Shown here: positions 1 to 64,000 of the stretch, piece by piece
How positions within the stretch are numbered: position 1 is the stretch's first letter
How the letters are laid out: each line of letters starts with the position of its first letter
Assembly (NCBI GenBank): GCA_027451865.1
Contig: DAIDHW010000001.1
Coordinates: 905,530-969,529, forward strand
DNA: 64,000 nt
Source of the DNA: Leptolyngbyaceae cyanobacterium clean351
GTDB lineage: Bacteria > Cyanobacteriota > Cyanobacteriia > DAIDHW01
Direction: 5' to 3'
Program-made: the position numbers and the translations under genes
The notes under the pieces: model-generated
What the model was told of the DNA's origin: nothing
Databases searched by the model: none
What the model saw: the letters and a program-made list of their open reading frames with translations, nothing else

Positions 1-83
1 CCTAACTCAAGGGCGGACCTCAGGGCAGCTAAGCTGCGGTAGGAGTTGATAGTATTAAAAAATAGGCTCGGGGAAGGCATGGT

Positions 84-605
84 TTAGGAGACTCCAAAGT
101 GGGATTTAAGGGCTGACCAGCCACTGGGGGTGAGGACAACCCTCACCACTAACTCTTGACTAGGGTCTTGGAAGACCAGAACTGGCGCCTCGGCAGCCGG
201 CAAAACCTGGACCTGGGGTTGGTCTAGGGTGATGGTCTGGAATACTCGCTGCCGCAAAGAAACCTTGATCACCACCTGCTGATTGGGCCCAACCGGGGTG
301 ATATACAATTCCTGGCGGGTGGAAAGTTCCAGCTTACTGGCAGTAATGCTTCGCTCTTGGGGGGTATTGGGATGATGCCAATACAGGGTTAGGCCCCGCA
401 ACTCAGGTTGACCCAAGATAAAGGTTTCATCAAAACGCTGCAGGTCCCAGGAGAGGTCCGCAGCCTCTACCCCCAGGTTACTAAGTCTTTGCTGCCAGAG
501 AATTTCTTTACCTGCCAACTCCTGCCACCACTGTTGGATTTGGCGGAGGTTATAGGTGTTGTCGGGACTACTGCTGCCCTGTTGCCAAATGGTTTTGCCG
601 CCCAT
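84..605 (-). CDS. hypothetical protein
   Basis: 173-aa ORF with diverse, protein-like composition; no recognisable motif. Overlaps a + strand ORF (408-749) that looks less protein-like. Confidence 0.3.
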   Translation of the reverse strand: MGGKTIWQQGSSSPDNTYNLRQIQQWWQELAGKEILWQQRLSNLGVEAADLSWDLQRFDETFILGQPELRGLTLYWHHPNTPQERSITASKLELSTRQELYITPVGPNQQVVIKVSLRQRVFQTITLDQPQVQVLPAAEAPVLVFQDPSQELVVRVVLTPSGWSALKSHFGVS

Positions 606-802
606 GGCCAGATTTTCGCTCCTCAGGTCTACAATCCCATGGTAGCTATCGGGCCCCGGGTAATCAGAAGTATTGAACCAGGGGCAGGACCGGGCTGGTC
701 CATACCAGCAGTCAGAAATTTTGCCACCAGAGTTATGATGGCTGACTGATAGACCCGACCGTCCGGAGCTGCCCGAACTTTTAATACCACAGGAGTAAAC
801 CT

Positions 803-1054
803 ATGCCCATTCTCAAATCCCTACCTGCCAAGACTGTCGCCCTCAGCGCCGCTTCCCTTGTAGTTGGAGCCATGGTGGGGGCTGCTGCCCTGGCCGGCCA
901 GACCCATATGCTCGCCGCCAGGGACGCCCTGCTCACCGCTCGCCAGGAACTTAGCCAAGCAAAGCACAACAAGGGTGGTCACCGGGAAGCCGCCATCAGC
1001 CTGATTAATAAAGCCCTCGACCAGGTCAACGCCGGCATCCGTGCCGGTCATTAA
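803..1054 (+). CDS. small secreted protein (signal peptide), paralog of 1427-1699
   Basis: 83 aa; hydrophobic N-terminal segment ending AALAGQ; C-terminal block AISLINKALDQVNAGIRA aligns with AMKLINQAMQEIDNGMKA of the downstream ORF. Confidence 0.45.
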   Translation: MPILKSLPAKTVALSAASLVVGAMVGAAALAGQTHMLAARDALLTARQELSQAKHNKGGHREAAISLINKALDQVNAGIRAGH

Positions 1055-1426
1055 GCCGGTATTCCCCCTTGTAGACCGGACCCGGGAGCACACCCTGAAA
1101 CCGGCAGTGGCCAGGGCAGTTTTTCCGCGGTGAAGGTGGTACAAAGACAACCTGCTGAATATTGGAGGGACTATCACTGGCCCTCCAGCGGCTAACAGAA
1201 CCTGGATCTGGGGGAGCGCTGGGGCGACGGTCTGGGAAAAACGTTGCTACCGAGAAACCTTGGGGTGAGGGTCTGCCACTACCCCATTACCTGACAGGAC
1301 CAGAGATAGTTTAGCTCTCGTTCCCAGCCCACTTTATGGGGGTCTTCTCGGCTGGGGTTGTCATTGTTGCCAAAAGTCCTCTAGCATCGTGAGGATAAGC
1401 ACGCTTGTCAACAATATCTAAAACCA

Positions 1427-1699
1427 GTGAGACCCATGAAAAACTCTTTCCCAGGCAAGACCATAGCTGTTGGTACCGTCTCCCCCTTAGCTAGTGCCCT
1501 TATGGGGTCTGCGGCTTTGGCCACCCCCCGTCCCCCTTACATGACGCAGGCCAAAACTGACTTGATGTCTGCTATGCAGAACCTCAAGCAATCCGGGTGC
1601 CCCACCAGCGCCCACCTGAATTCAGCCATGAAACTCATCAATCAGGCGATGCAGGAGATTGACAATGGCATGAAGGCTAGTCAAAGCCCTAATCCCTAG
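1427..1699 (+). CDS. small secreted protein (signal peptide), paralog of 803-1054
   Basis: 90 aa; signal-peptide-like N-terminus; shares the LIN-A-(L/M)-(D/Q)-(Q/E)-(V/I)-(N/D)-(A/N)-G-(I/M)-(R/K)-A block with the upstream ORF. Confidence 0.45.
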   Translation: MRPMKNSFPGKTIAVGTVSPLASALMGSAALATPRPPYMTQAKTDLMSAMQNLKQSGCPTSAHLNSAMKLINQAMQEIDNGMKASQSPNP

Positions 1700-1798
1700 T
1701 TAACATGATGTCACTCCCCCTTGCCGCAGCCAAGGGGATGGGGGTGCCCCCCGGGAAACCACATCCGAGGAGACCAAGAGCGACCGGGTTCCGAATAT

Positions 1799-2704
1799 AT
1801 GACCCCTGGCCTTGACGACATGAAGTTCCAACGGTGGCGGCGGTTGGTAAAGTTTTCCATCAACGAGGGCGGTGCAGACGTCCACTGGACAACGCGCTGG
1901 TTTGCCCACTGGCGCGATCCCTACCACTTGTTGCTAATGGTGCCCTGGCCGGGGTTTGCCCTCCTGTTAGCTGTCGCCTATGTAGTCCTCAACTCCCTGT
2001 TTGCCTTAGCCTATCTGGCAGACATGGCCGGAATTGGTAACGCCCGACCCGGGTCTTTTGCCGACGCTTTTTTTTTCAGCGTCCAAACCTTTTCGACCGT
2101 TGGCTACGGCAACCTATATCCCTTGAGTCTTTACGTCAACCTTGTCACCACCCTCGAGTCCTTGGTGGGTCTGGTGTGTGTAGCTCTACTCACTGGTCTT
2201 ACCTTCACCCGCTTTACCCGGCCTAGGGCGCGAATCATCTTCAGTAAATGGGCGGTGGTCACCGCCTACGAGGGTATGCCCACCCTGATGTTTCGGGCGG
2301 CCAACCAACGCTTCAATAAAATTCTGGAAGCTCAGATACGAGTTTACTATACCCGGGAAGAGGTCAGTATTGAAGGGAAGTTGATGCGGCGCTTCTACGA
2401 ACTATCTCTAGTACGCAATTCCCATCCTAACTTCTCCTTGAGTTGGTCGGTAATGCACCCCATTCACCCTACTAGCCCCTTCTATGAGGTCACCCCCGCT
2501 ACCATGGCGCAGGAAAATGGCTTTCTGCATATCTCCCTCAGCGGCCTAGACGAGACGGTTTATCAGAATATTTATACTCGTCACACCTACACCGTAGACC
2601 GCATTCTCTGGAACCATCGCCTTGAGGACATGGTCACCCCCGTGGATGGCAATAGTCTAGTGATTGATACAGCAAAATTCCATGCAGTGGTGCCTGAGGG
2701 ATGA
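1799..2704 (+). CDS. inward-rectifier-type potassium channel (KirBac-like)
   Basis: K+ selectivity filter TVGYG (FSTVGYGNLYP) between two hydrophobic helices, followed by a ~180-aa beta-rich cytoplasmic domain as in Kir/KirBac. Start placed at internal ATG (MTPGLDD); ORF extends to 1721. Confidence 0.75.
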   Translation: MTPGLDDMKFQRWRRLVKFSINEGGADVHWTTRWFAHWRDPYHLLLMVPWPGFALLLAVAYVVLNSLFALAYLADMAGIGNARPGSFADAFFFSVQTFSTVGYGNLYPLSLYVNLVTTLESLVGLVCVALLTGLTFTRFTRPRARIIFSKWAVVTAYEGMPTLMFRAANQRFNKILEAQIRVYYTREEVSIEGKLMRRFYELSLVRNSHPNFSLSWSVMHPIHPTSPFYEVTPATMAQENGFLHISLSGLDETVYQNIYTRHTYTVDRILWNHRLEDMVTPVDGNSLVIDTAKFHAVVPEG

Positions 2705-3459
2705 CTAGTCCAGGTACCACAGCTCCCCTAGTCGAGGTATTCTCAGCCATCCAAGGGGAAGGCTTAATCCTGGGGACCCGCCAGGTCTTCATCCGCTTTG
2801 CTGGCTGTGACCTGCGCTGCCACTTTTGCGACAGCGCCCACACCTGGCAGCCAACCCCTGACTGCCTAGTTGAGTTCCATCCTGGAGCCAGGGACTTTCT
2901 CACCTACCCCAATCCCGTCAGCCAAGCTAACCTGCAGGCATGGGTACGGCGTCTGGATACCCCACAGGGCTTACACGACAGCATTAGTCTGACCGGGGGA
3001 GAACCCCTGCTGCAGCAGGACTTTCTAGAAGACTTTCTGCCCCAGGTACACCAGTTGCCAATCTACCTGGAGACGGGCGGGCACTTACCCACTGCCCTAG
3101 CTAAGGTCCTCCCCCACATCGATCTAGTAGGCATGGACTGGAAATTGCCCAGTGTTAGCGGAGAAACCCTCTGGAGCGCACACCAGGAGTTTCTCGCTAT
3201 CACCTGGTCTTACCCCCGGACAGTGTTTGTGAAAATTATCATCTCAGCCCAGACGGAGCCGGCAGACCTACACCAGGCCATGGGGCTCATTGCCCAAGTT
3301 AGCCCCCAGATCCCAGTGATTCTGCAGCCCGTTACCCCCTGTCGTGGGGTAGAAGCACCTACCCCCGCCCAGGTCCTCGATTGGCAGGCACTGTGCAAGC
3401 AGACCTTAGCCCAGGTGCGGGTAATACCCCAGACTCATAAACTCATCGGTCAACGGTAG
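2701..3459 (+). CDS. queE: 7-carboxy-7-deazaguanine synthase (radical SAM, queuosine biosynthesis)
   Basis: N-terminal FSAIQGEGLILG and Cx3Cx2C cluster motif (CDLRCHFCDS). Start overlaps the preceding stop (ATGA). Confidence 0.8.
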   Translation: MTSPGTTAPLVEVFSAIQGEGLILGTRQVFIRFAGCDLRCHFCDSAHTWQPTPDCLVEFHPGARDFLTYPNPVSQANLQAWVRRLDTPQGLHDSISLTGGEPLLQQDFLEDFLPQVHQLPIYLETGGHLPTALAKVLPHIDLVGMDWKLPSVSGETLWSAHQEFLAITWSYPRTVFVKIIISAQTEPADLHQAMGLIAQVSPQIPVILQPVTPCRGVEAPTPAQVLDWQALCKQTLAQVRVIPQTHKLIGQR

Positions 3460-3475
3460 AACTCAACCCTCAGCC

Positions 3476-4117
3476 ATGACTGGTACATTGCGGATCAAAA
3501 TTTGCGGCATCACTAAACCAGACCAAGGGGCGGCAATCACTAGGTTGGGGGCCACGGCCCTGGGCTTTATCTGTCATCGACCGTCACCTCGGTACGTAGC
3601 CGCAGAACGGATCCGCCAAATTGTGGATGCCCTAGAAATATCAGTAGATCTAATCGGGGTATTCGTTGATGCTCCGACAGCCGACATCTGCCGGACAGTG
3701 CTAGCGGGGGGTCTAACCGGGGTGCAACTCCATGGCCAGGAAACCCCCACCTTCTGCGAACAGCTGCGGCAGGCTCTACCAACCGTAGAACTAATTAAGG
3801 CAGTGCGGGTTAAAAACCCCCAGAGCTTAGACCAACTCAGTCAAGCTTGGCCAGGAGTAGATACCTTTCTTCTAGACGCCTACGTTCCCCAACAGCTAGG
3901 GGGCACCGGCAAAACCTTTAACTGGTCAGATCTGGCAGACTTTAAGTTCTCCCGCCCTTGGTTCTTAGCTGGTGGCCTAGGCCCGGAGAATATCCGCCAA
4001 GCCCTAGAGCAGTTGCAGCCCAAGGGCGTGGATATCTCTAGTGGAGTAGAGTCTGCCCCGGGTGATAAGGATCTAGGGCGAGTGGCACTCCTCTTAGCTC
4101 AGCTCAGGCAACCCTAG
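3476..4117 (+). CDS. trpF: phosphoribosylanthranilate isomerase
   Basis: N-terminal KICGIT motif and TIM-barrel-like length (213 aa) typical of TrpF. Confidence 0.8.
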   Translation: MTGTLRIKICGITKPDQGAAITRLGATALGFICHRPSPRYVAAERIRQIVDALEISVDLIGVFVDAPTADICRTVLAGGLTGVQLHGQETPTFCEQLRQALPTVELIKAVRVKNPQSLDQLSQAWPGVDTFLLDAYVPQQLGGTGKTFNWSDLADFKFSRPWFLAGGLGPENIRQALEQLQPKGVDISSGVESAPGDKDLGRVALLLAQLRQP

Positions 4118-4374
4118 CAGTGCTCCTGTTTTCCTTGCATTCCCCAGGAAATTCGTTATTATGAATGACTAGATATGTCAGGAACGTAACATATCCTGTT
4201 CGCCCCACCCTCAGGAGATTCTCCCCCATGGATTACCTGGACAGAGTGCTCGACACCCTCCAAGATTTACTGCGCCGCCTCATCGATGCTCTCCTGGGGC
4301 CAGAACAACAGCCGGAAGCCGAGCCAATCCCCGTGCCGGTGCACGAGCCTGGGGCTAGAGGGCGATAGGGTGAC

Positions 4375-4833
4375 GTGCACCTGAGCATCCTTGTCCTCCA
4401 CGGACCCAATCTCAATCTGCTAGGTCAGCGTGAACCCGAGGTCTACGGTCGTCTGACCCTCCAGGAGCTTGACCGGCTCCTACTGCAGGCAGCTGGTACT
4501 CTAGGGGTGAATTTAACCATCCATCAGTCTAACCACGAAGGGGTACTTCTAGACTTGATTCATGCCGCGCTAGGGAGCTACCAGGGCATATTAATCAACC
4601 CAGGGGCCTACACCCACACCAGTGTGGCTTTGCGGGATGCTCTGGTGGGTGTGGGTTTGCCCACAGTGGAGGTGCACCTGAGCAATATTTACCGGCGAGA
4701 ACCCTTTCGCCATCACTCCCACATTGCCCCAGTGGCAGTGGGGCAGGTGAGTGGCTTCGGAGCCGACAGCTATTGTCTGGGCCTGCGGGCTTTAGTTAAC
4801 TATTTGCATCCCCCCCAACCTCCTCAGGAGTAG
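4375..4833 (+). CDS. aroQ: 3-dehydroquinate dehydratase, type II
   Basis: [22 protein letters not shown]-terminal signature of type II dehydroquinase; GTG start inferred. Confidence 0.8.
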
Positions 4834-4846
4834 GAGGGGCTCGCTC

Positions 4847-5101
4847 CTAAATCCGTCCCGGGCAAGAGACGGACTGGGTGTTGACTAGGCGACCCCTATT
4901 GTAACGGCTGTAGATCTGGTAGTGACGATTGCCATTCTGGGGCCGCGAACCTTTATACTGAATCAAGATACTGCCAGAGCGGTAGTTGTAACGCGGGCAG
5001 CTGTAGATGCTGTAGGCATCGGCGGGCTTTAGGGGTAAAGTGGCTCCCACCAAGGTGGCCAAGGAAACCAATCCGGCAAGGGCAAGCTTTGGGGGTTGCA
5101 T
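4847..5101 (-). CDS. small secreted protein, hypothetical
   Basis: Signal-peptide-like MQPPKLALAGLVSLATLVGA then a Tyr/Arg-rich mature part with two Cys; ORF extends to 5149. Confidence 0.35.
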   Translation of the reverse strand: MQPPKLALAGLVSLATLVGATLPLKPADAYSIYSCPRYNYRSGSILIQYKGSRPQNGNRHYQIYSRYNRGRLVNTQSVSCPGRI

Positions 5102-5194
5102 AGAGCTAAGTACTCCTGAGAGATAGATAAGTTCGCGGTGTCGAGACATTATACCGGTTAGGGTTTGTCATCAGGGTTGCACTGGTCAGACGTC

Positions 5195-5629
5195 TTAACA
5201 ACAACCCCGCACCCATTCGCCCTGCACCCGACCGTCGGCGAGCAGGAAATACTCTCTCTTCCAGATCGGTGCCTCTCGCTTGAGGGCATCAATAACAAAC
5301 TGACAGGCAGCAAAGGCCTCAGCCCGGTGGGCAGACCCAGCCGCTACTAGGACCGCCACCTCTCCCACCTGCAGTTTACCCACTCGATGATGTATCACCA
5401 CCCGGCCTACCTGGGGCCAGTGGGCCTGGGCACGGGCCCCAATAGCCTTGAATACAGCCAAGGCCATGGGTTCGTAGGCTTGGTATTCCAGGTTCACCAC
5501 CGCCCGACCAGCGTTGGCTTGACGCACCATGCCACTCATAACTACCACAGCCCCGTGGGCTGTATCAGCCGCCTGGTCGTGCACTAGCGCCCAAGACAGA
5601 GGGGCGAAACTAATCACCCAGTCTGCCAC
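5195..5629 (-). CDS. moaE: molybdopterin synthase catalytic subunit
   Basis: 144 aa with MoaE-like length and sequence (VVVMSGMVR region); assignment by resemblance only. Confidence 0.6.
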   Translation of the reverse strand: MADWVISFAPLSWALVHDQAADTAHGAVVVMSGMVRQANAGRAVVNLEYQAYEPMALAVFKAIGARAQAHWPQVGRVVIHHRVGKLQVGEVAVLVAAGSAHRAEAFAACQFVIDALKREAPIWKREYFLLADGRVQGEWVRGCC

Positions 5630-5630
5630 C

Positions 5631-6290
5631 CTAAGCTGTCACTCCAGTGGGCAAGGGACAGGACACGGCGGTACCGCCGAGGCCACAATAACCCTGGGGA
5701 TTCTTGGCCAGGTATTGCTGGTGGTAAGCCTCTGCGTAGTAGAAGGGAGTAGCAGACAGAATTTCCGTTGTGATCTGGGGATAACCCGCCGCCTGCAGGG
5801 CTTGTTGGTAAAGCTGGGCGGACGTGGTTGCCAAGGCCTCTTGGGCCGGGGTAAAAAAGTAAATGCCAGAGCGGTACTGGGTGCCTACATCATTACCTTG
5901 GCGCATTCCCTGGGTGGGGTTATGGTTTTCCCAAAAAACCTTTAACAGCTCCCCGTAGGATATCGTCTGGGGATCGTAGACTACTAAGACCAGCTCGTTG
6001 TGACCCGTGAGGCCAGTGCACACCTCTTGGTAGGTGGGGTTAGGGGTAAACCCCGCCCCGTAACCCACCGCCGTAGTGAAGACTCCCGGCAGAGACCAGA
6101 ACTTACGCTCCGCCCCCCAGAAGCACCCCATACCGAAGAGGGCTTTTTCCAGACCTTCGGGGTAGGGGGGCTGGAGGGGGTGCCCAAGGACAAAGTGGGT
6201 ATCGGGCACAGCCATGGGTTGGGACCTCCCCGGCAATGCTTGCTCTGGTTTAGGTAGAGTCGGTTTTTTACCAAAGTTGAACAAAGACAT
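5631..6290 (-). CDS. msrA: peptide methionine sulfoxide reductase A
   Basis: Active-site motif GCFWG ([12 protein letters not shown]) and conserved GYxGG-type downstream region. Confidence 0.85.
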
Positions 6291-6491
6291 AGACTATGGA
6301 CCAGGTCAAGATGGTTAACTATTCAGGTGATGGCAGGCCTAAGTCAAACAATTCAGGTCAGACGGATGACCTTTTTATTAATCCTGTTCAGACTCCGCGC
6401 CGGAAAAACCAGTCCTCGCTCTGACTCTGATTTTATCGCAACCCGACCAATCTCTGCTATACCTGAGAGGTGACTACCGAGAGTTACCAGT

Positions 6492-6734
6492 ATGGATACG
6501 TCGCTCATCCATTCATTGTCAGATGCCATCTTCCACCCGTCCCTTGTAGACTGGTTGATGCAAACTACCGCCATCCCTTCTTCCTCCGTCAACTCCTCTG
6601 TGGCCTTTCACCAAAATATTCTGGGGCAGTTTACCTCTGCCTGGAATCACTTCATTGCCAGTGGGCAAGCCTGGTCTTTCTTCATTGGCCTGGCCCTGGG
6701 CTATATTATTCGTTCCCTGACTTCCTTTGGGTAA
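6492..6734 (+). CDS. hypothetical small protein with C-terminal hydrophobic helix
   Basis: 80-aa ORF directly upstream of argH; C-terminal WSFFIGLALGYII segment; no recognisable motif. Confidence 0.3.
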   Translation: MDTSLIHSLSDAIFHPSLVDWLMQTTAIPSSSVNSSVAFHQNILGQFTSAWNHFIASGQAWSFFIGLALGYIIRSLTSFG

Positions 6735-6740
6735 ACCCTA

Positions 6741-8147
6741 ATGGATAATCCCGCCGCTGGTACCTGGAGCCAAAGGTTTACAACCACTCTACATCCGGCT
6801 ATTGTCCAATTTAACGCCAGCATTGGTTTTGACATCCAACTTCTGACCTACGACCTGACAGCTTCCCAAGCCCATGCCCAGATGTTAGGCAAGGTAGGTA
6901 TCATCTCTCCAACAGAAGCCCAACAACTAGTGAGCGGCCTTGAACAAATCCGCCAGGAATTCCTTCAAGGGCAGTTCAGACCCGGCCCAGACCAGGAAGA
7001 TGTGCATCTGGCAGTGGAGCGGCGGCTGACTGAAATCCTCGGGGACCTCGGGAAGAAGTTACACACCGCCCGCTCCCGCAATGACCAGGTGGGGACGGAC
7101 ACACGCCTCTACCTGCGGGACCAGATTCAGCAGTTGCAGCAGCAGTTGCGGCAGTTGCAACTGGCCTTGGTCAGCCTTGCGCGCCAGCACCTAGAGACGA
7201 TCATTCCTGGCTACACCCATCTGCAGCGGGCTCAACCGGTCAGCTTAGCCCATCACCTGTTAGCCTATTTCCATATGGCCCAGCGGGACTGGGAACGCTT
7301 GGGGGATGTGGCTGGCCGGGTGAATATTTCTCCCCTCGGGTGTGGGGCCTTGGCGGGCACCCCCTTCCCTATTGACCGCCAGTACACTGCCCAACTACTG
7401 GGTTTTGACCAAGTCTACGCCAATAGCCTCGACGGCGTCAGTGACCGGGATTTTGCCCTGGAGTTCTTGGGGGCAGCCAGCATTATCATGGTACATTTAT
7501 CCCGCTTGGCCGAAGAAATTATCCTCTGGTCCAGTCAGGAATTCGGCTTTGTTACTTTGACAGACCGCTGTGCCACTGGTTCTAGCATCATGCCCCAGAA
7601 GAAAAACCCAGATGTGCCCGAACTGGTGCGGGGTAAGACTGGCAGAGTATTTGGTCACCTCCAGGGACTGTTGGTGGTGATGAAAGGTCTACCCCTGGCC
7701 TACAACAAAGACCTCCAGGAGGATAAGGAAGCACTGTTCGACACCGTGACTACAGTGAAATCCTGCCTCGAAGCTATGACCGTGGTCCTGCAGGAAGGCA
7801 TTGAATTCCAGCCGGAACGACTAGAGCAGGCGGTAGGGGAGGATTTTGCCAATGCTACGGATGTAGCTGACTACTTGGCTCGCAAGGGAGTGCCCTTCCG
7901 GGATGCCTACAACCTAGTCGGGCAGCTGGTGCGCACTTGTATTGAGCAGGGAAAACTGCTGTCGGACTTGACTTTGCCCCAGTGGCAGGCCCTCCACCCC
8001 CAGTTTGCCGCCGACATCTACCAGGCGATTACCCCTCGGCAAGTAGTGGCAGCCAGAAACAGCTACGGAGGGACTGGATTCGCCCAGGTGCGGCAGGCTC
8101 TAGACCAGGCCGAAGCTCTCCTTGGCCCAGCCCATGGACTGGTTTGA
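6741..8147 (+). CDS. argH: argininosuccinate lyase
   Basis: Fumarate-lyase signature [12 protein letters not shown] and typical ArgH N-terminus (WSQRF). Confidence 0.9.
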
Positions 8148-8781
8148 GTGGCATGCCCAGTACCGCCGCAGCCCGGAGCTGCGTGCCCGGCTGGAACTAG
8201 TCCGCCAGAGCATCAGCCAGGTTCTTCTAGCCAGGCCCCCAGGACCGATTCAGGTAGTGAGCATTTGCGCCGGTGATGGTCGCGATCTACTCGGCGCCCT
8301 CCTAGACCACTCCCGGACCGCCGATGTGAAGGCACGGCTAGTAGAGGCAGACCCCCGCCTAGTCAGCAGTGGGCGGCAGGCCGTCCGGGCAGCGGACCTA
8401 GACTCTCAGATCGAGTTTGCCCAAGCAGACGCTACTGACCTAGTTTCCTATGAGGGGGCTATTCCCGCCGCCTTGGTACTGCTGTGTGGAGTGATCGGTA
8501 ATGTTTCCGTTGGCCAGTTGCCCTCTCTTTGTCAGGGGTTAACCAGCCTTTGCCTTCCCGGGGGCAGCCTGATCTGGACTCTCGGCCTAGGGACAGAGGA
8601 GACTGCCCCAGTAGAGCTAGTCACGGAGCACCTGCAAGCTGCCGGGTTCACCATGGCAGCCTACCACACCACCCCTCGGGGGCGCTTTGGGGTCGGGGTA
8701 GCCCAATTCTCTGGCCCAACTACCCCCTCCCGCTCCACCTGGTTTGAGTTTGCAGGCCAGCCCCGGCAGTTTACTTGCTGA
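8122..8781 (+). CDS. putative SAM-dependent methyltransferase
   Basis: Gly-rich [14 protein letters not shown] resembles motif I of class I methyltransferases; weak assignment. Overlaps argH 3' end. Confidence 0.4.
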
Positions 8782-9301
8782 GGGTTAGGGACTTGACTGC
8801 CGCCTCCATCATCTGGGCAGATTGGTGGTCCCCCTGTTGGGTGAACAGGCGTGCTGCTTCCTCAAAGTCAGCTCGGGCACTACGGCGGTCTCCCATCTGT
8901 AGCCGGATCGTACCGCGGTCCCCGTAGGCAGGAGCAAAACTAGGGTCTAAGTTAATAGCCCGGTCGAAGTCCTGCAGGGCGCGAGTAGTCTGGTCAGTAT
9001 AGTAGTAAGCAACGCCACGATTGTAATAAATATTTACATTGCCCGGCTGCAACAGGAGGGCCTGGTTGTACTCATGAATAGCGCTCCAGTAGTCTCCCTG
9101 GAGGGCTTCCTGGGCGCCGCGGTTGAGATACACCGTCGCCAAGGACTCCTTAGTCTGCGATAAGGGAGGAGTCTGGGTGGCAAGGGCAGGGGCACAATTG
9201 ATCAGTAGTGACATAAGCAGCAAATTGGGAATATAACCTACCCAACACCGGGGTTTCATAGTATAGTTACGGGCTAGCGGGTGTCCCTCAATCTTAGCCA
9301 A
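8771..9301 (-). CDS. TPR-repeat protein, secreted or membrane-anchored
   Basis: N-terminal hydrophobic segment followed by TPR-like helical repeats (YNRGVAYYY, AINLDPSFAPAYGDRG). Confidence 0.6.
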   Translation of the reverse strand: MAKIEGHPLARNYTMKPRCWVGYIPNLLLMSLLINCAPALATQTPPLSQTKESLATVYLNRGAQEALQGDYWSAIHEYNQALLLQPGNVNIYYNRGVAYYYTDQTTRALQDFDRAINLDPSFAPAYGDRGTIRLQMGDRRSARADFEEAARLFTQQGDHQSAQMMEAAVKSLTLSK

Positions 9302-9319
9302 TCTTGGGTTTGGTGTCCC

Positions 9320-10633
9320 CTACCCGGGAATTTGCTGGAGGGCCGGACAAGCTTGGGTGACTAGCTCACGGCGGAGAATCTGTAGTCCCTGGGTATACTG
9401 GGGGTCTGCCCCAGTGCCAATCAGGTTGGGGTGTAGGGCTAGGAGGCGCTGCTGGGGCCAAGATAGGGGGATAACTACCTGAGGAGTGATTCCCTTGCGG
9501 TTGATATCCTGACCATTGGGAGTTAGATAGTGCTCTACGGTTACGGCCATCCCCGACCCATCCCCTAGGGCCAGAACCGACTGGACAAGTCCTTTACCAA
9601 AGGTCTGAGTCCCCACCAGGCAGGCCCGGTGGTCATCTTGCAGCGCCCCGGCAAGTATTTCACTGGAGCTGGCCGATCCGCCATCCACCAAGACTACTAG
9701 GGGCAGGCTAGTCAAGGCAGTACCCTGAGCTAGGACTTGCCGTTCCTGGTGCCAGCGGTTAACGGTGGTGAGGATCACCCCTTGATTAATCCACAGGCGG
9801 GCAATGGCAATGCTGGTAAGTAGTAGACCACCCGGATTAGCCCGCAGGTCGAGGATATAGCCCTTAACCCCCTCTTTTTTGAGGGTACTGATGGCCTGGG
9901 ACATCTCGGGAGTAGCATTGGCACTAAACTCACTCAGACGAATGTAACCGATCGGCCCTGCAGGGGTAGAGCGATAGCTGAACCGGACTGGCTGTAGCCG
10001 AATTTTGCGGCGCTTCAGGGTGAAGGTCAATTGATGCCCCCCCCGCTCCACGGTCAGCACTAACAGACTATTACGGGGGCCACGAATAAGATTAGTCGCT
10101 TCTGCCATGGTCAGGGGGGCAGCAGGCTGGTGGTTGATCTCGGTGATCACATCCTGGGGAAGGATCCCCGCTGCTGCCGCCGGGGAGCCAGGCAAGGGCA
10201 TGACCACCATGAGCTGGTGGGTTTTAAGGTTCTTGACCACCTCGATACCAATGCCGACTAGTTCACCGGAGGTTTCCTGGGTCAAGTCTCGAAACTGGGT
10301 CGGGTCCATGAAGCGAGTATAGGGGTCTCGGAGGGTGGCTAGTAGCGACCGGATTGCTCCGTAGGCCTGGGGCAAATTAGCGTAGGTTCGACTGAGGTAC
10401 TGTTGCCTGACCCTAGGCCAGTTTTGGTGATTGAAAGTGCCATCAACATAGTCTTGGTTAACAATCTGCCAAGCCTCGTCTACCAGCTCCCGGGGATGGC
10501 GTTTGAGGAAGAAGGAGGTCTGACAAATTTGTAACTCCACGCCTACCACACCCACTCCCCCGACCACAATTGCCGTGGAAGCCAACACTAATGCCTTTTG
10601 CCAGATACTCATGATTCCCAATCCCCTCTGCAA
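9320..10633 (-). CDS. ctpA: carboxyl-terminal processing protease (S41 family)
   Basis: PDZ region plus S41 catalytic core LVDGGSASSSEILAGAL...TFGKGLVQS. Confidence 0.85.
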   Translation of the reverse strand: MQRGLGIMSIWQKALVLASTAIVVGGVGVVGVELQICQTSFFLKRHPRELVDEAWQIVNQDYVDGTFNHQNWPRVRQQYLSRTYANLPQAYGAIRSLLATLRDPYTRFMDPTQFRDLTQETSGELVGIGIEVVKNLKTHQLMVVMPLPGSPAAAAGILPQDVITEINHQPAAPLTMAEATNLIRGPRNSLLVLTVERGGHQLTFTLKRRKIRLQPVRFSYRSTPAGPIGYIRLSEFSANATPEMSQAISTLKKEGVKGYILDLRANPGGLLLTSIAIARLWINQGVILTTVNRWHQERQVLAQGTALTSLPLVVLVDGGSASSSEILAGALQDDHRACLVGTQTFGKGLVQSVLALGDGSGMAVTVEHYLTPNGQDINRKGITPQVVIPLSWPQQRLLALHPNLIGTGADPQYTQGLQILRRELVTQACPALQQIPG

Positions 10634-10634
10634 A

Positions 10635-11408
10635 CTATCCGCGAGGCCGCCTGGCCCCTCCTCCTCCCTCCAAAACCGCCGCTACCAGAGCCAGGGCAGC
10701 TAGGGGGGCCGTGACGGTGCGCAGAATCCGTCCCCCGAGGGAAGCTAGTCTAAATCCAGCCGCTTGGGCTTGGTCGGTTTCGGCTGGGGTCCATCCCCCC
10801 TCGGGACCAACGGCAATAATTAAGGCTGGGGGCAACTCTGGCCTAGACACCTCTGCTATAAGCAAGTCTAGTAGCAAAGGCCCCGCGATCCGTGGCGTGC
10901 AAAGATAGGCCGGAGTCTGGGCGGGTAACTGCGTTAGGGCAACACTCCAGGAAACTGGGGCTCCCAGAGTCGGTACGTAGGAGCGCTCACACTGCTGTGC
11001 TGTCTCCTGAACTAGACGTTGCCATCGCTCTTGCCGGCCTGGGCTAGGGCGGGCAATTGTCCGCTCACTAACTACGGGAGAAACGTACCTAACCCCCAAC
11101 TCCGTTGCTTGCCGCAGCACTTCTTCTAGACCATTGCCCTTAGGGATCGCAATCATTAGGGTAACTGCTACCGGTAACTCTCCCTGGGGGGTGTAGGGAC
11201 CAAGGATTTCCGCCCAAGCTGGGTACAAGACCGATAACCAGGCTTGGCCCTGACCGTCCATAAGGAGAATTTGGGCCCCGGGGCCTAGGCGTAGCACGTG
11301 GTACAGGTAGTGTTTTTGGCCTGGAGTAAGTATAATCTGGTCTCCCTGGCGTTGGTCAGGGTTAATCACCAGGCGGTGCTCAAAGGCTACATTGCCCATA
11401 GCGAGCAC
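10635..11408 (-). CDS. rsmE: 16S rRNA (uracil1498-N3)-methyltransferase, RsmE family
   Basis: RsmE-like length and C-terminal IAVGPEGGWTPAE motif. Confidence 0.8.
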   Translation of the reverse strand: MLAMGNVAFEHRLVINPDQRQGDQIILTPGQKHYLYHVLRLGPGAQILLMDGQGQAWLSVLYPAWAEILGPYTPQGELPVAVTLMIAIPKGNGLEEVLRQATELGVRYVSPVVSERTIARPSPGRQERWQRLVQETAQQCERSYVPTLGAPVSWSVALTQLPAQTPAYLCTPRIAGPLLLDLLIAEVSRPELPPALIIAVGPEGGWTPAETDQAQAAGFRLASLGGRILRTVTAPLAALALVAAVLEGGGGARRPRG

Positions 11409-11775
11409 AAGCAGAGTGTACTAGGGAAGAGAGGATGTCTGGACTGACTGGCCTGACTAGCAGGCCATCTAAGCCGGGGGTTTCCTCCTGGTGCATCCAG
11501 CTAAGAGCGCAAATGTCAGTCAGGGCCACCACCGTCATAGTCTCGGTTGTGTGGCCACGGGCCCTAAGGTCTAGAACTAATCCCTGAGTTCCCTGGGGCT
11601 GGTCCTCCGTCAGGATCACGAGGTAGGGAGTAGTCTGACCTACGAGTCTTAAGGCTTGTTCTCGGGATGTAGCGATTTTTACCTGGCAGTTGAGATGACT
11701 AAGAATTTGCTCTAAAACCTGTGAATCTTCCGGCTGTTGATTAACCACTAGAACGTAGCTGTGGGATAACATCAC
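11380..11775 (-). CDS. receiver-like domain protein (possible pseudo-receiver)
   Basis: 131 aa with receiver-like layout (VLVVNQQPED, YLVILTEDQ, MTVVALTD) but the acidic pocket and conserved Lys appear substituted. Confidence 0.35.
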   Translation of the reverse strand: MMLSHSYVLVVNQQPEDSQVLEQILSHLNCQVKIATSREQALRLVGQTTPYLVILTEDQPQGTQGLVLDLRARGHTTETMTVVALTDICALSWMHQEETPGLDGLLVRPVSPDILSSLVHSACARYGQCSL

Positions 11776-12026
11776 ATCTGCAAGAATTTAGTTAGTGGTA
11801 CTGTCTGGGACTATAACCCATGGGGAGAGAGTAATTCTAACGGGGGATTAGGGCCCAATCCTTGAGCAGGTAAGGATTTGACCATCTTGTCAAGGGGGAT
11901 GTCTCTTCAGTTTTTTTTCGCTTTTAGGCTCCCGTGGGTCACCGCCCGCCCCCCAGGTCTCGTGTCTCTAGTGTCAGTGCTAGGATCAGAATAGAAAAAA
12001 AAGGAAAAGTAAGGAACCTGCACCGC

Positions 12027-14177
12027 ATGAGAGAGTTGGAAAAGTTGATTTCTTTTGACGGTCGAGATATTCGCCTCAAAATTGGTGTCCTTGCTCCCCA
12101 GGCTGGGGGATCTGTACTAATACAGTCGGGTGATACCGCAGTTTTGGTGACAGCTACCCGTGCTCCTGGTCGGGAGGGAATAGATTTTCTCCCCCTAACC
12201 GTGGATTACGAAGAGCGTCTTTACGCCGGTGGCCGAATTCCGGGGGGATTCTTGCGCCGTGAAGGACGACCCCCCGAAAAGGCAGTGCTGGTAGGCCGCC
12301 TGATTGACCGCCCCCTGCGACCCCTGTTCCCTAGTTGGTTGCGCGACGACATTCAGGTAATGGCTACTACCTTGTCCATGGATGAACAGGTACCCCCCGA
12401 TGTCCTAGCAGTGACGGGGGCTTCCATTGCTGTGTCCCTGGCGGGGATTCCCTTCCACGGACCCATGGCGGCGGTGCGGGTAGGGCTCGTAGGTGATGAA
12501 TTTGTGATCAACCCTACCTACGCGGAAATTGAGTCCGGAGATCTGGACCTAGTGGTGGCCGGTTCGACGGAGGGAGTGATCATGGTGGAGGCGGGCGCCA
12601 ACCAGCTCTCAGAGGCAGACATTATTGAGGCTATCGACTTCGGTTATGAGTCTGTGCGTGACCTGCTACAAGCTCAAAAGGACCTCCTAGAGGAGCTAGG
12701 CATGGCGCCAGTGCCCATTCCTGCTCCCCCTACAGACCCGGAATTGGAAGCCTTTGTCCGTGGCCAAGCTACGGAGCCGATCCGGGCGGTGCTAGGCCAG
12801 TTTCATGAGGACAAGCACGTCCGGGATACAGCCCTAGACCAAATCAAGGTGGCAGTAGTTCAGGCAGGGCAGGCATTACCAGAAGACCACCCCGTCCGCC
12901 AAAGTCTCAGTGCTAACCCCAAGGGCCTAGATAACCAATTCAAAGCCTTGACTAAGCAGCTGATGCGCCTACAGGTGATCCAGGACGGCCGACGGGTAGA
13001 TGGCCGAGCCCTCAACCAAGTCCGACCAATCAGCTGTCAGGTAGGATTTCTGCCCCCCCGTGTCCATGGCAGTGCCCTTTTCAACCGGGGCCTGACCCAG
13101 GTGCTCTCGGCCGTCACCCTAGGCTCCCCCGGCGAGGCCCAGGAACTAGATGACCTGCACCCAGATGAGCAGAAGCGCTACCTACACCACTACAACTTTC
13201 CCGCCTACTCCGTAGGTGAGGTCAGGCCGGTGCGATCCCCAGGGCGGCGAGAAATCGGCCACGGGGCTCTGGCAGAACGGGCCTTAGTGCCAGTGCTGCC
13301 GGGCCAGGACCGGTTCCCCTACGTAATCCGGGTAGTATCGGAGGTGCTCTCCTCCAATGGCTCCACCTCCATGGGGTCAGTTTGTGGTTCTAGCCTGGCC
13401 CTGATGGACGCTGGTGTACCAATCCTTAAACCCGTCAGTGGAGCTGCCATGGGCTTGATCAAGGAGGGGTCGGAGGTGCGAATCCTCACCGATATCCAAG
13501 GCATCGAGGACTTCCTCGGCGATATGGACTTCAAGGTAGCCGGTACCGACACGGGGATTACAGCTTTGCAACTAGATATGAAACTGACTGGCTTGCCCCT
13601 GGAAGTGATTGCCCAGGCGATCCGGGAAGCCCGGCCAGCTCGGTTACACATCCTGGAAAAAATGCTAGCGGTGATCGATAAACCCCGGGATGACATCTCC
13701 AGCTATGCTCCCCGGCTGATGACCATCAAAGTCGATCCCGACATGATCGGCCTCATTATCGGCCCAGGAGGTAAGACCATCAAGGGCATCAGCGAGCAAA
13801 CCGGAGCCAAGATTGACATTGAAGACAGTGGCCGAGTGACCATTTCTGCTCGCGACGGGGAGAAGGCCAAACGGGCCCGGACGATCATCCAAGGCATGAC
13901 TCGCAAACTGAACGTTGGTGATGTCTACGTGGGCCGGGTCACCCGCATCATCGCCATCGGCGCCTTTGTGGAGGTGCTCCCGGGTAAGGAGGGAATGATC
14001 CATATCTCCCAGATAGCGGATCACCGGGTGGCCAAAATCGAGGATGAACTGTCAGTGGGGGATGAGGTGATAGTTAAGGTACGGGAAATCGACAGCCGGG
14101 GCCGGGTCAATCTAACCTGCCTGGGAATTAACCAAGAGGAGGAGTTGGCAGCCCGGCAAGCCGCCGCCCTCAACTAA
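12027..14177 (+). CDS. pnp: polyribonucleotide nucleotidyltransferase (PNPase)
   Basis: Two RNase PH-like halves, then KH ([15 protein letters not shown]) and S1 ([20 protein letters not shown]) domains. Start at internal ATG 12027; ORF extends to 11934. Confidence 0.9.
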
Positions 14178-14210
14178 GCCATGACCCGGGCACGGCTAGA
14201 CTATTAGTCT

Positions 14211-14237
14211 CCCCGGGGCAGGTGTCTGCCTCGGGGG
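14211..14237. terminator. candidate hairpin between convergent pnp and arsR
   Basis: Imperfect inverted repeat CCCCGGGGCAG-GTGT-CTGCCTCGGGG (about 11 bp stem, one G-U); no clear U-tract. Confidence 0.25.
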
Positions 14238-14305
14238 GCAACTTTCCCTGCACTTGGTAAGAGCGGGTCATAAGATAAACCTGATGGCCGGGGTCTAAGG
14301 GGCCC

Positions 14306-14638
14306 TTAAGTCAGGCTACTTAGGGTTACCCCCAAGTCTTGCAGGGTCTGGTAGACCACACGGTAGTAGATCCAAGTACCTCGCCGTTCCCGAATAAGGA
14401 AACCAGCCTCATACAGTACTTTGAGGTGATGGCTGACCGTGGGTTGCGATAGCCCCAAGGGTTCAGTCAGTTCACAAACACAGGCTTCCCCGGAGGGTTG
14501 GGAGGCAATCAGACTTAGAAGCTGTAGGCGGGAGGGGTCACCTAGGACCCGAAACCTGGCAGCCAAGTGCTCCGCAGCCGCCGCGCTAAGGTGCTGCAGT
14601 ACCAGGGGTGGACAGTCCGTGGCCAGAGGGGCATCCAT
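14306..14638 (-). CDS. arsR: ArsR/SmtB-family metalloregulatory transcriptional repressor
   Basis: Winged-HTH region with Cys-containing metal site (GEACVCELTEPLGLSQPTVSHHLKVL); divergent from ACR3-arsC. Confidence 0.75.
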   Translation of the reverse strand: MDAPLATDCPPLVLQHLSAAAAEHLAARFRVLGDPSRLQLLSLIASQPSGEACVCELTEPLGLSQPTVSHHLKVLYEAGFLIRERRGTWIYYRVVYQTLQDLGVTLSSLT

Positions 14639-14643
14639 AATTT

Positions 14644-14685
14644 TATATATTGACTACTGTCGATGTAGTCGCTAGTATATCAATG
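14644..14685. promoter_or_regulatory. candidate ArsR operator in the arsR / ACR3 divergent intergenic region
   Basis: Inverted repeat GACTAC-N7-GTAGTC (14652-14670) flanked by TATAT-rich half-sites in an AT-rich stretch immediately upstream of arsR. Confidence 0.3.
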
Positions 14686-14862
14686 TCGGTCAATAGAGGC
14701 CCGGGGGCGCCAAACCACAATTGCCTTAAGCTTGCTGCCCTCAAGGTCTGAATAAACCATAGTTGCCCTGCCCCAATCTAGGCTGGACACCTGTAACTCT
14801 ATCAGTCTACTCTCCCGGACGGTAGCTGCCCACATAAAACAAGCTCCTCAACCATTAAAGGC

Positions 14863-15936
14863 TTGGCCATGACCCAGACTTCTCAGCGTCGACATCCCAG
14901 GCACCTATCTTTCCTCGACCGGTTCCTGACTTTATGGATTTTCCTGGCCATGGCGGTGGGGGTAGGTATAGGCTACTTTTTTCCCACCATCGGCACGGTA
15001 ATTGACCAGTTTCAGGTAGGCACCACTAACATCCCCATCGCTGTTGGCTTGGTCTTAATGATGTATCCCCCCCTAGCGAAGGTGCGCTACGAGGAGCTAG
15101 GGGATGTCTTCCGCAACTCCAGGATTCTGGGATTATCGCTGGTGCAAAACTGGATCATTGGGCCATTTTTAATGTTTTTCCTCGCAGTGATATTTCTGCA
15201 CAACTACCCCGAATATATGGTAGGTCTGATCCTAATTGGCCTAGCCCGCTGCATTGCCATGGTAGTGGTGTGGAGTGACCTGGCGCGGGGCAATACTGAG
15301 TACACTGCCGGCCTAGTGGCTTTTAACAGTTTGTTCCAGGTGATTTTCTACAGTCCCTACGCCTGGTTCTTTTTGGCAGTTCTACCACCCCTATTTGGTC
15401 TGCGGGGGAGTATGGTAAACGTCAGTATCGCCGAGATTGCCCAAAGTGTCTTGATTTACCTGGGTATCCCCTTTCTAGCTGGGTTCTTCACGCGTTTTTG
15501 GCTGGTAAAGCTCAAGGGCAAGCCCTGGTATCACGACGTGTTTGTGCCCAAAATCAGCCCCATTACCCTAGTTGCTCTGTTGCTCACCATTGTGGTGATG
15601 TTTAGTCTCAAGGGGAATTTGATCCTTGAGATTCCCTTAGATGTGGTGCGAATTGCAGTGCCGATGATTATCTACTTCGTGGTGATGTTCCTGGTCAGCT
15701 TTTATCTGGCTTGGCGGATCAAGGCCGACTATTCTCGCGCTGCTAGTGTGGCCTTTACCGCCGCCGGAAATAATTTTGAACTGGCCATTGCTGTAGCTAT
15801 TGCCGTCTTTGGAATCAATTCCGGGGCCGCCTTTGCAGCTGTTGTCGGTCCTCTGATCGAAGTTCCGGTCCTGATTAGTTTAGTCAATGTGGCCTTCTGG
15901 CTAGAGAAGCGCTACTTTAAGGCCCCGGCAGTTTGA
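14863..15936 (+). CDS. acr3: arsenite efflux transporter, ACR3 family
   Basis: 357-aa polytopic membrane protein with ACR3/ArsB-type sequence; sits in an arsR-ACR3-arsC arrangement. Confidence 0.8.
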
Positions 15937-15971
15937 AGATTCGGGCAAATTTAACCTGAAGGAGAAAGCCG

Positions 15972-16370
15972 ATGAAACGGGTGATGTTTGTTTGTAAGCA
16001 CAATTCAGGCCGCTCACAAATGGCCGAGGCTTTTGCCAAAAATCTGGCCCAGGGCAATCTGGAGGTAGTCAGCGCCGGCCTAGAGGCTAGTAGGGTTCAT
16101 CCGGGGGCGGTCGCCGCCATGCAAGCGGTCGGCATTGACATCAGTCAACAGGTATCCAAGCCCCTGAGTAACTTTAAGCCTGAGGACTTTGACGTGGTGG
16201 TTTCCCTGTGCGGCTGTGGGGTGAACCTACCGCCGGCATGGTTGCTAAGAGAGGTTTTCGAAGACTGGCAACTAGATGACCCAGCTGAACGGCCAGAAAT
16301 TTTCCCGCAGGTACGCGATCAGGTGAGGGAGCGCGTCGAGCAGCTGCTCCAAAGGATCGCGGCCGCCTAA
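15972..16370 (+). CDS. arsC: arsenate reductase (low-molecular-weight phosphatase family)
   Basis: CX5R P-loop near the N-terminus (VCKHNSGRSQ) plus downstream Cys pair (LCGCG); follows ACR3. Confidence 0.75.
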   Translation: MKRVMFVCKHNSGRSQMAEAFAKNLAQGNLEVVSAGLEASRVHPGAVAAMQAVGIDISQQVSKPLSNFKPEDFDVVVSLCGCGVNLPPAWLLREVFEDWQLDDPAERPEIFPQVRDQVRERVEQLLQRIAAA

Positions 16371-16372
16371 AG

Positions 16373-16393
16373 GGAGTTTGGTCTTCAAACTCC
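16373..16393 (+). terminator. candidate hairpin downstream of arsC
   Basis: GGAGTTTG-GTCTT-CAAACTCC perfect 8-bp stem right after the arsC stop; no strong U-tract. Confidence 0.25.
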
Positions 16394-16544
16394 AGGCACA
16401 GGCTCTCCTAACCTTGGGGAGCCCGCTGCCGGGACTCGTGGCGACGGCAGGCAACTTTCCACGGGGGTTTATAGGTTAGGCTATAGGCAAATTGGCTTAA
16501 CTCCAGATAGATTATCACTGTCGGGGGACAGCATTAATCAAGCC

Positions 16545-16877
16545 TTGAGGCCCCCACCCATGCATATACTCTGGGAATCAACGGTCTACGTCGGCAAATA
16601 CACTATCCCTTGCCTTATCTGCGGCCGTAAATCCCTGCCGCGTCGCCTGCGTGGTAACCAGTTTTTGCTCGCTGTAGTTTACAATCAAGCCGGACAAGTG
16701 GTGGGCGAAGCCTGCCAAGAGTGCATGCAGGCTGACCCAAAGGAAATTCAGATCCGTCTGCGGGAGCGACTAGAAGCCCTCCAAGCCCAACTGGCCAACC
16801 TTGAAGCTCTGACCCAAGAACCCCTGACCTTGCCCAGCCTAGAGGCAGAGTTCTGCTCCCACCGTCTCCTTTCCTAG
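16545..16877 (+). CDS. hypothetical protein with two Cys pairs (possible zinc-binding)
   Basis: CLICGR and CQEC pairs followed by a predicted coiled coil; true start may be the internal Met (MHILW). Confidence 0.3.
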   Translation: MRPPPMHILWESTVYVGKYTIPCLICGRKSLPRRLRGNQFLLAVVYNQAGQVVGEACQECMQADPKEIQIRLRERLEALQAQLANLEALTQEPLTLPSLEAEFCSHRLLS

Positions 16878-16902
16878 ACTTTTAGACCTTAGATCTCAAG
16901 CG

Positions 16903-17874
16903 ATGAATCTCCCTCTCAGAACTCTCGGACAAACCGACATCAAAATTAGTCCCTTGATTCTGGGCACCTGGCAAGCTGGCAAGCGCTGGTGGGTCGGCAT
17001 TGAGGATGAAGAATCGATCCAGGCCCTGCGGACTGGCTTTGCCGAGGGGATGACAACCGTAGACACGGCCGAAGTTTACGGGGATGGGCACTCAGAGCGG
17101 ATTGTCCGGGCAGCCCTCGGGGCAGTGCGAGACCAGGCTATCTATGCCACTAAGGTCTTCTCAAACCACCTGCGCTATGAACAGGTAATCCAGGCCTGTG
17201 AGCGGTCGTTGGAAAACCTGGGGACCGACTACCTGGACCTGTACCAGATCCATTGGCCGGCTGGGTCCTTTAACAGCGAACTGGTGCCCATCGAGGAAAC
17301 CATGGCAGCCCTAAATACCCTCAAGCAGCAGGGAAAGATCCGGGCCATCGGGGTGTCTAACTTTTCCCTGGAACAGCTGCAGGAGGCTAGTCGCTACGGG
17401 CGCATCGATAGTATCCAACCCCCCTACTCCCTCTTCTGGCGCCGGGTAGAGGAGGAGCTAATGCCCTACTGCCTCCGGGAACAAATTTCCATCCTGGCCT
17501 ATTCCCCCCTAGCTCAGGGCCTGCTAACGGGTAGATTCGCCCCGGGCCACCAATTTGAGCCGGGGGATAACCGGGCCGATAATCGCTTGTTTCAAGGGGA
17601 AAACTTTGAGCGGGCCCACCGCGCCCTAGCCCAGCTGAGGCCTCTGGCTGACCAGTACCAAACTAGCCTGGGCAACCTGGCCTTGGCCTGGTTAATCTCC
17701 CAACCCAACACCAGCGCTATCGTGGGGGTGCGCCACCCCCATCAGGCCCTCGAGAACGCTCAAGCGGCTCGTCTTACCCTGTCGGCGGCTGACCTAGCTT
17801 GCATCGACACCATTGGCCACACAGTCACTGACCATCTGGACCCCCAGTACGCTGGGATGTGGAACTGGGCCTAG
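16903..17874 (+). CDS. aldo/keto reductase
   Basis: AKR-family features (IDTAEVYG, LDLYQIHWP, IRAIGVSNF). Confidence 0.8.
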   Translation: MNLPLRTLGQTDIKISPLILGTWQAGKRWWVGIEDEESIQALRTGFAEGMTTVDTAEVYGDGHSERIVRAALGAVRDQAIYATKVFSNHLRYEQVIQACERSLENLGTDYLDLYQIHWPAGSFNSELVPIEETMAALNTLKQQGKIRAIGVSNFSLEQLQEASRYGRIDSIQPPYSLFWRRVEEELMPYCLREQISILAYSPLAQGLLTGRFAPGHQFEPGDNRADNRLFQGENFERAHRALAQLRPLADQYQTSLGNLALAWLISQPNTSAIVGVRHPHQALENAQAARLTLSAADLACIDTIGHTVTDHLDPQYAGMWNWA

Positions 17875-18350
17875 GCAAACTGGGGGGGAGCGCTGCCTGT
17901 CAGGGGCTCTAGCATTGCTTGCAGGTGAGCCCGCTGCACCTCAGCAGCCTGAGTTAAGTCTCCCGGCACCTCAAAAAATACCAGACTGTCGACCGGGTCT
18001 AGAGCGATGGCCTGAAAGAGAATATGGGTGACTGGTAAGGGCAGGGCCATCAGGTCTGGATCACGGCTGAAGTTGGGCCCGGTGGTTACGTCTTTAAGGG
18101 TGGGGTAGGCGTAGATGATATTCTTTGATTCGGTGGGGTCGTACTCATTTTGCATGGTGGCCACCACCCAACGACCATCCACGGACTGGAGGATGTAGTA
18201 CTCTAGGAAACGCAGCTGCCCTGCCACGTGCTTCAGGGAGGGACCGAAGGCAGCTACAAGCTCCGGACTGACCCCATCGGGAGGGGCTAGCTGGACTAAT
18301 GCTTGGATTTGCTGGTCAAGGTCTGACATAGAAACCAATGGGGATAACAT
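17871..18350 (-). CDS. hypothetical protein
   Basis: 159-aa ORF with protein-like composition; no recognisable motif. Confidence 0.4.
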   Translation of the reverse strand: MLSPLVSMSDLDQQIQALVQLAPPDGVSPELVAAFGPSLKHVAGQLRFLEYYILQSVDGRWVVATMQNEYDPTESKNIIYAYPTLKDVTTGPNFSRDPDLMALPLPVTHILFQAIALDPVDSLVFFEVPGDLTQAAEVQRAHLQAMLEPLTGSAPPQFA

Positions 18351-18356
18351 TGAAAA

Positions 18357-18429
18357 CGAGCATGGAGGGATTCGAACCCCCGACCCTCAGGACCGGAACC
18401 TGATGCTCTATCCACTGAGCTACATGCCC
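18357..18429 (-). tRNA. tRNA-Arg (anticodon CCG)
   Basis: Minus-strand 73-nt cloverleaf: acceptor GGGCATG/CATGCTC, D-arm GCTCAGTGGATAGAGC, anticodon loop TTCCGGT, T-loop GGGGGTTCGAATCCCTC; 3' CCA is not encoded. Confidence 0.85.
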
Positions 18430-18494
18430 TCACCCCCTAGAGCATAACATAGGGCTTAGGATCCGAACAATGCCGACAAATCCGACTGAGCCCG

Positions 18495-19553
18495 ATGGAC
18501 ATCAACCCCTCCGCGGCAACCGCCACCCATCGGGCAGGGATTGCCCTGGGTAGCAACCTGGGTAACTCTCTGGCGATCCTTAACCAGACTCTAGTCGCCT
18601 TGGACCGCAGGCCCGGAATCCGGGTTATGGCCCACTCCCAGTGGTATCAAACTCCTCCCCAGGGCCCCCCGCAACCCAGCTACTGGAATGGCTGTGCTCT
18701 GCTGCAAGTCTCCCTGGCCCCTGTTGTCCTGCTGCAGGAATTATTGGCCCTAGAAGCCCAGTGGGGCCGCAAGAGATCCCAGGTTTGGGGGCCGCGGACC
18801 TTGGATTTGGACTTGTTATTCTACGACGACCTGCTGTTGGATACGGTCTCCCTCCAGCTACCCCACCCCCGGCTATCTACTAGGGCTTTTGTTCTATTAC
18901 CCCTACAGGAAGTAGCTCCGGATTGGCGAGACCCCCGCAGTGGTCAGTCGGTTGCCCAACTCCTAGACGGGGTAGACTGTACAGGAATTTATTCCCCCTA
19001 TGCCATGTCTTCCGAGGAAGCCCCCCACCTCCTGCAGCAACGTCTGGTCTACCAGGGCCGCAAGTTCAAGTTCGAGGTTAATCGGTTTCGTCTCCCCAAC
19101 CACCACGAGGGGGAATGGGAGTGTATCCGCCACCCTGGGGGAGCTCTGGCGGTCCCCCTTGCCCCCGATGGTCGCCTGGTAATGGTGCGTCAGTATCGCC
19201 TCCTGGTCCAGGACTGGATCTTGGAATTTCCCGCCGGGACCCTTGAGCCGGGGGAAAGCCCCAGCAGTACGATTAACCGAGAACTAGAGGAGGAAACCGG
19301 TTACCACGCGGGTCGGTGGCAGCCCGTGGGTCAGTTTTTCCTGGCCCCGGGCTATTCCGACGAGGTGATCTACGCCTTCCTGGCCCGGGACCTAGAACGC
19401 CTAACTAACCCGCCGGCCCAGGACGAGGACGAGGACCTAGAGCCGGTCCTGCTGACCCCTGAGGAAGTAGAAAACCAGATCCGCGCCGGACTAATCATGG
19501 ACGCTAAATCCATCAGCAGTTATTTTTTAGCCCGCCCCTTTCTAACGGCTTAA
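18495..19553 (+). CDS. folK: HPPK (FolK) fused to a C-terminal Nudix hydrolase domain
   Basis: N-terminal HPPK signatures (IALGSNLGN, GPRTLDLDLLFY); C-terminal Nudix box (EFPAGTLEPGESPSSTINRELEEETGY). Confidence 0.7.
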   Translation: MDINPSAATATHRAGIALGSNLGNSLAILNQTLVALDRRPGIRVMAHSQWYQTPPQGPPQPSYWNGCALLQVSLAPVVLLQELLALEAQWGRKRSQVWGPRTLDLDLLFYDDLLLDTVSLQLPHPRLSTRAFVLLPLQEVAPDWRDPRSGQSVAQLLDGVDCTGIYSPYAMSSEEAPHLLQQRLVYQGRKFKFEVNRFRLPNHHEGEWECIRHPGGALAVPLAPDGRLVMVRQYRLLVQDWILEFPAGTLEPGESPSSTINRELEEETGYHAGRWQPVGQFFLAPGYSDEVIYAFLARDLERLTNPPAQDEDEDLEPVLLTPEEVENQIRAGLIMDAKSISSYFLARPFLTA

Positions 19554-21648
19554 GTAGGCAGGCATCGTACAACTGCAGGTAATTCCAGTAGTTCCCAAAC
19601 ACCGCCTTGACGTAGCCTCGGGTCTCAGGGTAGGGGATCTGCTCAACAAACTGGTCCGGGTCCCCTAGGCCGTACTGGTGCACCCAATGGGTGACGTTAC
19701 CAGGCCCGGCATTGTAGCCGGCGACGGCCAACAGGGTGTTTTTATTCGCCCCCAGGTAGGCTTGCCAGAAGTACCAGGTCCCCAAGTGGAGATTATCGGC
19801 AGGGGTAGTTAGGGTATAGGAGGACAAGTGGATTTGAGCTGCTACCCAGGCAGCCGTGTTGGGCATAACTTGCATTAGACCCACCGCCCCCACCGGGGAG
19901 AGGATGGTCGCATCAAATCGGGATTCCTGGCGGATCAGGCCCATGACTAACAAGGGATTGAGCTGGTAGCGCCGCGCCCAACTCTCCACCTGGGTCAGGT
20001 AGGGTACTGGATAAATTCCATACCAGTAGGCTGGCTGCCGGCGCAGGAGGTCAACCTGGGCTAGGTGAATGGGGTCTTGCCGCTGGTCGAGGCTGGTGAG
20101 GGCATAAATTCCCCCTAGGTAATCTCCTGCCCCTACCCGCAGCAGTCCGTCGGTAAACTGCTCCGCTACCGACGGTTGACTAGGATCACTAAACTCCCCT
20201 TGCCAAAGGGCCCAGGCATCCCAGTCCTGGTGCAGGTGGTACAGTTCCTGGATCTCCCTAGAGACTTGGGGCAACGGCGAGCGCTCTAGGGGGGACTGAC
20301 AAGTTTGCTGTTGACAGGGGTGGAGGGTGTTGATGGTGGTAAAGTCTCCCCCTGGTAAGCCCAAAAGTGCTGCTGAGCGCCAAGCGTAGTAGGAGTGAGG
20401 GGACTGGTGGAGGACCTGCTGCCATAGCTGGCGGGCTTGGCGGTTTTTTCCCAGCTCCTGATACCAGCGGCCGGCCCAAAATCCGGCGGCGCCAGCCTCT
20501 GGACTGTGGGGGTTTTCCTGGAGGACCTGCCGGGCCCAGGCAAGGGCTCCGGGAAGATTCCCGCCCTGGTGCTCCTGCTGGGCTAGCTGCCAGCGCACTT
20601 GCGCCGCCGGCTCACTGGAGCTGTAGGTAGCCAATAGTTGGGCTCGAGCTTGGGCGGCAGCGGCTTTCTTGCCCGTTTTGGTGAACAGATCAATCTGGCT
20701 TTGGAGGGCGAGGGGAGCCTGGTTGGGAAACTGGTGGACAACCCGGTCTAGGTAGGTCTGGGCCTGGGGGGCAGAGCTCAGTTCCCCCAGATGCACTAGG
20801 GCTAGACCCGTTTCCTGGGCTTGGGGAAACTGTTGCACCAGTTGTAGGTAAGCAGATTGACTGGGGTGGCCGCCTAGTTGCAACCCGCGACCGTGCCGAT
20901 AAAGGTTTAAGGGGGTTGGCGCCGCTGAGGCGTAAGCAGCCCCGGCCTGGTCGTAGAGGCCTAAACTCCAGTAGCCAAAGGCTACTGTCTCCCATTCCGC
21001 TGGCTGCAGTTGCTGGCCGTAGGACTCCACTAATCGGTCTAGAACTGTGGTGATGTCGGGGAGGTAGAGGCCATAGCGCGCCAGCAGTAGCAACAGATGA
21101 GGCTGGTCAGGATTTTGGCGCAGCAGTTGACGGGCAATTTGAACGCTGCAGGGGTGGCTGGGAAACTGGGTCAGGGCCTGGTCCCACTGGGAATGGTCTA
21201 CTTGACCGAGGGTATAGAGAGCCTCAGCACTGGCGGGATGATTGGGGTAGTGGTCTAGAACTGCGTGCCAGGCGGCCAGGGCCTGGCGGGTATTTCCAGC
21301 CAGGGCGTAGGCTTGGGCTTGTTTAATAGCCACCTCCACTCCCAGGAGGGGGTAATTCTCCTCTAGCCCCTGCAGCCAGGGGAGGGCTTGCTTACCCTGG
21401 CCAGCAGCTAGGGCCTGGGTGGCCAAGAGAAAGCGCACTCGCGCGGCCTGGTTAGCACTCAAGTGGAGGATGTCAGACCGAGAGAGGATCTGCACTGCGG
21501 GGGGAGCAATGGGTTTAGGACACCCTAAAAGAGCCGTAGGGGGAGCCGGCTGCCAAAGAATTCTCAGTCCCCAAACCACTAACAACCCCAGGATCAGCAA
21601 TCCAGGGATAAATACCTGAGGCGCTCGGAGGCGTTTAAACCAAACCAT
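19513..21648 (-). CDS. soluble lytic murein transglycosylase-like protein (helical repeat domain + SLT domain)
   Basis: C-terminal SLT catalytic motif (GLIRQESRFDA...GAVGLMQVMP) after a long helical-repeat region; N-terminal signal/anchor. Confidence 0.75.
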   Translation of the reverse strand: MVWFKRLRAPQVFIPGLLILGLLVVWGLRILWQPAPPTALLGCPKPIAPPAVQILSRSDILHLSANQAARVRFLLATQALAAGQGKQALPWLQGLEENYPLLGVEVAIKQAQAYALAGNTRQALAAWHAVLDHYPNHPASAEALYTLGQVDHSQWDQALTQFPSHPCSVQIARQLLRQNPDQPHLLLLLARYGLYLPDITTVLDRLVESYGQQLQPAEWETVAFGYWSLGLYDQAGAAYASAAPTPLNLYRHGRGLQLGGHPSQSAYLQLVQQFPQAQETGLALVHLGELSSAPQAQTYLDRVVHQFPNQAPLALQSQIDLFTKTGKKAAAAQARAQLLATYSSSEPAAQVRWQLAQQEHQGGNLPGALAWARQVLQENPHSPEAGAAGFWAGRWYQELGKNRQARQLWQQVLHQSPHSYYAWRSAALLGLPGGDFTTINTLHPCQQQTCQSPLERSPLPQVSREIQELYHLHQDWDAWALWQGEFSDPSQPSVAEQFTDGLLRVGAGDYLGGIYALTSLDQRQDPIHLAQVDLLRRQPAYWYGIYPVPYLTQVESWARRYQLNPLLVMGLIRQESRFDATILSPVGAVGLMQVMPNTAAWVAAQIHLSSYTLTTPADNLHLGTWYFWQAYLGANKNTLLAVAGYNAGPGNVTHWVHQYGLGDPDQFVEQIPYPETRGYVKAVFGNYWNYLQLYDACLLKPLERGGLKNNC

Positions 21649-21742
21649 AGGCTATGGGGAGAATGAAGGCGCTAAATCAGAAACAAGATATCTTAAGGTA
21701 TGGGTTAGCCATGGCATTGGTATTGAATCCGTAACGGTCTAA

Positions 21743-22885
21743 ATGATCAAAGTATTGGTGATCGACGACGACCCGATCGTACAATTGATCCTCAGTCGGG
21801 CTTTACGTAAGCAGGGCTACGAGGTTTCCATGGCCAGCAACGGGCAAGAGGGACTACTCAAGGCCCGCCAACTCCAACCAGCCCTAGTGATCTGTGACTG
21901 GATGATGCCGGTGATGGATGGTCTGCAGGTATGCCGGCAGATTAAGTCTGACCCCAAACTGTTGACGACCTTCTTTATCTTAGTGACAGCCCGGGGGGCC
22001 GTAGAAGACCGGGTCAGGGGTCTAGACACCGGTGCTGACGACTTTCTTTCCAAACCTATTGAGTTGGTCGAGTTGTGGGCTCGAGTCCGGGCGGGACTGC
22101 GGCTGCACCAGGTTAACCAGGCTCTGCAGGACCAAAAGCAAATTCTGGAAGCGGAACTATCGGAGGCGGCCGACTACGTACGCTCGCTCCTGCCGCATCC
22201 CCTAAAAGGCGAGGTGGAGATTGATACCCGGTTTATTCCTTCCAAACAGCTAGGAGGGGATTGCTTTGATTTTTACTGGCTTAATCCCGATGAGCTAGTT
22301 TTCTACCTCCTTGACGTCTCGGGCCATGGGGTTGGTTCAGCCCTATTATCGGTTTCAGTCCTGAATCTACTACGCTCCCGCGGTCTGCAGGCGGTTTCCT
22401 TTACCAGTCCCGCCAGTGTCCTGACCGCCCTGAACGACACATTTCAGATGTCCCAACATAAGGATTTATACTTCACCATCTGGTACGGAGTCTATCACCG
22501 CCAGAGCCGGGAGCTGGTGTACGCTAGTGCTGGCCACCCCCCGGCGGTTTTTACTACTCCCCAACAAACCGTCTCTCTCAAAACTATTGGCCCCCCCATT
22601 GGCATGCTGTCGGACATCCAGTTTTTCGAAGATGTCTTCCGGATACCGGGTCCGGGTAGCCTCTATGTGTTCAGTGATGGAATTTACGAAATCAATCAGT
22701 CCGACGGCCACGTTTGGGGCCTTAAGGCCTTCACTGAGCTTTTGGCACAGCAAGCCGTGTGTCAAGGCTCTAATCTTAAGCAAATCCTCTACCGCCTGCG
22801 CACGGTCGGTAATCAAACCTCCTTTGGTGACGACATCTCAATTCTGCAGATTAATTTCCCGGGGAGTCTCCCAAGTTTAGGCTAG
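21743..22885 (+). CDS. response regulator with PP2C-type (SpoIIE/RsbU-like) phosphatase output domain
   Basis: Receiver domain (VLVIDDD, LVICDWMMPVMDG, KP) followed by PP2C/SpoIIE-like region (FYLLDVSGHGVGSALLS). Confidence 0.8.
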   Translation: MIKVLVIDDDPIVQLILSRALRKQGYEVSMASNGQEGLLKARQLQPALVICDWMMPVMDGLQVCRQIKSDPKLLTTFFILVTARGAVEDRVRGLDTGADDFLSKPIELVELWARVRAGLRLHQVNQALQDQKQILEAELSEAADYVRSLLPHPLKGEVEIDTRFIPSKQLGGDCFDFYWLNPDELVFYLLDVSGHGVGSALLSVSVLNLLRSRGLQAVSFTSPASVLTALNDTFQMSQHKDLYFTIWYGVYHRQSRELVYASAGHPPAVFTTPQQTVSLKTIGPPIGMLSDIQFFEDVFRIPGPGSLYVFSDGIYEINQSDGHVWGLKAFTELLAQQAVCQGSNLKQILYRLRTVGNQTSFGDDISILQINFPGSLPSLG

Positions 22886-22934
22886 AGTAAAGTTATCTTT
22901 ACTTAACAGCTTTCTGCTCAGGAGTCACACCCCC

Positions 22935-24467
22935 ATGACTGCTCCCCATCAGGCCTTCAGTGTTGACTCAGATTTAGGGGAGAAGCCGGAGGAGGCTTGC
23001 GGCGTGTTTGGCATCCGAGCCCCCGGAGAACCGGTGGCTAAACTAGCCTACTTTGGCTTGTTTGCTCTCCAACACCGCGGTCAAGAGTCCGCTGGTATTG
23101 CCACCTTTACCGGGCAAGAAGTGAGCCTGCATAAGGATATGGGTTTAGTCTCCCAGGTGTTTACGGAGCGGATCTTGCAAGCTCTGACCGGGGAGCAGGC
23201 CGTAGGTCACACCCGCTACTCTACCACCGGCTCTAGCCGGGTGGTTAATGCCCAGCCGGTAGTGGTCAACACTAATTTGGGCCCCCTAGCCTTAGCCCAC
23301 AACGGTAACTTGGTTAATACCCAACAGCTCCATGAGGAGTTACGTCAAAGTTCAGAGTACCAGTATCCTGCCACCGCCAGTACCGACTCGGAGCTGATGG
23401 CCTTGGCCATGGCGCAGGAGATCGACCAGGGGGAGGATTGGGTGCCAGGAGTAGTCAAGGCCTTGGGCCGCTACCAGGGAGCCTTTAGTCTAGTGGTCGG
23501 TACCCCAGAGGGGATGATGGGTATTCGCGACCCCCACGGAATTCGGCCCCTCGTAATTGGTACTCTGCCAAACTCCCAGTTTGTCCTCGCCTCGGAAACC
23601 TGCGCCCTCGATATCATTGGTGCTACCTACCTGCGGCAAGTGGAACCAGGGGAGTTGGTATGGATTACTGACCAAGGCTTGGTCTCCCACCGCTGGTCAC
23701 CAGTGGTGCAGCCTCGACTTTGCATATTTGAGATGATCTACTTCGCCCGGCCTGATAGCATCATGCTACCGGAAGAAAGCCTCTACAGCTATCGTCAGCG
23801 CCTCGGGGAGCAGTTGGCTCGGGAAGCCTCGGTAGCCGCTGATTGGGTGATAGGGGTCCCGGACTCGGGGATTCCAGCGGCAATTGGGTTTAGCCGCGTC
23901 TCAGGGATCCCCTACGCGGAGGGATTGGTCAAAAACCGCTACGTGGGCCGCACCTTCATCCAACCAACCCAGAGCATGCGGGAGGCGGGGATCCGTATGA
24001 AGCTCAATCCTCTCAAGGACGTGCTGACCGGCCGGCGGGTGATAATCGTCGATGACTCCATCGTCCGGGGCACTACTAGCCGTAAGATAGTGGCCACCCT
24101 GCGCCAAGCAGGAGCCGCCGAGGTGCACATGCGCATCTCCTCTCCACCCGTCACCCACCCCTGCTTCTACGGCATTGATACCGATAGTCAGGACCAGTTG
24201 ATCGCCGCCACCTGTTCCATCGAGACTATTCAGGCTCAGCTAGAGGTAGACTCTCTAGCCTACCTGAGCCGAGAGGGAATGCTCAAGGCTACCGGTAAGG
24301 ACCAAAACGGTTTTTGTACCGCCTGTTTTGATGGCAGGTATCCCGTAACCATTCCGAAGCAGCTGCAGGGAGCTAAATTGCGCCTTGAAGCCAAAATTGC
24401 TCCCGAAGGACCAGGAAGAACCCCGAGGGACCCCCGGTACGCTCCGGAATTGGCCACCGCCGACTAG
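22935..24467 (+). CDS. purF: amidophosphoribosyltransferase
   Basis: N-terminal nucleophile CGVFGI after a short propeptide; PRTase motif (VIIVDDSIVRGTT); C-terminal Cys cluster. Confidence 0.9.
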   Translation: MTAPHQAFSVDSDLGEKPEEACGVFGIRAPGEPVAKLAYFGLFALQHRGQESAGIATFTGQEVSLHKDMGLVSQVFTERILQALTGEQAVGHTRYSTTGSSRVVNAQPVVVNTNLGPLALAHNGNLVNTQQLHEELRQSSEYQYPATASTDSELMALAMAQEIDQGEDWVPGVVKALGRYQGAFSLVVGTPEGMMGIRDPHGIRPLVIGTLPNSQFVLASETCALDIIGATYLRQVEPGELVWITDQGLVSHRWSPVVQPRLCIFEMIYFARPDSIMLPEESLYSYRQRLGEQLAREASVAADWVIGVPDSGIPAAIGFSRVSGIPYAEGLVKNRYVGRTFIQPTQSMREAGIRMKLNPLKDVLTGRRVIIVDDSIVRGTTSRKIVATLRQAGAAEVHMRISSPPVTHPCFYGIDTDSQDQLIAATCSIETIQAQLEVDSLAYLSREGMLKATGKDQNGFCTACFDGRYPVTIPKQLQGAKLRLEAKIAPEGPGRTPRDPRYAPELATAD

Positions 24468-24551
24468 GGCAAACGTGTAGAATAGTTCGGTCATGATACC
24501 CGCCGGACCCCCGGTAGCTAGGACAAACCCACTATCTGAAATCTATTACCC

Positions 24552-24674
24552 ATGAACGTTAAACTTGTGCTGGTCGGCCTGACTGTGGTTTTTTCCCTGG
24601 CCACTCTCTTTTTCGGCACCCGCAACGGCTTCTACGATACAGATAAGTACCACGGTAATGGCTCTGCTCACTAG
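24552..24674 (+). CDS. small single-pass membrane protein (40 aa), not in the ORF track
   Basis: ATG-initiated MNVKLVLVGLTVVFSLATLFFGTRNGFYDTDKYHGNGSAH; one hydrophobic helix then GTRNGF, loosely reminiscent of the PetN C-terminus (WGRNG). Confidence 0.3.
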   Translation: MNVKLVLVGLTVVFSLATLFFGTRNGFYDTDKYHGNGSAH

Positions 24675-24719
24675 GTCTGGGCAGAAGCTCCCTATTCCCT
24701 CACCCATCGGATCCCCAGT

Positions 24720-24992
24720 ATGACTATGCCTGCCCCTAACACTCCCCTCTACAGTCACCCCCTGCCCGTCATCGAGGAGTGGCTGCTAGCCCAAGGGTGC
24801 CAACAGGACCGGGAAGGTCTACACTGCTGGCACGTTCAGCGGCCGGGTTGGCAAGCTGAACTAGTTCTGGACATTGAACAAGTATCAGTCCGCTACCTGG
24901 GGGCCGGGGTGGGAGGACGGGACATCACCCGTTCCTTCAAGTACTCCCTCACCCGGGAGGATGTGGAAAACGCCGTGTTTTCCGGCCCCTAA
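24720..24992 (+). CDS. hypothetical protein
   Basis: 90-aa ORF with protein-like composition; no recognisable motif. Confidence 0.4.
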   Translation: MTMPAPNTPLYSHPLPVIEEWLLAQGCQQDREGLHCWHVQRPGWQAELVLDIEQVSVRYLGAGVGGRDITRSFKYSLTREDVENAVFSGP

Positions 24993-25000
24993 GGATCTTC

Positions 25001-26305
25001 CTAGTTATTCAAGTTTAAAAGGGCCCGCGCCACGCTCTTAACGTCTGGGTAGCGCCGGTCCCAACTGGGATGGGTGAGGTTGTAGACTACTGTAGCCATG
25101 CCAGAACTGATTCCAGGTACCGTGTCTACCGCTAACCGGAGCTCCCGGTCGGCAAACTTATAGAATAGGCTGGGCTGCTGACCGGTAAGCAAATAGACTA
25201 GGGTTGGTCCGAGGGAGTACAGGTCGGAGGCAGGCAGGGGGTTACCTTCCTGTTGTTCGGGAGCCATATAGGCGGGTAGACCAACCTGGGTACCGGTTAG
25301 AGTGGTTGAAACTCCCCCCTGTAACCCTACTAGGGCAACCTCTTGGCCCTCCGGAGGATTGGCGCGTAAGATAATATTGGCAGGGCGGATATCTTGGTGC
25401 AAAACCGGCGGGGATTGGCTGTGTAGGTAGTCGATGATTTCGCACACCCGCAGCATCAACCACACCACCTGGGGTTCAGACCACCTACCCTTTTGGGCCA
25501 CTAACTTTTCCAGGTCATGGCCGTAGACCATCTCCCGCAATAGGTAGGGCTGTTTGTCCGCCCAAAAATAGTCGTGCAGATGGGCAATCCCCCAGTGGTT
25601 CAACCCCTGGAGAATCCTCGCCTCCTGCTCAAGGATGGCTTGGGCGCGGGGGTCATCTGACCATTCGGCGTTGAGGGTTTTGAGCACCCTGCTCTGACCG
25701 TTGAGCCATACTAGGTAGTTGACATTAAGGCTACTGCGCATCAAGGTCTTGAGCACCTGATGGTTAGCAATGGTCTGGCGGGGTTCGAGGGGCTGGCCAC
25801 AGTTGAGGCAGAAACTCAATACATCCCGCCCTGGTAGGTGGTCACAAACCCAAGCTGGAACCTGAGTCTGAAGGAGGGATGGGGAAATTCTAGGGGAGGG
25901 GGCCGGGGTAACCGGGGGAGCTAACTCTGGCTCAGTGCGGTGAACTTCCGAGGGGCGGGGCGGCGGGGCGGGAGTCTGAGTTTCCGCCGCCGGTTTAGAG
26001 CCCTGGGGATTCAAGGAGATTTGCATGCTCGGTCCTGAACGAGCCAGTCTGATTACCATGCCGTCGGTTACTGCCAAGGAGTGGATTTGCTCTCCCTCCA
26101 CGTAGGTACCGTTGGCTCCCAAGTTGACTACCTCCCAGCCCTCCCCCATCCGCCTGACTTCCACATGGGAGCGCGAGACCACAGCACTGTACAGGACCAC
26201 ATGGTTATGGTCAGAGCGACCGATTCGGATCACCGACTCATCGGTAAAGGTCCAATTCTGAACTGGGGTATTCTTCAGGGGGTGTAACAGAGTTAGGGTA
26301 ATCAC
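25001..26305 (-). CDS. FHA domain / zinc-ribbon / protein-kinase-like (probable pseudokinase) protein
   Basis: N-terminal FHA motifs (IRIGRS...SRSHVEV...NGTYVEGE), Pro-rich linker, Cys cluster (CDHL...CLNCG), then kinase-like fold with HQDIRPAN in place of HRDxKxxN, no GxGxxG loop, no DFG, but APE retained. Confidence 0.7.
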   Translation of the reverse strand: MITLTLLHPLKNTPVQNWTFTDESVIRIGRSDHNHVVLYSAVVSRSHVEVRRMGEGWEVVNLGANGTYVEGEQIHSLAVTDGMVIRLARSGPSMQISLNPQGSKPAAETQTPAPPPRPSEVHRTEPELAPPVTPAPSPRISPSLLQTQVPAWVCDHLPGRDVLSFCLNCGQPLEPRQTIANHQVLKTLMRSSLNVNYLVWLNGQSRVLKTLNAEWSDDPRAQAILEQEARILQGLNHWGIAHLHDYFWADKQPYLLREMVYGHDLEKLVAQKGRWSEPQVVWLMLRVCEIIDYLHSQSPPVLHQDIRPANIILRANPPEGQEVALVGLQGGVSTTLTGTQVGLPAYMAPEQQEGNPLPASDLYSLGPTLVYLLTGQQPSLFYKFADRELRLAVDTVPGISSGMATVVYNLTHPSWDRRYPDVKSVARALLNLNN

Positions 26306-26310
26306 GTCAT

Positions 26311-26943
26311 CTAGGGGAGTTGAAATAGAAAGGTGACTAAACTACCCTTGCCCAGGGCAATACAGTCCCCCGAACGGAGGCGATGACGGTTTCCAGGTAG
26401 GAGAGGCAGACCATTAATATAGGTGCCATTGGCACTCCCTGAATCCTCCAGGAAATAAGCATCACCTTCAACCCGGATGTCAGCGTGGACTCGGGAGACT
26501 ACTTCCGAGTGGGGAAAGCCAGAGACATCAATGTCTGGCGGAATACGATCGTTGGGCTTGCCAATATGAATTACGTCTAGGCCTGAGGGCAGCTCGATAG
26601 TGGTGTTGGTTTGGACATGGCACAGACGCGCCGTCCCCATCTGCAGTTGGGTTTTCTCAATGTGAGTCGGCTCGTGGGGAGCGGGGAAGGCCTGGGAAAG
26701 AGTCTCCCGGGGGTCAACCACAGGGGGTTCCGCCGGAGGGGCTGGGGTGGCAGGTACCGACACCGGAGAGGGCATAGCCGGGGGCTGCAGATTAGCCCCA
26801 CACTGGCCACAGAAGCGAGCATCAGTCTGGACTGGGGCTTGACATTGGGGACAGGTGGCTAAGGCGGGCAACGGGGCATAACACTGTTCGCACTGTACTG
26901 CCCCCTCAGGATTTTCGTGATTGCAACTATTGCAAATGGTCAT
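26311..26943 (-). CDS. zinc-ribbon / Pro-rich / FHA domain protein (FraH-like architecture)
   Basis: N-terminal double Cys-pair zinc ribbon (CNSCNHE...CEQC...CPQC...CGQCG), Pro-rich linker, C-terminal FHA domain (SRVHADI...SANGTYING); 5 bp downstream gap to the preceding gene. Confidence 0.7.
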   Translation of the reverse strand: MTICNSCNHENPEGAVQCEQCYAPLPALATCPQCQAPVQTDARFCGQCGANLQPPAMPSPVSVPATPAPPAEPPVVDPRETLSQAFPAPHEPTHIEKTQLQMGTARLCHVQTNTTIELPSGLDVIHIGKPNDRIPPDIDVSGFPHSEVVSRVHADIRVEGDAYFLEDSGSANGTYINGLPLLPGNRHRLRSGDCIALGKGSLVTFLFQLP

Positions 26944-27172
26944 TACGGGTTGCCAATGGTAAATTCACTGCTATCATGCTTGGGCGGGGGCGGGGCAGAA
27001 AATTAAAGGGGAAATACCATTGTCCTACGGCCTAGGTTGGAGAGCCTGAGACTTAGGAGGCAAGATAGACTTCCGGTATTATTTTAAGGCCCCTGTCCCA
27101 GGAAGATCATACGGGACTCACCCCTGGTCTTGTCTATAAGTTCATCAAAACATTAAGTATCTTCGTCTTCCC

Positions 27173-29818
27173 TCAGTAAAAGTCATCGTTTCCCGACTGT
27201 TGCTCAAAGATCTGGAGCTGCTCAGGGGGACAGACCGGTTCCTGAGGGTCGCCAGAGGGCACAATTCTCCGTAATCCTACGGAAATCTTACTGTGTCTCT
27301 CGATTTGGCGCAGGACCTGGCGGGCCCGACTAATTACCTGGGGAGGTAACCCGGCTAGGCGTCCGGCCTCAATACCGTAGGAACGTTGGGCCCCTCCGGG
27401 CTGGACTCGGTGGAGAAAGACAATTTGGTCTGGGAGCTCCTGAACGGTGACCTGATAATTGGCGACCGTGGGTAGGAGGTTGGTCAGCTCATTCAACTCG
27501 TGGTAATGGGTGGCAAAGATTGTACGGGCCTGAATAGTCAGAGCCAGGTGCTCCGCCACAGCCCAGGCAATAGAGAGCCCATCAAAGGTAGCGGTGCCCC
27601 GGCCAATCTCGTCTAGAAGCACCAGGGATTGGGCAGTGGCGTGGTTGAGAATATTGGCGGTTTCGTTCATTTCCACCATGAAGGTAGATTGGCCGGTAGC
27701 TAGGTCATCCACCGCCCCCACTCGGGTAAAAATTCGGTCGCAGATGCCTAGGGTGGCACTCTGGGCCGGCACAAAGCTGCCTACCTGGGCCAGCAGTTGG
27801 ATCAGTCCGACCTGGCGTAGGTAGCAACTCTTACCACTGGCGTTGGGACCGGTCAGGACAATTAGATTAGGCTGCTCACCGAGGTACGTGGAGTTGGGGA
27901 CGAACAAACCCGCTGGTAAAGTCTGCTCCACCACCGGGTGGCGGCCAGCCTGCAAATTTATTTCCCGACCCGGCACCAGACGGGGGCGGCAATAGTCCTG
28001 GGCTAGGGCTAGTTCGGCTAGGGCACAGAGCACATCCACTGCTGCCACGGCCTGGGCTGTGTCTCGGATCAAGTCTGCCTGGTCGGCTGCTTCCTGGCGC
28101 AGGGCCGTGAAGATCTCGTACTCTAGCTGTTGAATATCAGCCTGAGCCGTAAAAATGCGCGCCTCCCGTTCCTTTAGGTCGGGGGTAATGTAGCGCTCCT
28201 CCTGGGTGAGGGTTTGCTTACGAATGTAGTCAGTCGGCACCTGGGAGGCCTTGGTCCTAGACACACTGATGTAGTAGCCAAAGGCCTTGGTAAAGTTGAC
28301 CTTAAGGGTGCTGATGCCGGTGCGCTGACGCTCTCGCACCTCTAGATCGGCAATCCACTGCTGGTCTTCAACTACCTGGCGGCGTTTCTCGTCTAACTGC
28401 GGGTGCACCCCCGGGCGGATCAGGTTGCCCTCCTTCAGGTGCAGGGGGGGGCTTTCTACCAGGTGAGCCCTCAGGCGCTCCCCTAGGTGAGTCAGAGCAG
28501 GGGGGACCTGCTGAAGGGCCTGGAGGTAGGTAGTCTCTGCCCCCTGGACTAGGCTAGCCAGGTTAGATAGCCTGATGAGGGAGCTGGCTAGGCCTACTAG
28601 GTCCCGGCCGTTAGCGGTACCCGACCCGGCCCGGCCCGCCAAGCGCTCTAGATCGTAGATCTGAGTAAGCTGCTGCTGAAGACTCTGGCGCCGGGAGTTG
28701 TCAGCGATCAGTTCAGCGATAGTCGCCTGACGAGCTTCAATCGCCGGGATCGCCAGGAGGGGTTGTAGTAACCACCGGCGCAGAGCTCGGCCCCCCATGG
28801 CGGTCACAGTCTTGTCCAAAGCCCAGAGGAGAGAACCGGAAAAACTGCCATCCCGGACTGTCTGGGTGATCTCCAGGTTGCGCCGGGTTTGGTAATCCAG
28901 GATCAGATAGTCCGTGAGGATGTAGGTGCGGGGTAATTGTAGAGGGACTTGAGTTTGCCGCTGGGTGTCCTGGAGGTAGTTGAGTAGCCCCCCCGCCGCC
29001 CGCACCGCTAGGGGCAGATGTCCACAGCCAATCCCCTCCAGGGAGCGCAGCTGAAATCGGCTCAGGACCTGGTCGCGGGCTCGCGGTAACCGGAATTCCT
29101 CCTGGGGACGCAGGGTGTAGCAAAACTGACTAGGCAGGCAAGGGAGGAGGTGGTCTGTACCTTCCCCGGGCCGCCACAACCCCACTAGGTCCGGAGTCGG
29201 ACTAGGGAAAAGTACCTCAGCAGGCTGTAGACGAGTTAACTCTCCCGTTAAACCATCAAGGAGGTCAGCCTGGGTGGCCCAAAACTCCCCAGTGGAAATG
29301 TCCGCGTAGGCTAGCCCCCAGTGGTTACCAGTAATCACCACTGCCGCGAGGAAGTTATTTCGGCGAGCGGGCAACATCCCCTCAGCTAACACCGTCCCCG
29401 GGGTCACTACCCGCATTACTTCCCGTTTCACTAATCCCTGAGCTAGGGCTGGGTCTTCCGCTTGGTCGCAAACGGCTACAGCGTAACCGCGCTCTACCAG
29501 TAGACTGCAGTAGCGGTCTAGGGCGTGGTGCGGCACCCCGGCTAGGGGCACTTGACCAACTTCCTCACCAGCGTGCTTGCCAGTCAGGGTCAGCTCCAAC
29601 TCCCGAGCGATAGTGACTGCGTCTTGAAAGAAGGTTTCGAAGAAATCCCCCACCCGGTAAAACAAGATCGCTTGGGGGTGCTGGTCCTTAGTCTCCACGT
29701 AGTGACGCATCATCGGTGTCAAGTCTTGCCGGTTGACAGACCGATGGTCGGCGTAGCGCACTGTGTGTTTGGCCAGTCGGGGCGGGAGGTCCGGGGGAGG
29801 AGCAGTCATGGTAGCCAT
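27173..29818 (-). CDS. mutS: DNA mismatch repair protein MutS
   Basis: MutS N-terminal mismatch-binding region (TPMMRHY...[15 protein letters not shown]) and Walker A ([10 protein letters not shown]). Confidence 0.9.
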
Positions 29819-29833
29819 TCTACCAAAAGACCC

Positions 29834-31378
29834 CTAACTACTGGAGCTGGGAGCCCGGTCTAGGGTGCGGTATTGGAGGGCTTCCGCCACATGGGCAGTT
29901 TGCAGCTCGGGGGAGTCAGCTAGGTCAGCAATGGTGCGAGCTACCTTGAGCACCCGGTCCGTAGCTCGGGCGGAAAGGCCCAGCCGCCGGACTGCGGTTT
30001 CAAGGACTGTCTGGGCGCTGGCCTGGAGAAGACCTAGGGAGCGCAGGTGCTGACTTTGCATATCGGCATTACAACGCAGGAGGCCCCCCTCCTGGGCAAA
30101 CCTAGCCAGGGAACGCTGACGAGCCATCTCTACTCTTTGCCGCACTAGGTCAGAGCTCTCCCCTTCACTATCTCGGGTAATCTCCTCTGGTTTGAGGCGG
30201 TTGACGATCACCTGCAGGTCAATCCGGTCCATCAGAGGCCCCGATAGCTTGGACCAGTACTGCTCCCGTTGGCGGGGACTACAGGTGCAGGGTTGGAGAG
30301 AGTCCCCGTAGTAACCACAGGGACAGGGATTAGTACTAGCCACCAGGGTAAACTTAGCCGGGAAAATTACTGACTGGCGGGCCCGGGCGATGGTGACAAA
30401 GCCGTCCTCTAGGGGCTGACGCAACACCTCGAGCACCTCACGCTTAAACTCCGCCATCTCATCCATGAACAGTACTCCCCGATGGGCTAGGGAGATTTCT
30501 CCGGGCCGTGGGAAGCCACCCCCCCCTACTAAGGAAGGCCCAGAGGCGGAGTGGTGGGGACTGCGAAAGGGACGCTGGGTGATCAGGTGTCCTCGCTCCT
30601 TGAGCAGGCCGGCGGCTGAGTAGATTCGACTCACCTCTAGGGCCTCGAGAAAAGCCAAGGGAGGCAGAATACCCGGTAATCGCCGGGCGAGCATCGTCTT
30701 GCCACTCCCCGGGGGACCGACAAAAATCAGGTTATGCCCCCCTGCCGCCGCAATTTCCAGAGCTCGCCGGGCTAGGGCCTGACCCTTAACATCCCGTAGA
30801 TCCCCCGAAGCTGGGGCAGCTGGGGCAAGGATTAGTCGGGGGTCAAGCCGGACTGGGGTGTGCCGCTCAGGTTCCTGACAGAACTCCACAACTTCCCCGA
30901 GGTGATGGAAACCATAGACTGCTAAGTCCTCTACCGCTGCTGCCTCTTGGGCATTACCAGCGGGTACCACCAGACCACGCATCCCCAGTTGCCGAGCACA
31001 GGCAGCCACGGCCAGGACTCCGGCCACTGGCCGCAGACTTCCATCGAGGGACAACTCTCCCAAGAACAGGTAGTCACCGAGAAATTCTGGATTTAACTGC
31101 TCTGAGGCAGCCAGGATCCCAATACTGATAGGCAGATCGAAGCTGGGTCCTTCCTTGCGCAGGTCGGCCGGGGCCAGATTAACAACAATCCGCCGCAGGG
31201 GGAAAACATAACGGGTATTCTTCAGGGCAGCCCTGACTCGTTCCCGAGACTCTTGGACGGCAGTGTCAGGGAGACCTACCACCACAGTGGCCGGCAAGCC
31301 CCCTGACACATCTACCTCTACCCCTACTTTGACCGCATCAATACCCAGGAGAGTGGCACTCCAGACCCGGGCTAGCAT
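29834..31378 (-). CDS. YifB/ComM-family Mg-chelatase-like AAA+ ATPase
   Basis: Lon-like N-terminal domain, Walker A (GPPGSGKT) and C-terminal Cys-rich region (NPCPCGYYG) typical of YifB. Confidence 0.85.
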   Translation of the reverse strand: MLARVWSATLLGIDAVKVGVEVDVSGGLPATVVVGLPDTAVQESRERVRAALKNTRYVFPLRRIVVNLAPADLRKEGPSFDLPISIGILAASEQLNPEFLGDYLFLGELSLDGSLRPVAGVLAVAACARQLGMRGLVVPAGNAQEAAAVEDLAVYGFHHLGEVVEFCQEPERHTPVRLDPRLILAPAAPASGDLRDVKGQALARRALEIAAAGGHNLIFVGPPGSGKTMLARRLPGILPPLAFLEALEVSRIYSAAGLLKERGHLITQRPFRSPHHSASGPSLVGGGGFPRPGEISLAHRGVLFMDEMAEFKREVLEVLRQPLEDGFVTIARARQSVIFPAKFTLVASTNPCPCGYYGDSLQPCTCSPRQREQYWSKLSGPLMDRIDLQVIVNRLKPEEITRDSEGESSDLVRQRVEMARQRSLARFAQEGGLLRCNADMQSQHLRSLGLLQASAQTVLETAVRRLGLSARATDRVLKVARTIADLADSPELQTAHVAEALQYRTLDRAPSSSS

Positions 31379-31461
31379 GAAACCATAACTCTACAACCCT
31401 TGGCAGTTACTAGTCAGGTATTATAGTGCACGTTTCCTGTCTAGCTACCTTCCTAGAGTGA

Positions 31462-31683
31462 CTAATCGTAGACGTAGTGGCCGGGAACCCAGTGACCGTA
31501 GACATAGCGGCCAGGAACCCAGTGCCGACGAGAGTAGCAGTGGCGGGGGACCCAGCGGCCATTGACGTAGTGACCGGAGGTACAGTAGGCAGCCGCATCT
31601 GCTGGGGCAGGTCTCACTAAGGGCGCCATCCCCATAACTCCCACCAGGGCTAGGGCAACAGAAAGTTTTCGCCAAGCGTGCAT
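31462..31683 (-). CDS. small secreted Cys-containing Tyr/Trp/His/Arg-rich protein, paralog of 31863-32153
   Basis: Signal peptide ending PAPADAAA; mature about 41 aa with C-x3-GH...GRWVPRHCY core and internal HWVPG repeats. Confidence 0.45.
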   Translation of the reverse strand: MHAWRKLSVALALVGVMGMAPLVRPAPADAAAYCTSGHYVNGRWVPRHCYSRRHWVPGRYVYGHWVPGHYVYD

Positions 31684-31862
31684 CGGTTCTGACTCCTAAA
31701 GTTTGCGGATTACTATCCCCTTAAGGCCAAGAAGAGGGGGCCCGAGGGTAGAGGATATGCCTCGACTGAGGGCCAGAATACCTGGCCTTAATTGCTTTAC
31801 CTAGCTTAGGGATACCGCGGCAGGAAGGCTGCTTCCCGAAACCGGGCGGACCGGGTCTCTCG

Positions 31863-32153
31863 CTAGTTATTATCAACTAAGTGGTTGACCAGGATGCGCA
31901 CCCCATTGCGGACTACCCAACGAGCCGGGAACCAGTTGCGGTCATCGTTATAGTAGGGATGATCCCAACGCCAGTCCGCTCCCGCGTTGTAGAAGTCGTA
32001 GTAGCAGTGCCTCGGGATCCAAACCCGGCCAGGGCCAAAGTGCCCCGGCACACAGGTGTCGGCAGCCGCCGGAGCAGGGTTAACGAAGGGAGCGATACCA
32101 AGAGTGGCACCAATTAAAGAAAGGGAAACAGCAATTTTTTTCCAGTTATTCAT
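31863..32153 (-). CDS. small secreted Cys-containing aromatic-rich protein, paralog of 31462-31683
   Basis: Signal peptide ending PAPAAA; shares C-x-PGH...GR-W-(V/I)-PRHCY with its neighbour. Confidence 0.45.
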   Translation of the reverse strand: MNNWKKIAVSLSLIGATLGIAPFVNPAPAAADTCVPGHFGPGRVWIPRHCYYDFYNAGADWRWDHPYYNDDRNWFPARWVVRNGVRILVNHLVDNN

Positions 32154-32236
32154 GGTCTCACCATCCCCGTAGGGTGTACGCTAAACTATTTGACTAGTTT
32201 CCCAACTTGGGAGTTCAATGGGACCCGACCCTAGCT

Positions 32237-33874
32237 ATGGTTGACACTTTCCTGACTGACCCTCCCCTTGATGAGGAGCTCAAGGTTGCGGTGCAAGCCC
32301 GCCGCAACTTCGCGATTATTTCCCACCCGGATGCGGGAAAAACTACCCTGACGGAGAAGTTACTGCTGTACGGGGGGGCAATCCACGAAGCAGGAGCTGT
32401 AAAAGCCCGGCGCGCCCAGCGGCACGCCACCTCCGACTGGATGGAGATGGAACAGCAAAGGGGGATCTCCATCACTTCGACCGTGCTTCAGTTTGCCTAC
32501 CAGGGTTACCAAATCAACCTCCTTGACACCCCCGGCCACCAGGATTTCAGCGAGGACACCTACCGGACCCTGGCCGCAGCGGATAATGCTGTGATGCTCA
32601 TTGATGCCGCTAAGGGCCTAGAACCCCAAACCCGCAAGTTATTTACCGTCTGTCAGCTGCGGGGGTTACCGATTTTCACCTTTATTAACAAGATGGACCG
32701 CCCTGGTCAAGACCCCCTGGCCCTCCTCGATGAGATCGAACGAGAGCTCGGCTTGCACACTTACCCGGTCAACTGGCCCCTGGGTACCGGAGACCGCTTC
32801 CAGGGGGTCTACGACCGGCAGAGGCATCAGATACATTTGTTCGAGCGCTCGATCCATGGGCGACGGGAGGCAAGTGAACAGGTCATTGAACCAGACGACC
32901 CCCAGATCGGCCAGCTAGTAGACCCCTGGCTGTGGTCCCAGTTACAGGAAGACCTAGGACTTTTGGAGGGGGCGGGCACCAGTTTAGACCTAGAGGCAGT
33001 GCATCGGGGCCAGATGACCCCCGTCTATTTTGGCAGTGCCATGACCAATTTCGGGGTGGAACTGTTCCTGCGTTCCTTTCTAGAGTTGGCGTTGCAACCG
33101 GGGGCTCACCTGAGCTCCCGGGGGGAAATTGCCCCTACCTATCCGGAGTTTAGTGGGTTCATCTTCAAGCTCCAGGCTAACATGGACCCCAAACACCGGG
33201 ACCGGGTTGCTTTTGTGCGCGTCTGCTCAGGCAAATTTGCTAAGGACATGCTAGTCAACCACGCTCGCACCGGTAAGTCCATCCGGCTCTCCCGGCCGCA
33301 GAAATTGTTTGCCCAGGACCGAGAGTCAATTACTGAAGCCTACCCGGGGGACGTAATTGGCCTGAATAACCCCGGGATGTTTGCCATTGGGGACACGGTG
33401 TACACCGGCCAGAAGCTTGAGTACGCTGATATTCCTAGCTTCCCTCCGGAGTTATTTGCCTACCTCAAAAACCCCAACCCCTCCAAGTTCAAACAATTCT
33501 CCAAGGGAGTAGCTGAGCTGCGGGAAGAGGGGGCAGTGCAGATTTTCTACTCCCTAGACGAGGCCCGACGGGACCCGATCCTAGCTGCAGTCGGTCAGCT
33601 GCAGTTTGAGGTGGTACAGTTTCGTCTCCAAAACGAGTACGGGGTTGAAACTCTCCTAGAACCTCTCCCCTATACTATTGCCCGCTGGATAGCCGGGGGG
33701 TGGGAGGCTCTCAACCAAGTTGGTCGCCTGTTCAATAGCCTCACCGTCAAGGACCGCTGGGATGAGCCAGTACTTTTATTCCGCAACCAATGGAACTGTC
33801 AGCAGGTAGAAGCCGACCACCCCGAATTGAAACTGCTAAGCATACGCGACAGCACCCCGGTCCCGAACCAGTAA
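32237..33874 (+). CDS. prfC: peptide chain release factor 3
   Basis: GTPase motifs ([24 protein letters not shown]) and RF3-like length. Start at internal ATG; ORF extends to 32207. Confidence 0.85.
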
Positions 33875-33906
33875 TTAACCCGGACAAGGGCATCCCTACG
33901 GGCCCA

Positions 33907-34212
33907 TCAAAGCTGCCGGTGCAGCTGCCCAAGTACTTCCTGTAGGTCTGACTGCGCCCGGGTAGGGACTAGGTCCGCCAAAGTTACCTGACAACGACCA
34001 CCCCCAAGGGAAATGGGAATTGCCCGGAGAGCTGCCGAAACCTCATCTTCCCCCCATCGACCCGCAATTAAGAGGGGATAAAGTCCTTCGGCTAAGGTGG
34101 TGTCTAGCTTGGCATCGCCGAGGTACAGATGCCACTTAGCCACATCCATGTAGACAACCTCAGCAATCTCCGCCGCTAGGGCAGCAATGAGTTCACTTTG
34201 CGACTTGTTCAT
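33907..34212 (-). CDS. hypothetical protein
   Basis: 101-aa ORF, protein-like composition, no recognisable motif. Confidence 0.4.
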   Translation of the reverse strand: MNKSQSELIAALAAEIAEVVYMDVAKWHLYLGDAKLDTTLAEGLYPLLIAGRWGEDEVSAALRAIPISLGGGRCQVTLADLVPTRAQSDLQEVLGQLHRQL

Positions 34213-34344
34213 AGCAATTCACCAAAGGATGGAGCCACAGTACGACCGGGATGGATAGTAGCCCCGACTAAGACCCCTAGGACCAGTGTAGGAGATTCCT
34301 GAGGAGGGAGGAGCATATTCCTCGCTGCCCCTCCCTAGGAAGCC

Positions 34345-35703
34345 TTAAGTTGACTCGGGGATCGACGGCGCAGGCTGACCTGTTTCGACCAGAAAAGCCG
34401 TGCAATTGTTGGTAAGAACAGCAATTAGGGGATGCCAGCCCCAAAAAATTCCCCCGCAAACTACTACCAAGTTGGGCAGCCAAATCAGAGCCGCATTACT
34501 CTCAATTCTCCCTAAGGCCCGTCGGGCTAAGGTAATACCCTTAACCAAGCTCATTAACCCCGGCTCCAAGAGGGTTACAGCCTCGGGTAGCCCATCTTGG
34601 GTATCCGAGTGCAATCTGAGGATAGTCATCGGGGATTCGGCATGGGGGTCGGCATGGATATAACCTACTAGGGCCAAGTGATGGCCGTGCTCAAGTAGAT
34701 TGTGCTCCAGGGGGGGGGTAACCGTGCTCAGGCAGCGGACCCCCAAATCCCCAAGGGCCGCCAGCTCCCCTGGGGTGGTGGGCTCAGCCAACACTAGGGT
34801 GTCAAGGCGCGCCAGCATCTCTAAGCTGCGCCCACTGGGGATATAAATTCCCGCCTCTACCCCTTCTAGTAAGGCATTGAGGAGTATCCCAGCCATACTA
34901 GTTTGGATACCACTGCCGAAATCTAACTGCAGGGGGGCCAAAGACCGGCCCAAATTGCCAGTAAGGATGAATATGGTGCCACTAAGGGCCAGGGTGGGGA
35001 GGACGGCGCTGTGACTCAGCTGAGCTTGCCAGGTGCCAAGCTGGGTGTCATAGACCGGTTCCCGGGTCAGCAAGGTCAGAGCTAACTGCCGCCGCGGACT
35101 GGAGGGCAGGTTCTGCCAAGCCCGGTAACGCTCGTGACTAGTTTCCGCCCGCAGGTTCCGCCGGCCCCCAGCCAGGGCGGTTTTAAAAGCCGGTGCCAGG
35201 TACTGCCCCTGGAGGGTGTGCAACCCCATCCATAGGCTGTCTAGGACATCAATGCTCGGACTACCGCGGACAAAGGTGCTTTCTAAGGCCCGGGCGATCC
35301 AGGGTTGGGCTGCCCCGGCGATCACTATCCCCAACACCAGGGAGGGGACCTCGGCGACTGTGGCCACCAGGGCAAGGGTGACACTGAGCCCCGGCAAGAG
35401 CAGATGTTGCCAGTCGGTGGTCTGGGGCCGGTCAAAGGGGTCGGTCGTCTCAGCGGGCTCCCAATGCCAGTCTCCCCCCCAATCTCCCACCACCACCAAA
35501 CTGAGGACAAATTCTGGGGTAAACTTTTCCTCCGCGTAGGTGAGCACCAGGGACCCCGCCGCCGGATTAACCCGCACGCTCTCGAAGATAGCCAGACTGG
35601 CCAAGCCATGACGCAGCCAGGCCCCGTAGTCTTGATTGTTGACTAGGGCTGGGATACGCAGGCGCAGGCGGCCGGGGATGTTATGGGCGACTTCGTATTC
35701 CAT
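34345..35703 (-). CDS. membrane protein, possibly a degenerate P-type-ATPase-like protein
   Basis: N-terminal HNIPGRLRLRIP motif, hydrophobic helices, and regions loosely resembling the P-type ATPase P-domain without DKTGT or GDGxND; low-confidence reading. Confidence 0.4.
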   Translation of the reverse strand: MEYEVAHNIPGRLRLRIPALVNNQDYGAWLRHGLASLAIFESVRVNPAAGSLVLTYAEEKFTPEFVLSLVVVGDWGGDWHWEPAETTDPFDRPQTTDWQHLLLPGLSVTLALVATVAEVPSLVLGIVIAGAAQPWIARALESTFVRGSPSIDVLDSLWMGLHTLQGQYLAPAFKTALAGGRRNLRAETSHERYRAWQNLPSSPRRQLALTLLTREPVYDTQLGTWQAQLSHSAVLPTLALSGTIFILTGNLGRSLAPLQLDFGSGIQTSMAGILLNALLEGVEAGIYIPSGRSLEMLARLDTLVLAEPTTPGELAALGDLGVRCLSTVTPPLEHNLLEHGHHLALVGYIHADPHAESPMTILRLHSDTQDGLPEAVTLLEPGLMSLVKGITLARRALGRIESNAALIWLPNLVVVCGGIFWGWHPLIAVLTNNCTAFLVETGQPAPSIPEST

Positions 35704-35818
35704 AGGGGTAGAGGTTTGCCGACACCTGGAAACTGGGTAGGGAGACTGGTTTATCCCACTCTAACCAGCATGGTAGCAGCACCGAAGCGGTCTGGAACTG
35801 TCGCAGGGGTCAGTTGGG

Positions 35819-36856
35819 CTAGGAGCGCCGCCCCCGCCGCCACCCGAAAGCTAAGCCCACGAGGACTAGATAAACCACCAGGCTCACCTCAACTTGTCTA
35901 GGGGACCGAGGGCCGAGGAACCGCTGCCAAGGGACCTGGGGTAATTCCAGAGAACTGGTAGTGAACCGAAAGTTACGGGTGAAAACCTGGTCATTGATAG
36001 TCCCCACCAGATAAACCGTGTAGGTGGTGTCAGGGTGCAGGGGGGCCGGGGGGAAGGCGACCCCATGGTAGGGCATCAACTCGTGATTCGCGTCGTGAAC
36101 TGAGTCCAGTAAGGTCAAGTTAGTGGTGATTTGGTCCGGGGCGGTAACGAAACCACCAGTCAAGGTGAGGTGGTCAGTGAGATTGCCGACAACAACTATC
36201 GGGGTGCCCAGGGGGTCAACACTAGTGTCAATGCCTAGGGGCTCCGGGTACTCATGGCCTAAGGATTGGTAGGGCACATCTACGGCACCCTGACAGGGAA
36301 ACGTCAAGGGTACCTGACCGAAAGTAGTGACCACAGGACCAATCCCCAGGTCTATGACGGTGTCCAGCCGGGCAACTTCTGCCGCCGCGGTGATACCAAT
36401 CCCCACATCCACATCCGCAGGGGTCATTAGCACCACGGCATGGTAGGGGACACTGATAAGGCCATCTATTTGGCCCGCCCCACCCCCGGGGGTATCCGTA
36501 GTGACTACCTCCCCTACGGTGCTGGCGGATTGATAGCCAGCCTTGATAGCCCGGTCATTGGGGGTAAGACCGTAGTAGTCCCGAGCCCTGGGGTTTTCAA
36601 TATGGGTAATGCCATGGGCGCGGACGTAGGTGACATGGGCAGAGGCCGCCAGATCCAAGTACTGATTTTCTCGCAGAGCTGTTAGTCCGCACTGCTGCCG
36701 CAGCCCATTCAACCGCTCTAGTGCCAAGGCAGACTGGTTAGGGTTAGCCGAGGGATAATTGGGCCCTTGGCAGCCGACTAAGACCGCAGCCAAGCTGCCT
36801 ACCAGAACTAGGGACCAGTTGACCCCCCTAGGCAGCCAGTCTAAGGCAAATTTCAT
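35819..36856 (-). CDS. putative lipoprotein / cell-surface protein with C-terminal membrane anchor
   Basis: Signal peptide with lipobox-like LVGC, beta-rich Gly/Thr/Asp-rich body, C-terminal hydrophobic helix plus basic tail (WRRGRRS). Confidence 0.45.
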   Translation of the reverse strand: MKFALDWLPRGVNWSLVLVGSLAAVLVGCQGPNYPSANPNQSALALERLNGLRQQCGLTALRENQYLDLAASAHVTYVRAHGITHIENPRARDYYGLTPNDRAIKAGYQSASTVGEVVTTDTPGGGAGQIDGLISVPYHAVVLMTPADVDVGIGITAAAEVARLDTVIDLGIGPVVTTFGQVPLTFPCQGAVDVPYQSLGHEYPEPLGIDTSVDPLGTPIVVVGNLTDHLTLTGGFVTAPDQITTNLTLLDSVHDANHELMPYHGVAFPPAPLHPDTTYTVYLVGTINDQVFTRNFRFTTSSLELPQVPWQRFLGPRSPRQVEVSLVVYLVLVGLAFGWRRGRRS

Positions 36857-36985
36857 AATATAGTCTTCACATACTAGCTAATCAGGCCAGAATACCGGCG
36901 GTCGAGGCCAGCCATGCATACATCTAGCTGGCCGGGAGTTAACTTAGGACTCAGGGCTGGCCCAAGAATAAATCTGTTCTTTAAC

Positions 36986-37735
36986 TTAGTCTACAGGGAT
37001 ATCCCGCCGGCTCCAGGCAAGATAGACGACAAACAGGACTATAAGGGTAGTCAGTCCTAGGCTGACTAATCCGGAGCTATAGCCTAGCCCCCCCACAGCC
37101 TCCGGTTTATCAGCCCAATCAGCAAAGGAAGCTCCGAGGGGCCGGGTCACTACGTAGGCTGACCAGAAGGCTGACACCTCGCTCAAACCTCCCCGCCAAT
37201 AAGCCCAGCCCGGCAGGGCAAAGAGGACCGCAAATAGGACCCCAGAGCCTAAATAGCCAAGGTTAAAGGTCGTGGCAGTCAGGTCCCCCGCTGCTGTCCC
37301 TAGGGCGAAGGTAGCCAGCACCGTCCCCCAGTAAAAGGACTCCCGGCGGGGGGTATAGATGCTGTGAATGGACAGGGTTTTTTCGGTGCGCCTCCACATA
37401 ACCAATACCCCCGCTAGGACGAGGGCAAAGCAGGTGGTGGAGGCAAGGTAGGGGACTCCCAGGACAACGTGGATCACGTCCGCCACCATGGTGCCAAAAA
37501 TGCTGACCATGACCACTAATAACCAGTAAACCCAGGCCACGTATCGACGCACGGCAAACTGCAACCCCAGGGCAGCCCCAAACCCGACCCCCCCTAAGAT
37601 CACAGCTAGGTGAGGATCCAAGTGAAATACCAAGTAATCTGAGGTTGCCTCACCCATGGCTGTGCTCAGGATCTTCACAATCCAGAAGTACACTGTCACC
37701 TCAGGAACCTTGGCATGCTTTCGGTTTTGGCTCAT
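36986..37735 (-). CDS. polytopic membrane protein, hypothetical
   Basis: Multiple hydrophobic helices; start at internal ATG (MSQNRK); ORF extends to 37837. Confidence 0.5.
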   Translation of the reverse strand: MSQNRKHAKVPEVTVYFWIVKILSTAMGEATSDYLVFHLDPHLAVILGGVGFGAALGLQFAVRRYVAWVYWLLVVMVSIFGTMVADVIHVVLGVPYLASTTCFALVLAGVLVMWRRTEKTLSIHSIYTPRRESFYWGTVLATFALGTAAGDLTATTFNLGYLGSGVLFAVLFALPGWAYWRGGLSEVSAFWSAYVVTRPLGASFADWADKPEAVGGLGYSSGLVSLGLTTLIVLFVVYLAWSRRDIPVD

Positions 37736-37869
37736 ATTCTCTGTCCTATGCAGGGTCTCCTGTGGTTTAGGCGGGGTAACCTTTCCCTTAGACTCTCCCC
37801 GGCTCCTCCGGGTGCCTGACCCCAGGACCACCAACATTCCCTAGAATAGGAGAACCCTTCTGAAATCCG

Positions 37870-38475
37870 ATGGCTTGGAAGATGGCTTGGAAGACTTCTT
37901 TAGTTAACTTATCCTGGATTCTCCTAGCTAGTGGGGCCCTCTGGCCCCCAACAAGCTTAGCCAAAACCCCCACCCCCTCCCCCTGTAGTCAATCACCCCA
38001 AGACTACCTGCAAAGTTACCAGACCAAGCCCTCCCCCCTGGCCATGGTTTGTTTCCAGTACGCCCTCCAGCGGGACCCCCAGTCCTATCCCGATGTGCCG
38101 GCCTCAACTCTGCCGCCGCCAGGGGACCAGGTGATCGATATCTTTGGCCAGCGGCTCAAAAATAATAAGCTCATTTATCGGGAGCATTGGCAACCCCTGC
38201 CAGGCTTCCCACATTTGTACTATGATCCGGCATCCGTGTCTCCCTACTACCCCCAGGGAGTGCCAATGATTCAGATCATGGGGACTTCCACCCTCGGAAG
38301 TAATCCCTACAAGGTGGCCATGACTGTCAACTGCCGGCAACGGACCATCACCTACGAGGCTGTGGCCCGCCGCTACACCCGTATCTACGACTACAGTTCC
38401 CGGTACCATATGGCGGGGGACTTTGCCCCCGAGGCAGTTGACCAACTTTGTCGCGCTCTTTTGTCTCCTCCCTGA
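37870..38475 (+). CDS. secreted hypothetical protein
   Basis: Signal-peptide-like N-terminus (LSWILLASGALWPPTSLA); Pro/Tyr-rich mature part. Confidence 0.4.
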   Translation: MAWKMAWKTSLVNLSWILLASGALWPPTSLAKTPTPSPCSQSPQDYLQSYQTKPSPLAMVCFQYALQRDPQSYPDVPASTLPPPGDQVIDIFGQRLKNNKLIYREHWQPLPGFPHLYYDPASVSPYYPQGVPMIQIMGTSTLGSNPYKVAMTVNCRQRTITYEAVARRYTRIYDYSSRYHMAGDFAPEAVDQLCRALLSPP

Positions 38476-38479
38476 ACCC

Positions 38480-39337
38480 ATGCCAGAAATCTCGATCCGT
38501 AATGCTAACCACTACTACGAATGGATCACTGATTCACCTCGGTTAGGCACTCGGCCAACCATGATTTTTATCCACGGCTGGGGGGGCTCGAGCCGTTATT
38601 GGCAAAGTACCGCTCAGGCCCTCAAGGGGGAGTTTGACTGCCTGTTGTACGACCTGAGGGGATTTGGCCGTTCCGGAACTAGCAGCACCGGCAAAGATAC
38701 CGAACCCTACAACCTGGAGAGCTATGCCGAGGACTTGGATCTATTGCTGAGTGCTCTTGAGTTGGATGCGGTGTACCTCAATGCCCACTCCATGGGGGCT
38801 TCGATCGCCACCTACTTTCTCAACCTCTACCCAGAACGGGTAGTGCGGGCTATCCTCACCTGCACTGGCATTTTTGAGTACGACGAAAGGACTTTCCAAG
38901 CTTTCTACCGCTTTGGCAGTTACGTGGTGCGCTTCCGCCCCCCTTGGCTATACCGCCTGCCAGGAGTTGACCGGATGTTTATGGCCCGGTTTGTACACCA
39001 GACTTTGCCTGGACCAATCAGGCAAGCTTTTCTGGAGGACTTTCTCCAGGCCGATGAAGCGGCTGCCCTAGGGACTATCTTCACCTCCGTCAGCTACAAG
39101 GCCACTCAGGTTATGCCCCAAGAGTTTTCCCGCCTACAAGTCCCCACCCTGATCATAGCGGGGGAGCACGACCGGATTATTCCTGCCTCCATGGGGGAGC
39201 AGGCCGCCAAGCTAAATTCCTTGATTAAACTACAGGTTATGCCCAATACCGCCCACTTCCCCATGCTGGAAGATAGCACCAGGTATCTAGAGCACCTGCG
39301 CCAGTTTTTGGCCTCTCCCCCGGGCCCTGAACCATGA
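38480..39337 (+). CDS. alpha/beta-fold hydrolase
   Basis: HGWGG oxyanion-hole region and nucleophile elbow GxSxG (AHSMGAS). Start at internal ATG; ORF extends to 38423. Confidence 0.7.
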   Translation: MPEISIRNANHYYEWITDSPRLGTRPTMIFIHGWGGSSRYWQSTAQALKGEFDCLLYDLRGFGRSGTSSTGKDTEPYNLESYAEDLDLLLSALELDAVYLNAHSMGASIATYFLNLYPERVVRAILTCTGIFEYDERTFQAFYRFGSYVVRFRPPWLYRLPGVDRMFMARFVHQTLPGPIRQAFLEDFLQADEAAALGTIFTSVSYKATQVMPQEFSRLQVPTLIIAGEHDRIIPASMGEQAAKLNSLIKLQVMPNTAHFPMLEDSTRYLEHLRQFLASPPGPEP

Positions 39338-40659
39338 CCGACTTTGGGAGCTCAGGACAGCTGCTGCGGGAGAAAATTGATGGCCGTCAGGCTCGGGTGG
39401 GCCTGATTGGTTTGGGGTACGTGGGGTTACCCCTGGCGCTGTTGTGCGTGCGCCGGGGATTTACTGTTGTAGGTTTTGATACTGACCCTCGTAAGGTAGC
39501 TATGCTCCAGGCCGGGGAGTCCTACATCAACCACATTTCTAGCCAACAGTTGCGGGACTTGCCGATGGAAGTCACAGGTGACCCAGAGCAACTGCGCACC
39601 GCAGACGTGGTCATCCTCTGTGTGCCCACGCCCCTAGGCAATCACCGGGAGCCAAACTTGAGCTATGTGCTCAATTCAACCCGCTCAGTAGCGACCATTC
39701 TCCGCCCGGGCCAATTGGTGATTCTTGAGAGCACTACCTACCCGGGAACCACGACAGAGGAAGTCCTGCCGGTGCTCCAGGAAACCGGCCTGCAGGTAGG
39801 AGTAGAGTTTTTCCTCGGCTACTCTCCGGAACGGGAAGACCCCGGCAACCCCCGATTTCAAACCTCCCAGATCCCCAAGGTAGTCTCTGGGATTACCCAG
39901 GAGTGCACAGATATTATCCGGGCTTTCTACGATACTCTGGTGGTAAAGACCGTGCCGGTCTCCTCGACGCGAGTTGCTGAGGCCACCAAGATTCTTGAAA
40001 ATACTTACCGCTGCGTCAACATCGCCCTGGTGAATGAGTTGAAGATCCTTTTCCAGCGCATGGGAATTGATATCTGGGAGGTGATTGAGGCAGCTAGCAC
40101 TAAGCCCTTCGGCTTTCAGCCCTTCTACCCGGGACCGGGGTTGGGGGGCCACTGTATTCCCATCGACCCCTTCTACTTGACCTGGAAAGCCCACGAGTAC
40201 GGCTTGCACACTCGGTTCATTGAACTGGCTGGGGAAATTAATACTGCTATGCCTTTCTACGTCCTAGACCAGCTAATTCAAGGATTAAATCGCCATGGCA
40301 AAGCCCCCACTAACTGTCAGGTACTTTTACTCGGGGTTGCCTACAAGCCCAACATCGGCGACCCCCGGGAAAGTCCAGCCCTCAAACTGATTGACCTGCT
40401 GCAAACCATGGGAACTCAGGTGCTCTACCACGACCCGCTCATCCCCACCTGCCGCGGTCACAGTCGTTACCCCCACGTGGATCTAGAATCTGTGGAGTTG
40501 ACAAGGGAGGTGCTCTGCCAGAGTGATGCGGTGGTAGTCGTCACAGACCATGACCAGGTAAACTACGAGCTAGTGGCCGCCTACAGCCCCTTGGTCGTCG
40601 ATACCCGCAACGCTCTGGCTCGCCGGGGACTACAGGCTGCCCACGTGATTAAGGCCTAG
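39334..40659 (+). CDS. nucleotide-sugar dehydrogenase (UDP-N-acetyl-hexosamine 6-dehydrogenase family)
   Basis: N-terminal Rossmann GLGYVGLPLA and catalytic Cys region GGHCIPIDP; start overlaps the upstream stop. Confidence 0.8.
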   Translation: MTDFGSSGQLLREKIDGRQARVGLIGLGYVGLPLALLCVRRGFTVVGFDTDPRKVAMLQAGESYINHISSQQLRDLPMEVTGDPEQLRTADVVILCVPTPLGNHREPNLSYVLNSTRSVATILRPGQLVILESTTYPGTTTEEVLPVLQETGLQVGVEFFLGYSPEREDPGNPRFQTSQIPKVVSGITQECTDIIRAFYDTLVVKTVPVSSTRVAEATKILENTYRCVNIALVNELKILFQRMGIDIWEVIEAASTKPFGFQPFYPGPGLGGHCIPIDPFYLTWKAHEYGLHTRFIELAGEINTAMPFYVLDQLIQGLNRHGKAPTNCQVLLLGVAYKPNIGDPRESPALKLIDLLQTMGTQVLYHDPLIPTCRGHSRYPHVDLESVELTREVLCQSDAVVVVTDHDQVNYELVAAYSPLVVDTRNALARRGLQAAHVIKA

Positions 40660-40662
40660 GCA

Positions 40663-41175
40663 ATGGCAGACTGGGTTACCGGGGGCGCTACGGTGGTTGT
40701 ATTAGGCATGTTAGTCTGGGGAGCCCGGTCCCGGTCCCCGAAGGCCCTAGAGTTGACCGGCGAGAGGATTGATGTTAACCGGGCCACGGTGGACGACTGG
40801 CTAAAGCTGCCGCTGGTTTCTATTCATCAGGCCAAGGCCCTAGTGCGGTTGCGTAAAGCCGGGGTCCAGCTCCACAGCACCGAAGATCTAGCAGCGGTTT
40901 TGGGCATTCCGGCCCAGAAACTAACTCCCCTCAAGAATCACCTAAGGTTCTGCTACTATGATCCCGATAGTGTCTACACAGCCCATCCCATGGCCGTCAA
41001 TCAGGCCGAGCTTGCTAACCTGGAAAAGTTCCTAGGGCTACCCTTGGCTAAAGCCATGGTTGAGGAACGCCAGACTGGCGGTCCCTTTCGGAATTGGGAG
41101 GATCTACAAACTAGATTGGGATTATCTGGTCCCCTCGTGAGTACCCTCCTGCCCTACCTATACTTTGATGATTAG
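40663..41175 (+). CDS. ComEA-like helix-hairpin-helix DNA-binding protein
   Basis: N-terminal membrane anchor, then IDVNRAT...LPLVSIHQAKALV and a second HhH-like unit (VNQAELANLEKFLGLPLAKAMV). Confidence 0.5.
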   Translation: MADWVTGGATVVVLGMLVWGARSRSPKALELTGERIDVNRATVDDWLKLPLVSIHQAKALVRLRKAGVQLHSTEDLAAVLGIPAQKLTPLKNHLRFCYYDPDSVYTAHPMAVNQAELANLEKFLGLPLAKAMVEERQTGGPFRNWEDLQTRLGLSGPLVSTLLPYLYFDD

Positions 41176-41226
41176 CTCTTCCTCGGGCCGGTATAGACTC
41201 CGTGAACTAGCCAAGGACCTGCCCAT

Positions 41227-41772
41227 ATGAAAGCCGTAGAGACGAAAATCCCCGGGGTAGTTATTTTAGAGCCTCGGGTGTTCGCCGATCAGCGGGGGTT
41301 TTTCTATGAGAGTTTCAACTGCCGAGACTTTCAGTGCCTGACTGGGGCGGCAGTAACCTTTGTCCAAGATAACCACTCCCGTTCCGTTAGTCACGTCCTC
41401 AGAGGCCTCCACTACCAGGTGCGCCAGCCCCAAGGAAAGCTAGTCAGGGTGGCTGTAGGCAGTGTTTTTGATGTGGCGGTGGATCTGCGCCTCCAGTCCC
41501 CCACCTTTGGCCAATGGTTCGGCTGTACCCTCAGTGCCGACAATAAACGGCAGCTGTGGATCCCCCCCGGCTGTGCCCACGGCTTCCTAGTAACAGGGGA
41601 CCAAGCGGAAGTCCTGTACAAAACCACAGACTATTATGCTCCTGAGTACGAACGCTCCCTACTCTGGAGCGACCCGGCCCTGGGGATCGACTGGCCCCTG
41701 ACTGGTGAGCCTATCCTCTCCTCCCGGGACCAGGCTGGGGTCCCCCTAGCTGAGGCCGAGGTTAGCAGCTGA
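41227..41772 (+). CDS. rfbC: dTDP-4-dehydrorhamnose 3,5-epimerase
   Basis: RmlC cupin signature (FADQRGFFYESF...RGLHYQ). Confidence 0.85.
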   Translation: MKAVETKIPGVVILEPRVFADQRGFFYESFNCRDFQCLTGAAVTFVQDNHSRSVSHVLRGLHYQVRQPQGKLVRVAVGSVFDVAVDLRLQSPTFGQWFGCTLSADNKRQLWIPPGCAHGFLVTGDQAEVLYKTTDYYAPEYERSLLWSDPALGIDWPLTGEPILSSRDQAGVPLAEAEVSS

Positions 41773-42662
41773 TGCGGATTATTTTAACCGGAGCTGGCGG
41801 GCAAGTGGGCCGTGAGCTTAAGCGCCTGTTGCCCTCCCAGGGGGAACTGATCCCTCTGGGGCGCCAAGACCTCGACTTGGGTGATCCCCAATCCCTCCAG
41901 GCCGCCATCCGCAACCTAGCTCCTGATCTGGTAGTCAATGCGGCCGCCTACACCGCTGTCGACCGGGCAGAGACGGAGCCGGCGATGGCAGCCCTCGTGA
42001 ACACCCAAGCTCCCCTAATTCTGGCCCAAGAGTGTCAGCGTCAAGGAGCGGGCTTAATTCACATCTCCACAGACTACGTCTTTGATGGTTCCCAAGGTCG
42101 TCCCTACCAGGAGAGCGACTCTCCTGCTCCCCTGGGGGTTTATGGTCATTCCAAGTGGGAGGGTGAAAAGGCGATCCAAGCCCACTGTGACCACTACTGT
42201 ATCCTTCGTACCGCCTGGGTCTACGGTACCCTAGGCAGAAGCAACTTTGTTAAAACTATGCTCAAACTAGGGCGAGAGCGCTCTCGAGTACAGGTGGTCT
42301 GGGACCAGATCGGCGCCCCTACCTGGAGCCGCGACCTAGCGGTCAGTATCCGGGACTTTATCCCCTACTTCCACCCCGGCCGGTCTGGGATTTACCACTT
42401 CACCAACAGTGGAGTAGCTAGCTGGTACGACTTTGCCGTGGCTATTTTTGCCGAGGCGCGCCGCCTGGGAATACCCCTGGCTCTAGAGGAAGTAGTTCCC
42501 ATCCCCACCACCGACTACCCGACTGCTGCGAAACGTCCTGCCTACTCGGTGCTCGATTGGGGAAAGCTAGCCCAAGTGTTGGGCAACTATCCGCCCCCCT
42601 GGCGGACTAGTCTCCGGCTAATGCTCGAGGAACTTTCAACTAGGGAAGATGATCTATCATGA
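41772..42662 (+). CDS. rfbD: dTDP-4-dehydrorhamnose reductase
   Basis: N-terminal Rossmann ILTGAGGQVG and RmlD-like length; start overlaps rfbC stop. Confidence 0.85.
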   Translation: MRIILTGAGGQVGRELKRLLPSQGELIPLGRQDLDLGDPQSLQAAIRNLAPDLVVNAAAYTAVDRAETEPAMAALVNTQAPLILAQECQRQGAGLIHISTDYVFDGSQGRPYQESDSPAPLGVYGHSKWEGEKAIQAHCDHYCILRTAWVYGTLGRSNFVKTMLKLGRERSRVQVVWDQIGAPTWSRDLAVSIRDFIPYFHPGRSGIYHFTNSGVASWYDFAVAIFAEARRLGIPLALEEVVPIPTTDYPTAAKRPAYSVLDWGKLAQVLGNYPPPWRTSLRLMLEELSTREDDLS

Positions 42663-43732
42663 AAGCTCTGATTCTTTCCGGGGGTAAGGGCACTCGCCTG
42701 CGGCCTCTAACCTATACCGGAGCAAAGCAACTAGTACCAGTCGCTAACCAGCCAATTCTTTGGTATGCCATCCAGAGTATCGTGGCGGCCGGAGTGACCG
42801 ATATTGGTATTGTCATTAGCCCAGAAACCGGAGAGGAAGTGCGCACCAAAACCGGGGATGGTAAACGTTTCGGGGCCAACATCACCTACATTCGTCAAGA
42901 ACAACCAGCAGGCCTTGCCCACGCCGTCAAGGTTTCCCGGGAATTTCTTCAGGATTCCCCATTTATCCTCTACCTGGGGGATAACCTGATCCAGAATGAC
43001 CTAGACTGGCTGCTGCACAAGTTTCAACAGCAAAACCTCGACGCCTTGATCCTGCTGCGGCAGGTCCCTAATCCTAGTGCCTTTGGTGTGGCGCTAGTAG
43101 ATGAACAGGGCCGAGTCCTACAGCTACTAGAAAAGCCAGCTACTCCCCCCTCTAATCTCGCCCTAGTAGGAGTATACTTTTTTGCTCCCACCATCCACCA
43201 GGCAATCGCCAGCATCCAGCCCTCAGCCCGGGGGGAGCTAGAGATCACCGATGCCATCCAAGCCCTGATCCACCAAGGACAAACCGTCGAGGCCTGCCAG
43301 CTAGAGGGTTGGTGGCTAGACACCGGTAAAAAGGACGACCTTCTAGAAGCCAACCGCATCATTCTTGATACTTGCCTAACCACCAGCATTGATGGGGAGG
43401 TAGACGCCAAGACCCAAATCCTCGGCCGCGTCCAGGTTGACCGGGGGACACGGGTGATTAACTCTACCCTACGGGGCCCCGTGATTGTTGGTCGCAACTG
43501 TCACCTGGAAAACTGCTTCATTGGACCCTATACCAGCATCGCTGACGGTGTCACCCTGATCGATGCCGACCTAGAGCATAGCGTTCTCCTGGAAGGATCA
43601 CGCTTGGTGGGGATTCAGCAACGAATTGTCGACAGCGTCATCGGCCAGCGGGCCCATCTATGGCATGCTCCGCGTCGCCCTAAGGCTCTACGGTTTATGA
43701 TTGGGGATGACTCCCAAATTGAGCTAATCTGA
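42659..43732 (+). CDS. rfbA: glucose-1-phosphate thymidylyltransferase (long form)
   Basis: N-terminal LILSGGKGTRLRPLT nucleotidyltransferase motif; 357 aa with a C-terminal left-handed beta-helix-like extension. Confidence 0.8.
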   Translation: MKALILSGGKGTRLRPLTYTGAKQLVPVANQPILWYAIQSIVAAGVTDIGIVISPETGEEVRTKTGDGKRFGANITYIRQEQPAGLAHAVKVSREFLQDSPFILYLGDNLIQNDLDWLLHKFQQQNLDALILLRQVPNPSAFGVALVDEQGRVLQLLEKPATPPSNLALVGVYFFAPTIHQAIASIQPSARGELEITDAIQALIHQGQTVEACQLEGWWLDTGKKDDLLEANRIILDTCLTTSIDGEVDAKTQILGRVQVDRGTRVINSTLRGPVIVGRNCHLENCFIGPYTSIADGVTLIDADLEHSVLLEGSRLVGIQQRIVDSVIGQRAHLWHAPRRPKALRFMIGDDSQIELI

Positions 43733-43750
43733 GGGGTGAACCCCTGGGGT

Positions 43751-44074
43751 TTAGGCCTGTCTTTCCAAATCGGACTTCATTCGCACTAGGGCGATATTCA
43801 TCTGCTCAAACATCTGCTGGGGGGTGATCCCAAGCTGTCCTAGGGGCGTACGCATCTGCTGAAGGGTCATTTGAGCCATAAAGTCATCAGACAGCTCGAA
43901 GCGCTTCATGAAGATGCGATAGCGGTCCAGAATTCCCTCCATCTGCTCAAGGAAAGCACGTTTCCCTTCCCGGTCAAATTTCCCGTAGTTAACCCCTAGC
44001 TGAATCAGGGATTGGTAATCTTCAAAAAGACGTTGGGCTTCTTGTTGAACAATTTCTGAATCAAAAAATCCCAT
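43751..44074 (-). CDS. hypothetical protein
   Basis: 107-aa helical ORF, protein-like composition, no recognisable motif. Confidence 0.45.
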   Translation of the reverse strand: MGFFDSEIVQQEAQRLFEDYQSLIQLGVNYGKFDREGKRAFLEQMEGILDRYRIFMKRFELSDDFMAQMTLQQMRTPLGQLGITPQQMFEQMNIALVRMKSDLERQA

Positions 44075-44219
44075 GGCACCACTTTCTCAATAGGCTCGAC
44101 TCGACTAGCGCTTCCCTTACAGGGTGGCAGTCATGCTTTGATCCTACCCCAGGCAGAAGGAGCGCTCAGCTTGGTAATCCCCCCCTAACCAGGACGGTTA
44201 ACCGTCCCTATCCAACCTG

Positions 44220-45362
44220 TTACTGATTGGGATTAAAGTGGGTAACTACCGCTGCCGTCCCGGCCTGGGCACTGTCAAAGACGACCTGGGATCCTTGAAA
44301 TTTGCCGATGGCCTGGGGACCTGTAGACTCGAAGGTTGGGTGCTGCTGGTTGTAGACTACATGCCCCGTGGCCACGAAGGCCTGCTGCGGCACGTTCCAG
44401 GTGAATTGGTCACTGGTAAGGACGGAATGGTTAGCCTGGCCAAAGCCGTGGACGTTGCCCTGTAAATAAACAATGTGTCGGTTGAGGTCCATCTGACCGG
44501 TGTCTCCGTGCATGGTGATGCCTTGTAGACGTTGAGTGACCTGGAGGGGTTGATCGGAGACTAGAGTCTTTTGGTCGACATTCCAGGTTAATTGGGGGCT
44601 CTGGATAGTAATTGGGGGAGAGCCGAGGGTCATGATGCTATGGTTAGCAATCTGCACCTGCTTGAGGCGCAGATTAACTTGGGCTTGGTTACCTTGAGCC
44701 CAATCGCTGATGTTGTCACCTTGGTAGTGGTCCACACGAGTGGGCTCATTACTAGTGAACAGCCCAGTGGAGATTGCCCAGGTCAGGGAGTTGGTGTGGA
44801 TATGCAGAGGTGGTTGCTTAGTGATCCCCAAAACATTACCGGTGAGGATCATCTGGTCAGTACGGTTAAACAGTCGGGCCTGCTGGGCCGTAGCGGAAAA
44901 TTGAGGATGGGTAACCACTACATGATTAGTGACGGTCATTTGGTCTTGGGCGGGGAGCCAGGTCCCTTCATCTCCCCGTAAGCGTGCCCCATCCTTAGTC
45001 TGGGTGATCACCACTCGGCCGAAGAGCTGAATCATTTTGCCGTTGCGCAGTACCTTACCCCGCAGAGCGGTAAACAGGTAGGCTACCTTACCATCCTGGA
45101 AGATTTGACCGTGGGGAGCTAGGATGTGGGCAATCTGCTGGTCATGGCTATAGACCACCTGGCGGCCCCAGATCTGCCACAGGGGATGACCATGTACGTC
45201 TGACTGCTCCAGGCGGATATCCTTAAGAACCAGACTGCCCCCTAGCCGACGGGGATCGGACTCCTGGGCAGGTTTGGGGTTACGACTACAAGCTGTTCCT
45301 AACCAGAGGAAACTACAGGCTAGTAATACAGGCAGTAAGGTCCTAACCCGGTTCCGATTCAT
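44220..45362 (-). CDS. OstA/LptA-like periplasmic protein
   Basis: Signal peptide/lipobox (LLACSFLWLGTACS) then repeated TGNV / NHVVVT / LQGNVHG beta-strand motifs typical of the OstA fold. Start at internal ATG; ORF extends to 45464. Confidence 0.45.
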   Translation of the reverse strand: MNRNRVRTLLPVLLACSFLWLGTACSRNPKPAQESDPRRLGGSLVLKDIRLEQSDVHGHPLWQIWGRQVVYSHDQQIAHILAPHGQIFQDGKVAYLFTALRGKVLRNGKMIQLFGRVVITQTKDGARLRGDEGTWLPAQDQMTVTNHVVVTHPQFSATAQQARLFNRTDQMILTGNVLGITKQPPLHIHTNSLTWAISTGLFTSNEPTRVDHYQGDNISDWAQGNQAQVNLRLKQVQIANHSIMTLGSPPITIQSPQLTWNVDQKTLVSDQPLQVTQRLQGITMHGDTGQMDLNRHIVYLQGNVHGFGQANHSVLTSDQFTWNVPQQAFVATGHVVYNQQHPTFESTGPQAIGKFQGSQVVFDSAQAGTAAVVTHFNPNQ

Positions 45363-45945
45363 CGGCAAAGCCCATTCCCAGCAAGGGCCGGTAGGAATAA
45401 TTGCGGGGGTTTTTTTGGATGTCTTGCTTAATGCTATCCAGGTCGATGTAACGGTCGGCCACATTAATCAGGCTGTCGCTGGTCATGGAACGCAGACTTA
45501 CCACCTCCACCCGCACCCCCCGGTAACTGACAGCATCCACGGCGTAGGCCAGGTCACCGTCACCACTGACCAGAATCGAGGTATCATAGGAGCCTACCAG
45601 AGACATCATGTCAACGGCAATTTCCACATCCAAGTTAGCCTTCTTTGAGCCATCTGGGAGCTGAATTAGGTCCTTGGAGATGACCCGGTAACCATTACGA
45701 CGCATCCACAGGAGGAAACCCTGTTGTTTTTCGTTGGTGCGGTCGACGCCGGTATAGAAGAAGGACCTGAGCAAACGAGAACCATTGGTTAGCCGGCACA
45801 GGAGTTTGGTGTAGTCAATTTCAATGCCCAGCTGTAAGGCAGCGTAAAACAGGTTGGAGCCATCAATAAAAATTGCCACCCGGCCACGATTTTCTAACAC
45901 TTGTTCTGGAGTTAATCCAGAATTGCGATCGACGGGGTTCAGCAT
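45343..45945 (-). CDS. NYN-domain protein (LabA-like)
   Basis: VAIFIDGSNLFY...ILVSGDGDLAY motifs of the NYN/LabA family. Confidence 0.7.
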   Translation of the reverse strand: MLNPVDRNSGLTPEQVLENRGRVAIFIDGSNLFYAALQLGIEIDYTKLLCRLTNGSRLLRSFFYTGVDRTNEKQQGFLLWMRRNGYRVISKDLIQLPDGSKKANLDVEIAVDMMSLVGSYDTSILVSGDGDLAYAVDAVSYRGVRVEVVSLRSMTSDSLINVADRYIDLDSIKQDIQKNPRNYSYRPLLGMGFADESEPG

Positions 45946-45992
45946 GTTTTTTATACCTCGAATTATGACAAGACGTTTCCAGTAAGTAAAAA

Positions 45993-47588
45993 TTAAGCGG
46001 ACTGCAGCTCAAGACGGCAAAAAACAGGGTAGGGCTCGAGGACTAGACGGCCTGGATCTAGGATGCCCCAACTTTCGTGGCCGGCCAACAGAGGTCGGAC
46101 TTGGGCACCACTAGGGGAGTTGAGACCCATGGGGTAGCCAAGTTGCCTGTAGATATCGCTGCTAGTGCGAGGAATGACCGGTGAGAGCCAGTAGGCTCCC
46201 AGACGCACACTCTCTAGCACTGTGTAAAGCACCTCGGCCACCCCAGCTTGGTCTCCCTGCTTATACAAGGACCAGGGGGCCCGACTATCGATAAACTGGT
46301 TACCAGCTCGGACCAGATTTAAGACTGAGGTGCAAGCCCCACTGAAATCTAAGGCCTCGTAAGCGGCTTCTATGTCTGGGGTTAGGGCAGTGCCCAGGGA
46401 TTTAAGGGGGTGGGTGTCTGCTAAGGCGCCGGGATCGGGTACAGCTCCAGCACAGTATTTATGAACCATTTTGAGGGTCCGATTGAGGAGATTCCCCAAA
46501 TCATTAGCTAGATCCGCATTGACGATCTGGACAAAACGGGTCTCACTAAAGTCTCCATCTCGTCCCCAGTCAATCTCCTTAGCAAAGTAGTAGCGCAGGG
46601 CCTCCGATCCGTGCCGCTCTACTAAGGCCAGGGGGTCTAGGGTATTACCCAAGCTCTTACCCATTTTGCGACCATCTTTGGTCAGGAAACCGTGACCGAA
46701 GACACACCTGGGCAAAGACAGCCCCGCTGACAGGAGCATCGCCGGCCAATAAACAGCATGAAACCGGAGGATATCCTTGCCGATGAGGTGCAGATTAATA
46801 GGCCACCAATGGTTGAGGGCATTATCCAGGGTGGGGGGTTGACCAGGCTCAACCAGAGCGCTAATGTACCCCAACAGAGCATCAAACCAAACGTAAAGGG
46901 TCTGGTCTAGGTCTGCAGGCACTGGTATACCCCACGGCAGATCCACCCGGGAGATGGAAAAGTCTTCTAGGCCCTGGCTGACGAAACTGAGGACTTCATT
47001 GCGGCGGCTAACGGGTTGAATGAAGTCGGGATGCTCATCGTACCAGGCCTCTAGTTTGGTTTGATAGCGCGAGAGGCGAAAGAAGTAATTGATTTCGTCG
47101 CGCCACTCACAGGTTAGGTTGGGATGAATGGCACAGCCGTGGCTCTCATCTAAGTCTTTTTCCTCCTTAAACTCTTCGCAGGCAACGCAATACCAGCCCT
47201 GTTGCCGACCCTGATATATATCCCCTTGATCCCAAACACGCTGGAAGAACTCTGCCACAATCTGGGCGTGGCTGGGACTAGTGGTGCGAACAAAGCGGTC
47301 CCATTGAATATCAAGTTTTTCCCAAAGCGACTGATAACCAGCAGCAATTTGGTCGCAGTGGGCTTGGGGAGTTTGGTGTCGCCCCTCGGCGGTGCGTTGG
47401 ATTTTTTGGCCGTGTTCATCCGTCCCAGTCACTAGGAGCACCTCCCGCCCCCGGAGGCGCTGAAATCTGGCGACTATGTCAGCCCCAATAGTAGTGTAGG
47501 CACTGCCAATGTGTGGCAGGTCATTTACGTAGTAGAGGGGGGTAGTGATGGTGAAAGGGGCGGAATTAGGAATAGACCGCTGATCCAT
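45993..47588 (-). CDS. metG: methionine--tRNA ligase
   Basis: HIGH-type motif (LPHIGSAYT), KMSKS-type motif (KMGKSLGN) and a zinc-knuckle-like Cys region. Confidence 0.85.
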   Translation of the reverse strand: MDQRSIPNSAPFTITTPLYYVNDLPHIGSAYTTIGADIVARFQRLRGREVLLVTGTDEHGQKIQRTAEGRHQTPQAHCDQIAAGYQSLWEKLDIQWDRFVRTTSPSHAQIVAEFFQRVWDQGDIYQGRQQGWYCVACEEFKEEKDLDESHGCAIHPNLTCEWRDEINYFFRLSRYQTKLEAWYDEHPDFIQPVSRRNEVLSFVSQGLEDFSISRVDLPWGIPVPADLDQTLYVWFDALLGYISALVEPGQPPTLDNALNHWWPINLHLIGKDILRFHAVYWPAMLLSAGLSLPRCVFGHGFLTKDGRKMGKSLGNTLDPLALVERHGSEALRYYFAKEIDWGRDGDFSETRFVQIVNADLANDLGNLLNRTLKMVHKYCAGAVPDPGALADTHPLKSLGTALTPDIEAAYEALDFSGACTSVLNLVRAGNQFIDSRAPWSLYKQGDQAGVAEVLYTVLESVRLGAYWLSPVIPRTSSDIYRQLGYPMGLNSPSGAQVRPLLAGHESWGILDPGRLVLEPYPVFCRLELQSA

Positions 47589-47886
47589 GAATAGTTATTA
47601 GTCCTGATTAAGCTTGTGTTCAAAGATTCTTATACGAAGGCGGATAACGAGGCGAAAAGGGGGAGTGCTAATAAGGCGACTGTGAGTTTTTACTTACTCA
47701 GGAAAGCATAACACGTCTTCCCGATCGACCTGGTCGGAGAGCCTTGGGATGGCAGGAACAAGTAAGAGCCTTTTAGAGGGAAAATGCCCAAGCCAGGCTG
47801 ATCCCCTGGAATTTTAAAGATATGCTTAAGAGTCATGGGCCTTTCTCTGTTCAAAGGCCTGGTGGGCAGCTTAAAGAACTTCGAAC

Positions 47887-48591
47887 ATGACTGAAGCTAA
47901 ATCTGTTGTAATTGCTCGCCAGCTCCTGAGTGCCCTAGGGGTCCAGTGCCGAAGCCCTCTCAAGCTGGAGTTTTCCTGTCCAGTCCTGTTGGTAAGCAAC
48001 CACCGCAGTGTCTTAGATGCTCTAATCCTGATGGTGAGCCTGGGGCGACCAGTGCACTTTGTTTGTCATCCCTACATGACTCGTGTGCCGGTTCTCAGCC
48101 ACCTGGTAGCTCTTTTGGGGGGTTTTGCCCTTGAGCGGTCCCAGGGGCAGACTGGCTGGTTTGACCCGGCAGCCGAGCTGTTGCAGGCAGGGAAAGCAGT
48201 GGGAGTTTTCCCAGAAGGGGCAGCTGGTATGGTACAGGTCACATCCCCCAATCATGTCGGTCGGTTTAGGCGAGGTTTTGCTCACTTGGCCTTTCAGGTG
48301 CCCATCCCCGAATTACAAGTTGTACCGGTAGCGATCTCATCGGTGCGGGAGCAGGTCAGTCCCCTACTACCCCTGCGCCTATTCCAGCAGTTTGACCCGG
48401 CCGAACCTTTATTTGACCAAGAGCACTGGCACCCGTTAGTGCTGTATCAAGAAGTGCGACTTGCCCTCGGGCGCCCCTGGCTGATTCGTGAACCAGACCG
48501 GTGTAAATACCGAGGCCGCCAGGGACGAGCGCTAGTGCGGGAACTGACTACCTACTGCGAAACCGAAGTGAATCACCTATTGTCGATTTGA
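47887..48591 (+). CDS. lysophospholipid acyltransferase (PlsC-like)
   Basis: Acyltransferase HX4D (NHRSVLD) and FPEG motifs. Confidence 0.65.
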   Translation: MTEAKSVVIARQLLSALGVQCRSPLKLEFSCPVLLVSNHRSVLDALILMVSLGRPVHFVCHPYMTRVPVLSHLVALLGGFALERSQGQTGWFDPAAELLQAGKAVGVFPEGAAGMVQVTSPNHVGRFRRGFAHLAFQVPIPELQVVPVAISSVREQVSPLLPLRLFQQFDPAEPLFDQEHWHPLVLYQEVRLALGRPWLIREPDRCKYRGRQGRALVRELTTYCETEVNHLLSI

Positions 48592-49388
48592 CCCTGATGG
48601 TACCTGACAATCATCCGTACCTCCTTACCCCTTTTGATCCCCAACCCTGGGCACCCTTGTTAGTGTTTTTCCCTGGTTTGGATGGTTCCGGGGAACTGTT
48701 CTATAACCAAGCCCAGAGCCTGAGAAAGCACTTTGACCTGCGTTGCCTGACCATTCCCAATCACAACTTCATGGACTGGTCAGAATTGACGGAGGCGTCA
48801 TTGGCATTAATTAGCCAAGAACTCCAGGATGCCCAGCGACCCGCCTACCTTTGCGGCGAGTCCTTTGGCGGGTGTCTAGCCTTGCTAACGGTGTTAATGG
48901 CTCCGCAACTTTTTAGTCACCTGGTCCTGGTCAATCCAGCTTCATCCCTGAGGCACCGCCCCTGGATTGGTTGGGGGGCAGGACTCACCCAGGGCCTACC
49001 GGAGCCAGTCTATAAATTCTCATCTACCCTGCTGATCCCCTGGTTGGCAGCCTTACCCCGCTTAAGTAAGGTCAATCGAGAGGCCTTGCTTGCGCGAATG
49101 CAGGCAGTGGATCCTGCCACCTGCAGCTGGCGTATCTCCCTACTGCAAAAGTTTCAAGTGTCCCCAGCCCAGCTAGCCAGGCTTTCCCTGCCGGTGCTAG
49201 TGGTGGTCAGTGAGAAAGACCGACTTTTGCCTTCGGTCAAGGAGGCACAAACCTTAGCCCAAGCAATCCCTCAGCTTTATCAGTACTTCCTACCGGACAG
49301 TGGTCATGCCTGTCTACTAGAGCAGGAGGTAGACCTGGGGCAGATCCTAGGGTCGATGAACCTTTTACCCACCCCAGCCAAGGCTTAG
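48588..49388 (+). CDS. alpha/beta-fold hydrolase
   Basis: Nucleophile elbow GESFGG; start overlaps the upstream stop. Confidence 0.6.
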   Translation: MTLMVPDNHPYLLTPFDPQPWAPLLVFFPGLDGSGELFYNQAQSLRKHFDLRCLTIPNHNFMDWSELTEASLALISQELQDAQRPAYLCGESFGGCLALLTVLMAPQLFSHLVLVNPASSLRHRPWIGWGAGLTQGLPEPVYKFSSTLLIPWLAALPRLSKVNREALLARMQAVDPATCSWRISLLQKFQVSPAQLARLSLPVLVVVSEKDRLLPSVKEAQTLAQAIPQLYQYFLPDSGHACLLEQEVDLGQILGSMNLLPTPAKA

Positions 49389-49556
49389 ACCTCTGTTATG
49401 CTGAGGGAGCACTCTCCTAGCCTGGGGTTCTCTTGCTGAACGACGCCTTAGCCTAAAGGTAGTTAGCTCAACCTCCCGGGGTTTTTAATCGGGAGGATTG
49501 GCTCTAGAATCATTTATCCATCTTTGCCAGGATAAGTAGGTACCCTCCTCTCACCT

Positions 49557-51749
49557 ATGTCCAAGACCTTCCCCGCTCCCACCGCCTTCCCCGTTTTCTA
49601 TCGCACCTACTCTCGTCGCACTCCGAGGGGGGCGCGGGAGACTTGGCCGGAAACCTGCGATCGCACCCTCTCAGGTCTAGCCCGTTTAGGGTCTCTGACC
49701 GCCGCCGAAGTGGATCTCCTAACCCGGCATCAAACTGCATTGCACTGCCTCCCATCCGGCCGATGGCTATGGGTTGGAGGCACTCCGTGGGTGGAACAAC
49801 CAGCCAACTTCCCCGGGGCTTACAACTGCACTTCCACCAACATCACCAGTTGGGAGTCCCTAGCAGACCTAATGGACTTGGCGATGATGGGGTGTGGGAC
49901 AGGAGCAGTCCTGGAATCCCACTACGTTTCCCAACTCCCCCCGGTGCGCAACCTCCTGCTTCCCCAGACCACCCCTATCGGCACCTCTCCTGGTCGCCAA
50001 GAAGACACGAGTGTCAGTCGGGTAAGCAATCTTACCACCATCCGTGTGGGGGACTCCCGCCGTGGCTGGGTGGACTCCTACCTAGCGCTGCTCCGTTTGG
50101 CCAGCGAGGAAGGGCTGGAGGGAATCCAGGAGGTTCAGGTCGACCTGAGTGCCGTCAGGGCTGCCGGAGAGCCCCTAAAGGGCTTTGGGGGTGTGGCCAA
50201 CCCGGTGAAGCTCTCTAGCCTTTACGGCCGCTGTGCCCGTATTCTCAACCGAGCAGTGGGACGGCAACTGACCCCACTGGAAGTGTGCCTGCTCATCGAC
50301 GAGGCGGCCATGACCGTGGTGGCCGGCAACATCCGCCGTTCAGCCGGGATGCGCCAGTTCTCCGCTGACGACCAGGAAGCCGCGATGGCCAAGCAGAACT
50401 TGTGGCAGCAGGGGAGTGACGGGCAATGGCGGATTGACCCAGAGCGAGATGCCCTCCGGATGGCCAACCACACCCGGGTCTTCCACCGCAAACCCACCCT
50501 CCAGGAGTGCATCGACTCGGTCCGGAGCCAGTACCACTCCGGGGAAGGAGCCATCCAGTGGGCAGGGGAAGCGGTGGCTAGGGCCAACGTGGACTTGGTG
50601 AAGGGGAGGAAAGCCTTCCTGGCCAGCTACCCTAACGTCAATCTGCGCTCTGACCGCATGGCCCGCTACGGACTGAATCCCTGTGGCGAGATTATCGGCT
50701 CCAACTTTTTCTGCAACCTCTCGGAAATTCACCTCAACACCCTCAACCCCGCGGACACTGCCGCCCAGAAAGAGGCTTTCCGTGCTGGGGGGCTATGGGT
50801 GGCGGCTCTGCTGCACCACAAGCTCACCAACCCCGTCTACCGAAAATCCCGGAAAGAGGACCCGATTGTGGGAGTGAGCTTCACCGGGTTGTTTGACTTT
50901 TTTGTCAACGCCTTTGGGGTGGAGTGGTTGGAGTGGTGGGCCCAAGGACGACCCCTGACACCCGAAGGGCTCGGGTACCGCAGTGCCGAAGCTGACTGCC
51001 TGCGCACCTGGCGACGAATAGCACACGATGCCGTCTGGAGCTACTGCGACCGCCACCACCTCAAGCGGCCCAACCGCTGCACCACCGTCCAACCCGCTGG
51101 GACCAAATCCCTCCTGACCGGAGCCTCTCCGGGATGGCATCCCCCCAAGGCTGCTCGGTTCATCCGGCGCATCACCTTCCGTCGGGGAGACCCGGTGGCC
51201 CTCGCCTGCCTGGACTACGGCTACTCCGTAGTCCCCAGCCAGTCGGACAAGGACGAGGATGGGCGGCTGTTGGATGACCCCTACCACCCCCGCTGCACCG
51301 AGTGGCTGGTGGAAATCCCCGTGGCCACCTCCTGGGCAGACCTGCCGGGATGTGACCAGGTGGACATCTCCCGGTTCTCCGCCTTGGCCCAGTTCGACTT
51401 CTACATGCAGGTGCAGCGCCATTACACCACCCACAACACCTCTGCCACCATTGAGCTCAGAGAGGCCGAAATCGAGGCTCTGGGAGCACGTATCCACCAA
51501 GCCATCCAGGAAGATGAGGGCTACGTCTCTGCCGCCCTGCTGGCCCGATTTGACAGCTTGGAGACCTTCCCCCGTCTCCCCTTCGAGCCCGTCTCCAAGG
51601 AGCGGTATCAGGAGTTAATGGCGGGGGTGGAAGGGCGTCGTAAAACTGCTGACTTTGGCGCCTCCCTGCAACAGTACGATTTCCCCATAGCCCAGACTGA
51701 GGCAGGACCGGCCGGGTGTGATTCAGACAAGTGTCTATTCCCGGCTTGA
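49557..51749 (+). CDS. nrdJ: ribonucleotide reductase, class II (adenosylcobalamin-dependent, monomeric type)
   Basis: Active-site Cys/Glu motif NPCGEI (YGLNPCGEIIGSNFF) and 730-aa single-chain size; class assignment from motif, not a search. Confidence 0.7.
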   Translation: MSKTFPAPTAFPVFYRTYSRRTPRGARETWPETCDRTLSGLARLGSLTAAEVDLLTRHQTALHCLPSGRWLWVGGTPWVEQPANFPGAYNCTSTNITSWESLADLMDLAMMGCGTGAVLESHYVSQLPPVRNLLLPQTTPIGTSPGRQEDTSVSRVSNLTTIRVGDSRRGWVDSYLALLRLASEEGLEGIQEVQVDLSAVRAAGEPLKGFGGVANPVKLSSLYGRCARILNRAVGRQLTPLEVCLLIDEAAMTVVAGNIRRSAGMRQFSADDQEAAMAKQNLWQQGSDGQWRIDPERDALRMANHTRVFHRKPTLQECIDSVRSQYHSGEGAIQWAGEAVARANVDLVKGRKAFLASYPNVNLRSDRMARYGLNPCGEIIGSNFFCNLSEIHLNTLNPADTAAQKEAFRAGGLWVAALLHHKLTNPVYRKSRKEDPIVGVSFTGLFDFFVNAFGVEWLEWWAQGRPLTPEGLGYRSAEADCLRTWRRIAHDAVWSYCDRHHLKRPNRCTTVQPAGTKSLLTGASPGWHPPKAARFIRRITFRRGDPVALACLDYGYSVVPSQSDKDEDGRLLDDPYHPRCTEWLVEIPVATSWADLPGCDQVDISRFSALAQFDFYMQVQRHYTTHNTSATIELREAEIEALGARIHQAIQEDEGYVSAALLARFDSLETFPRLPFEPVSKERYQELMAGVEGRRKTADFGASLQQYDFPIAQTEAGPAGCDSDKCLFPA

Positions 51750-52200
51750 CCAAAACCTAATAACTCTCTTAGACTCCAGGGCCCTAGGGAGCCCTGGGAT
51801 GGCAGGGTTTAGCCTGCCTCATCCCCCTCCACCTATACGACCCCTACTCTGCCTTACCTCTCTCCTCCTAGTAATCGCTCTGCCTCCAGAGTCGGCAAGA
51901 CCAACTCCCTCCTTGGGAGCGGTAACAGACTTGATTGGCCCCGGTCATGTTGGTAGCATCCTCCGCACTACCACTAGGAATGAGTTAGCCAAACTATTCG
52001 GTCCTGGTAGTCTTGTAGACCTTGTGGCCTCCGGAGCCGAGGGGGAAGGGAAATACCCTGCCACCGCCATCAGGGTCCATAGCCACCAAGCCCTAGTGGT
52101 GCTGTGGGCTGATCAACAGCGCCAGCAGGCCCGGGAAGTGTGGATTTATGATCCCCGCTGGCATATACCCCAGAGGGGATCGCCGTTGGCCTGCCAGTAG
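51718..52200 (+). CDS. hypothetical secreted protein, possibly the 5' part of a frameshifted gene
   Basis: Signal-peptide-like segment (LLCLTSLLLVIALPPESA); ORF ends at 52200 and the adjacent frame continues without a stop from 52152. Confidence 0.3.
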   Translation: MIQTSVYSRLDQNLITLLDSRALGSPGMAGFSLPHPPPPIRPLLCLTSLLLVIALPPESARPTPSLGAVTDLIGPGHVGSILRTTTRNELAKLFGPGSLVDLVASGAEGEGKYPATAIRVHSHQALVVLWADQQRQQAREVWIYDPRWHIPQRGSPLACQ

Positions 52201-52205
52201 CCAAG

Positions 52206-52463
52206 TTGCAACAGATGTTCGGTAAGTTTCGCTTTTTTGGCTTCGAGTGGGACTACGGCGGCCATCTCCTCCTAGGTAACCGGAAACTCGACGAGCATCG
52301 CCGGCGTCTAGGACTAGACCTAGTCCTAGGTTTAGCCGCAGGCAGTTGCCGGCAGTCTTCCAGAGCCTGCAAGGCCACGCTCGGCGAGCGCAAACTATCT
52401 AGCTCTCAGCCGGAGGTAAGGCAACTCCCGGTGAGAATCACTTCTCTGGCCGTAGAGCTTTAG
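52206..52463 (+). CDS. hypothetical protein, possibly the 3' part of the same frameshifted gene
   Basis: Open frame runs from 52152 (after a TGA) and overlaps the upstream ORF's end; first ATG at 52215. Confidence 0.25.
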   Translation: MQQMFGKFRFFGFEWDYGGHLLLGNRKLDEHRRRLGLDLVLGLAAGSCRQSSRACKATLGERKLSSSQPEVRQLPVRITSLAVEL

Positions 52464-52465
52464 AT

Positions 52466-53266
52466 CTAGACCGGGGGGGCTGACTTTAGATCAATGGTCA
52501 GCTCTGGCCGTGGAAAATTATCGACAGTGACCAGAACCACTGTAATGTTATCCTTCCCCCCCTTTTCCTTAGCAGCGTTGACTAGGGAAGCCACTGCTTT
52601 TTCACTGGCACGAATACTCTTGAGGTAAGAGGCAATAGTTTGGTCAGAAAGCTCCTCTGTTAATCCATCACTGCACAACAATAGGCGGTCGGCTGGATGC
52701 AGGTCCAGACGTTGGATCGTGACTTCGGCCAAGTCTTCGCGTCCTAAACATTGGGAGAGAACGTGCCGCCAAGGGTGCGTGCGTGCCTGGTCAGCTGTCA
52801 TCTCCCCGGTGCGCATCGCCTGGGCTACCCAGGTGTGGTCCTCCGTCAACTGCTCTAAATCATAGCCCCGGAGACGGTACAGGCGCGAGTCCCCCACGTG
52901 GGCACACCATACCTCCTCTACTTTATCGCCCTCAGGCAGAGTCTCTTCTCGGAACAGCAGCACGACGATGGTCGTACCCATGTCGGAGCGTTCGGGATGC
53001 TGTTGCTGGTCCTTGACTATTTCTCGGTTGGCTAGTACCAAAGCTGCCCGGAGCATCTGGGGGGAGGTCAAGTCCGAGTCCCAGTGCTCATTCAGGTGAG
53101 CTTGAATCGCCTGGGTAGCAATTCTACTGGCTTCCTGACCCCCAGCATGGCCCCCCATGCCGTCGGCAACTATGAAAAAGCGGCCGTGTGGGTCGATATA
53201 ATAGTAATCTTGATTGGATGACCGCAGCAGACCCGGATCAGTGAGGCCCGTAAAAAAACACTTCAT
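52466..53266 (-). CDS. PP2C-family Ser/Thr protein phosphatase
   Basis: PPM motifs ([29 protein letters not shown]). Confidence 0.85.
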
Positions 53267-53310
53267 CGATGGTTACAAGGCGGACAACTTGAATAAACCC
53301 AATCTATTTC

Positions 53311-55074
53311 CTAGGACATACGCTCTAGACGACCCAGGCGTACTATCAATCGCAGAAGAGCCAAACCCACCATCCCCAATCCTGCTAGGGCAAATAATGC
53401 TAACCAGACGTGGTGATTAACATAAAGGATAACTGATGATAACATTAGGGCGGCACCAAAAATAGTATAGTTGGTGCCGACTTGCAGGGTGCCCAGTCGT
53501 CTCAACAGTCGGTCGCTTTCCGTTGACCGCGTCCTTAGGCGCAGGTCTCCGCGCTCCAGTTTCTCGAGGGTGGTTTCGATCCGCCGCGGTAATCCTAGGG
53601 CTGAGGTGCTCACTTGGGCTGCCTGCCGTCCCAGATCTCCCAATAAGCTCCCGCCATCAGGGTTTTTGTTACTACTCATAAATTGTAGGGCGAAAGGCTG
53701 TGCCACTTCCATGAAGTTGAATTTCGGGTCTAGTCCCTTCCCCACCCCCTCCAAGGTGGAAAAGGCACGCATGACGAAAGTGAAAGTAGCCGGGAAGCGA
53801 AAGGGTTGGTCGTAGGCAATCTCGTAGAGGTCATCACTGATGGCGGCCACGGATTGCTGCTCAAAGGGCTTGTCCATCAGGTTATCCATAATGTACTGCA
53901 CAGAACGGCGGACCGGCCCCAGGTCTTCTACCTCAGCTAGGGCACCTAGGTCGATGAGGGTCAGAACTACCCTATCCCCGTCTTTCTGAGCAATGCTAAA
54001 GAGCAGGTCGGTTAGTTTTTGGCGGGTAATGGGGGATATCCGCCCCATCATGCCGAAATCATAAAAAATCAATTCCCCCTGGGGAGTAACAGCTAGGTTG
54101 CCGGGATGGGGGTCAGCATGGAAAAAGCCATGGTGCAGAAGCTGATGCAGGTAGGCCTCGGCACCCAATTTAGCCAGGCGGCTGCGGTCAAGGCCAGCGG
54201 CCTCTAGGGCTTCGTTATGGCTAATTTTAATCCCAGGCAGGTATTCCAAGGTCAGTACCCGGGGAGAGGTGTAACGCCAGTAGACTCGAGGCACAACCAC
54301 CCAGTCAAGACTACGAAAGTTACGCCTAAAGGTATCGGCATTACTGCCTTCCTTGAGGTAATCAATCTCCTCGTAGAGGATCCGACAACACTCCTCGTAA
54401 ATCCCCAGCCAGTCCCGCCCCCGGCCCCAGTAGGGATGCCCCTGAAAATAGCCGGCGATGCTCCGCAGAATTGCCAAGTCAATCTCAAAGAGCTTGCGCA
54501 ATCCCGGCCGCTGGACCTTGACTACCACCTCTTCGTGAGAATGCAGGCGGGCCCGGTGGACTTGGCCGAGACTCGCAGCCGCGAGGGGCACAGGATCAAT
54601 ACTGGCAAAGGACTCTTCCCCACCTTTGCCTAGGTCTTGGTTAAGAATCGCCCTGACTTGTTCATAGCTAAAGGCAGGCACCTTATCCTGCAGCTTGGAT
54701 AGCTCCTCTACGTACTCGCTAGGAAACAGATCGGCGCGAGTAGAGAACAGTTGTCCTACCTTGATGAAGGTGGGCCCTAAATCCAAGATGGTCTCTCGAA
54801 TCCAGATGGCCTGAGCTCGGCGACGGGCATTGCGTTTAGCATCTGTCATGCCTCCCCAATAACTCCAGGACTTGTTGTTCAGCCAGAGGGAGAACAGCAA
54901 GGTCAAGACGAAGGTCCAGATGTCCAGGAACCGGCGCTCTCGGGAGTATTTCTCCCGGTTCCAGCGGTAGTTTTTCCGTGGGCGGACAGGCTTCTGGGGT
55001 GCACCACCACAGTTCACTTGAACTTCCAAGCCAGGGGGAGAGGAGGGGTAACGAGCATCAGGGATGGCAGACAC
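53311..55074 (-). CDS. ABC1/UbiB-family atypical kinase
   Basis: ABC1 signature (IASASLGQVHRA, HADPHPGN); C-terminal hydrophobic helices. Confidence 0.8.
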   Translation of the reverse strand: MSAIPDARYPSSPPGLEVQVNCGGAPQKPVRPRKNYRWNREKYSRERRFLDIWTFVLTLLFSLWLNNKSWSYWGGMTDAKRNARRRAQAIWIRETILDLGPTFIKVGQLFSTRADLFPSEYVEELSKLQDKVPAFSYEQVRAILNQDLGKGGEESFASIDPVPLAAASLGQVHRARLHSHEEVVVKVQRPGLRKLFEIDLAILRSIAGYFQGHPYWGRGRDWLGIYEECCRILYEEIDYLKEGSNADTFRRNFRSLDWVVVPRVYWRYTSPRVLTLEYLPGIKISHNEALEAAGLDRSRLAKLGAEAYLHQLLHHGFFHADPHPGNLAVTPQGELIFYDFGMMGRISPITRQKLTDLLFSIAQKDGDRVVLTLIDLGALAEVEDLGPVRRSVQYIMDNLMDKPFEQQSVAAISDDLYEIAYDQPFRFPATFTFVMRAFSTLEGVGKGLDPKFNFMEVAQPFALQFMSSNKNPDGGSLLGDLGRQAAQVSTSALGLPRRIETTLEKLERGDLRLRTRSTESDRLLRRLGTLQVGTNYTIFGAALMLSSVILYVNHHVWLALFALAGLGMVGLALLRLIVRLGRLERMS

Positions 55075-55111
55075 TGAATTTCCTGCAGAACAGACCTAAA
55101 TAGTACTAGCC

Positions 55112-55408
55112 CTAATAGTTCTTTAGTTCGGCTCTTAGCCGGGCAACTTCGGCGCGCAGGTCATCTAAGGTGGCCTGCAGGTCGGCGGTGGGACTATGCC
55201 ATGGCTGTGGCTGAGCAACAGTATCATCCATCGAACTCTCGGCACGTTCCTGGACTTGGAGAATAAACTCGTGCAGCCACTCGCGCTGTTCAGCATCAAA
55301 CCTGCCTAGTCCACTGAGGCATTGGACTAGGGCATTTTCTAATTGTTCGTTAAGGGTTTCAGCAAAGCTTCTGCCTAGAAAAAAGGCGTGGACGGGAGAT
55401 TTGTTCAT
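55112..55408 (-). CDS. hypothetical protein
   Basis: 98-aa helical ORF with coiled-coil-like C-terminus. Confidence 0.4.
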   Translation of the reverse strand: MNKSPVHAFFLGRSFAETLNEQLENALVQCLSGLGRFDAEQREWLHEFILQVQERAESSMDDTVAQPQPWHSPTADLQATLDDLRAEVARLRAELKNY

Positions 55409-55453
55409 GGCAAACTTTGCATATCTTTACTGGGATTATAACCTAGCCAGGCC

Positions 55454-56539
55454 CTAGGGAGATGGGCTGGTGACAGTCACTGGCCAGTTGGGTTGCGGGG
55501 GAAAACTCTGGTCGTGGCGAAACATAGGCAGGGCAGTCAAAATGCCTAACCGCAGACCTAGGCCTAGGGCCGCACCCAGGAAACCAGCCCAAAAAGAGAT
55601 GTACAGCAAGCTCCGGGGAGCTGGATGGGGCCCTGAGGAGGAGTGACTAGGGGACATGGGCTTCGCTTTACCTTGGTTTTTACTGGGTTTGGCGGGTCGG
55701 GTCTCCGGGCGCACCAGGGGCGGGGGAGCCATCTCGGGCAACAGCTCCAACCAAGCCTGCACAGTTTGGGGCCGAGCATCCGCCTCGATTTCCAGGCCTC
55801 GCAGGATTGCCACTTCAAGGGCGGGCGGAACCTCTGGAGACCATTGCTTGAGACTGGGCAAGCGCACTCGGTTACGGAGGGGAGCCGCCACTGGGGAATT
55901 ACCACCCAGGAGAAAGTAAAGGGTGGCAGCTAAGGAGTAAACGTCGGTGGCAGGGCTGAGACGACTCTGGGGTAAGTATTGCTCTAGGGGAGCATAACCA
56001 TCGGTGAAGATGCCCGTCTGGACCTGCTCGGCGTGGATAGACTGCTCACGGGCGATGCCAAAGTCAATTAGTACTACTGAGTTAGTGCCTTGACGGCGAA
56101 TTATATTTTGGGGTTTAACATCTCGGTGTAGCAGCCCCTGACCATGGACGGCCACCAAAGCCCGGCCAATCTGACGGATGTACTGGAGAGCTAGAGAAGG
56201 AGCTAGGGGCTGCTTAGGACTGACGACCTCGTCTAGGGTTTGGCCAGGAACATAGTCCATGACCATAAATAATCCCCCATCCTCTTCAAAAAAGTCTAGG
56301 ACCCTGACAATGTGAGGATGTTGGCAGCGGGCCAGGTGGCGAGCTTCCCGTAAAAAGCGCTGGCGGAGGTTTTTCAGGTCCAGACCAGTGGCAAGGTTAG
56401 GCTGGAGAGTCTTGATCACCACAGGCTGGTCCAAGTACATGTGGGAGGCCTGGTAGGTGACCCCAAATCCTCCTTGCCCTAAGACCTTTTGCAGGATGTA
56501 CTTGTTACCCTGAAGTATTTGCCCGGCGGCTAGCTGCAT
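55454..56539 (-). CDS. Hanks-type Ser/Thr protein kinase with C-terminal membrane anchor
   Basis: GQGGFG loop, VVIK, HRDVKPQN, DFG, APE; Pro-rich linker and C-terminal hydrophobic helix. Confidence 0.85.
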   Translation of the reverse strand: MQLAAGQILQGNKYILQKVLGQGGFGVTYQASHMYLDQPVVIKTLQPNLATGLDLKNLRQRFLREARHLARCQHPHIVRVLDFFEEDGGLFMVMDYVPGQTLDEVVSPKQPLAPSLALQYIRQIGRALVAVHGQGLLHRDVKPQNIIRRQGTNSVVLIDFGIAREQSIHAEQVQTGIFTDGYAPLEQYLPQSRLSPATDVYSLAATLYFLLGGNSPVAAPLRNRVRLPSLKQWSPEVPPALEVAILRGLEIEADARPQTVQAWLELLPEMAPPPLVRPETRPAKPSKNQGKAKPMSPSHSSSGPHPAPRSLLYISFWAGFLGAALGLGLRLGILTALPMFRHDQSFPPQPNWPVTVTSPSP

Positions 56540-56583
56540 AGGTTCAGCTTAACTTTGCAGCCATATTAGCAGAAATTTCTTAC

Positions 56584-57924
56584 CTAAGGTTTTGGGGGAG
56601 GAAAGTGGCTACGCACAAAGGAAATGGCCTCAGTACGCCCTTGTACCTCGCCGTCCAAGGTTGCCCCGAGGAGCACCTCGAGAATTTCCCTGAATTGAGG
56701 GCCAGGCTGGTAGCCCAATTCTAGTAGGTCCTGGCCAGTTAAGGGGGGAGGAGTCTGAGACCAGATGGTTAGGTAGTTCCAGACCCACCGCCGGACTGGT
56801 CCCGGGTTTCTGAGGGTCACTAGGTGCAAGACCGACCGACTCCACCCCTTGAACAGAACCACCGCCTGACTAGGAGTCAGCCAAGACCCCAGGTGATTGA
56901 CCAGTTGGGCTTCGGCGGCTGCTAAATCCTCCAGGTGACGGAGGCTTTCCTGGGGTAAGTGGAGAGCTAGGGCAGCCTCAGCCCGGGCGGTGGTGGCCAG
57001 CTGGGCCAGGATAACCTCCAGGCGACCCGGCCAAGGGGGTAAGGCACAACGGTTGGCTAACCTCAGTTGTCGCTGCAGGCTAGTACTCCAAATCAGGTCA
57101 GGATGGATACAAGCCAAGGCCCCCAACTGGGCGAGCTGATTGAGGGCGGCGAGCCACTGGCGATTGGTGGTCATGGTCAGCAGGCACTCTAGTTCCATCC
57201 CCAGGCGGCTGCCTAGACCCGGGGGTCGTGACCCGGGCCCGGCTCGGTGAAGGAGCTGGCGGTAAAACTGGCTGGCCTGCCGCATTAGGGATTGATCGGT
57301 AACAGTAATAGCAAAGCCCAAGCGGCAGCTAAACCTCACCCCGCGATAGATTCGGGTGGGGTCCTCAATGAAGCTGCCCGGGTGGAGGGCGCGAATCACA
57401 TGGTTATGCAGGTCCTCCAACCCGCCATGGAGGTCAATCAATTCCCCAGGGTGGGGCGAGGTAAGGCAGATTGCCAAGGCATTGATCGTAAAGTCGCGCC
57501 GGTACAGGTCTAGGGCTAGGGTACTCGGCTCGACCTGGGGATTGGCAGCTGGGTAGGGATAGGACTCCCGGCGGGCAGTAGTTAGATCGAGGGCTAAGGG
57601 AGTCGGCTGATGCCAAGCCAGGGTAGCAGTCTGAAATTCCCGGTACACCTGCAACCGAGAGGTCGGGTCTTGCTGATGGAGAGCCTGGGCCAAGGCAATG
57701 GCGGGAGGCAAGCCCTCTAAGGGGGGGCCCTCAACAGTTAGATCCAAGTCCTGTTTGAGGTCTATTCCCAGTAACAGGTCCCGTACCGCCCCCCCGACTA
57801 GGTACACCTGCCATCCCCGAGACTCAGCTAAGGAGGCAACCTGCCTCAGCAGTCCCTGAGCCGAGGGAGACAGGGCCTGGCCAAGCTGCAGCAAGAGGTT
57901 TTGCTTCAAGGTAACCCGGCCCAT
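56584..57924 (-). CDS. tRNA nucleotidyltransferase (CCA-adding enzyme) / poly(A) polymerase family
   Basis: Head-domain motif LVGGAVRDLLLG...DLDL. Confidence 0.75.
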   Translation of the reverse strand: MGRVTLKQNLLLQLGQALSPSAQGLLRQVASLAESRGWQVYLVGGAVRDLLLGIDLKQDLDLTVEGPPLEGLPPAIALAQALHQQDPTSRLQVYREFQTATLAWHQPTPLALDLTTARRESYPYPAANPQVEPSTLALDLYRRDFTINALAICLTSPHPGELIDLHGGLEDLHNHVIRALHPGSFIEDPTRIYRGVRFSCRLGFAITVTDQSLMRQASQFYRQLLHRAGPGSRPPGLGSRLGMELECLLTMTTNRQWLAALNQLAQLGALACIHPDLIWSTSLQRQLRLANRCALPPWPGRLEVILAQLATTARAEAALALHLPQESLRHLEDLAAAEAQLVNHLGSWLTPSQAVVLFKGWSRSVLHLVTLRNPGPVRRWVWNYLTIWSQTPPPLTGQDLLELGYQPGPQFREILEVLLGATLDGEVQGRTEAISFVRSHFPPPKP

Positions 57925-58021
57925 TTTTCGCTAATTTCCCCAAGAGATTCTGATAATCTAGGCTTAGGACTGGTCGCAAGCCCGGGGTCTAGTCCATTGA
58001 AAACTACCTGCAGCAAAACAA

Positions 58022-58213
58022 ATGTTAACAATTGCCTTTCAAGTTTGCCTAACTGCCCTAGTGTTATTGTCCTTCCTAATGGTGATCGGCGTACCGGTAG
58101 CCTACGCCACTCCCCAAAACTGGAACCAATCTAAGAGCTTAATGCTCCTGGGGTCCCTTCTTTGGGTGGTTTTAGTAGTTTTGGTGGGTGTACTGAACTT
58201 TTCTGTGGTCTGA
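58022..58213 (+). CDS. psbZ: photosystem II reaction centre protein Z
   Basis: 62-63-aa two-helix protein with the conserved PsbZ core [13 protein letters not shown] ... VGVLNF. Confidence 0.85.
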
Positions 58214-58225
58214 GTATTAGGCTGC

Positions 58226-58774
58226 ATGACAGTTTTTGAAGGTAATTTCAGTAATACTGAGCATCTCCACCTGGCAGTTGTCATTGGTAGATTCAATGAC
58301 CTAATCACCAATAAGCTTTTGAGCGGTTGCCAAGACTGTCTTAAGCGCCATGGAGTAGACCCTGACCCCCAGGGTGACCAGGTAGATTATGTCTGGGTAC
58401 CGGGGAGCTTCGAAATCCCCCTAGTGGCTCGTCAGCTAGCCCTTACAGGCAACTATGATGCGGTCATTTGTCTGGGAGCTGTAATCCGTGGTCAAACCCC
58501 CCACTTTGACTACGTGGCTGCAGAAGTAGCCAAGGGGGTGGCAGCAGCTAGTTTTCAGACCGGCGTACCGGTAGTGTTCGGGGTCTTGACCACAGACACT
58601 TTACAGCAAGCCCTAGAGCGGGCGGGCATCAAGGCTAATCACGGTTGGGACTACGCCATGAATGCCCTGGAGATGGCCAGTTTAATGAGACAGTTGCGGG
58701 GCACCCTCAGATCTCCCCAGGCGGCCCTAGTCCCGGGGGCCGCCACTCCCCTACTAGACCCCTCCGCCGTTTGA
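58226..58774 (+). CDS. ribH: 6,7-dimethyl-8-ribityllumazine synthase
   Basis: Lumazine synthase motifs ([30 protein letters not shown]). Confidence 0.9.
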
Positions 58775-58786
58775 GCTCATAGGGGC

Positions 58787-60316
58787 TTAGAGGCGTCGGG
58801 AAAGCAGGCGGTAGATCAACAGAAAAAGCGCCATGGTCACTAGGGACCCGAGGGCGAGAATCACGCCGCCTGTAGCAATAACCATGCTGGCGTCAACTAA
58901 GCCGTGGAGGGCAAATGCCGCCCTCACCTGGGGGATAAAAGCCACTACTGTAGTGCTCACTACTGCCACTACAACTAGGTCGAATCGCTCGATCAGCTGG
59001 CGGGCTTGAACACCGATTAAAACTACTAACAGGAGGAGCCAAGCCCCCACCGCCCCTAGGGTTGGTCCAAGCAGGCTCACCAGTAAAATCAGAAGCACTC
59101 CCCCCTCAAAACCAGTAAACAAGGCCGAATTCAGTAACCTCAGGGCTGGGAGGTGGCGGGGGGGTTGACGGACTGGGGCCGGCCGGGCTGGGGTGGGAGT
59201 GCCCAAGGCTTGGGTAGGCGGCACAGGACTGGCAACGGCGGGGGGCTTACCGCCGGGTAGGACTTGGGTGGGGGGAACGGCAGGGACCGGTTTGGCGGCT
59301 GGTCCGGCCGGCGGAGCTGGCAGGGTGGGGGGGAGAGGCTGGTTGGGGCCTGGCCGGGTTGAGGCTGGAGATTCCCGCAGTAGCTTCAAAATGACCTCGG
59401 CGGAGGAGGGGCGGTTTCGGGGAGACTGGGAAAGCATCAGGTCTAGAAGTTTCGCCAGGCGCTGGCTGACCTGGGGGGCGTAGGGGCGCCAATTCCAGCA
59501 GTTGCGATTCCCGTCGTAGAGTTGCTCTGGCTGCTGCCCGGTCAAGAGCATCACACAGGTGGCCGCTAGGGCGTACAGGTCCGTGGTGGGAGATACCGCC
59601 GCCCCTAGCATCTGTTCGGGGGGGGCAAACCCCGGGGAGTAGATCTCCGTTGACCGGCCTGAGCTGGTGCCCTGGGTAATCTTTTTTACGGCCCCAAAGT
59701 CCAGCAAAAAAAAATGGCCATCCTGCCGGCGCATAATGTTAGAGGGCTTGACATCCCGATGAATGGTGCCCTGACTGTGGACGAACTGGAGAATCTCCAA
59801 GACGCTTTCTAGGACCTCTAGAACTTGGGCCTCAGAAAACTTCCCCTGGGCCGCCAACTCCTGCTCTAGGGTTAGGCCATCAATAAACTCTTGCACCAAA
59901 TAGAAATACTCTTCCGTTACCCCGGGTCGGGAGCTAGGGACCGTGAGGGGAAAGAAGGCCAAAAGTTCCGGAATGTGACGGTTTTGTTTGCCTAGCTGGG
60001 CAAGCACCTCTCCCTCCCGCTCAAACAAGTCCTTAGCCTTGGCTAGTTGTTCTGGTCCAAGGCTCACCGCCGGCTGGAACTGTTTTACCACACAGGTGCT
60101 CAGATTTGGCATTCGTCGGTCTAGGGCCAAGAAAGCCGCCCCAAACCCCCCCCGCCCCAGGAGTTTTTGGGGCAGGTAGCGGCCATCGAGAATCAGGACC
60201 ATGCCGCAACTAGTGCAGAATTTCTGGGTTACCCCCCGCAGGGCAGCCGGCTCATCTAAGTCTGGGCAGGAGTTTTGGGGATGCTGGCAACCGGGACGGG
60301 TACAGTGGATAAGCAT
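58787..60316 (-). CDS. Hanks-type Ser/Thr protein kinase with N-terminal zinc ribbon and C-terminal membrane region
   Basis: N-terminal Cys cluster (CTRPGC...CTSCG), GRGGFG, VVKQ, HRDVKPSN, DFG, APE; Pro-rich linker, C-terminal hydrophobic helices. Confidence 0.85.
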   Translation of the reverse strand: MLIHCTRPGCQHPQNSCPDLDEPAALRGVTQKFCTSCGMVLILDGRYLPQKLLGRGGFGAAFLALDRRMPNLSTCVVKQFQPAVSLGPEQLAKAKDLFEREGEVLAQLGKQNRHIPELLAFFPLTVPSSRPGVTEEYFYLVQEFIDGLTLEQELAAQGKFSEAQVLEVLESVLEILQFVHSQGTIHRDVKPSNIMRRQDGHFFLLDFGAVKKITQGTSSGRSTEIYSPGFAPPEQMLGAAVSPTTDLYALAATCVMLLTGQQPEQLYDGNRNCWNWRPYAPQVSQRLAKLLDLMLSQSPRNRPSSAEVILKLLRESPASTRPGPNQPLPPTLPAPPAGPAAKPVPAVPPTQVLPGGKPPAVASPVPPTQALGTPTPARPAPVRQPPRHLPALRLLNSALFTGFEGGVLLILLVSLLGPTLGAVGAWLLLLVVLIGVQARQLIERFDLVVVAVVSTTVVAFIPQVRAAFALHGLVDASMVIATGGVILALGSLVTMALFLLIYRLLSRRL

Positions 60317-60326
60317 GACAGAAGCC

Positions 60327-60480
60327 TAGTCTAGGTCTACAGACTTGGGAGCACTCTTGAGGGGCAGAGAGGGGATGGACTCAAAGGCGGGGGAAACCAG
60401 AGGTAATATTTCTCGGGCGAAAGCCTCAGCAGCACGATAACGACCGGCACTACAAATATAAATCACTAGGAGGATGCGCT
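60327..60480 (-). pseudogene. 3' fragment of a LysR-type regulator gene (duplication remnant)
   Basis: Minus-strand translation gives ...[34 protein letters not shown], near-identical to the C-terminus of the LysR gene at 63189; no upstream coding body. Confidence 0.4.
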
Positions 60481-60629
60481 TGATTCTGAGCTCAGAATCA
60501 AATCTAATAGAGTTACAGGCAAAGCCCTATTATCGCCAATAGAGAAAGTAGCACAAGAGCATCACTCATCCTATAAAGCCCGCCAGCAGGATCACCAGGC
60601 TCAGGAGAAAACCCGTCCGCGCGACCCAC

Positions 60630-61620
60630 CTCCTGTTGGGCCGGGCAACTCTCAAGTTATAGGGACTCAACTCCCTCCTTCGAGTGTGGGCGCGTGCCAA
60701 GTTGTTTTGTGTCTTTGCCCAATCTGTTGGGTAGGCATCGTGAGTGAAGACTTGCAGGACCGATTCATAGAGTTTTATTGCCCGTTCTAGATTCTCGGCC
60801 CGAGCGCCCCGAGTCCTTTCAGGGATTCAACTCCCTCCTTCGAGTGTAGGCGCGTGCCAAGTTGTTTTGTGTCTTTGCCCAATCTGTTGGGTAGACATCG
60901 TGAGTGAAGACTTGCAAGGCCGATTCATAGAGTTTTATTGCCCGTTCTAGATTCTCGGCCCGAGCGCCCCGAGTCCTTTCAAAGTAAGCATTTGCTCAGT
61001 GGTTTTGTGTTTTTGCCCAATCTGTTGGGAAGGCATCGCGAGTGAAGACTTGCAACGGCAATTGATGGAGTCGGACCGCCTGTTCATGGTTCTCGGCCTG
61101 ATCGCCCCGGATCCGGTTATAGTAAGCCATTGCTAAATAATTTTGGGTCTTGGCCCAGTCTGTTGGGAAGGCATCACTAGTTCTCACTTGCAAGGCCGAC
61201 TTATAGAGTTGGATTGCCTGCTCCAGATTCTCAGCCCGATCACCCAGGAGCTGATTAAAGTAGGCAAGTGCCAAGCTGTTTTGGGTCCTTGCCCACTCTT
61301 CCGGGAAGGCATCACGAGTAAAGACTTGCAGGGCCAATTTAGAAGCCTCAATTGCCTGCTCCAGATTCTCAGCCCGGTCACCCCGGAGCCGATAACAGTA
61401 GACATTGGCCAGGCCATATTGTGTTCTTGCCCACTCTTCCGGCAAGGCATCGCGAGTAAAGACTTGCAGGGCCAATTCATAGGCCTCAACCGCCTGCTCC
61501 AGATTCTCAGCCCGCTCGCCCTGGATCCGGTTAAAGTAGGCAAATCCCAAGTTATTTTGGGTTTTTGCCCACTCTTCCGGCAAGGCAACACGGTTTATAT
61601 TTCGCAGCGCCGATTTATAG
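60630..61620. repeat. tandem repeat array, about 120-160 bp period, encoding TPR-like 40-aa units
   Basis: Copies at 60661-60820 and 60821-60980 differ at about 5 of 160 positions; further, progressively divergent units continue to about 61620. Confidence 0.6.
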
Positions 61621-62551
61621 GTTTAGATCGCCCATTCCCACTTCTCTACCTGGTTGCTCCCGATTTGGGTAGGTGGTTTTTGCAGGGCAGAATCCCCCCC
61701 CAGGGCCTGGAGCACCTCCTGGGCCCGTTGGTAGCGCTGCTCTGTAGCGGCCATCAGCAGGCGGTCAAGGACTTGCCCGAAGGAAGGAGAAACAGGGATA
61801 GGGAGGAAATCTCGCCACACCCACTTACCCTTAAGGGAGGAGTACAGGTCAAAGGGCTGCACTCCCGTGAGCAGGTGGATGCAGGTGACCCCCAGGACGT
61901 AGAGGTCGCTGGCGTAGACGGGCTTACCCCGCAGTTGCTCCGGGGCCGCGTAGTCGGCGGTGCCAATAACGGTACCGGTTTTAGCCAGCTGGTGGGGGTC
62001 GACCTGACAGAAGGCGCCAAAATCCACCAGCATGTAGGTGTGACTGCCGGCGCGCCGCATGATGTTGTCTGGTTTAATGTCCCGATGAATCACCTGGTGG
62101 TCGTGGACAAATGCCAACACCGGCAGGATGTTTTCTAGCAGTTGCCGGGTCTGGTCCGCGGACCAGGGCCCCTGACTGGCGAGGGCCTCACTCAAGTTCT
62201 GGCCATCAACAAACTCCTGGACTAGGTACAGGTGCTGGTCTTGGTAAAAGTAGGACAGCAGGGCAGGGATCTGGGGGTGAGCTCCGAGGGAAGCTAGTTG
62301 CTGAGCCTCCTGCTCAAATAGTTCAGCTGCCTTTTGCCGGTTGCCACTCTGGGGTAGGACTTGCTTGATGACACAGCGCTGCTGGTGGGGATGGTCCTGG
62401 TCTACGGCCAAGACCGGCCGAAGCCCCTCAACCAGAGGGGCTTGAGGGCCCGGTAGCGCTCCTGCAGGAGCAGTTTGGCGCCGCAGTGGGGGCAGAAGTT
62501 GGCAGTCCCGCCCAACTGGGGTCTAGGACAGGCGGGGTTTAAACAGTACAT
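60996..62551 (-). pseudogene. disrupted Ser/Thr kinase-TPR-repeat gene
   Basis: Zinc-ribbon N-terminus (MYCLNPACP...CPHCG from 62551) runs into a stop; kinase domain (HRDIKPDN, DFG, APE) continues in another frame from about 62411; in-frame TAA at 61623-61625 separates it from the TPR repeats. Confidence 0.5.
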
Positions 62552-63039
62552 CCCCACGGGATAAAGATACTAAGGGTTTACTTAAACATAATCTTAGAGC
62601 AGAATTTTTGCGGCCCAGCATACAATACAGGTATTTTATAATAGATAGTTTTAGTTTACTAAAAAATTACAACCTAGTGGAGAGTCTCAAGCTGATAATA
62701 GGGGGACATGAAAGAATTCAAAAGGTGAAAGAAAAGACTGGGGACACTCGTGGTCAGGAAATCTGTTCTGGTTATTTAACGGCTTGTCCGGACGACTCAG
62801 CTGTCAAGTTATTTTGGGTTGTTGCCCAAGCAGACCGACAGGAAGATTCCCATGACCAATCGAAGCCCTAAGGGGAATACCACGCTAACCCCGGCTGTCT
62901 CTATGATGTAGACTGAGTCACCGCCGTTCAAATGGCTAGCATCATTTGGCATCACATATAATTTTTGTAACTTTGAGTTGCCAGAATGATCGAGAATAAC
63001 GGAAACCACCACGGTGGTCACCATGGCTGGGATTATTTA

Positions 63040-63188
63040 GATGCAAGTGTCCTCAACCAGGATCGCGCCGCAGCTGGTACAGAGCTTTTGGGCCATCCCC
63101 GCAGGGTAGCCGGGTCATCTAGGTCCGGGCAGGAGTTTTGGGGATGCTGGCAACCGGGACGGGTGCAGTTAATAAGCACGACGGAAGC
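63040..63188 (-). pseudogene. 5' fragment of a zinc-ribbon Ser/Thr kinase gene (duplication remnant)
   Basis: Minus-strand translation VLINCTRPGCQHPQNSCPDLDDPATLRG... matches the N-terminus of the kinase at 58787-60316, then frameshifts and terminates. Confidence 0.4.
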
Positions 63189-64000
63189 CTAGTCTAGGTC
63201 TACCGACTTGGGAGCACTCTTAAGTGGCGGGGAGGGGATGGACTCAAAGGTGGGGGAGAACAGCGGTAGTATTTCCCGGGCGAAAGCCTCAGCCGCCTTG
63301 GAACGATAACGATTGGCATTATAAATCACGGAGAGGATGCGCTTGACGGCAATATCCTCAATCCTAGCCCGGTGTAATATGCCACTATCGAGCTCCTTTT
63401 CAATCGCCGACACAGAAACAAAAGCAGCGCCTAGCCCAGCCTGGACAGCATTTTTAATCGCTTCAATTGAATTTAACTCCATTTCTATTTGCAGGCGACG
63501 GCCATCAATCCCACAGGTGGTCAAGGCCTGGTCGATCACCTTGCGGATCGTGGACTGAGCATCTAGGGCAATGAATTGCAACCGGTATAAGTCTTCCTTC
63601 AGGATGCACTCGGTTTGGGCCAAGGGGTGGGTTACCGGCAAAATTAATGCTAATTCGTCCTCGGCATAGGGAATAATTTCTATAGAGTCCTGGAGTTCTG
63701 TAGGTACTTCCCCCCCAATGACAGCAAGGTCGATCTGCCCATTGGCGACACTCCAGGAGGTCCGCCGGGTCGAGTGGACGTGCAGTTGCACCGCCACCTC
63801 TGGGTAACGTTGACGGAAAGCGCCAATCATCCTAGGCAACAGGTAGGTTCCCGTGGTCTGACTGGCACCAACAATCAGGGTCCCCCCCTGGAGATTTTGC
63901 AGGTCTTCGATCGCCCGACAGGTTTCCGCGCACAGGGTGAGGATTTTGTCTCCGTAACTAAGTAGTAGGTGGCCTGCCTCTGTCAGTTGTGCCCGTCGGC
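63189..64000 (-). CDS. LysR-family transcriptional regulator (5' end beyond window)
   Basis: Substrate-binding domain with [15 protein letters not shown] hinge motif; frame stays open upstream of 63839 through the window end (…[11 protein letters not shown]). Confidence 0.75.

Follow-up and report, generated by a model that had tools for sequence, protein, structure and literature searches.

The locus consists of two genes on the minus strand of the window (the whole stretch of 64,000 nucleotides that was analyzed), here termed geneA and geneB. Both open reading frames were verified where the original prediction had placed them, and its picture of two genes separated by 5 bp, each carrying an FHA domain but in opposite domain order, agrees with the reading frames and the Pfam matches (Table 1). 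In detail, geneA features a zinc ribbon, a Pro-rich linker that is disordered in the AF2 model and a C-terminal FHA domain, with Pfam assigning DZR and FHA. In turn, geneB features an N-terminal FHA domain, a Pro-rich linker, a Cys cluster (C154, H156, C166, and C169) and a kinase-like domain, with Pfam assigning FHA and Pkinase. The architecture predicted for both proteins was thus recovered by profile searches, structure prediction and conservation.

The stop codon TAG of geneA (26311-26313) is followed by a short spacer and the GTG start codon of geneB (26303-26305). This GTG start results in MITLTLLHP, the conserved N-terminus of the geneB family. No terminator-like site was seen on the minus strand at the spacer in a promoter and terminator scan, which was uninformative overall. 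The neighborhood of the pair is made up of vertically conserved housekeeping genes (pgl, mutS, purF), of which mutS is found upstream of the pair in the window and pgl is absent from it. A mobile-element context was not found around the locus. With a confidence somewhat above even, which applies to the best explanation as a whole, geneA and geneB are regarded as one operon coding for a pair of phosphothreonine readers.

Table 1. Features of the gene pair, with positions in the window
Feature	Position	Strand	Basis
geneA, FraH orthologue, 210 aa (double zinc ribbon, disordered linker, FHA)	26311..26943	(-)	ORF, Pfam
geneA double zinc ribbon, aa 4-49, four CxxC pairs	26797..26934	(-)	Pfam DZR (PF12773) aa 4-49, E 2e-11
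geneA Pro-rich disordered linker, aa 53-100	26644..26787	(-)	AF2 pLDDT 49-65
geneA T98-Q-L-Q motif directly before FHA, candidate phosphosite	26641..26652	(-)	Conservation
geneA FHA domain, aa 101-210	26314..26643	(-)	Pfam FHA aa 136-198, E 8e-16; AF2 pLDDT above 90
Spacer, 5 nt, ATGAC, geneA stop to geneB GTG start	26306..26310	(-)	Sequence
geneB, FHA, Zn knuckle, predicted pseudokinase, 434 aa	25001..26305	(-)	ORF, Pfam, AF2
geneB FHA domain, aa 1-98, with G29-R30, S44-R-S-H47, N65-G-T67	26012..26305	(-)	Pfam FHA aa 26-87, E 4e-13
geneB Pro-rich disordered linker, aa 99-150	25856..26011	(-)	AF2 pLDDT below 50, residues 106-148
geneB C154-x-H156...C166-x-x-C169 knuckle, directly before kinase fold	25778..25855	(-)	Conservation
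geneB kinase-like domain, aa 177-434	25004..25777	(-)	Pkinase, PknA/PknB alignment, AF2, Foldseek
Degenerate Gly-rich loop MRSSLN, aa 189-194	25724..25741	(-)	Ungapped alignment to GQGGMG/GRGGMG of canonical relatives
Catalytic-loop remnant HQDIRPAN, aa 303-310	25376..25399	(-)	Alignment to PknA/PknB and canonical relatives
DFG position G327-L-Q, metal-binding Asp lost	25319..25327	(-)	Alignments

The FraH orthologue

The label FraH-like, initially given to geneA, turned out to be an understatement. The published fraH primers encode the terminal sequences MIVCPNCN and VTFLFKLA (PMC9035410), which equal the consensus termini of the geneA family. Homologues of geneA number 2866 in cyanobacteria, including 288-aa proteins of Nostoc whose FHA half is 74-80% identical to geneA. 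Judged from the primer-encoded termini and the Nostoc homologues, geneA is the orthologue of Anabaena FraH (Alr1603). Both proteins feature the double zinc ribbon, the Pro-rich linker, the C-terminal FHA domain and matching termini, and the family shows a conserved pgl-fraH synteny. Nevertheless, the Anabaena protein comprises 289 aa compared to 210 aa, the linker of geneA being shorter. There is no evidence of heterocysts for the organism harboring geneA, unlike Anabaena, and the Nostocales examined lack, at their fraH locus, the FHA-pseudokinase gene that follows fraH here after 5 bp.

The original prediction was not aware of a described function for the gene pair, which does not hold for FraH. 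In Anabaena, this protein has a role in the honeycomb thylakoid membranes, its interactome was published, the CurT homologue Alr4119 occurs in complex with it, and AP-MS recovered Alr0548, a kinase, and Alr0547, a phosphatase, along with it (PMC9035410). The reorganization of intracellular membranes by FraH is known only for Anabaena (PMC9035410, PMC11500504).

The zinc ribbon of geneA has all eight Cys invariant in 120 homologues and is collinear from Met1 with that of DZR-PP2C phosphatases (35-40% identity). The linker differs in length between homologues. The TQLQ motif is nearly invariant among the 120 homologues (T in 119, Q in 116, L or I in 120, and Q in 119), and its T98 aligns with T176 of a 288-aa protein from Nostoc commune. 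For the 289-aa Anabaena FraH, phosphorylation of T177 was reported (PMC9035410); given the one-residue offset in the related Nostoc protein, T98 would correspond to this residue. In the FHA domain, S150, R151, H153, N172, G173, and T174 are invariant (120 homologues). All 120 sequences feature G128-K129 at the canonical GR position, and an Arg is found at position 133 in 95 of them. Because GK replaces the canonical GR, phosphothreonine binding by the FHA domain of FraH is an assumption.

The kinase-like protein and its family

The residues of the geneB FHA domain which bind phosphothreonine (GR, SxxH, NGT) are invariant in 189/189 members of the geneB family and in 120/120 members of a paralogous sister kinase family. 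Mean column conservation in the geneB family amounts to 0.80 for the FHA domain vs. 0.58 for the kinase part. The linker shows 22% identity inside the clade of geneB. The C/H/C/C residues of the knuckle are present in 151, 121, 160, and 151 of the 189 family members, respectively, and in all 120 sister kinases. The AF2 model of geneB has a mean pLDDT of 86, with disorder confined to the linker (106-148).

The Pkinase profile matches aa 203-431 (E 9e-23, 81 bits) but starts only at profile position 24, so that the Gly-loop region is left unmatched. The motifs were read from a residue-level alignment to PknA/PknB and canonical relatives. Structure prediction of the 434-aa protein by AF2 resulted in a complete bilobal kinase fold with pLDDT above 90, and the top Foldseek matches of the model are Rad53, PknI, and PknB, with a TM of 0.8 on target for PknB and PknI. 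The alignment bears out the motif reading of the original prediction: APE (348-350) and SD361LYSLG are retained, HQDIRPAN stands in place of HRDxKxxN, and MRSSLN and GLQ are found instead of an intact Gly loop and a DFG equivalent. No Gly is left at the GxGxxG position. In the catalytic loop, D305 and N310 are kept, while Arg is changed to Gln and Lys to Arg (R307). The DFG position reads G-L/M-x throughout the clade of geneB. Additionally, the beta3 Lys of the VAIK motif (K209) and the alphaC Glu (E228) are retained, an observation absent from the original prediction.

Lacking both the DFG Asp and the Gly loop, geneB is a pseudokinase by the usual K/D/D criterion. The initial designation as a catalytically dead kinase stands by this criterion, with the qualification that inactivity is deduced from sequence only. 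Since K209, E228, D305, and N310 are kept, geneB might still bind nucleotides or perform atypical catalysis. Having lost the Gly loop that clamps ATP and the Asp that binds Mg, its kinase domain is most likely no phosphotransferase.

The family census comprises best hits to a degenerate query, and all trees were calculated by NJ. Within this census, the K-D-D triad is intact in 44 and all seven catalytic positions in 13 of 189 members. This FraH-linked kinase clade is mostly degenerate, HRDxKxxN...DFG being kept in 11/120. Losses affect the HRD Asp (73/189), the beta3 Lys (58/189), and the Asn (47/189) in many combinations, and the NJ tree requires at least 9 changes of the DFG Asp and 16 of the HRD Asp. 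In one lineage, an FHA-only gene follows fraH, the kinase domain having been dropped. The scattered catalytic losses and this domain loss imply that the function conserved in the FraH-linked clade is not catalysis. This weighs, together with the complete replacement of the Gly loop by a Gly-free sequence, against the reading of geneB as an atypical active kinase of the CASK/WNK kind which phosphorylates FraH, the pair being a kinase-substrate operon. Such a role would be in line with the retained beta3 Lys, alphaC Glu, HxD Asp and catalytic-loop Asn of geneB, and with the GFG occupying the DFG position in many family members, as CASK, an active Mg-independent kinase, likewise has GFG. It would also suit the high conservation of the N-lobe, including the altered loop, in the clade of geneB, and the minority of fully canonical yet still FraH-linked family members (e.g., locus L003). 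On balance, an atypical kinase is considered unlikely.

The clade of geneB comprises seven sequences at or below 50% identity, all of them degenerate, the N-lobe of which is nevertheless 71% identical. This indicates selection rather than decay. The notion of a decaying pseudogene is further opposed by the intact, confidently folded and conserved reading frame. Just as improbable, and hardly to be credited, is a kinase-type anti-phage defense gene (PD-T4-6-like). PADLOC models for PD-T4-6 do match the kinase-like domain with up to 147 bits, and NCBIfam yields matches to MADS6 and PglW kinases far below cutoff; yet the PADLOC matches span the generic kinase fold only and geneA has none. Moreover, defense kinases need catalysis, whereas the catalytic motifs of geneB are degenerate, and the housekeeping neighborhood free of mobile elements does not fit such a role. 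The identities PD-T4-6, MADS6, and PglW were thus dismissed as generic kinase-domain similarity.

Candidate phosphosites in geneB are, as judged from the alignment, poorly conserved. A Thr is found in the highly variable activation loop of 81/189 family members (43%), which leaves a T-Q-hydrophobic phosphosite common to the FraH TQLQ motif and this loop unsupported. A linker motif, D/E-x-T-hydrophobic-x-Q-R, is absent from the window's clade and was rejected as a marker of active members, showing no correlation with the catalytic triad.

Conserved linkage, the paralogous module and a proposed function

The pairing extends far beyond the window. In 74 of 82 loci, a geneB relative is immediately preceded by a FraH-like gene of the same orientation; the loci stem from Leptolyngbyales, Thermosynechococcaceae, Acaryochloridaceae, Elainellaceae, Oscillatoriales-type taxa, and Chroococcidiopsis and have differing flanks. 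Nostocales and Snowella kept FraH and lack geneB at that locus, and no Nostocales entries occur among the named cluster members of the geneB clade. Thus, FraH can work without geneB. This solitary occurrence could point to an adjacency that is merely inherited synteny of two independent FHA proteins, as could the conservation of pgl, a gene with no evident link in function, upstream of the pair (63/82 loci) and intergenic gaps ranging from 2 to more than 400 bp (1684 bp in locus L010). Nevertheless, the same order and strand persist across deeply diverged lineages with different flanks, the window included, and several lineages, that of the window among them, have spacings of 2-12 bp, as is typical of translational coupling. 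Furthermore, a zinc-ribbon protein and then an FHA-kinase are also encoded, in this order, by a parallel paralogous module. Accordingly, uncoupled synteny is regarded as quite improbable.

This second module consists of a DZR-PP2C phosphatase gene followed by a sister kinase gene, as found in Tolypothrix and Leptothermofonsia. Like geneA and geneB, it encodes a DZR-headed protein and then a protein with FHA, CxH...CxxC and kinase parts; the kinases are full-length paralogues, and the upstream proteins share homologous zinc ribbons. The two arrangements differ in that the upstream protein carries PP2C where geneA carries FHA, and in that the sister kinases are canonical in 120/120 cases, with an invariant GTRIGAEGY activation loop, whereas geneB lacks the Gly loop and the DFG Asp. 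In the NJ tree, the geneB family and the sister family are reciprocally monophyletic, with geneB inside the FraH-linked clade, and the root of the geneB family is reconstructed by parsimony as a canonical kinase. By this reconstruction, geneB is descended from an active FHA-kinase. Both paralogues are present in the same genomes, as judged by longest contigs of identical length, and the source genome of the window also encodes active kinases and PP2C phosphatases. From domain content and gene adjacency rather than sequences, the sister module is probably Alr0547/Alr0548 of Anabaena, the latter being an FHA-STK (PMC2176072). An assignment of tlr1128 as the Thermosynechococcus orthologue of geneB was withdrawn; it may be the canonical paralogue, because the 2007 census left out proteins lacking catalytic motifs.

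The best reading, held with the somewhat better than even confidence mentioned above, is a non-catalytic pair of phospho-readers which feeds into FraH-dependent thylakoid organization and whose marks the active paralogous module would set and remove. The scaffold of two FHA readers proposed initially is supported by the decay of the catalytic positions against FHA residues that never vary, and by the conserved pairing. In this scheme, geneB would serve as a dedicated partner of FraH, with a flexible linker between its fully canonical phosphothreonine pocket and the zinc knuckle, followed by a dead but well-folded kinase domain. The active paralogue or another Hanks kinase would phosphorylate Thr on FraH and/or geneB, the near-invariant T98-Q-L-Q being the candidate target on FraH, and the zinc-ribbon PP2C would remove these phosphates. 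Both FHA domains would then read the marks, which may lead to a phospho-dependent complex of FraH and the pseudokinase, and the dead kinase fold would provide a docking or allosteric surface instead of an enzyme. The output in this organism would be the organization of intracellular (thylakoid) membranes with CurT-type proteins.

A more far-reaching version, tentative and in our view doubtful, assumes a two-tier phospho-circuit that arose from one duplicated operon. Here, the FHA-kinase and the zinc-ribbon PP2C would act as writer and eraser and FraH and the FHA-pseudokinase as readers, the pseudokinase serving its active paralogue as an allosteric partner or as a decoy, and all of them would jointly set thylakoid architecture through FraH-CurT. 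If true, the repeated catalytic loss in the FraH-linked copy would represent a natural experiment in pseudokinase birth, in a series that starts with an active enzyme, passes through a dead scaffold and an FHA-only protein, and ends in Nostocales with the loss of the whole gene.

Few proteins are known to be necessary for remodeling cyanobacterial thylakoids, namely the honeycomb membranes of heterocysts, and FraH is among them. The present analysis shows that it is not specific to heterocyst formers and is hard-wired to a dedicated FHA-pseudokinase in many non-heterocystous lineages, so that the conserved pair offers a route to how FraH is controlled. The canonical paralogous kinase/phosphatase module agrees with the pair of enzymes recovered together with Anabaena FraH. 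The outcome is a defined four-gene circuit with named residues (FraH T98, R30 and S44 of the geneB FHA domain, and the GK of the FraH FHA domain). Moreover, a large phylum-wide clade of bacterial pseudokinases with graded and repeated catalytic loss is added to a field with very few studied examples.

Comparison with known systems

In the parts of the bacterial STK atlas consulted, the family CCM1 includes some members with an N-terminal FHA domain and is treated as canonical, and CP1 is described as partly degenerate, rich in cyanobacteria and defined by a fused COG3899 ATPase (PMC12599244); a FraH-linked degenerate FHA subclade is not mentioned in these parts. By Pfam and NCBIfam, geneB contains FHA and Pkinase only and no COG3899 ATPase, which rules out CP1, as this fusion defines that family. 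The Synechocystis two-hybrid paper contains nothing on FHA proteins.

The order of an N-terminal FHA and a kinase domain is shared with FHA-kinases of the Rad53/Chk2 type, and Rad53 1-466 is the top Foldseek match to the whole geneB model. Still, these proteins are eukaryotic and catalytically active, lack a zinc knuckle and are 15-16% identical to geneB. For geneA, the best full-length PDB match, a weak one (E 3e-6), is ArnA of Sulfolobus acidocaldarius (PDB 5a8i), which features the same order of zinc ribbon, linker and FHA domain. ArnA is archaeal, unlike the cyanobacterial geneA; it acts in a kinase/phosphatase-controlled complex, its partner being the vWA protein ArnB and its output archaellum expression.

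The closest mechanistic precedent is MviN/FhaA/PknB of Mycobacterium tuberculosis, where a bacterial pseudokinase domain likewise acts alongside an FHA adaptor: once phosphorylated by an active Hanks kinase, the MviN pseudokinase recruits the FHA protein (summarized in PMC12599244). The MviN pseudokinase forms a fusion with a membrane flippase, has no activation loop and belongs to an unrelated sequence family (ActPs3), whereas the pseudokinase of geneB is soluble and carries its own FHA domain, and its partner geneA adds a zinc ribbon. Of a system of the MviN-FhaA type, only the components, i.e., a pseudokinase and two FHA domains, are present at this locus.

Layout of the pair and catalytic inventory of geneB

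The two genes geneA (upstream) and geneB (downstream) are separated by five bases (ATGAC in the window sequence), and MITLTLLHP, read from the GTG start of geneB, is the N-terminus conserved in all relatives. The HMM search and structure prediction proposed with the original prediction yielded Pfam matches to a double zinc ribbon (DZR; residues 4-49, E 2e-11) and FHA (136-198, E 8e-16) in geneA, to FHA (26-87, E 4e-13) and Pkinase (203-431, E 9e-23, beginning only at profile position 24) in geneB, and confident AlphaFold2 models, built with 120-sequence alignments. In the geneA model (mean pLDDT 83) residues 53-100 are flexible and the FHA domain exceeds 90; in that of geneB (mean pLDDT 86) disorder is confined to residues 106-148, and the kinase part forms a complete bilobal fold with the knuckle C154-x-H156...C166-x-x-C169 directly N-terminal to it. 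Foldseek neighbours of the latter are Rad53 (FHA and kinase), PknI, PknB and PknA. The ORFs, the spacer and Pfam thus confirm two same-strand FHA genes 5 bp apart in opposite domain order, and Pfam and the models agree with the proposed layouts, i.e., zinc ribbon, linker and C-terminal FHA in geneA and N-terminal FHA, linker, Cys cluster and kinase-like domain in geneB. Alignment to PknA/PknB and canonical relatives likewise recovered the reported HQDIRPAN and APE and the absence of a Gly-rich loop and DFG. As Pfam, models, motif alignment and knuckle agree with it, the earlier description of geneB was accurate throughout, but it left out the survival of the Lys-Glu pair (K209, E228).

Features of the window and of related loci (L numbers)
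Feature	Sequence	Position	Strand	Remark
geneA	window	26311-26943	-	210 aa, ATG start
geneB	window	25001-26305	-	434 aa, GTG start
G-K region of geneA	window	26548-26562		aa 128-132; FraH homologue alignment
D/E-x-T-(L/V/I)-x-Q-R region	window	about 25952-25993		aa 105-118; family alignment
Receiver-SpoIIE/PP2C	window	21743-22885	+	response-regulator receiver fused to phosphatase domain
DUF3143 gene	window	24720-24992	+	convergent with geneB
mutS	window	27173-29818
Phospho-signalling cluster	window	52466-60316	-
PP2C phosphatase	window	52466-53266	-
ABC1 atypical kinase	window	53311-55074	-
Canonical STK	window	55454-56539	-
PolyA_pol/CCA-type nucleotidyltransferase	window	56584-57924	-	amid cluster
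STK	window	58787-60316	-	N-terminal 4-Cys prefix
Ser/Thr kinase	window	61500-62600	-	seemingly frameshifted
Second frame of this kinase	window	61623-62411		ORF with HRDIKPDN, DFG, APE
DZR-PP2C and canonical FHA/Zn-knuckle/kinase	L085	2884-6254
DZR-PP2C and canonical FHA/Zn-knuckle/kinase	L087	2910-6284
FHA-only ORF	L090	5156-5575		behind pgl-fraH

Kinase motifs in geneB and their retention among 189 non-identical geneB-family members, the best matches to a degenerate query
Motif	Canonical	geneB	State	Retained
Gly-rich loop	GxGxxG	M189-RSSL-N194	lost	51/189
beta3 Lys	K	K209	kept	131/189
alphaC Glu	E	E228	kept	97/189
Catalytic loop	HRDxKxxN	HQDIRPAN	D305, N310 kept; R to Q, K to R	HRD Asp 116/189; Lys 76/189; Asn 142/189
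DFG	DFG	G327-L-Q	Asp lost	Asp 68/189
APE	APE		kept
alphaF Asp	D	D361	kept
alphaH-I Arg	R	R418	kept
K-D-D triad				44/189
All seven catalytic positions				13/189

The stop codons of geneB and the DUF3143 gene lie about 8 bp apart, and the receiver-SpoIIE/PP2C gene, which has the opposite orientation to the pair, lies some 2 kb away from it. The apparent frameshift of the Ser/Thr kinase falls within its Gly-rich loop, one frame holding a 4-Cys prefix and 'RYRALKPL..GFGR'; either the gene is disrupted or the sequence contains an error.

FraH and the conserved gene pair

By homology, geneA is FraH. Its 2866 homologues occur throughout cyanobacteria and include 288-aa Nostoc proteins whose FHA half is 74-80% identical, and the Anabaena fraH primers (PMC9035410) encode MIVCPNCN and VTFLFKLA, the consensus N- and C-termini of the family. 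The FHA domain of this family carries G-K in place of the canonical phosphate-binding dipeptide G-R in 120 of 120 sequences, with an Arg four residues further on in only 95 of them. A T-Q-[LI]-Q motif immediately N-terminal to it (T98 in geneA) is conserved in 119, 116, 120 and 119 of 120 sequences, despite its position at a flexible boundary in the AlphaFold2 model. Phosphorylation was detected at T177 of Anabaena FraH (PMC9035410); since the alignment pairs T98 with T176 in the N. commune protein (288 aa), pT177 in the Anabaena protein (289 aa) is probably the equivalent residue. Affinity purification of Anabaena FraH recovered the kinase Alr0548 from vegetative cells and the phosphatase Alr0547 from heterocysts, a complex with Alr4359 and the CurT-family protein Alr4119 was located at heterocyst poles, and FraH overexpression condensed the thylakoids (PMC9035410). 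In the fraH mutant, honeycomb membranes are missing (PMC11500504).

A pattern and tblastn scan for geneB relatives, with one genome per species, returned at least 593 places, of which 80 were kept and joined by two metagenomic loci. The proposed neighbourhood comparison showed the pair to be conserved among cyanobacteria: in 74 of these 82 loci the next gene upstream is a FraH-like ORF of the same orientation. Exceptions are mostly contig ends, and one small Leptolyngbya/Phormidium group has no FraH-like ORF within 5 kb. Among the taxa are Leptolyngbyales, Phormidesmis, Stenomitos, Thermosynechococcus (including HN-54, sampled from the FraH side), Acaryochloris marina MBIC11017, Elainellaceae, Microcoleaceae, Coleofasciculaceae, Crinalium and Chroococcidiopsis. 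The gene pgl (Glucosamine_iso) precedes fraH in 63/82 loci and likewise in many genomes, among them those of Nostoc commune and Anabaenopsis. As 6-phosphogluconolactonase gene, immediately 5' on the same strand, it was noted among loci L003-L082, in L001, L083, L088 and L090, and in Nostocales; in the window, mutS occupies this position and pgl is absent from it. In Nostoc commune, Anabaenopsis and Snowella, a Peptidase_M50 gene follows fraH and geneB is absent from the fraH locus. No Nostocales entry for the geneB family occurred among 120 protein matches, 80 loci and 20 named representatives; a relocated copy there is possible. The FHA-only ORF of L090, a Planktothricoides-type metagenome contig, is 59% identical to geneB residues 1-99, with no kinase-like sequence or remnant after it. 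Short FHA-only proteins (P0350, P0370, P0378, P0382) also appeared in the representative search, and the Synechococcales MAG GFS_7557 holds two pair copies with near-identical motif states on different contigs (L074, L076), which may reflect duplication or binning/assembly redundancy.

Degenerate kinase motifs, constant FHA domain and a canonical sister family

By motif content, most members of the FraH-linked kinase clade are degenerate. The 189 members show 39 distinct patterns of catalytic-residue loss, and on neighbour-joining trees of BLOSUM distances the DFG Asp requires a minimum of 9 changes and the HRD Asp a minimum of 16. How the motifs of divergent members are called depends on the alignment; an alignment-free regular expression agreed with the census by finding HRDxKxxN...DFG in 11 of 120 proteins. 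The FHA residues G29, R30, S44, R45, H47, N65, G66 and T67 are invariant (189/189), as are H303 and D361, with R418 nearly so, and mean column conservation is 0.80 in the FHA domain versus about 0.58 in the kinase lobes. Shortly past the FHA domain, about two thirds of the family carry the motif D/E-x-T-(L/V/I)-x-Q-R, whatever their catalytic status, and geneB's own clade has lost it. This clade holds seven sequences at no more than 50% identity to geneB, all without Gly loop and DFG Asp; compared with each other, their N-lobes are 71% and their linkers 22% identical. Judged by its sequence, geneB is a maintained and not a decaying protein. The main rival reading, atypical catalytic activity of geneB, draws on the retained Lys, Glu, Asp and Asn and on the Gly at the DFG position, as in the active kinase CASK; we regard it as improbable.

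Among 1.84 billion representatives searched, only 220 matched geneB at E <=1e-30; about 40 of these had its architecture, and a second tier shared the FHA-CxH...CxxC-kinase layout with canonical motifs. One such protein (P0268) retrieved 2400 proteins as query, the best 120 of which all contain GxGxxG and HRDxKxxN...DFG and an invariant GTRIGAEGY activation loop. These sister kinases occur in Nostocales and in genomes carrying geneB relatives, with both paralogues on the same contigs in Kovacikia minuta CCNUW1, Leptothermofonsia ETS-13 and Stenomitos frigidus ULC029. Neighbour-joining trees separate the families as reciprocally monophyletic groups that are jointly monophyletic versus generic kinases. 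When the sister family serves as outgroup, parsimony infers a canonical kinase as root state of the geneB family and requires six or more state changes. Ahead of the sister kinase, Tolypothrix tenuis PCC 7101 and Leptothermofonsia encode a 664-694-aa protein of N-terminal DZR and PP2C, whose zinc ribbon is 35-40% identical to that of FraH and collinear from Met1. The shared layout and related zinc ribbons thus indicate two look-alike modules in cyanobacteria, DZR-PP2C with an active FHA-kinase and FraH (DZR-FHA) with a mostly dead one. The adjacent alr0547/alr0548, the latter an STK with FHA domain in the 2007 census (PMC2176072), are by domain content and order probably the sister module.

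A putative phospho-reader scaffold and its precedents

The FraH-linked clade ranges from active through dead kinases to an FHA-only protein and finally gene loss, with an invariant FHA pocket, and this pattern of conservation favours the FHA domain over catalysis as the selected function. A non-catalytic reader pair or scaffold of geneA and geneB fits the data best and is favoured here with moderate confidence. Both proteins would bind Thr-phosphates that an active Hanks kinase, most economically the canonical paralogue, adds and the zinc-ribbon PP2C takes off; the pseudokinase fold of geneB would offer a docking or allosteric surface, and the pair would take effect through the role of FraH in membrane organisation.

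FraH itself is already known, and cyanobacterial FHA-kinases were catalogued in 2007 (PMC2176072). In the literature searched, neither the fraH-geneB operon nor the degeneracy of the FraH-linked clade nor the relationship between the paralogous modules was found described. In the 2025 bacterial STK atlas, N-terminal-FHA kinases are placed in the canonical family CCM1, and its cyanobacterial pseudokinase family CP1 is COG3899-fused, unlike geneB (PMC12599244). The finding belongs with bacterial pseudokinase and FHA-adaptor scaffolds, for which the atlas provides a precedent in the pseudokinase MviN, which is phosphorylated by PknB and recruits FhaA (PMC12599244); FHA-mediated assembly of the Rad53/Chk2 type is a second precedent for a scaffold role of geneB.

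Follow-up and report, generated by a model that had tools for sequence, protein, structure and literature searches.

The gene pair and its coding status

Two adjacent small open reading frames, orf96 and orf73, lie on the minus strand of the 64-kb window, the window being the whole stretch of DNA that was analysed. Their lengths of 96 and 73 residues, their adjacency and their common strand are as described in the first-pass annotation, and the NCBI record also calls both as proteins (orf96 as P0001 and orf73 as P0002). The pair and its surroundings are the following:

31863..32153, minus strand: orf96 coding sequence, 96 aa plus stop, with a putative signal peptide, a probable Cys-stapled core, a divergent aromatic/acidic middle and a predicted C-terminal hairpin
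31462..31683, minus strand: orf73 coding sequence, 73 aa plus stop
31684..31862, minus strand: spacer between orf96 and orf73, 179 nt
31693..31697, minus strand: Shine-Dalgarno sequence AGGAG, 9 nt 5' of the orf73 ATG
32157..32168, minus strand: weaker purine-rich ribosome-binding stretch GGGGATGGTGAG, 5' of the orf96 ATG
29834-31378, same strand as the pair, downstream: comM/yifB
27173-29818, same strand as the pair, downstream: mutS
32207-33874, divergent, upstream of the pair: prfC
34345-35703, 2 kb from the pair: gene for an HMA_2-domain protein

The translation of orf96 is MNNWKKIAVSLSLIGATLGIAPFVNPAPAAADTCVPGHFGPGRVWIPRHCYYDFYNAGADWRWDHPYYNDDRNWFPARWVVRNGVRILVNHLVDNN and that of orf73 is MHAWRKLSVALALVGVMGMAPLVRPAPADAAAYCTSGHYVNGRWVPRHCYSRRHWVPGRYVYGHWVPGHYVYD. 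The two proteins match each other by BLASTP with E=1e-17 and 41% identity overall (50% in the MAFFT alignment), a likeness far above chance that marks them, on sequence, as paralogs, in agreement with the earlier proposal. The alignment holds 36 invariant positions, mostly located in the signal peptide and in the shared motif C-x3-G-H…G-R-(V)-W-(V/I)-P-R-H-C-Y, which had already been noticed and is indeed present in both; within the 64-kb window, PRHC[YFW] following C-x3-GH occurs in orf96 and orf73 only. The word "family" used for them holds to the extent that there are two paralogs, but it covers exactly two members, both from one genome.

The substitution pattern between the paralogs is that of protein-coding genes. 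Synonymous differences are saturated (pS 0.70) against a replacement value pN of 0.31, 21 of the 36 identical residues are encoded by different codons, and the differences at codon positions 1/2/3 number 17/10/26 in the first 52 alignment columns (49 aligned codons). The saturation of synonymous sites combined with conservation of the protein indicates an old duplication, with both copies under purifying selection. It can be asked whether the reading frames are spurious and their likeness merely due to duplication of a regulatory or otherwise non-coding segment: with codon log-odds of -0.12 and -0.01, both ORFs fall under the mean of the long genes (+0.25), and a homologue was not found elsewhere. 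The low values, however, are explained by the odd amino-acid composition of the products, and in both cases the annotated frame has the top log-odds of the six. Furthermore, both signal peptides are intact, a Shine-Dalgarno sequence is present, and the region and its spacer give no Rfam family match and no significant RNA structure (spacer folding z = -1.3). A non-coding element, contradicted by the substitution pattern, was rejected, and the spurious-frame explanation is hardly credible; judged from their sequences, orf96 and orf73 are with high confidence real genes.

The neighbours of the pair are housekeeping genes (mutS, comM, prfC), and no maturase, exporter or immunity gene is found among them. 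A scan for promoters and terminators did not find a site on the minus strand. The neighbouring ComM, by its sequence, assigns the host to the cyanobacteria of Leptolyngbya/Nodosilinea/Prochlorothrix type; in a comparison with 185,579 species genomes, its top matches reach 69-76% identity, and it is a singleton at 90% clustering. The host lineage is poorly sampled, and a close sequenced relative is missing.

Export signals and predicted mature products

Each protein begins with an apparent Sec-type signal peptide, as had been suggested, with a basic n-region (WRK in orf73, WKK in orf96), a hydrophobic core and an A-x-A end:

32061..32153, minus strand: orf96 signal peptide, residues 1-31, MNNWKK / IAVSLSLIGATLGIAPFV / NPAPAAA↓D; from sequence and hydropathy, with the cleavage site placed by the -3/-1 A-x-A rule
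31588..31683, minus strand: orf73 signal peptide, residues 1-32, MHAWRK / LSVALALVGVMGMAPLV / RPAPADAAA↓Y; from sequence and hydropathy, with the cleavage site likewise predicted

By inspection and hydropathy, both agree with the features expected of Sec and signal peptidase I substrates, namely a basic n-region, a hydrophobic h-region 10-18 residues long and -3/-1 positions occupied by small residues (A-x-A); the 12-residue Kyte-Doolittle means of the hydrophobic cores are 2.38 and 2.12, and the cleavage contexts are AAA↓Y (orf73) and AAA↓D (orf96). The PAPA(D)AAA ending described earlier is recognizable in both proteins, but the Asp lies inside the Ala run only in orf73 (PAPADAAA), while in orf96 it comes after the run (PAPAAAD). 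Three other export routes or classes were considered and rejected: a lipoprotein processed by signal peptidase II, since the lipobox [LVI][ASTVI][GAS]C is absent and the first Cys is preceded by A-A-Y or A-D-T; a Tat substrate, since RR is absent from residues 1-10 of both proteins; and a type IV pilin-like protein. In a diderm cell, Sec export leads to the periplasm or the thylakoid lumen unless a further step follows. The designation of the peptides as extracellular is consequently not upheld, because the cyanobacterial host is a diderm with thylakoids; we infer that both signal peptides are cleaved and that both products reside in the periplasm or the thylakoid lumen.

The predicted mature products differ in size and charge:

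Mature orf73: 41 aa, 5.07 kDa, pI 9.45, net charge about +4, 83% W/Y/H/R/G/V/P
Mature orf96: 65 aa, 7.9 kDa, pI 7.1, net charge about 0, with 7 Asp offsetting 7 Arg
31467..31587, minus strand: orf73 tandem array of four 30/33-nt units, YCTSGHYVNG, RWVPRHCYSRR, HWVPGRYVYG and HWVPGHYVYD
31537..31584, minus strand: orf73 conserved core C34-TSGHYVNGRWVPRH-C49, a predicted hairpin with its turn at N41-G42
32004..32054, minus strand: orf96 conserved core C34-VPGHFGPGRVWIPRH-C50, from the alignment and a motif scan

The mature part of orf73 contains 5 His and 2 Cys among its 41 residues, with 24% aromatics, and its composition is nearly restricted to the seven residue types previously listed for it. 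The whole of it is made of four units of 10-11 residues (x-W-V-P-G-H-Y-V-Y-G), the last two of which are 89% identical at the DNA level (TRF score 95). The internal HWVPG repeats reported before are therefore present, but they are not a separate element: they form part of a 30-nt (10-aa) array that spans the mature peptide, Cys core included. Since mature orf73 is wholly a repeat array, the PRHCY core does not constitute a domain of its own but corresponds to copies one and two of the repeat unit, in which one Trp and one Tyr position are now Cys.

The spacing of the conserved Cys pair fits a disulfide-stapled hairpin, in line with the earlier suggestion of a stabilized peptide, although the bond itself is deduced from that spacing. 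In orf73 the two Cys satisfy i+j = 83, so that in a two-residue-turn register around N41-G42, read from the sequence, C34 would face C49; in orf96, a three-residue turn of G-P-G type would place C34 across from C50. The AF2 model of orf73, computed from an alignment consisting of the two sequences, is poor overall (mean pLDDT 55), with residues 31-50 at pLDDT 71-79 and predicted strands 33-40 and 43-51 flanking N41-G42. The model of orf96 is uninformative (pLDDT 53); it places a C-terminal hairpin at mature residues 43-51 / 54-59. A Foldseek comparison of these models with the PDB gave no match with E below 5. On the basis of the model, the first hairpin may reasonably be pictured as stapled by a disulfide, and what follows it as additional hairpin units.

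Homologue searches and alternative functions

No significant match to either protein was found in curated families or in very large databases. Scans of Pfam and NCBIfam at E<=10 returned noise only (Hydant_A_C, YcgN), and sequence searches of the PDB at the same threshold gave no match for either protein. A word-indexed search of 5.8 billion clustered proteins recovered only the queries themselves, each a singleton from one NCBI contig of 1.2 Mb, and an exhaustive profile search with HMMER through 1.84 billion representatives added only P0003. The latter, a SINA-like protein from a eukaryote in which a segment 'IAPLVHP…CRRGH…GR' is repeated six-fold, was judged spurious. A metagenome scan with profile-derived patterns, which lay in the signal peptide, found no relative, and a DNA pattern for G-R-W-(V/I)-P-R-H-C-Y gave three matches in metagenome contigs, which are attributed to chance because all their frames are broken by stops. 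Among 80 comM loci from genome contigs, tblastn returned noise only (best E 0.23) and motif scans were empty; in about 45 cyanobacterial relatives, the comM locus lacks a homologue of the small proteins. In none of the cyanobacterial relatives does prfC adjoin comM, so synteny is unusable here.

The absence of homologues means that none is detectable, because in a library of this size fast-evolving repeat proteins of 41-65 residues reach E<=0.001 only if they are fairly similar. The first-pass annotation had looked to conservation in related genomes, and no orthologue was detected in them, which on its own terms formally tells against its reading. This missing conservation is not decisive, because the paralogs show mutual purifying selection and the nearest sequenced relatives are distant. 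The earlier statement that there is no obvious known homologue stands as regards significant matches, but it has to be qualified by a weak, sub-threshold and order-dependent likeness to PF12779, discussed below.

Metal binding, adhesion and signalling, which the first-pass annotation proposed, are conjectural, and no specific function can be derived from the data. The abundance of His, together with the Cys pair, brings to mind periplasmic metal-binding peptides, in which C-x3-G-H, R-H-C and the extra His residues of orf73 would chelate Cu, Zn or Ni and act as a buffer or chaperone. Besides the 5 His and 2 Cys of mature orf73, this is favoured by the invariance between the paralogs of C34, H38, H48, C49 and one tail His, and by the HMA_2-domain gene 2 kb away. 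However, two genes, prfC and one for a DUF3181 protein, lie in between, and the HMA_2 gene belongs to a different unit. Moreover, in a regular hairpin register deduced from the sequence, H38 and H48 would lie on opposite faces; C-x3-H…H-C does not correspond to any recognised metal-site signature; orf96 conserves only 3 His and is Asp/Asn-rich instead; and a match to any metal-binding family of Pfam or NCBIfam is absent. A metal-binding function is therefore considered unlikely. A host-defence-type or allelopathic peptide, with the cationic stapled hairpin of orf73 harming competitor membranes and orf96 serving as its partner or antagonist, is judged quite improbable. The net charge of orf73 (about +4, pI 9.45), its 24% aromatics and the Cys pair stapling the predicted hairpin would suit such an activity, and the pair is fast-evolving, restricted to its lineage and marked by a recent internal duplication, traits that are common in genes of antagonism. 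In these respects orf73, being short, cationic and aromatic-rich with a Cys pair closing its predicted hairpin, resembles arenicin, tachyplesin and protegrin; its architecture is also similar to the pediocin-box hairpin, and it shares with Sec-dependent class II bacteriocins a Sec signal in place of a double-glycine leader. There is no sequence relationship, however, with arenicin, tachyplesin, protegrin or the Sec-dependent bacteriocins, which are of eukaryotic or Gram-positive origin, and no bacteriocin-family match in Pfam or NCBIfam. In a diderm, Sec export leads to the periplasm, and neither an outer-membrane route nor an ABC exporter nor an immunity gene is encoded nearby: the genes beside the pair are mutS, comM, prfC and DUF3181. 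Finally, orf96 is neutral, not cationic, and the core shows purifying, not diversifying, selection between the paralogs.

The very high content of Trp, Tyr and His in repeated short motifs might also point to precursors that are cross-linked after translation, for example to RiPPs of the Trp/Tyr/His cyclophane kind or to a peptide carrying a quinone cofactor. The N-terminus is nevertheless a classical Sec signal and not a RiPP leader; a maturase is absent within about 5 kb, and neither a radical-SAM enzyme nor a protease or transporter lies within several kb, which makes this possibility extremely improbable. A broader proposal is that the pair founds an unseen class of cyanobacterial Sec-exported, disulfide-stapled hairpin-repeat peptides, arisen independently of WXXGXW proteins by amplification of a 10-residue unit, in which the cationic 41-mer would act on membranes or the envelope (as an allelopathic or antimicrobial effector, or as a metal-responsive envelope modulator) and the neutral 65-mer would be its partner; this is regarded as a long shot.

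Proposed role and comparison with known systems

The reading we prefer, with a probability of roughly 0.4, is a composite one, in which orf96 and orf73 encode envelope proteins with a structural or binding role and no enzymatic activity, with putative Sec export, disulfide bond, hairpin-repeat fold and binding activity. What probability this reading and the alternatives above leave over goes to functions outside those considered. Both proteins are too small and too repetitive for enzymes. The two anciently duplicated genes would provide small Sec-exported proteins of a filamentous-type cyanobacterium; signal peptidase I would cut after the Ala run, releasing a basic 41-mer (orf73) and a neutral 65-mer (orf96), whose destination would be the periplasm or perhaps the thylakoid lumen. 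Each of them would consist of short strand-turn-strand units that follow the pattern G-(H/R)-(Y/W)-V-x-G-(H/R)-W-V-P, and orf73 was probably built by repeated internal duplication of the 10-residue unit. Two positions in the first unit pair would have changed to Cys, facing each other across the hairpin; given this arrangement and an oxidising compartment, a disulfide would staple the first hairpin. The flat, stacked face of Trp, Tyr, His and Arg side chains may then bind a partner, which could be an envelope glycan, peptidoglycan or an outer-membrane protein. Small exported repeat proteins of the WXXGXW/BcpO-like kind are thought to act by the same general binding mode.

If this reading is correct, the pair exemplifies a small exported protein built and rebuilt by amplification of a 10-residue hairpin unit, and WXXGXW-like repeat proteins extend to the cyanobacteria in a Cys-stapled, shorter-period form. 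Otherwise, the pair is one more lineage-restricted orphan, of which there are many among small secreted proteins, and opens no long-standing question. The mature 41-mer is small enough for chemical synthesis, so that its disulfide, fold, metal binding and antimicrobial activity are all directly testable.

The closest comparison is with the WXXGXW/YXWGXW repeat family (PF12779, gathering threshold 18 bits). At E<=10, the PF12779 model gave no match to either full-length protein, to mature orf73 or to a doubled orf73 tail, whereas a consensus-like control sequence matched it with E=1.2e-19; by the family's own threshold, the pair therefore falls outside PF12779. A search with the control sequence gathered 628 WXXGXW members, and a custom HMM was built from 30. 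With this HMM, mature orf73 scores 14.8 bits. Among 3000 shuffles that preserved composition, 3 did as well, and so did 2 among 3000 that kept the internal repetition. For orf96 the score is 4.0 bits (p about 0.045). The orf73 result, with a p of about 0.001, is post hoc, because WXXGXW was picked for testing by its motif. In hhalign, the pair with its signal peptides reaches a probability of 79% over 13 columns, as against 23% when the mature parts are used.

The resemblance extends to the architecture. The family's proteins are of 70-100 aa, and the WXXGXW members listed measure 57-98 aa (most about 95); in these, the repeats come after an APPP linker, which is itself preceded by a signal peptide or lipobox. 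Some bear the NCBI names 'YXWGXW repeat-containing protein' or 'BcpO-related WXXGXW repeat protein'. The pair, too, is small and has an export signal, an Ala/Pro linker (PAPA(D)AAA) and then units rich in W/Y/H/R/G/V/P, and like the family's genes, which are found singly in unrelated contexts, it stands alone. The tandem units of the family contain W-V-P-G-H-(W/Y), and orf73 contains W-V-P-G-(H/R)-Y; the word WVPG[HR]Y, as in orf73, occurs in 26 of the 120 WXXGXW proteins listed. The differences are equally clear: the period is about 13 residues in the family and 10-11 in orf73, the pair has Tyr or Cys where the motif ends in Trp, and many of the family's proteins, unlike the pair, carry a lipobox and are lipoproteins. 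The conserved Cys pair also sets orf96 and orf73 apart, Cys being missing from the mature part in 114 of the 120 proteins listed. Where an organism is named, the members listed come from Acidobacteria and Burkholderiales, with no cyanobacterial member among these.

Little has been written on the family. In the literature, 'YXWGXW' appears in no paper, and 'WXXGXW' and PF12779 are mentioned solely where repeat families lacking a structural template are listed (PMC8078820). The one studied member is class I BcpO of Burkholderia thailandensis, a predicted outer-membrane lipoprotein of 73-74 aa, which is needed for BcpA-dependent autoaggregation and for full contact-dependent inhibition; BcpA is its outer-membrane-secreted partner, and the mechanism of BcpO is unknown (PMC3415462). 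The pair resembles BcpO by description only, in that BcpO is an exported, non-enzymatic helper of an envelope protein, 73-74 aa long and without similarity to characterised proteins. It differs from BcpO in that the latter is a lipoprotein encoded inside a two-partner-secretion operon (bcpAIOB), and TpsA/TpsB-type genes are absent beside orf96 and orf73.

Judged from sequence, the resemblance of the pair to WXXGXW proteins is real in motif and architecture and sub-threshold for the family. The two proteins may be very distant, Cys-bearing relatives of the family with a shorter period, and convergence on a short hairpin motif explains the resemblance equally well. The proteins orf96 and orf73 are best described as a Cys-stapled, short-period form of the small exported aromatic hairpin-repeat proteins that WXXGXW typifies.

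Start of prfC and spacers flanking the pair

The longest open reading frame of prfC, the gene diverging upstream of orf96, begins at a TTG codon (32207, +). An in-frame ATG lies inside it at 32237 (+), giving MVDTFLTD…, and this is the more likely start. Initiation at the ATG would set the divergent orf96-prfC intergenic region at 83 nt, versus 53 nt from the TTG. On the other side of the pair, an 83-nt gap separates the orf73 stop from the comM start, and it contains two promoter-like sites:

31425..31420 (-), perfect TATAAT, located 42 nt before the ATG of comM
31400-31427 (+), promoter-like TTGGCA-16-TATAGT with 10/12 matches

Given the placement of the minus-strand hexamer, comM probably has its own promoter. 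The plus-strand site would be oriented antisense, into orf73.

Other features of the window

The surrounding genes and features are as follows:

18357-18429 (-), tRNA-Arg(CCG)
21743-22885, response-regulator/SpoIIE phosphatase gene
24552-24674 (+), 40-aa ORF MNVKLVLVGLTVVFSLATLFFGTRNGFYDTDKYHGNGSAH with one predicted membrane helix
25001-26943 (-), two adjoining signalling genes beside mutS
34345-35703 (-), 452-aa ORF
35819-36856 (-), 345-aa ORF
36986-37837, DUF347-repeat membrane protein
37870-38475 (+), 201-aa ORF

One of the signalling genes encodes a 434-aa Ser/Thr protein kinase with an FHA domain, the other a 210-aa protein that combines a double zinc ribbon with FHA. The 40-aa ORF, located directly after a glutamine amidotransferase/phosphoribosyltransferase gene (22935-24467), has no Pfam match, and its sequence may represent either a small membrane protein or a chance ORF. 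For the 452-aa protein, the sole Pfam match is an N-terminal HMA_2 (heavy-metal-associated 2) domain; the neighbouring 345- and 201-aa ORFs have no match in Pfam. The tRNA is the only RNA gene detected within the 64-kb window, and the cyanobacterial palindrome HIP1 (GCGATCGC) occurs once in 64 kb, approximately the chance expectation.

Profile matches and WXXGXW gene context

In the HMMER profile search of the representative library, the only non-self match (E=3.7e-6) was P0003, a eukaryotic SINA-like protein of 773 aa, and it was judged spurious; five weak matches add up to its score. A RING segment of ~50 residues forms an exact six-fold repeat in this protein, probably an assembly or gene-model artefact.

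The closest known kind is the WXXGXW family of small exported repeat proteins (PF12779), with weak, sub-threshold similarity to the pair. The context of WXXGXW genes in Acidobacteria is unrelated to that in Paraburkholderia flava (GCA_004359985.1; locus L087, 4001-6080). In the latter, downstream of a bona fide WXXGXW gene and on its strand, come a 37-aa ORF, a gene for an ECF-type sigma factor, an ORF of 140 aa and a gene for a periplasmic Metal_resist protein (PF13801). For this member, the arrangement hints at a context of envelope stress or metals.

Follow-up and report, generated by a model that had tools for sequence, protein, structure and literature searches.

Genes and features of the locus

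The minus strand of the window (the whole stretch of DNA that was analysed, 64,000 nucleotides) carries, in this order, an intact gene for a LysR-family regulator, a 9-bp spacer, a frameshifted kinase stub of 42 codons, a 2,571-bp insert (60484-63054), a LysR remnant, a further 9 bp and an intact kinase gene. The features of the locus are listed below.

63189..64000 (-), intact gene of a LysR-family regulator; its 3' 269 codons lie inside the window and the full protein has 326 aa
63055..63346 (-), right copy of the junction repeat: the last 52 codons of the functional LysR gene, the 9-bp spacer and kinase codons 1-42 (dead)
63055..63179 (-), kinase 5' stub, identified from translations and tblastn
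62558..63054, AT-rich island upstream of the kinase::TPR pseudogene; GC 42.5% (window 56.5%)
60661..62557 (-), chimeric 4-Cys kinase::TPR pseudogene, with matches to NF045510, a kinase domain and TPR_10
60661..60980 (-), tandem duplication within the TPR pseudogene; 160 bp, 155/160 identical, young
60484..60660, spacer of 177 bp from the TPR array to the LysR remnant; its 44-aa ORF has no Pfam match
60326..60483 (-), LysR 3' remnant; 52 codons and a stop, 72.7% over 55 aa (tblastn)
60191..60483 (-), left copy of the junction repeat: a dead LysR 3' remnant, the 9 bp of spacer and functional kinase codons 1-42
58787..60316 (-), intact gene of a Ser/Thr kinase of 509 aa; 4-Cys prefix at the N-terminus, hydrophobic region at the C-terminus

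The LysR gene, whose stop codon lies at 63189-63191, encodes a 100% match to the 326-aa protein P0241, with LysR matches in NCBIfam. The protein is 76-85% identical to LysR proteins of many cyanobacteria, which carry the generic database name 'LysR family'. It is probably a regulator of the RbcR/PacR/Ycf30 type, to which Sll0998 and All3953 belong, judging from its very high conservation across cyanobacteria and from its N-terminal IPFTLDQLRILKAIA, which we take to be the RbcR signature. CmpR and NdhR are clearly excluded as its identity, since it resembles their structures only remotely (E about 1e-15).

The intact kinase is a 100% match to P0001. Both this protein (40.3 bits) and the N-terminus of the pseudogene (36.2 bits) score above the curated 24-bit cut-off of the 4Cys_prefix_kin profile NF045510, which describes an N-terminal CxxxxC...CxxC prefix; this prefix recurs in several kinases of the window. 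The stub begins with GTG in place of ATG, and 24 of its first 28 codons specify the same amino acid as in the intact kinase. Past codon 28 one nucleotide is missing, 14 recognisable codons (QKLCTSCGAILV) follow in the shifted frame, and homology ends after codon 42; in tblastn, residues 1-28 are matched at 85.7% and residues 28-44 at 58.8%. Another kinase paralogue was ruled out as the source of the distal part of the stub, which retains the kinase-specific QK(F/L)CTSCG signature.

In the LysR remnant, a 13-residue motif that is conserved in the examined orthologues now reads ICSAGRYR--AAEAF, as a result of two in-frame 6-nt indels and substitutions. The remnant nevertheless keeps the lineage-specific tail of the protein, as revealed by comparison with 69 orthologues. 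No further LysR or kinase fragments were detected by tblastn in the 64 kb. The translations thus agree with an earlier note on this DNA, which had described an intact LysR gene (63189 onward) next to a frameshifted 5' kinase stub in the right copy, and a LysR C-terminal fragment next to the start of a kinase (58787-60316) in the left one.

The insert is bracketed by the two junction copies. As the same note had proposed, these enclose the repeat array, the kinase-TPR pseudogene and the AT-rich island, all of which fall within 60484-63054. On its sequence matches, the pseudogene is a chimera: its kinase half shares 80-83% amino-acid identity with P0125, a 4-Cys kinase-WD40 paralogue that apparently lies on the same contig and matches this half only, and TPR proteins, P0122 among them, share 56-60% identity with its TPR half. 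A frameshift near 62408-62420 destroys the glycine loop, two in-frame stops follow at 61623-61625 and 60996-60998, and the 3' end carries the 160-bp tandem duplication, a length that is not a multiple of 3. The AT-rich island contains ORFs that have no Pfam match, together with a 24-nt relic of a TPR unit (62805-62828), 96% identical to 61548-61571.

A search of 60484-63054 through ORFs, domain profiles and Pfam on small ORFs revealed no transposase, integrase or recombinase ORF or remnant. Pfam found no mobile-element domain in any small ORF of the insert, stub or remnant, the repeat search found no terminal inverted repeats at the insert ends, and an Rfam scan of 56000-64000 gave no match at E up to 1. 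A scan for promoter and terminator consensus sequences returned fewer sites than shuffled sequence did, and the region ahead of the kinase yielded none that is convincing. A perfect 18-nt palindrome, GATTCTGAGCTCAGAATC, is located at 60482-60499, exactly on the repeat joint (0.01 matches expected by chance); the window holds neither a second copy nor a half-site family of it. A stretch of seven nucleotides (TGATTCT) here resembles kinase sequence immediately beyond the repeat, a match too short to interpret.

Extent of the junction repeat and divergence of its copies

The duplicated junction spans about 293 bp and comprises the LysR 3' end, the stop-to-start spacer and the kinase 5' end. Its copies, at 60191-60483 and 63055-63346, lie 2,863 bp apart on one strand and have their parts in the same order; with two copies in one orientation and a similarity far beyond chance, they form a segmental (dispersed direct) duplication. 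The earlier note had reported a recurrence of 60230-60480 at 63040-63350 with roughly 85% identity, which is essentially right. Gapped blastn of the two copy regions gave one alignment of 299 columns with 246 identities (82%), 13 gap columns and E = 1e-76, a significant similarity that extends beyond short motifs, and default blastn against the whole window gave 85.8% over 240 nt (E = 7e-69). The latter comparison yielded no third copy in the 64 kb.

The repeat search located a core of 200 nt with 90% identity (60234-60433 and 63097-63296, offset 2863). Two short extensions continue the core, the first at offset 2869 and the second at 2863, and these shifts imply two 6-nt indels. The copies share a perfect run of 38 nt. 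The only other off-diagonal signals in the window were the TPR array and one 24-nt TPR fragment. RNA folding of the two copies (z-scores +1.3 and +1.1) indicated no unusual structure that would account for their conservation.

We then compared the coding content of the copies. Over the whole repeat there are 20 synonymous and 17 non-synonymous differences. In the interior (63 codons) the counts are 14 and 7, corresponding to a rate ratio near 0.17 (dN/dS 0.10 in the LysR tail and 0.22 in kinase codons 1-28), and at the edges the non-synonymous/synonymous rate ratio is about 0.5, the division into interior and edges having been chosen after the data were seen. Synonymous sites are evenly diverged throughout the repeat (pS 0.29 vs 0.34), which indicates that the whole repeat is of one age. 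Gene conversion was ruled out as the reason for the higher identity in mid-repeat, as synonymous divergence is not lower there.

Non-synonymous changes are in 3.3-fold excess (p = 0.011) within about 45 nt of the insert joints, where the three indels are all located as well. Where an outgroup gives polarity, most non-synonymous changes fall on the dead copy: F33L, M39A and I42V in the kinase, and F-to-V, S-to-L, N-to-S and N-to-G in LysR. At two polarisable kinase sites, E22/D and A25/T, the stub has the ancestral residue and the live gene the derived one. Kinase codons 31-42 differ by five synonymous changes and by conservative replacements (F/L, V/I, I/V), and all 12 substitutions in codons 29-42 are transitions.

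Origin of the duplicated junction

To place the locus in context, we examined 80 cyanobacterial loci with a full-length orthologue of the kinase (44-52% identity, the best among these genome loci being 52%). A LysR orthologue with 73-85% identity lies immediately upstream on the same strand in 69 of them, at a distance of 5-484 bp (median 158) and with an intervening gene in none. Several Leptolyngbya-like relatives have a stop-to-start spacing of 5-12 bp, comparable to the 9 bp found in both copies here. The adjacency in 69 of 80 loci indicates that the pair is ancestral and that the 2.9-kb separation in this genome is an outlier. It also supports the proposal of the earlier note that a block had been inserted or rearranged between an ancestral LysR-kinase pair. 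Both copies share residues that are absent from the 69 orthologues, namely a LysR tail of 22 residues and the kinase CQHPQNSCPDLD / CQHPQNSC motif, which shows that the duplication arose within this lineage, from its own junction. The same note had looked to synteny to tell which copy is ancestral; the comparison singles out neither, as the right copy keeps a functional LysR and the left one a functional kinase, each joined to a dead half. No close relative was found in the proteins searched, where the next-best kinase homologue reaches 51-52% over its full length (up to about 62% over partial alignments), and the history of the event is therefore not polarised.

We are highly confident that the locus is an insertion scar, with duplication of the junction, between an ancestrally adjacent gene pair. 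It is a rearrangement scar, real but ordinary, and not a working device. For the route by which the junction was duplicated, we infer a duplicative insertion in situ and in one step, a proposal to which we give an even chance. In the ancestor, 9 bp would have separated the LysR stop codon from the start of the gene for the 4-Cys membrane kinase. This lineage would then have acquired 2,571 bp of unrelated DNA, consisting of an AT-rich leader and the chimeric kinase::TPR gene, in the kinase 5' end after codon 42. The event would have copied about 293 bp (the final 52 codons of LysR, the spacer and the first 42 of the kinase), perhaps through template switching during replication or through fill-in of a long staggered break, placing a copy of the target on each side of the insert. 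Only an outcome of this kind would leave LysR complete on one side and, on the other, a whole kinase gene preceded by 160 bp of its native upstream sequence, and selection for both whole genes would explain the persistence of the arrangement. The stub, the LysR tail and the inserted gene would have been decaying since.

A one-step event explains without coincidence why the insert lies exactly between the copies. The dead halves are damaged as expected from it, the stub by its frameshift and the ATG-to-GTG change and the remnant by loss of the conserved 13-residue motif, and the edge ratio of about 0.5 is the expectation for one dead and one live copy. Against this route stands the synonymous bias of the interior, where each half should have one dead copy; if the duplication took place in situ and the dead copy decayed neutrally, this bias has P = 0.016-0.05, while the whole repeat (P = 0.06-0.22) does not reject the model. 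The damage near the joints is a further difficulty, as uniform decay does not predict such clustering, and so are the two sites with ancestral residues in the stub and derived ones in the live kinase. Furthermore, with pS near 0.3, a gene dead since the event should exceed the two stops and one frameshift seen in the pseudogene.

We regard one alternative as a real, if somewhat less probable, contender: the junction copies could derive from two versions of the LysR-kinase pair, each of them functional throughout their divergence. One version could be an allele imported by natural transformation from a relative about 10% diverged in DNA sequence, with either a single crossover (Campbell-type) or homology-facilitated illegitimate recombination as the mode of integration; a kinase gene that the insert had destroyed could, for instance, have been rescued in this way. 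Otherwise, an older duplication of the whole pair could have stayed functional for long, until a recent replacement put the insert where the remainder of kinase copy 1 and the 5' portion of LysR copy 2 had been. The repeat interior resembles purifying selection on both copies (Sd 14, Nd 7), a hint only, since the interior was delimited after seeing the data and the 20 to 17 count of the whole repeat is compatible with duplication in situ. The mild, transition-only changes of the last kinase codons and the ancestral residues of the stub also fit, and the modest decay of the pseudogene and remnants would be that of a recent event atop older allelic divergence. However, damage at both joints then needs the extra assumption of mutagenic joint formation, and the import needs either a donor that already had the insert beside its junction or two separate events. 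No second LysR-kinase pair exists within 10 kb in the 69 syntenic loci or in this window, and the databases searched hold no close relative as a possible donor. The more specific claim that the left unit (LysR remnant and intact kinase) is a xenologous allele from a diverged relative, repairing a kinase destroyed by insertion, is doubtful; if true, it would be a case of natural gene rescue by transformation, in which the old 5' stub and the LysR tail of the donor make up the duplicated junction.

The remaining readings are far weaker. The insert might be the remnant of a mobile or integrative element, with the repeat as its target-site duplication or attL/attR pair, an integrating island having brought a copy of the 3' end of its target gene. 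The geometry fits, with direct repeats around foreign-looking DNA that includes an AT-rich segment, and integrative elements are known to reconstitute the gene they integrate into. However, the 2,571 bp contain neither recombination genes or their remnants nor terminal inverted repeats, a 293-bp duplication is far above the 2-14 bp of transposon target duplications, and what the insert carries is a kinase::TPR gene of cellular type, akin to a chromosomal paralogue. This reading is largely refuted, and we consider it very improbable. A similarity due to chance, to a shared short motif or to an assembly artefact has a negligible probability. The 4-Cys prefix is indeed common to several kinases of the window, but for the prefix of the kinase paralogue at 62471-62496 the match is limited to 26 nt (73%), whereas the repeat reaches E = 1e-76 over 293 bp with LysR tail, spacer and kinase start in the same order and spacing; chance and motif sharing are refuted by the repeat search and both blastn comparisons. 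An assembly artefact is ruled out by copies that differ by 10-18%, which repeat collapse cannot yield.

The locus preserves a base-pair-resolution record of how a widely conserved, tightly linked cyanobacterial gene pair survived a 2.6-kb insertion, with LysR and kinase both whole because their junction was duplicated. The kinase now lies 2.9 kb from a gene to which it is normally almost fused, and on the layout of the sequence its expression would require read-through, or else signals within the remnant or insert. The strain is thereby a natural test of whether the pair needs co-transcription; a literature search found no description of a link between rbcR/pacR and the adjoining kinase. The 38-nt perfect run may in principle allow the insert to loop out.

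Comparison with known systems

Template switching (FoSTeS/MMBIR-type) or fill-in of a staggered break resembles the present case in producing an insert flanked by a direct duplication of the target of hundreds of bp, without mobile-element machinery and with extra mutations clustered near both joints. Here, in contrast, the original joints are blurred by the 10-18% divergence of the copies, and the non-synonymous decay of the repeat interior falls short of the model's prediction. Campbell-type integration and homology-facilitated illegitimate recombination in natural transformation (PMC3240628) likewise place heterologous DNA between direct homologous copies, and allelic donor DNA would give the synonymous-biased divergence seen here. 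However, no donor lineage, circular intermediate or anchor boundary is identifiable at this locus, and classical homology-facilitated illegitimate recombination usually deletes recipient DNA, whereas here DNA was duplicated. The attL/attR sites of integrative genomic islands share with the junction repeat a duplicated gene 3' end and a target gene that is intact after insertion; they differ in that our locus has no integrase, its repeat includes the 5' end of the next gene and its cargo is a single cellular pseudogene. Finally, target-site duplications of transposons are also direct repeats flanking an insertion, but the repeat described here measures 293 bp rather than 2-14 bp and is accompanied by neither a transposase nor terminal inverted repeats.

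A duplicated LysR-kinase junction

The final 5.5 kb of the window was inspected directly. The genes concerned are all encoded on the minus strand, and both conserved genes, LysR and the kinase, are whole.

Features of the region in window coordinates, from LysR towards the kinase
63189-63191 (stop codon), minus strand: intact LysR-family regulator, 269 codons in the window, full protein 326 aa (P0241)
Between the LysR stop and the kinase stub: spacer, 9 bp
63179 down to about 63055, minus strand: kinase stub with a GTG start, codons 1-28 identical to the live kinase at 24 of 28 positions
62558-63054: AT-rich island, GC 42.5%
62557 down to 60661, minus strand: 4-Cys kinase::TPR pseudogene
Between the pseudogene and the LysR remnant: spacer, 177 bp, ending in a palindrome on the joint
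60483-60326, minus strand: LysR 3' remnant, 52 codons
Between the LysR remnant and the intact kinase: spacer, 9 bp
60316-58787, minus strand: intact membrane Ser/Thr kinase, 509 aa (P0001), with a 4-Cys prefix, kinase domain and hydrophobic C-terminus

In a repeat search of the window, 60234-60433 and 63097-63296 emerged as direct copies of one 200-nt stretch (90% identity, offset 2,863), followed by brief continuations of the match at offsets 2,869 and 2,863. Gapped blastn returned a single alignment of 60191-60483 with 63055-63346, in which 246 of 299 columns are identical (82%) and 13 contain gaps (E = 1e-76), effectively excluding chance similarity or an artefact as the source of the repeat. 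The self-comparison proposed in an earlier note thus revealed significant similarity, and the position and approximately 85% identity which that note had assigned to the repeat were essentially correct. Of the 53 differences between the copies, 40 are substitutions and the other 13 are gap positions. The copies still share a perfect run of 38 nt (60264-60301), which makes a homologous loop-out of the insert conceivable. No third copy was found in the whole 64 kb by blastn of 60100-63400 against the window, and translated searches of the window detected no further LysR or kinase fragments.

Each copy combines one live half with one dead half. A conserved 13-residue LysR motif is intact in the right copy; in its place the left remnant, which has two in-frame 6-nt indels, shows ICSAGRYR--AAEAF. 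Conversely, the kinase consensus residues F33, M39, G45, R46 and Y47 are kept in the left copy and lost in the stub, where a 1-nt deletion after codons 1-28 is followed by 14 recognisable codons in a shifted frame. Folding of both copies did not offer RNA structure as an explanation for their conservation.

The ancestral gene pair in related genomes

Scanning one genome per species gave hundreds of cyanobacterial matches to the kinase, of which the best 80 were taken, all full-length and 44-52% identical. In 69 of these 80 loci a LysR orthologue (73-85% identity, across orders) directly precedes the kinase on the same strand, with 5-484 bp (median 158) between LysR stop and kinase start; at one further locus, LysR is cut off by the contig end. 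The 9 bp in both copies here resemble the 5-12 bp that separate the two genes in several Leptolyngbya-like genomes, and no gene or other insertion separates LysR from the kinase in any syntenic locus. This arrangement shows that the adjacency is old and widespread and that the 2.9-kb separation found here is derived, supporting the earlier note's proposal that a block was inserted or rearranged between an ancestral LysR-kinase pair.

The C-terminal 22 residues common to both LysR copies are absent from all 69 orthologues, as is the start shared by both kinase copies, xLIxCTRPGCQHPQNSCPDLD. This indicates that both copies descend from the junction of their own lineage; a distant homologue and a kinase paralogue are thereby set aside as sources. 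The nearest full-length kinase homologue in the protein collection searched, the genome's own entry aside, is only 51-52% identical, and neither the proteins searched nor the genome collection contained a close relative of the source lineage. The source organism appears to represent an isolated cyanobacterial lineage.

The 3' end of the kinase faces psbZ (58022-58213) and ribH (58226-58774, lumazine synthase), which lie 12 bp apart on the plus strand and converge on it. None of the 80 related loci has this downstream neighbourhood in its fetched flanks.

The insert and the origin of the duplication

The insert between the repeat copies spans 2,571 bp. It contains no transposase, integrase or terminal inverted repeats, which effectively excludes a mobile element as an explanation, and has no Rfam match. 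Its pseudogene carries a frameshift near 62408-62420, destroying the glycine loop, and in-frame stops at 61623 and 60996. The N-terminal 290 residues (kinase half, 61623-62557) share 80-83% amino-acid identity with P0125, a 635-aa 4-Cys kinase-WD40 protein encoded outside the window; P0125, the intact kinase and the intact LysR are each recorded on a contig of 1,202,744 bp. Past the residues QEVLQALG, similarity switches to TPR proteins such as P0122 (56-60% identity). The inserted gene is thus a domain-shuffled kinase/TPR chimera of cellular origin, now dead. Across 1.56 kb it has gathered no more than two stops and a single frameshift, which means either that it went on working for a time after its arrival or that the divergence of the repeat makes the event look older than it is.

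A 160-bp tandem duplication at the 3' end of the pseudogene (60661-60980), whose length is not a multiple of 3, has copies identical at 155 of 160 positions (97%); it is therefore much younger than the junction repeat, and rearrangement of the region has continued. The AT-rich island contains 24 nt of a TPR unit standing alone (62805-62828), a relic 96% identical to 61548-61571 that suggests an earlier TPR gene fragment upstream of the pseudogene. Exactly on the joint between insert and LysR remnant, at 60482-60499, lies the perfect 18-nt palindrome GATTCTGAGCTCAGAATC, unique in the 64 kb (0.01 chance matches expected); it might represent a terminator stem, an operator, or the relic of a hairpin or fold-back.

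Scoring of the repeat differences by the Nei-Gojobori method, on small samples and with an interior/edge split picked after the data were seen, gave uniform synonymous divergence (pS 0.29 in the interior versus 0.34 at the edges, p = 0.77) and a 3.3-fold higher non-synonymous divergence in the 12-16 codons beside each insert joint (pN 0.165 versus 0.050, p = 0.011). The uniformity indicates that the whole repeat is of one age, and gene conversion of its centre is neither needed nor supported. All three indels fall within about 45 nt of the joints, where the non-synonymous changes also cluster.

A one-step duplicative insertion in situ has, in our judgement, an even chance of having produced the duplicated junction. 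At the edges, non-synonymous change runs at about 0.5 of synonymous change, as expected for one dead and one live copy, and the counts for the whole repeat (20 synonymous versus 17 non-synonymous) are tolerated by such an insertion (P = 0.06-0.22). A tentative but serious alternative is that two versions of the LysR-kinase pair, both formerly functional, recombined, as some of the divergence hints that the copies separated while both still belonged to functioning genes, whether through import of an allele or through long survival of a second pair. The 63 interior codons, with 14 synonymous versus 7 non-synonymous changes (rate ratio near 0.17), show more synonymous bias than a dead copy should (P = 0.016 without transition bias, 0.05 with kappa = 4), although the sample is small and the split post hoc. 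Furthermore, at the two polarisable replacements, E22 and A25, it is the live kinase and not the stub that carries the derived state. The joint-clustered changes, the uniform synonymous divergence and kinase codons 29-42, where all 12 substitutions are transitions, are together not accounted for by simple decay or by simple allelic import.

Kinase expression and the LysR regulator

No longer almost fused to LysR, the kinase must rely for its expression on read-through or on signals in the remnant or insert; a promoter scan found no convincing kinase promoter. Within the otherwise GC-rich kinase gene, a slippage-prone run of nine A (59706-59714; nine T on the coding strand) encodes HFFLLD just before the DFG motif.

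We found no description in the literature of a link between the LysR regulator and the neighbouring 4-Cys kinase. We take the LysR gene to be, probably, RbcR/PacR. Literature support is limited to the equivalence of PacR, RbcR and All3953 (PMC12052932). The database names of the LysR protein are generic, and its relationship to CmpR and NdhR is only distant.

Follow-up and report, generated by a model that had tools for sequence, protein, structure and literature searches.

[quoted passage not shown] The gene described here lies on the minus strand at 62551-60566 of the window, by which we mean the whole stretch of 64,000 nucleotides that was analysed. It combines a 4-Cys prefix, a Ser/Thr kinase and TPR units, and it carries four lesions. 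Like the Cys-rich-prefix Ser/Thr kinases (NCBIfam NF045510; compare SpkB), it has a CxxC...CxxC arrangement directly before the kinase domain and the catalytic motifs are present; it differs from them in its destroyed glycine-rich loop and broken frame, and SpkB is used here for comparison and not as an assignment to an orthologous group. The kinase half has an intact counterpart in P0015, a Ser/Thr kinase of 635 aa that combines a 4-Cys prefix with a WD40 propeller at the C-terminus and is very probably the paralogue of that half in the same genome. We consider it likely that 62551-60566 represents a lineage-specific kinase paralogue, carried within an insert, that once worked, was recently inactivated and is now a pseudogene.

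Reading frames, domains and lesions of the kinase-TPR gene

The coordinates of the gene were verified by codon-by-codon reading and three-frame translation. It starts at ATG 62551-62549, opens with MYCLNPACPRPQ...CPHCG...RGFGRSWP and terminates at TAG 62404-62402. This first reading-frame piece (62402-62551, minus strand) comprises the 4-Cys prefix, which is zinc-ribbon-like and has its cysteines at C3..C8 and C21..C24 in MYCLNPACP...FCPHCG, and a degraded glycine-rich loop. The NCBIfam model NF045510 (4Cys_prefix_kin) scores 36.2 bits at the extreme N-terminus, against a cut-off of 24. Coding resumes in the -1 frame from around 62411 (LAVDQDHPHQQRCVIKQ...). A preliminary description of this DNA had rightly observed that the minus-strand kinase N-terminus meets a stop and that the domain continues in another frame, and had proposed a 1-nt indel near 62412; alignment with P0015 reveals instead that 4 nt are missing, giving a net shift of -1. 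At the frameshift site (62405-62416, minus strand) the window reads CGGTCTTGGCC where P0015 has GFGRTFLAVDQD, encoding R-T-F-L-A. The local sequence contains no homopolymer or short repeat, and the loss adjoins four amino-acid replacements.

The Hanks-type Ser/Thr kinase catalytic domain occupies 61626-62411 (minus strand) and matches Pfam Pkinase (PF00069) at 125.6 bits, above the curated cut-off of 31.7 (E 2.9e-36). The catalytic motifs VIKQ, HRDIKPDN, VDFGA and AAPEQ are all found in the translation. The glycine-rich loop reads WLRGFGRS, not GxGxxG, and is followed by the frameshift and the TAG; no uninterrupted ORF joins it to the catalytic core. The intact relatives have (QG)GFGRTF in P0015 and GxGGFG in 119 relatives, among which the first glycine of the loop is 100% conserved. 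Given the lack of an in-frame GxGxxG, we take the window sequence to be a kinase-derived pseudogene rather than a kinase. The kinase and the TPR units are separated by an in-frame TAA nonsense codon at 61623-61625 (minus strand), as had been proposed earlier; codon-by-codon reading gives EKWEWAI-stop-TYKSAL and places the codon in the cap helix with which the TPR array begins. An antisense ORF (61143-62138, plus strand, 331 aa) overlies the kinase/TPR sequence; it matches no family and was treated as a shadow ORF of this G+C-rich sequence.

The TPR_10/TPR_12-type array (60882-61650, minus strand) consists of the cap helix and five 138-bp (46-aa) units of the form WAxTQNNLGxAY..RAENLEQAI..Y..ALQV. 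The five 46-aa units are full ones. PF13374 (TPR_10) matches at 50 bits (cut-off 27.5, E 2.6e-13), and TPR_12 scores 27.0, slightly under its cut-off of 30.1. The third lesion, TGA 60996-60998, sits in unit 5 and reads TQNH-stop-ANAY, in agreement with the stop previously noted at 60996. Tandem Repeats Finder (TRF) reports a period of 138 bp (46 aa) with 5.3 copies and 76% matches over 60855-61587. The repeats had been described as 40-aa TPR-like elements and as variable units of 120-160 bp; we find instead a fixed 138-bp period and one separate 160-bp tandem duplication (60661-60980, minus strand; TRF period 160, 2.0 copies, 96%), which spans the greater part of unit 5, some of unit 6 and 7 codons of the tail. 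The two copies, 60661-60820 and 60821-60980, are identical at 155 of 160 positions (96.9%), matching the figure of about 97% given before. All five differences are transitions, four of them non-synonymous and one synonymous, a pattern compatible with neutrality as far as five sites can show. The suggestion that these copies reflect recent expansion or conversion is borne out as far as a recent tandem duplication is concerned, and not as the addition of a 138-bp array unit. The 160-bp duplication does not keep step with the 138-bp period, and its length is not divisible by 3; it therefore does not derive from in-register unequal exchange. The duplication breaks the frame, and an extra TGA (60819-60821) arises at its junction, which completes the fourth lesion. 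Other than those at this locus, there are no long repeats in the 64-kb window.

The original C-terminal tail (60566-60660, minus strand), which ends in ...RRRELSPYNLRVARPNRRWVARTGFLLSLVILLAGFIG before its stop and has a hydrophobic stretch at its end, can be read solely in the frame used by the second of the two 160-bp copies. It forms part of ORF 60566-60700, and the gene terminates at the stop of that ORF, TGA 60566-60568, and not at 60630 as first thought. The ancestral product would have begun with the 4-Cys prefix and the kinase domain, followed by a linker and six 46-aa TPR units, and would have ended in a short hydrophobic tail. Upstream of the gene is an A+T-richer stretch (62552-63051, minus strand; GC 0.44-0.47), presumably its old promoter region; searches for promoters and terminators gave nothing over the shuffled expectation. 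The stretch contains an orphan 24-nt TPR fragment, WATTQNNL (62805-62828), which matches repeat unit 1 at 23 of 24 positions (blastn-short E 7e-6), and an ORF (62809-63024) that has no match in Pfam or NCBIfam. Altogether, four independent lesions of three kinds, together with a glycine-rich loop that is degraded here and intact in P0015 and the wider family, favour the pseudogene reading of the preliminary description.

Insertion between a LysR gene and a membrane-kinase gene

The gene sits inside a 2.57-kb insert bounded by direct repeats (J) of around 295 bp that are 85-90% identical. Their spacing is 2863 and they are 90% identical over a 200-nt core; when aligned, the copies agree at 247 of 290 positions (43/290 differ) and show 3 indels. 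The J repeats are a duplicate of the junction between a LysR gene and a membrane-kinase gene. The LysR-type regulator gene (63189-64000, minus strand; Pfam LysR_substrate 1.3e-40; stop TAG 63189-63191) is intact within the window and extends past the window end, and its last 159 bp fall within the upstream J copy. That copy (63052-63347, minus strand) consists of the LysR 3′ end, here the functional one, then 9 nt of spacer and a dead 5′ stub of the membrane kinase. The stub comprises the first ~125 nt of the gene (63179-~63055); GTG stands where ATG would be and 1 nt is deleted, and the stub translates as MLINCTRPGCQHPQNSCPDLDD... before running into a frameshift. The downstream J copy (60188-60484, minus strand) has the opposite composition: a dead LysR 3′ relic (60326-60484, with two indels and a translation ending in ...KSVDLD before its stop), followed by the 9-nt spacer and, for the membrane kinase, the functional 5′ end. 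The 9-nt gap between LysR and kinase has been retained in both copies.

The membrane kinase itself (58787-60316, minus strand) is intact, with a 4-Cys prefix and a hydrophobic C-terminal half (Pfam Pkinase 7.3e-32; NF045510 2.6e-10). Full-length orthologues around 50% identical are found across cyanobacteria and lie directly 3′ of LysR in L081-L084. In three distant cyanobacteria LysR and the orthologous membrane kinase are directly adjacent in this order, with gaps of 7, 11 and 231 nt. The membrane kinase is a conserved partner of the LysR gene, and the insert has split this pair. Through the duplication of the 295-bp junction, both flanking genes would have kept complete ends, and the membrane kinase its native translation start region.

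We considered a mobile element (IS, transposon or integrative element) and rejected it, as the scanned ORFs of 60484-63051 contain no recombinase-like domain and no tRNA is nearby; the sole RNA detected by Rfam in the 64-kb window is one tRNA at 18357-18429. No inverted repeats are present in the 64-kb window. The flanking duplication is made of 295 bp of host genes, unlike a short target-site duplication.

Kinship with P0015 and proposed history of the locus

Over residues 1-305, P0015 and the kinase half of the broken gene are 84% (BLASTP) or 80% (tblastn) identical; taken by piece (tblastn), the identity is 79% over residues 1-48 and 80% over residues 46-305. Derived residues, for example DQDHPHQQ, set the two apart from the remainder of the family. 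P0015 differs in being intact and in having the WD40 propeller, whereas the window gene has a TPR array of 46-aa period, a hydrophobic tail and four breaks. The likeness breaks off in the linker, past which there are TPR units in one and WD40 in the other. A tblastn search of the 64-kb window did not find the P0015 gene. P0015 is recorded on a contig of 1,202,744 bp, a length that recurs for each of the window proteins looked up, and its placement in the same genome rests on this agreement. The C-termini of this kinase family vary, being WD40 (L001, L003, P0192), GUN4, classical TPR (P0241) or absent; the TPR of P0241 is of the 34-aa kind, whereas that of the window gene is of the 46-aa TPR_10/12 kind. 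Among the matches listed, none is an intact protein that joins a 4-Cys kinase to TPR units of 46 aa. When a genome collection was scanned with the kinase half, the best among the matches listed was 48% identical, and the nearest kinases there were kinase-WD40 proteins. No second strain or close relative was found in the collections searched, the window proteins examined being singletons at 90% identity, and two metagenome scans with degenerate patterns encoding CQHPQNSCPD and DQDHPHQQRCVIKQ gave zero matches.

In a relative-rate test of the window copy and P0015 against 119 outgroup kinases, 11.3 changes were specific to the window copy and 9.6 to P0015 (chi-square 0.05, P 0.83), at ~21 informative sites with an outgroup 54-59% identical and with 30 further differences not polarisable. 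Omitting the glycine-rich loop gave 8.3 against 9.6. For a copy neutral from birth, in which a ratio of 3:1 to 4:1 is expected, P lies at 0.02-0.004. At the columns for which outgroup conservation reached 90% or more, 29 and 31 deviations were counted, mostly shared, a result that is uninformative because the outgroup is tight and belongs to a different subfamily. The absence of acceleration suggests that the copy was probably functional during most of its history and died recently.

The 160-bp copies, with 5/160 positions different, can be set beside the flanking J repeats, with 43/290 different and 3 indels, as a basis for dating the death as recent. We note that the J repeats could have been divergent from the outset if the incoming DNA came from another strain, in which case the dating is weaker. 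As a rough estimate of tempo, divergence would be ~1.6% per lineage since the 160-bp duplication; this predicts about one nonsense codon per 1.8 kb, and two are observed.

We envisage the following course of events. An ancestral kinase gene would have been duplicated, one daughter being the intact kinase-WD40 P0015. In the other daughter the WD40 propeller would have been swapped for a TPR array, with a linker breakpoint near 61641-61650. The gene and ~490 bp of upstream DNA would then have been placed between LysR and the membrane kinase, duplicating the 295-bp junction. Function would have been lost much later, and neutral drift would have introduced the 4-nt deletion in the glycine-rich loop, the two nonsense substitutions and the out-of-frame 160-bp duplication, the latter by slippage.

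It is also conceivable, if unlikely, that there never was a working gene and that the insertion itself stitched together a P0015-derived kinase 5′ half, an array derived from a TPR/CHAT protein and other scraps. The locus is indeed rich in fragments (the kinase 5′ stub, the LysR 3′ relic, the orphan TPR piece at 62805-62828), the abrupt end of the P0015 likeness in the linker would fit such an origin, and so would the lack of an intact 4-Cys kinase with 46-aa TPR units among the matches listed. The rate test speaks against it, since the pseudogene branch has no excess of changes and neutrality since the split is disfavoured. Every catalytic motif except the glycine-rich loop is intact, the TPR array opens with a cap helix as natural arrays do (P0067) and not at an arbitrary point, and the open-frame pieces are long for drift as old as the 15%-diverged flanking repeats.

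A once-working paralogue that has recently decayed thus remains our preferred reading. Its present role is most likely none; at most it would be a passenger between LysR and the membrane kinase. A more far-reaching reading, which we regard as speculative and improbable, is that the locus may record a kinase gaining a new sensor domain and a new genomic address: a swap of WD40 for TPR, duplicative entry into a conserved LysR-kinase operon (by template switch or single-crossover integration) and a possibly transcribed 2.9-kb spacer that would uncouple the membrane kinase from LysR.

Other readings and comparison with known systems

It is very unlikely that the split gene is still of use, with a kinase ORF of 262 aa (61623-62411) and a TPR ORF of 195 aa (60996-61583) acting as separate working proteins. 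Each of the two ORFs is long and could start at a TTG, and the catalytic motifs of the kinase are intact. The kinase ORF is carried in a public protein collection as the called protein P0128, so one or more gene callers regard it as a gene. It begins, however, past the glycine-rich loop and strands beta1-beta2, and thus has no ATP-clamping element, which is invariant in the 119 relatives. The TPR ORF could in principle fold alone, yet it is cut by the TGA within a unit and followed by an out-of-frame duplicate. The four non-synonymous changes to one synonymous between the 160-bp copies and the lack of any promoter-like site likewise argue against two working proteins.

That the gene is intact in the organism, and that the frameshift, stops and duplication are errors of sequencing or assembly, seems scarcely credible. 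A single short indel of this kind would be a common type of error, but here there are four independent lesions of three kinds, two of which are base substitutions that create stop codons. At the frameshift, 4 nt are lost from non-repetitive sequence beside four replaced amino acids, and the five differences between the 160-bp copies are not expected from a collapse or expansion artefact. The flanking relics have decayed too. Elsewhere in the window genes are densely packed and long ORFs are intact (stop-free stretches of 120 codons or more make up 87% of the window, and the neighbouring genes are unbroken). The repeat-driven variable locus offered in the preliminary description as the alternative to a pseudogene, a contingency locus at which the array would drive frequent, selectable changes of copy number or frame (phase or antigenic-type variation), is just as hard to credit: the array of 138-bp repeats does include one very recent duplication, but the units are just 76% alike and a poor substrate for frequent recombination, that duplication is 160 bp long, off register and out of frame, the frameshift has no simple-sequence tract, the machinery is of a cytoplasmic signalling type and the other lesions are irreversible.

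The locus can finally be compared with several described systems. PADLOC profiles for PD-T4-6, a single-gene kinase anti-phage defence, match the kinase domain at 1e-92, and mad6 profiles match as well. A defence system (PADLOC PD-T4-6, mad6) was rejected, as the neighbourhood is housekeeping in character with no defence island, and the membrane kinase next door matches PD-T4-6 equally (1e-87). Because this conserved kinase matches equally well, the match reflects general kinase similarity. The NCBIfam MADS6 and BREX PglW matches were far under their cut-offs.

The TPR array resembles those of the cyanobacterial TPR/CHAT proteins P0012 and P0067, at 58-64% identity, with the 46-aa unit RIRGERAENLEQAIAAYEQALQV.TR.A.P..WA.TQNNLGNAY and a similar opening cap helix. 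In proteins of that type the N-terminal modules are different or CHAT domains are present, and the units, 8-12 in number, are nearly uniform, whereas the window gene has six more divergent units after a kinase, with changes that break helices or the consensus (for example LHQLPLQV and TQYGLANVY).

The locus is probably an ordinary pseudogene and opens no new question. The 262-aa and 195-aa ORFs are best annotated as parts of a single pseudogene, not as genes. The locus provides a clean small example of the modular C-termini of cyanobacterial Ser/Thr kinases, and it also exemplifies an insertion that preserves its neighbours by junction duplication, and the tempo of pseudogene decay. Like pseudogenes that arise by decay of a redundant paralogue, it carries more than one independent disabling mutation and has an intact paralogue, very probably within the same genome; the five substitutions since the last duplication would fit a lack of codon-position bias. 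All that distinguishes it from ordinary decayed paralogues is that a duplicated junction of 295 bp encloses the insertion.

Reading frames, lesions and repeat arrays

The reading frame opens with an ATG at 62551 on the minus strand (MYCLNPACPRPQLGGTANFCPHCGAKLLLQERYRALKPLWLRGFGRSWP) and ends at a TAG at 62404–62402. The kinase domain (LAVDQDHPHQQRCVIKQ...HRDIKPDN...DFG...APE...) resumes in the −1 frame and stays open as far as an in-frame TAA, at 61623–61625; the TPR units follow in the same frame as the kinase to a TGA at 60996–60998, and beyond it to a TGA at 60819–60821. The first 50 codons match the 4-Cys prefix domain of cyanobacterial kinases (NCBIfam NF045510, above cut-off), 61623–62411 matches Pkinase (Pfam, 2.9e-36) and 60996–61583 matches TPR_10 (Pfam, 2.6e-13). 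Without the 160-bp duplicate described below, the frame runs into a 38-aa tail with a hydrophobic end and stops at 60566–60568, not at 60630 as first proposed. From these domain matches and the restored frame, the original product would have been about 608 aa long, comprising the 4-Cys prefix, kinase, linker, cap helix, six TPR units (the last partial) and tail. The tail (60566–60660, minus strand) has a hydrophobic final stretch of 16 residues, TGFLLSLVILLAGFIG, hinting that the protein may once have been tail-anchored in the membrane.

The matched domains and four lesions bear out the preliminary description of a decaying kinase–TPR gene. The glycine-rich loop reads WLRGFGRS, against QGGFGRTF in the closest relative, the glycine being invariant in 119 relatives. 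Directly past the loop, CGGTCTTGGCC occupies the place of the expected R-T-F-L-A, and the absence of four nucleotides shifts the frame; the suspected frameshift near 62412 is real but is not a simple 1-nt indel. The local sequence at this site holds no homopolymer and no short repeat. Both stops placed between the gene pieces are present, the TAA in the cap helix (EKWEWAI*TYKSAL) and the TGA at 60996 in unit 5 (TQNH*ANAY). The junction of the 160-bp duplication (CCC T|GA AAG) is itself a stop codon.

Tandem Repeats Finder located a 138-bp array at 60855–61587 (5.3 copies, 76% matches) and a 160-bp array at 60661–60981 (2.0 copies, 96% matches). The repeat unit is thus 46 aa, not 40, and the supposed "120–160 bp units" resolve into one regular array and one separate duplication. 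The 160-bp copies (60661–60820 and 60821–60980) had been put at about 97% identity and agree at 155/160 positions. The remaining five positions show transitions throughout; four of these are non-synonymous and the fifth is synonymous, a ratio that, at n = 5, appears roughly that of unconstrained DNA. As 160 bp is a multiple of neither 3 nor 138, the duplication did not come from in-register exchange between units. These arrays and the direct repeat J are the sole long repeats found in the 64-kb window. A small 30-bp tandem repeat (31467–31524; 1.9 copies, 89% matches) lies in a gap of about 800 bp without a long ORF (31391–32197).

It is unlikely that the pieces persist as two split genes of use: the 262-aa ORF at 61623–62411 (minus strand) is listed as a called protein (P0128, NCBI source) in a public collection, but this kinase ORF has no ATP loop. 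The pseudogene piece has thus probably been annotated or predicted as a gene. On the plus strand, a 331-aa open frame (61143–62138) runs antisense to the kinase/TPR sequence; it matches no family and can almost certainly be dismissed as a shadow ORF in G+C-rich coding DNA. Assembly error in a gene that is really intact is also improbable, given four lesions of three kinds, duplicate 160-bp copies that differ from each other, relics on both flanks that have decayed too, and a remaining window that is gene-dense and intact. The earlier suggestion of a contingency locus driven by repeats is unsupported, as the units are 76% alike, the 160-bp duplication is out of register and no simple tract marks the frameshift.

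Relatives and functional history

When the repaired full-length sequence was searched against 5.8 billion proteins, most matches were cyanobacterial TPR and CHAT proteins with the 46-aa unit (50–63% identity). The outlying kinase match, P0015 (635 aa, 84% identity across the kinase half), combines a 4-Cys-prefix kinase and a WD40 propeller. Similarity to it covers P0015 residues 1 to about 305, the end falling at window 61641, in the linker just ahead of the TPR cap helix. P0015 is not encoded within the window; it and each window protein looked up are singletons at 90% identity, and all are assigned to an NCBI contig of one length, 1,202,744 bp. P0015 is thus very probably a paralogue, still intact, encoded at another site in this genome. 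The next-closest kinases share 54–59% identity; the majority carry no extra domain, and some have GUN4, WD40 (P0192) or classical 34-aa TPRs (P0241). Kinase–WD40 proteins in Chlorogloea and Aulosira are more distant relatives. Among the matches listed in the protein searches, none was an intact orthologue joining this kinase to a 46-aa TPR array, and the collections searched contained no close sequenced relative of the source organism.

A copy neutral since the split is expected to show several-fold more changes than its constrained sister. In a relative-rate test, differences between the dead copy and P0015 were polarised with 119 outgroup kinases, giving on average 11.3 changes on the dead-copy branch and 9.6 on that of P0015 (8.3 and 9.6 without the glycine-rich loop cluster). 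The rates do not differ (chi-square 0.05, P 0.83), on only about 21 informative sites with a distant outgroup and 30 differences unpolarised; for a neutral copy, with an expected ratio of 3:1 to 4:1, the P value of the split seen is 0.02 to 0.004. With no excess of changes on its branch, we conclude with moderate confidence that the kinase–TPR gene was functional over most of the period after the split and was inactivated recently. A consistency check, which is rough arithmetic and not measurement, assumes that about 4% of random substitutions make a stop: judged by the 160-bp copies, each lineage has changed by about 1.6% since duplication, or about 29 substitutions over 1.8 kb, predicting about one nonsense codon versus two seen.

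Insertion at a LysR–kinase junction

The gene lies between two direct copies of J (minus strand; 63347–63052 and 60484–60188), spaced 2863 bp apart and sharing 89.5% identity across a 200-nt core (247/290 aligned bases overall, with three indels). Each comprises the last 159 bp of a LysR gene, a 9-nt spacer retained in both, and the first ~125 nt of a membrane kinase gene. The upstream copy supplies the working LysR end, and its kinase start is a dead stub in which GTG replaces ATG and 1 nt is deleted. The downstream copy shows the converse: its LysR end is a relic carrying two indels, and its kinase start is the working one of the intact gene at 58787–60316. An orthologous kinase (~50% identity) sits directly 3′ of LysR in three distant cyanobacterial genomes (gaps of 7, 11 and 231 nt), so the 2.57 kb between the J copies is a lineage-specific insertion into a conserved gene pair. 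In the comparison loci (L081 4995–7512, L082 4970–7497, L083/L084 4759–7509), the kinase immediately after the LysR-type regulator is ~500 aa long and has a 4-Cys prefix and a hydrophobic C-terminal half. This conservation suggests an operon, the pair probably being co-transcribed. The opposite strand upstream of it in L081–L084 carries a Fer2 gene plus one without annotation.

The insert ORFs scanned yielded no domain of a transposase or integrase, and neither inverted repeats nor a tRNA near the insert was found. Two stretches, of 490 bp (A+T-richer) and 82 bp, have no assigned origin. The former holds an orphan 24-nt TPR fragment (62805–62828, minus strand; TGGGCAACAACCCAAAATAACTTG, WATTQNNL; 23/24 identical to unit 1), about 255 nt upstream of the ATG and reading ...SAWATTQNNLTAESSGQAVK*; it may be what remains of a lost TPR gene's 3′ end, or a scar left by a circular intermediate. 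Divergence between the J copies is about five times that between the 160-bp copies. On this measure the insertion far predates the last lesion, provided that the incoming copy had not diverged beforehand.

We propose that an ancestral kinase gene was duplicated, that one copy exchanged its C-terminal domain within the linker (WD40 to TPR), and that this copy was then placed duplicatively at the LysR/kinase junction. Placement may have occurred by a single crossover that integrated a J-carrying circular piece, by a replication template switch with re-entry 295 bp upstream of the exit, or by insertion after J had undergone a small tandem duplication. The event would have been tolerated because the duplicated junction preserved the LysR 3′ end as well as the membrane-kinase start with its adjacent upstream sequence. 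A long functional period would have preceded loss of function and a short neutral decay.

Phospho-signalling genes are abundant in the window (52466–60316 and 25001–26305), all intact: a PP2C phosphatase (52466–53266), an ABC1 kinase (53311–55074), a Ser/Thr kinase (55454–56539), the membrane kinase (58787–60316) and an FHA-domain kinase (25001–26305). PsbZ (58022–58213) and the 4-Cys-prefix kinases mark the organism as a cyanobacterium. A defence-kinase reading was rejected, the PADLOC matches being unspecific and the conserved neighbouring kinase matching equally well.

The dead gene can serve annotation work and makes a small case study. Judged by its sequence, it belongs to known families and is an ordinary, unsurprising pseudogene whose history is well preserved; fusions of a kinase with TPR or WD repeats are long-known architectures in cyanobacteria (PMC1262709).
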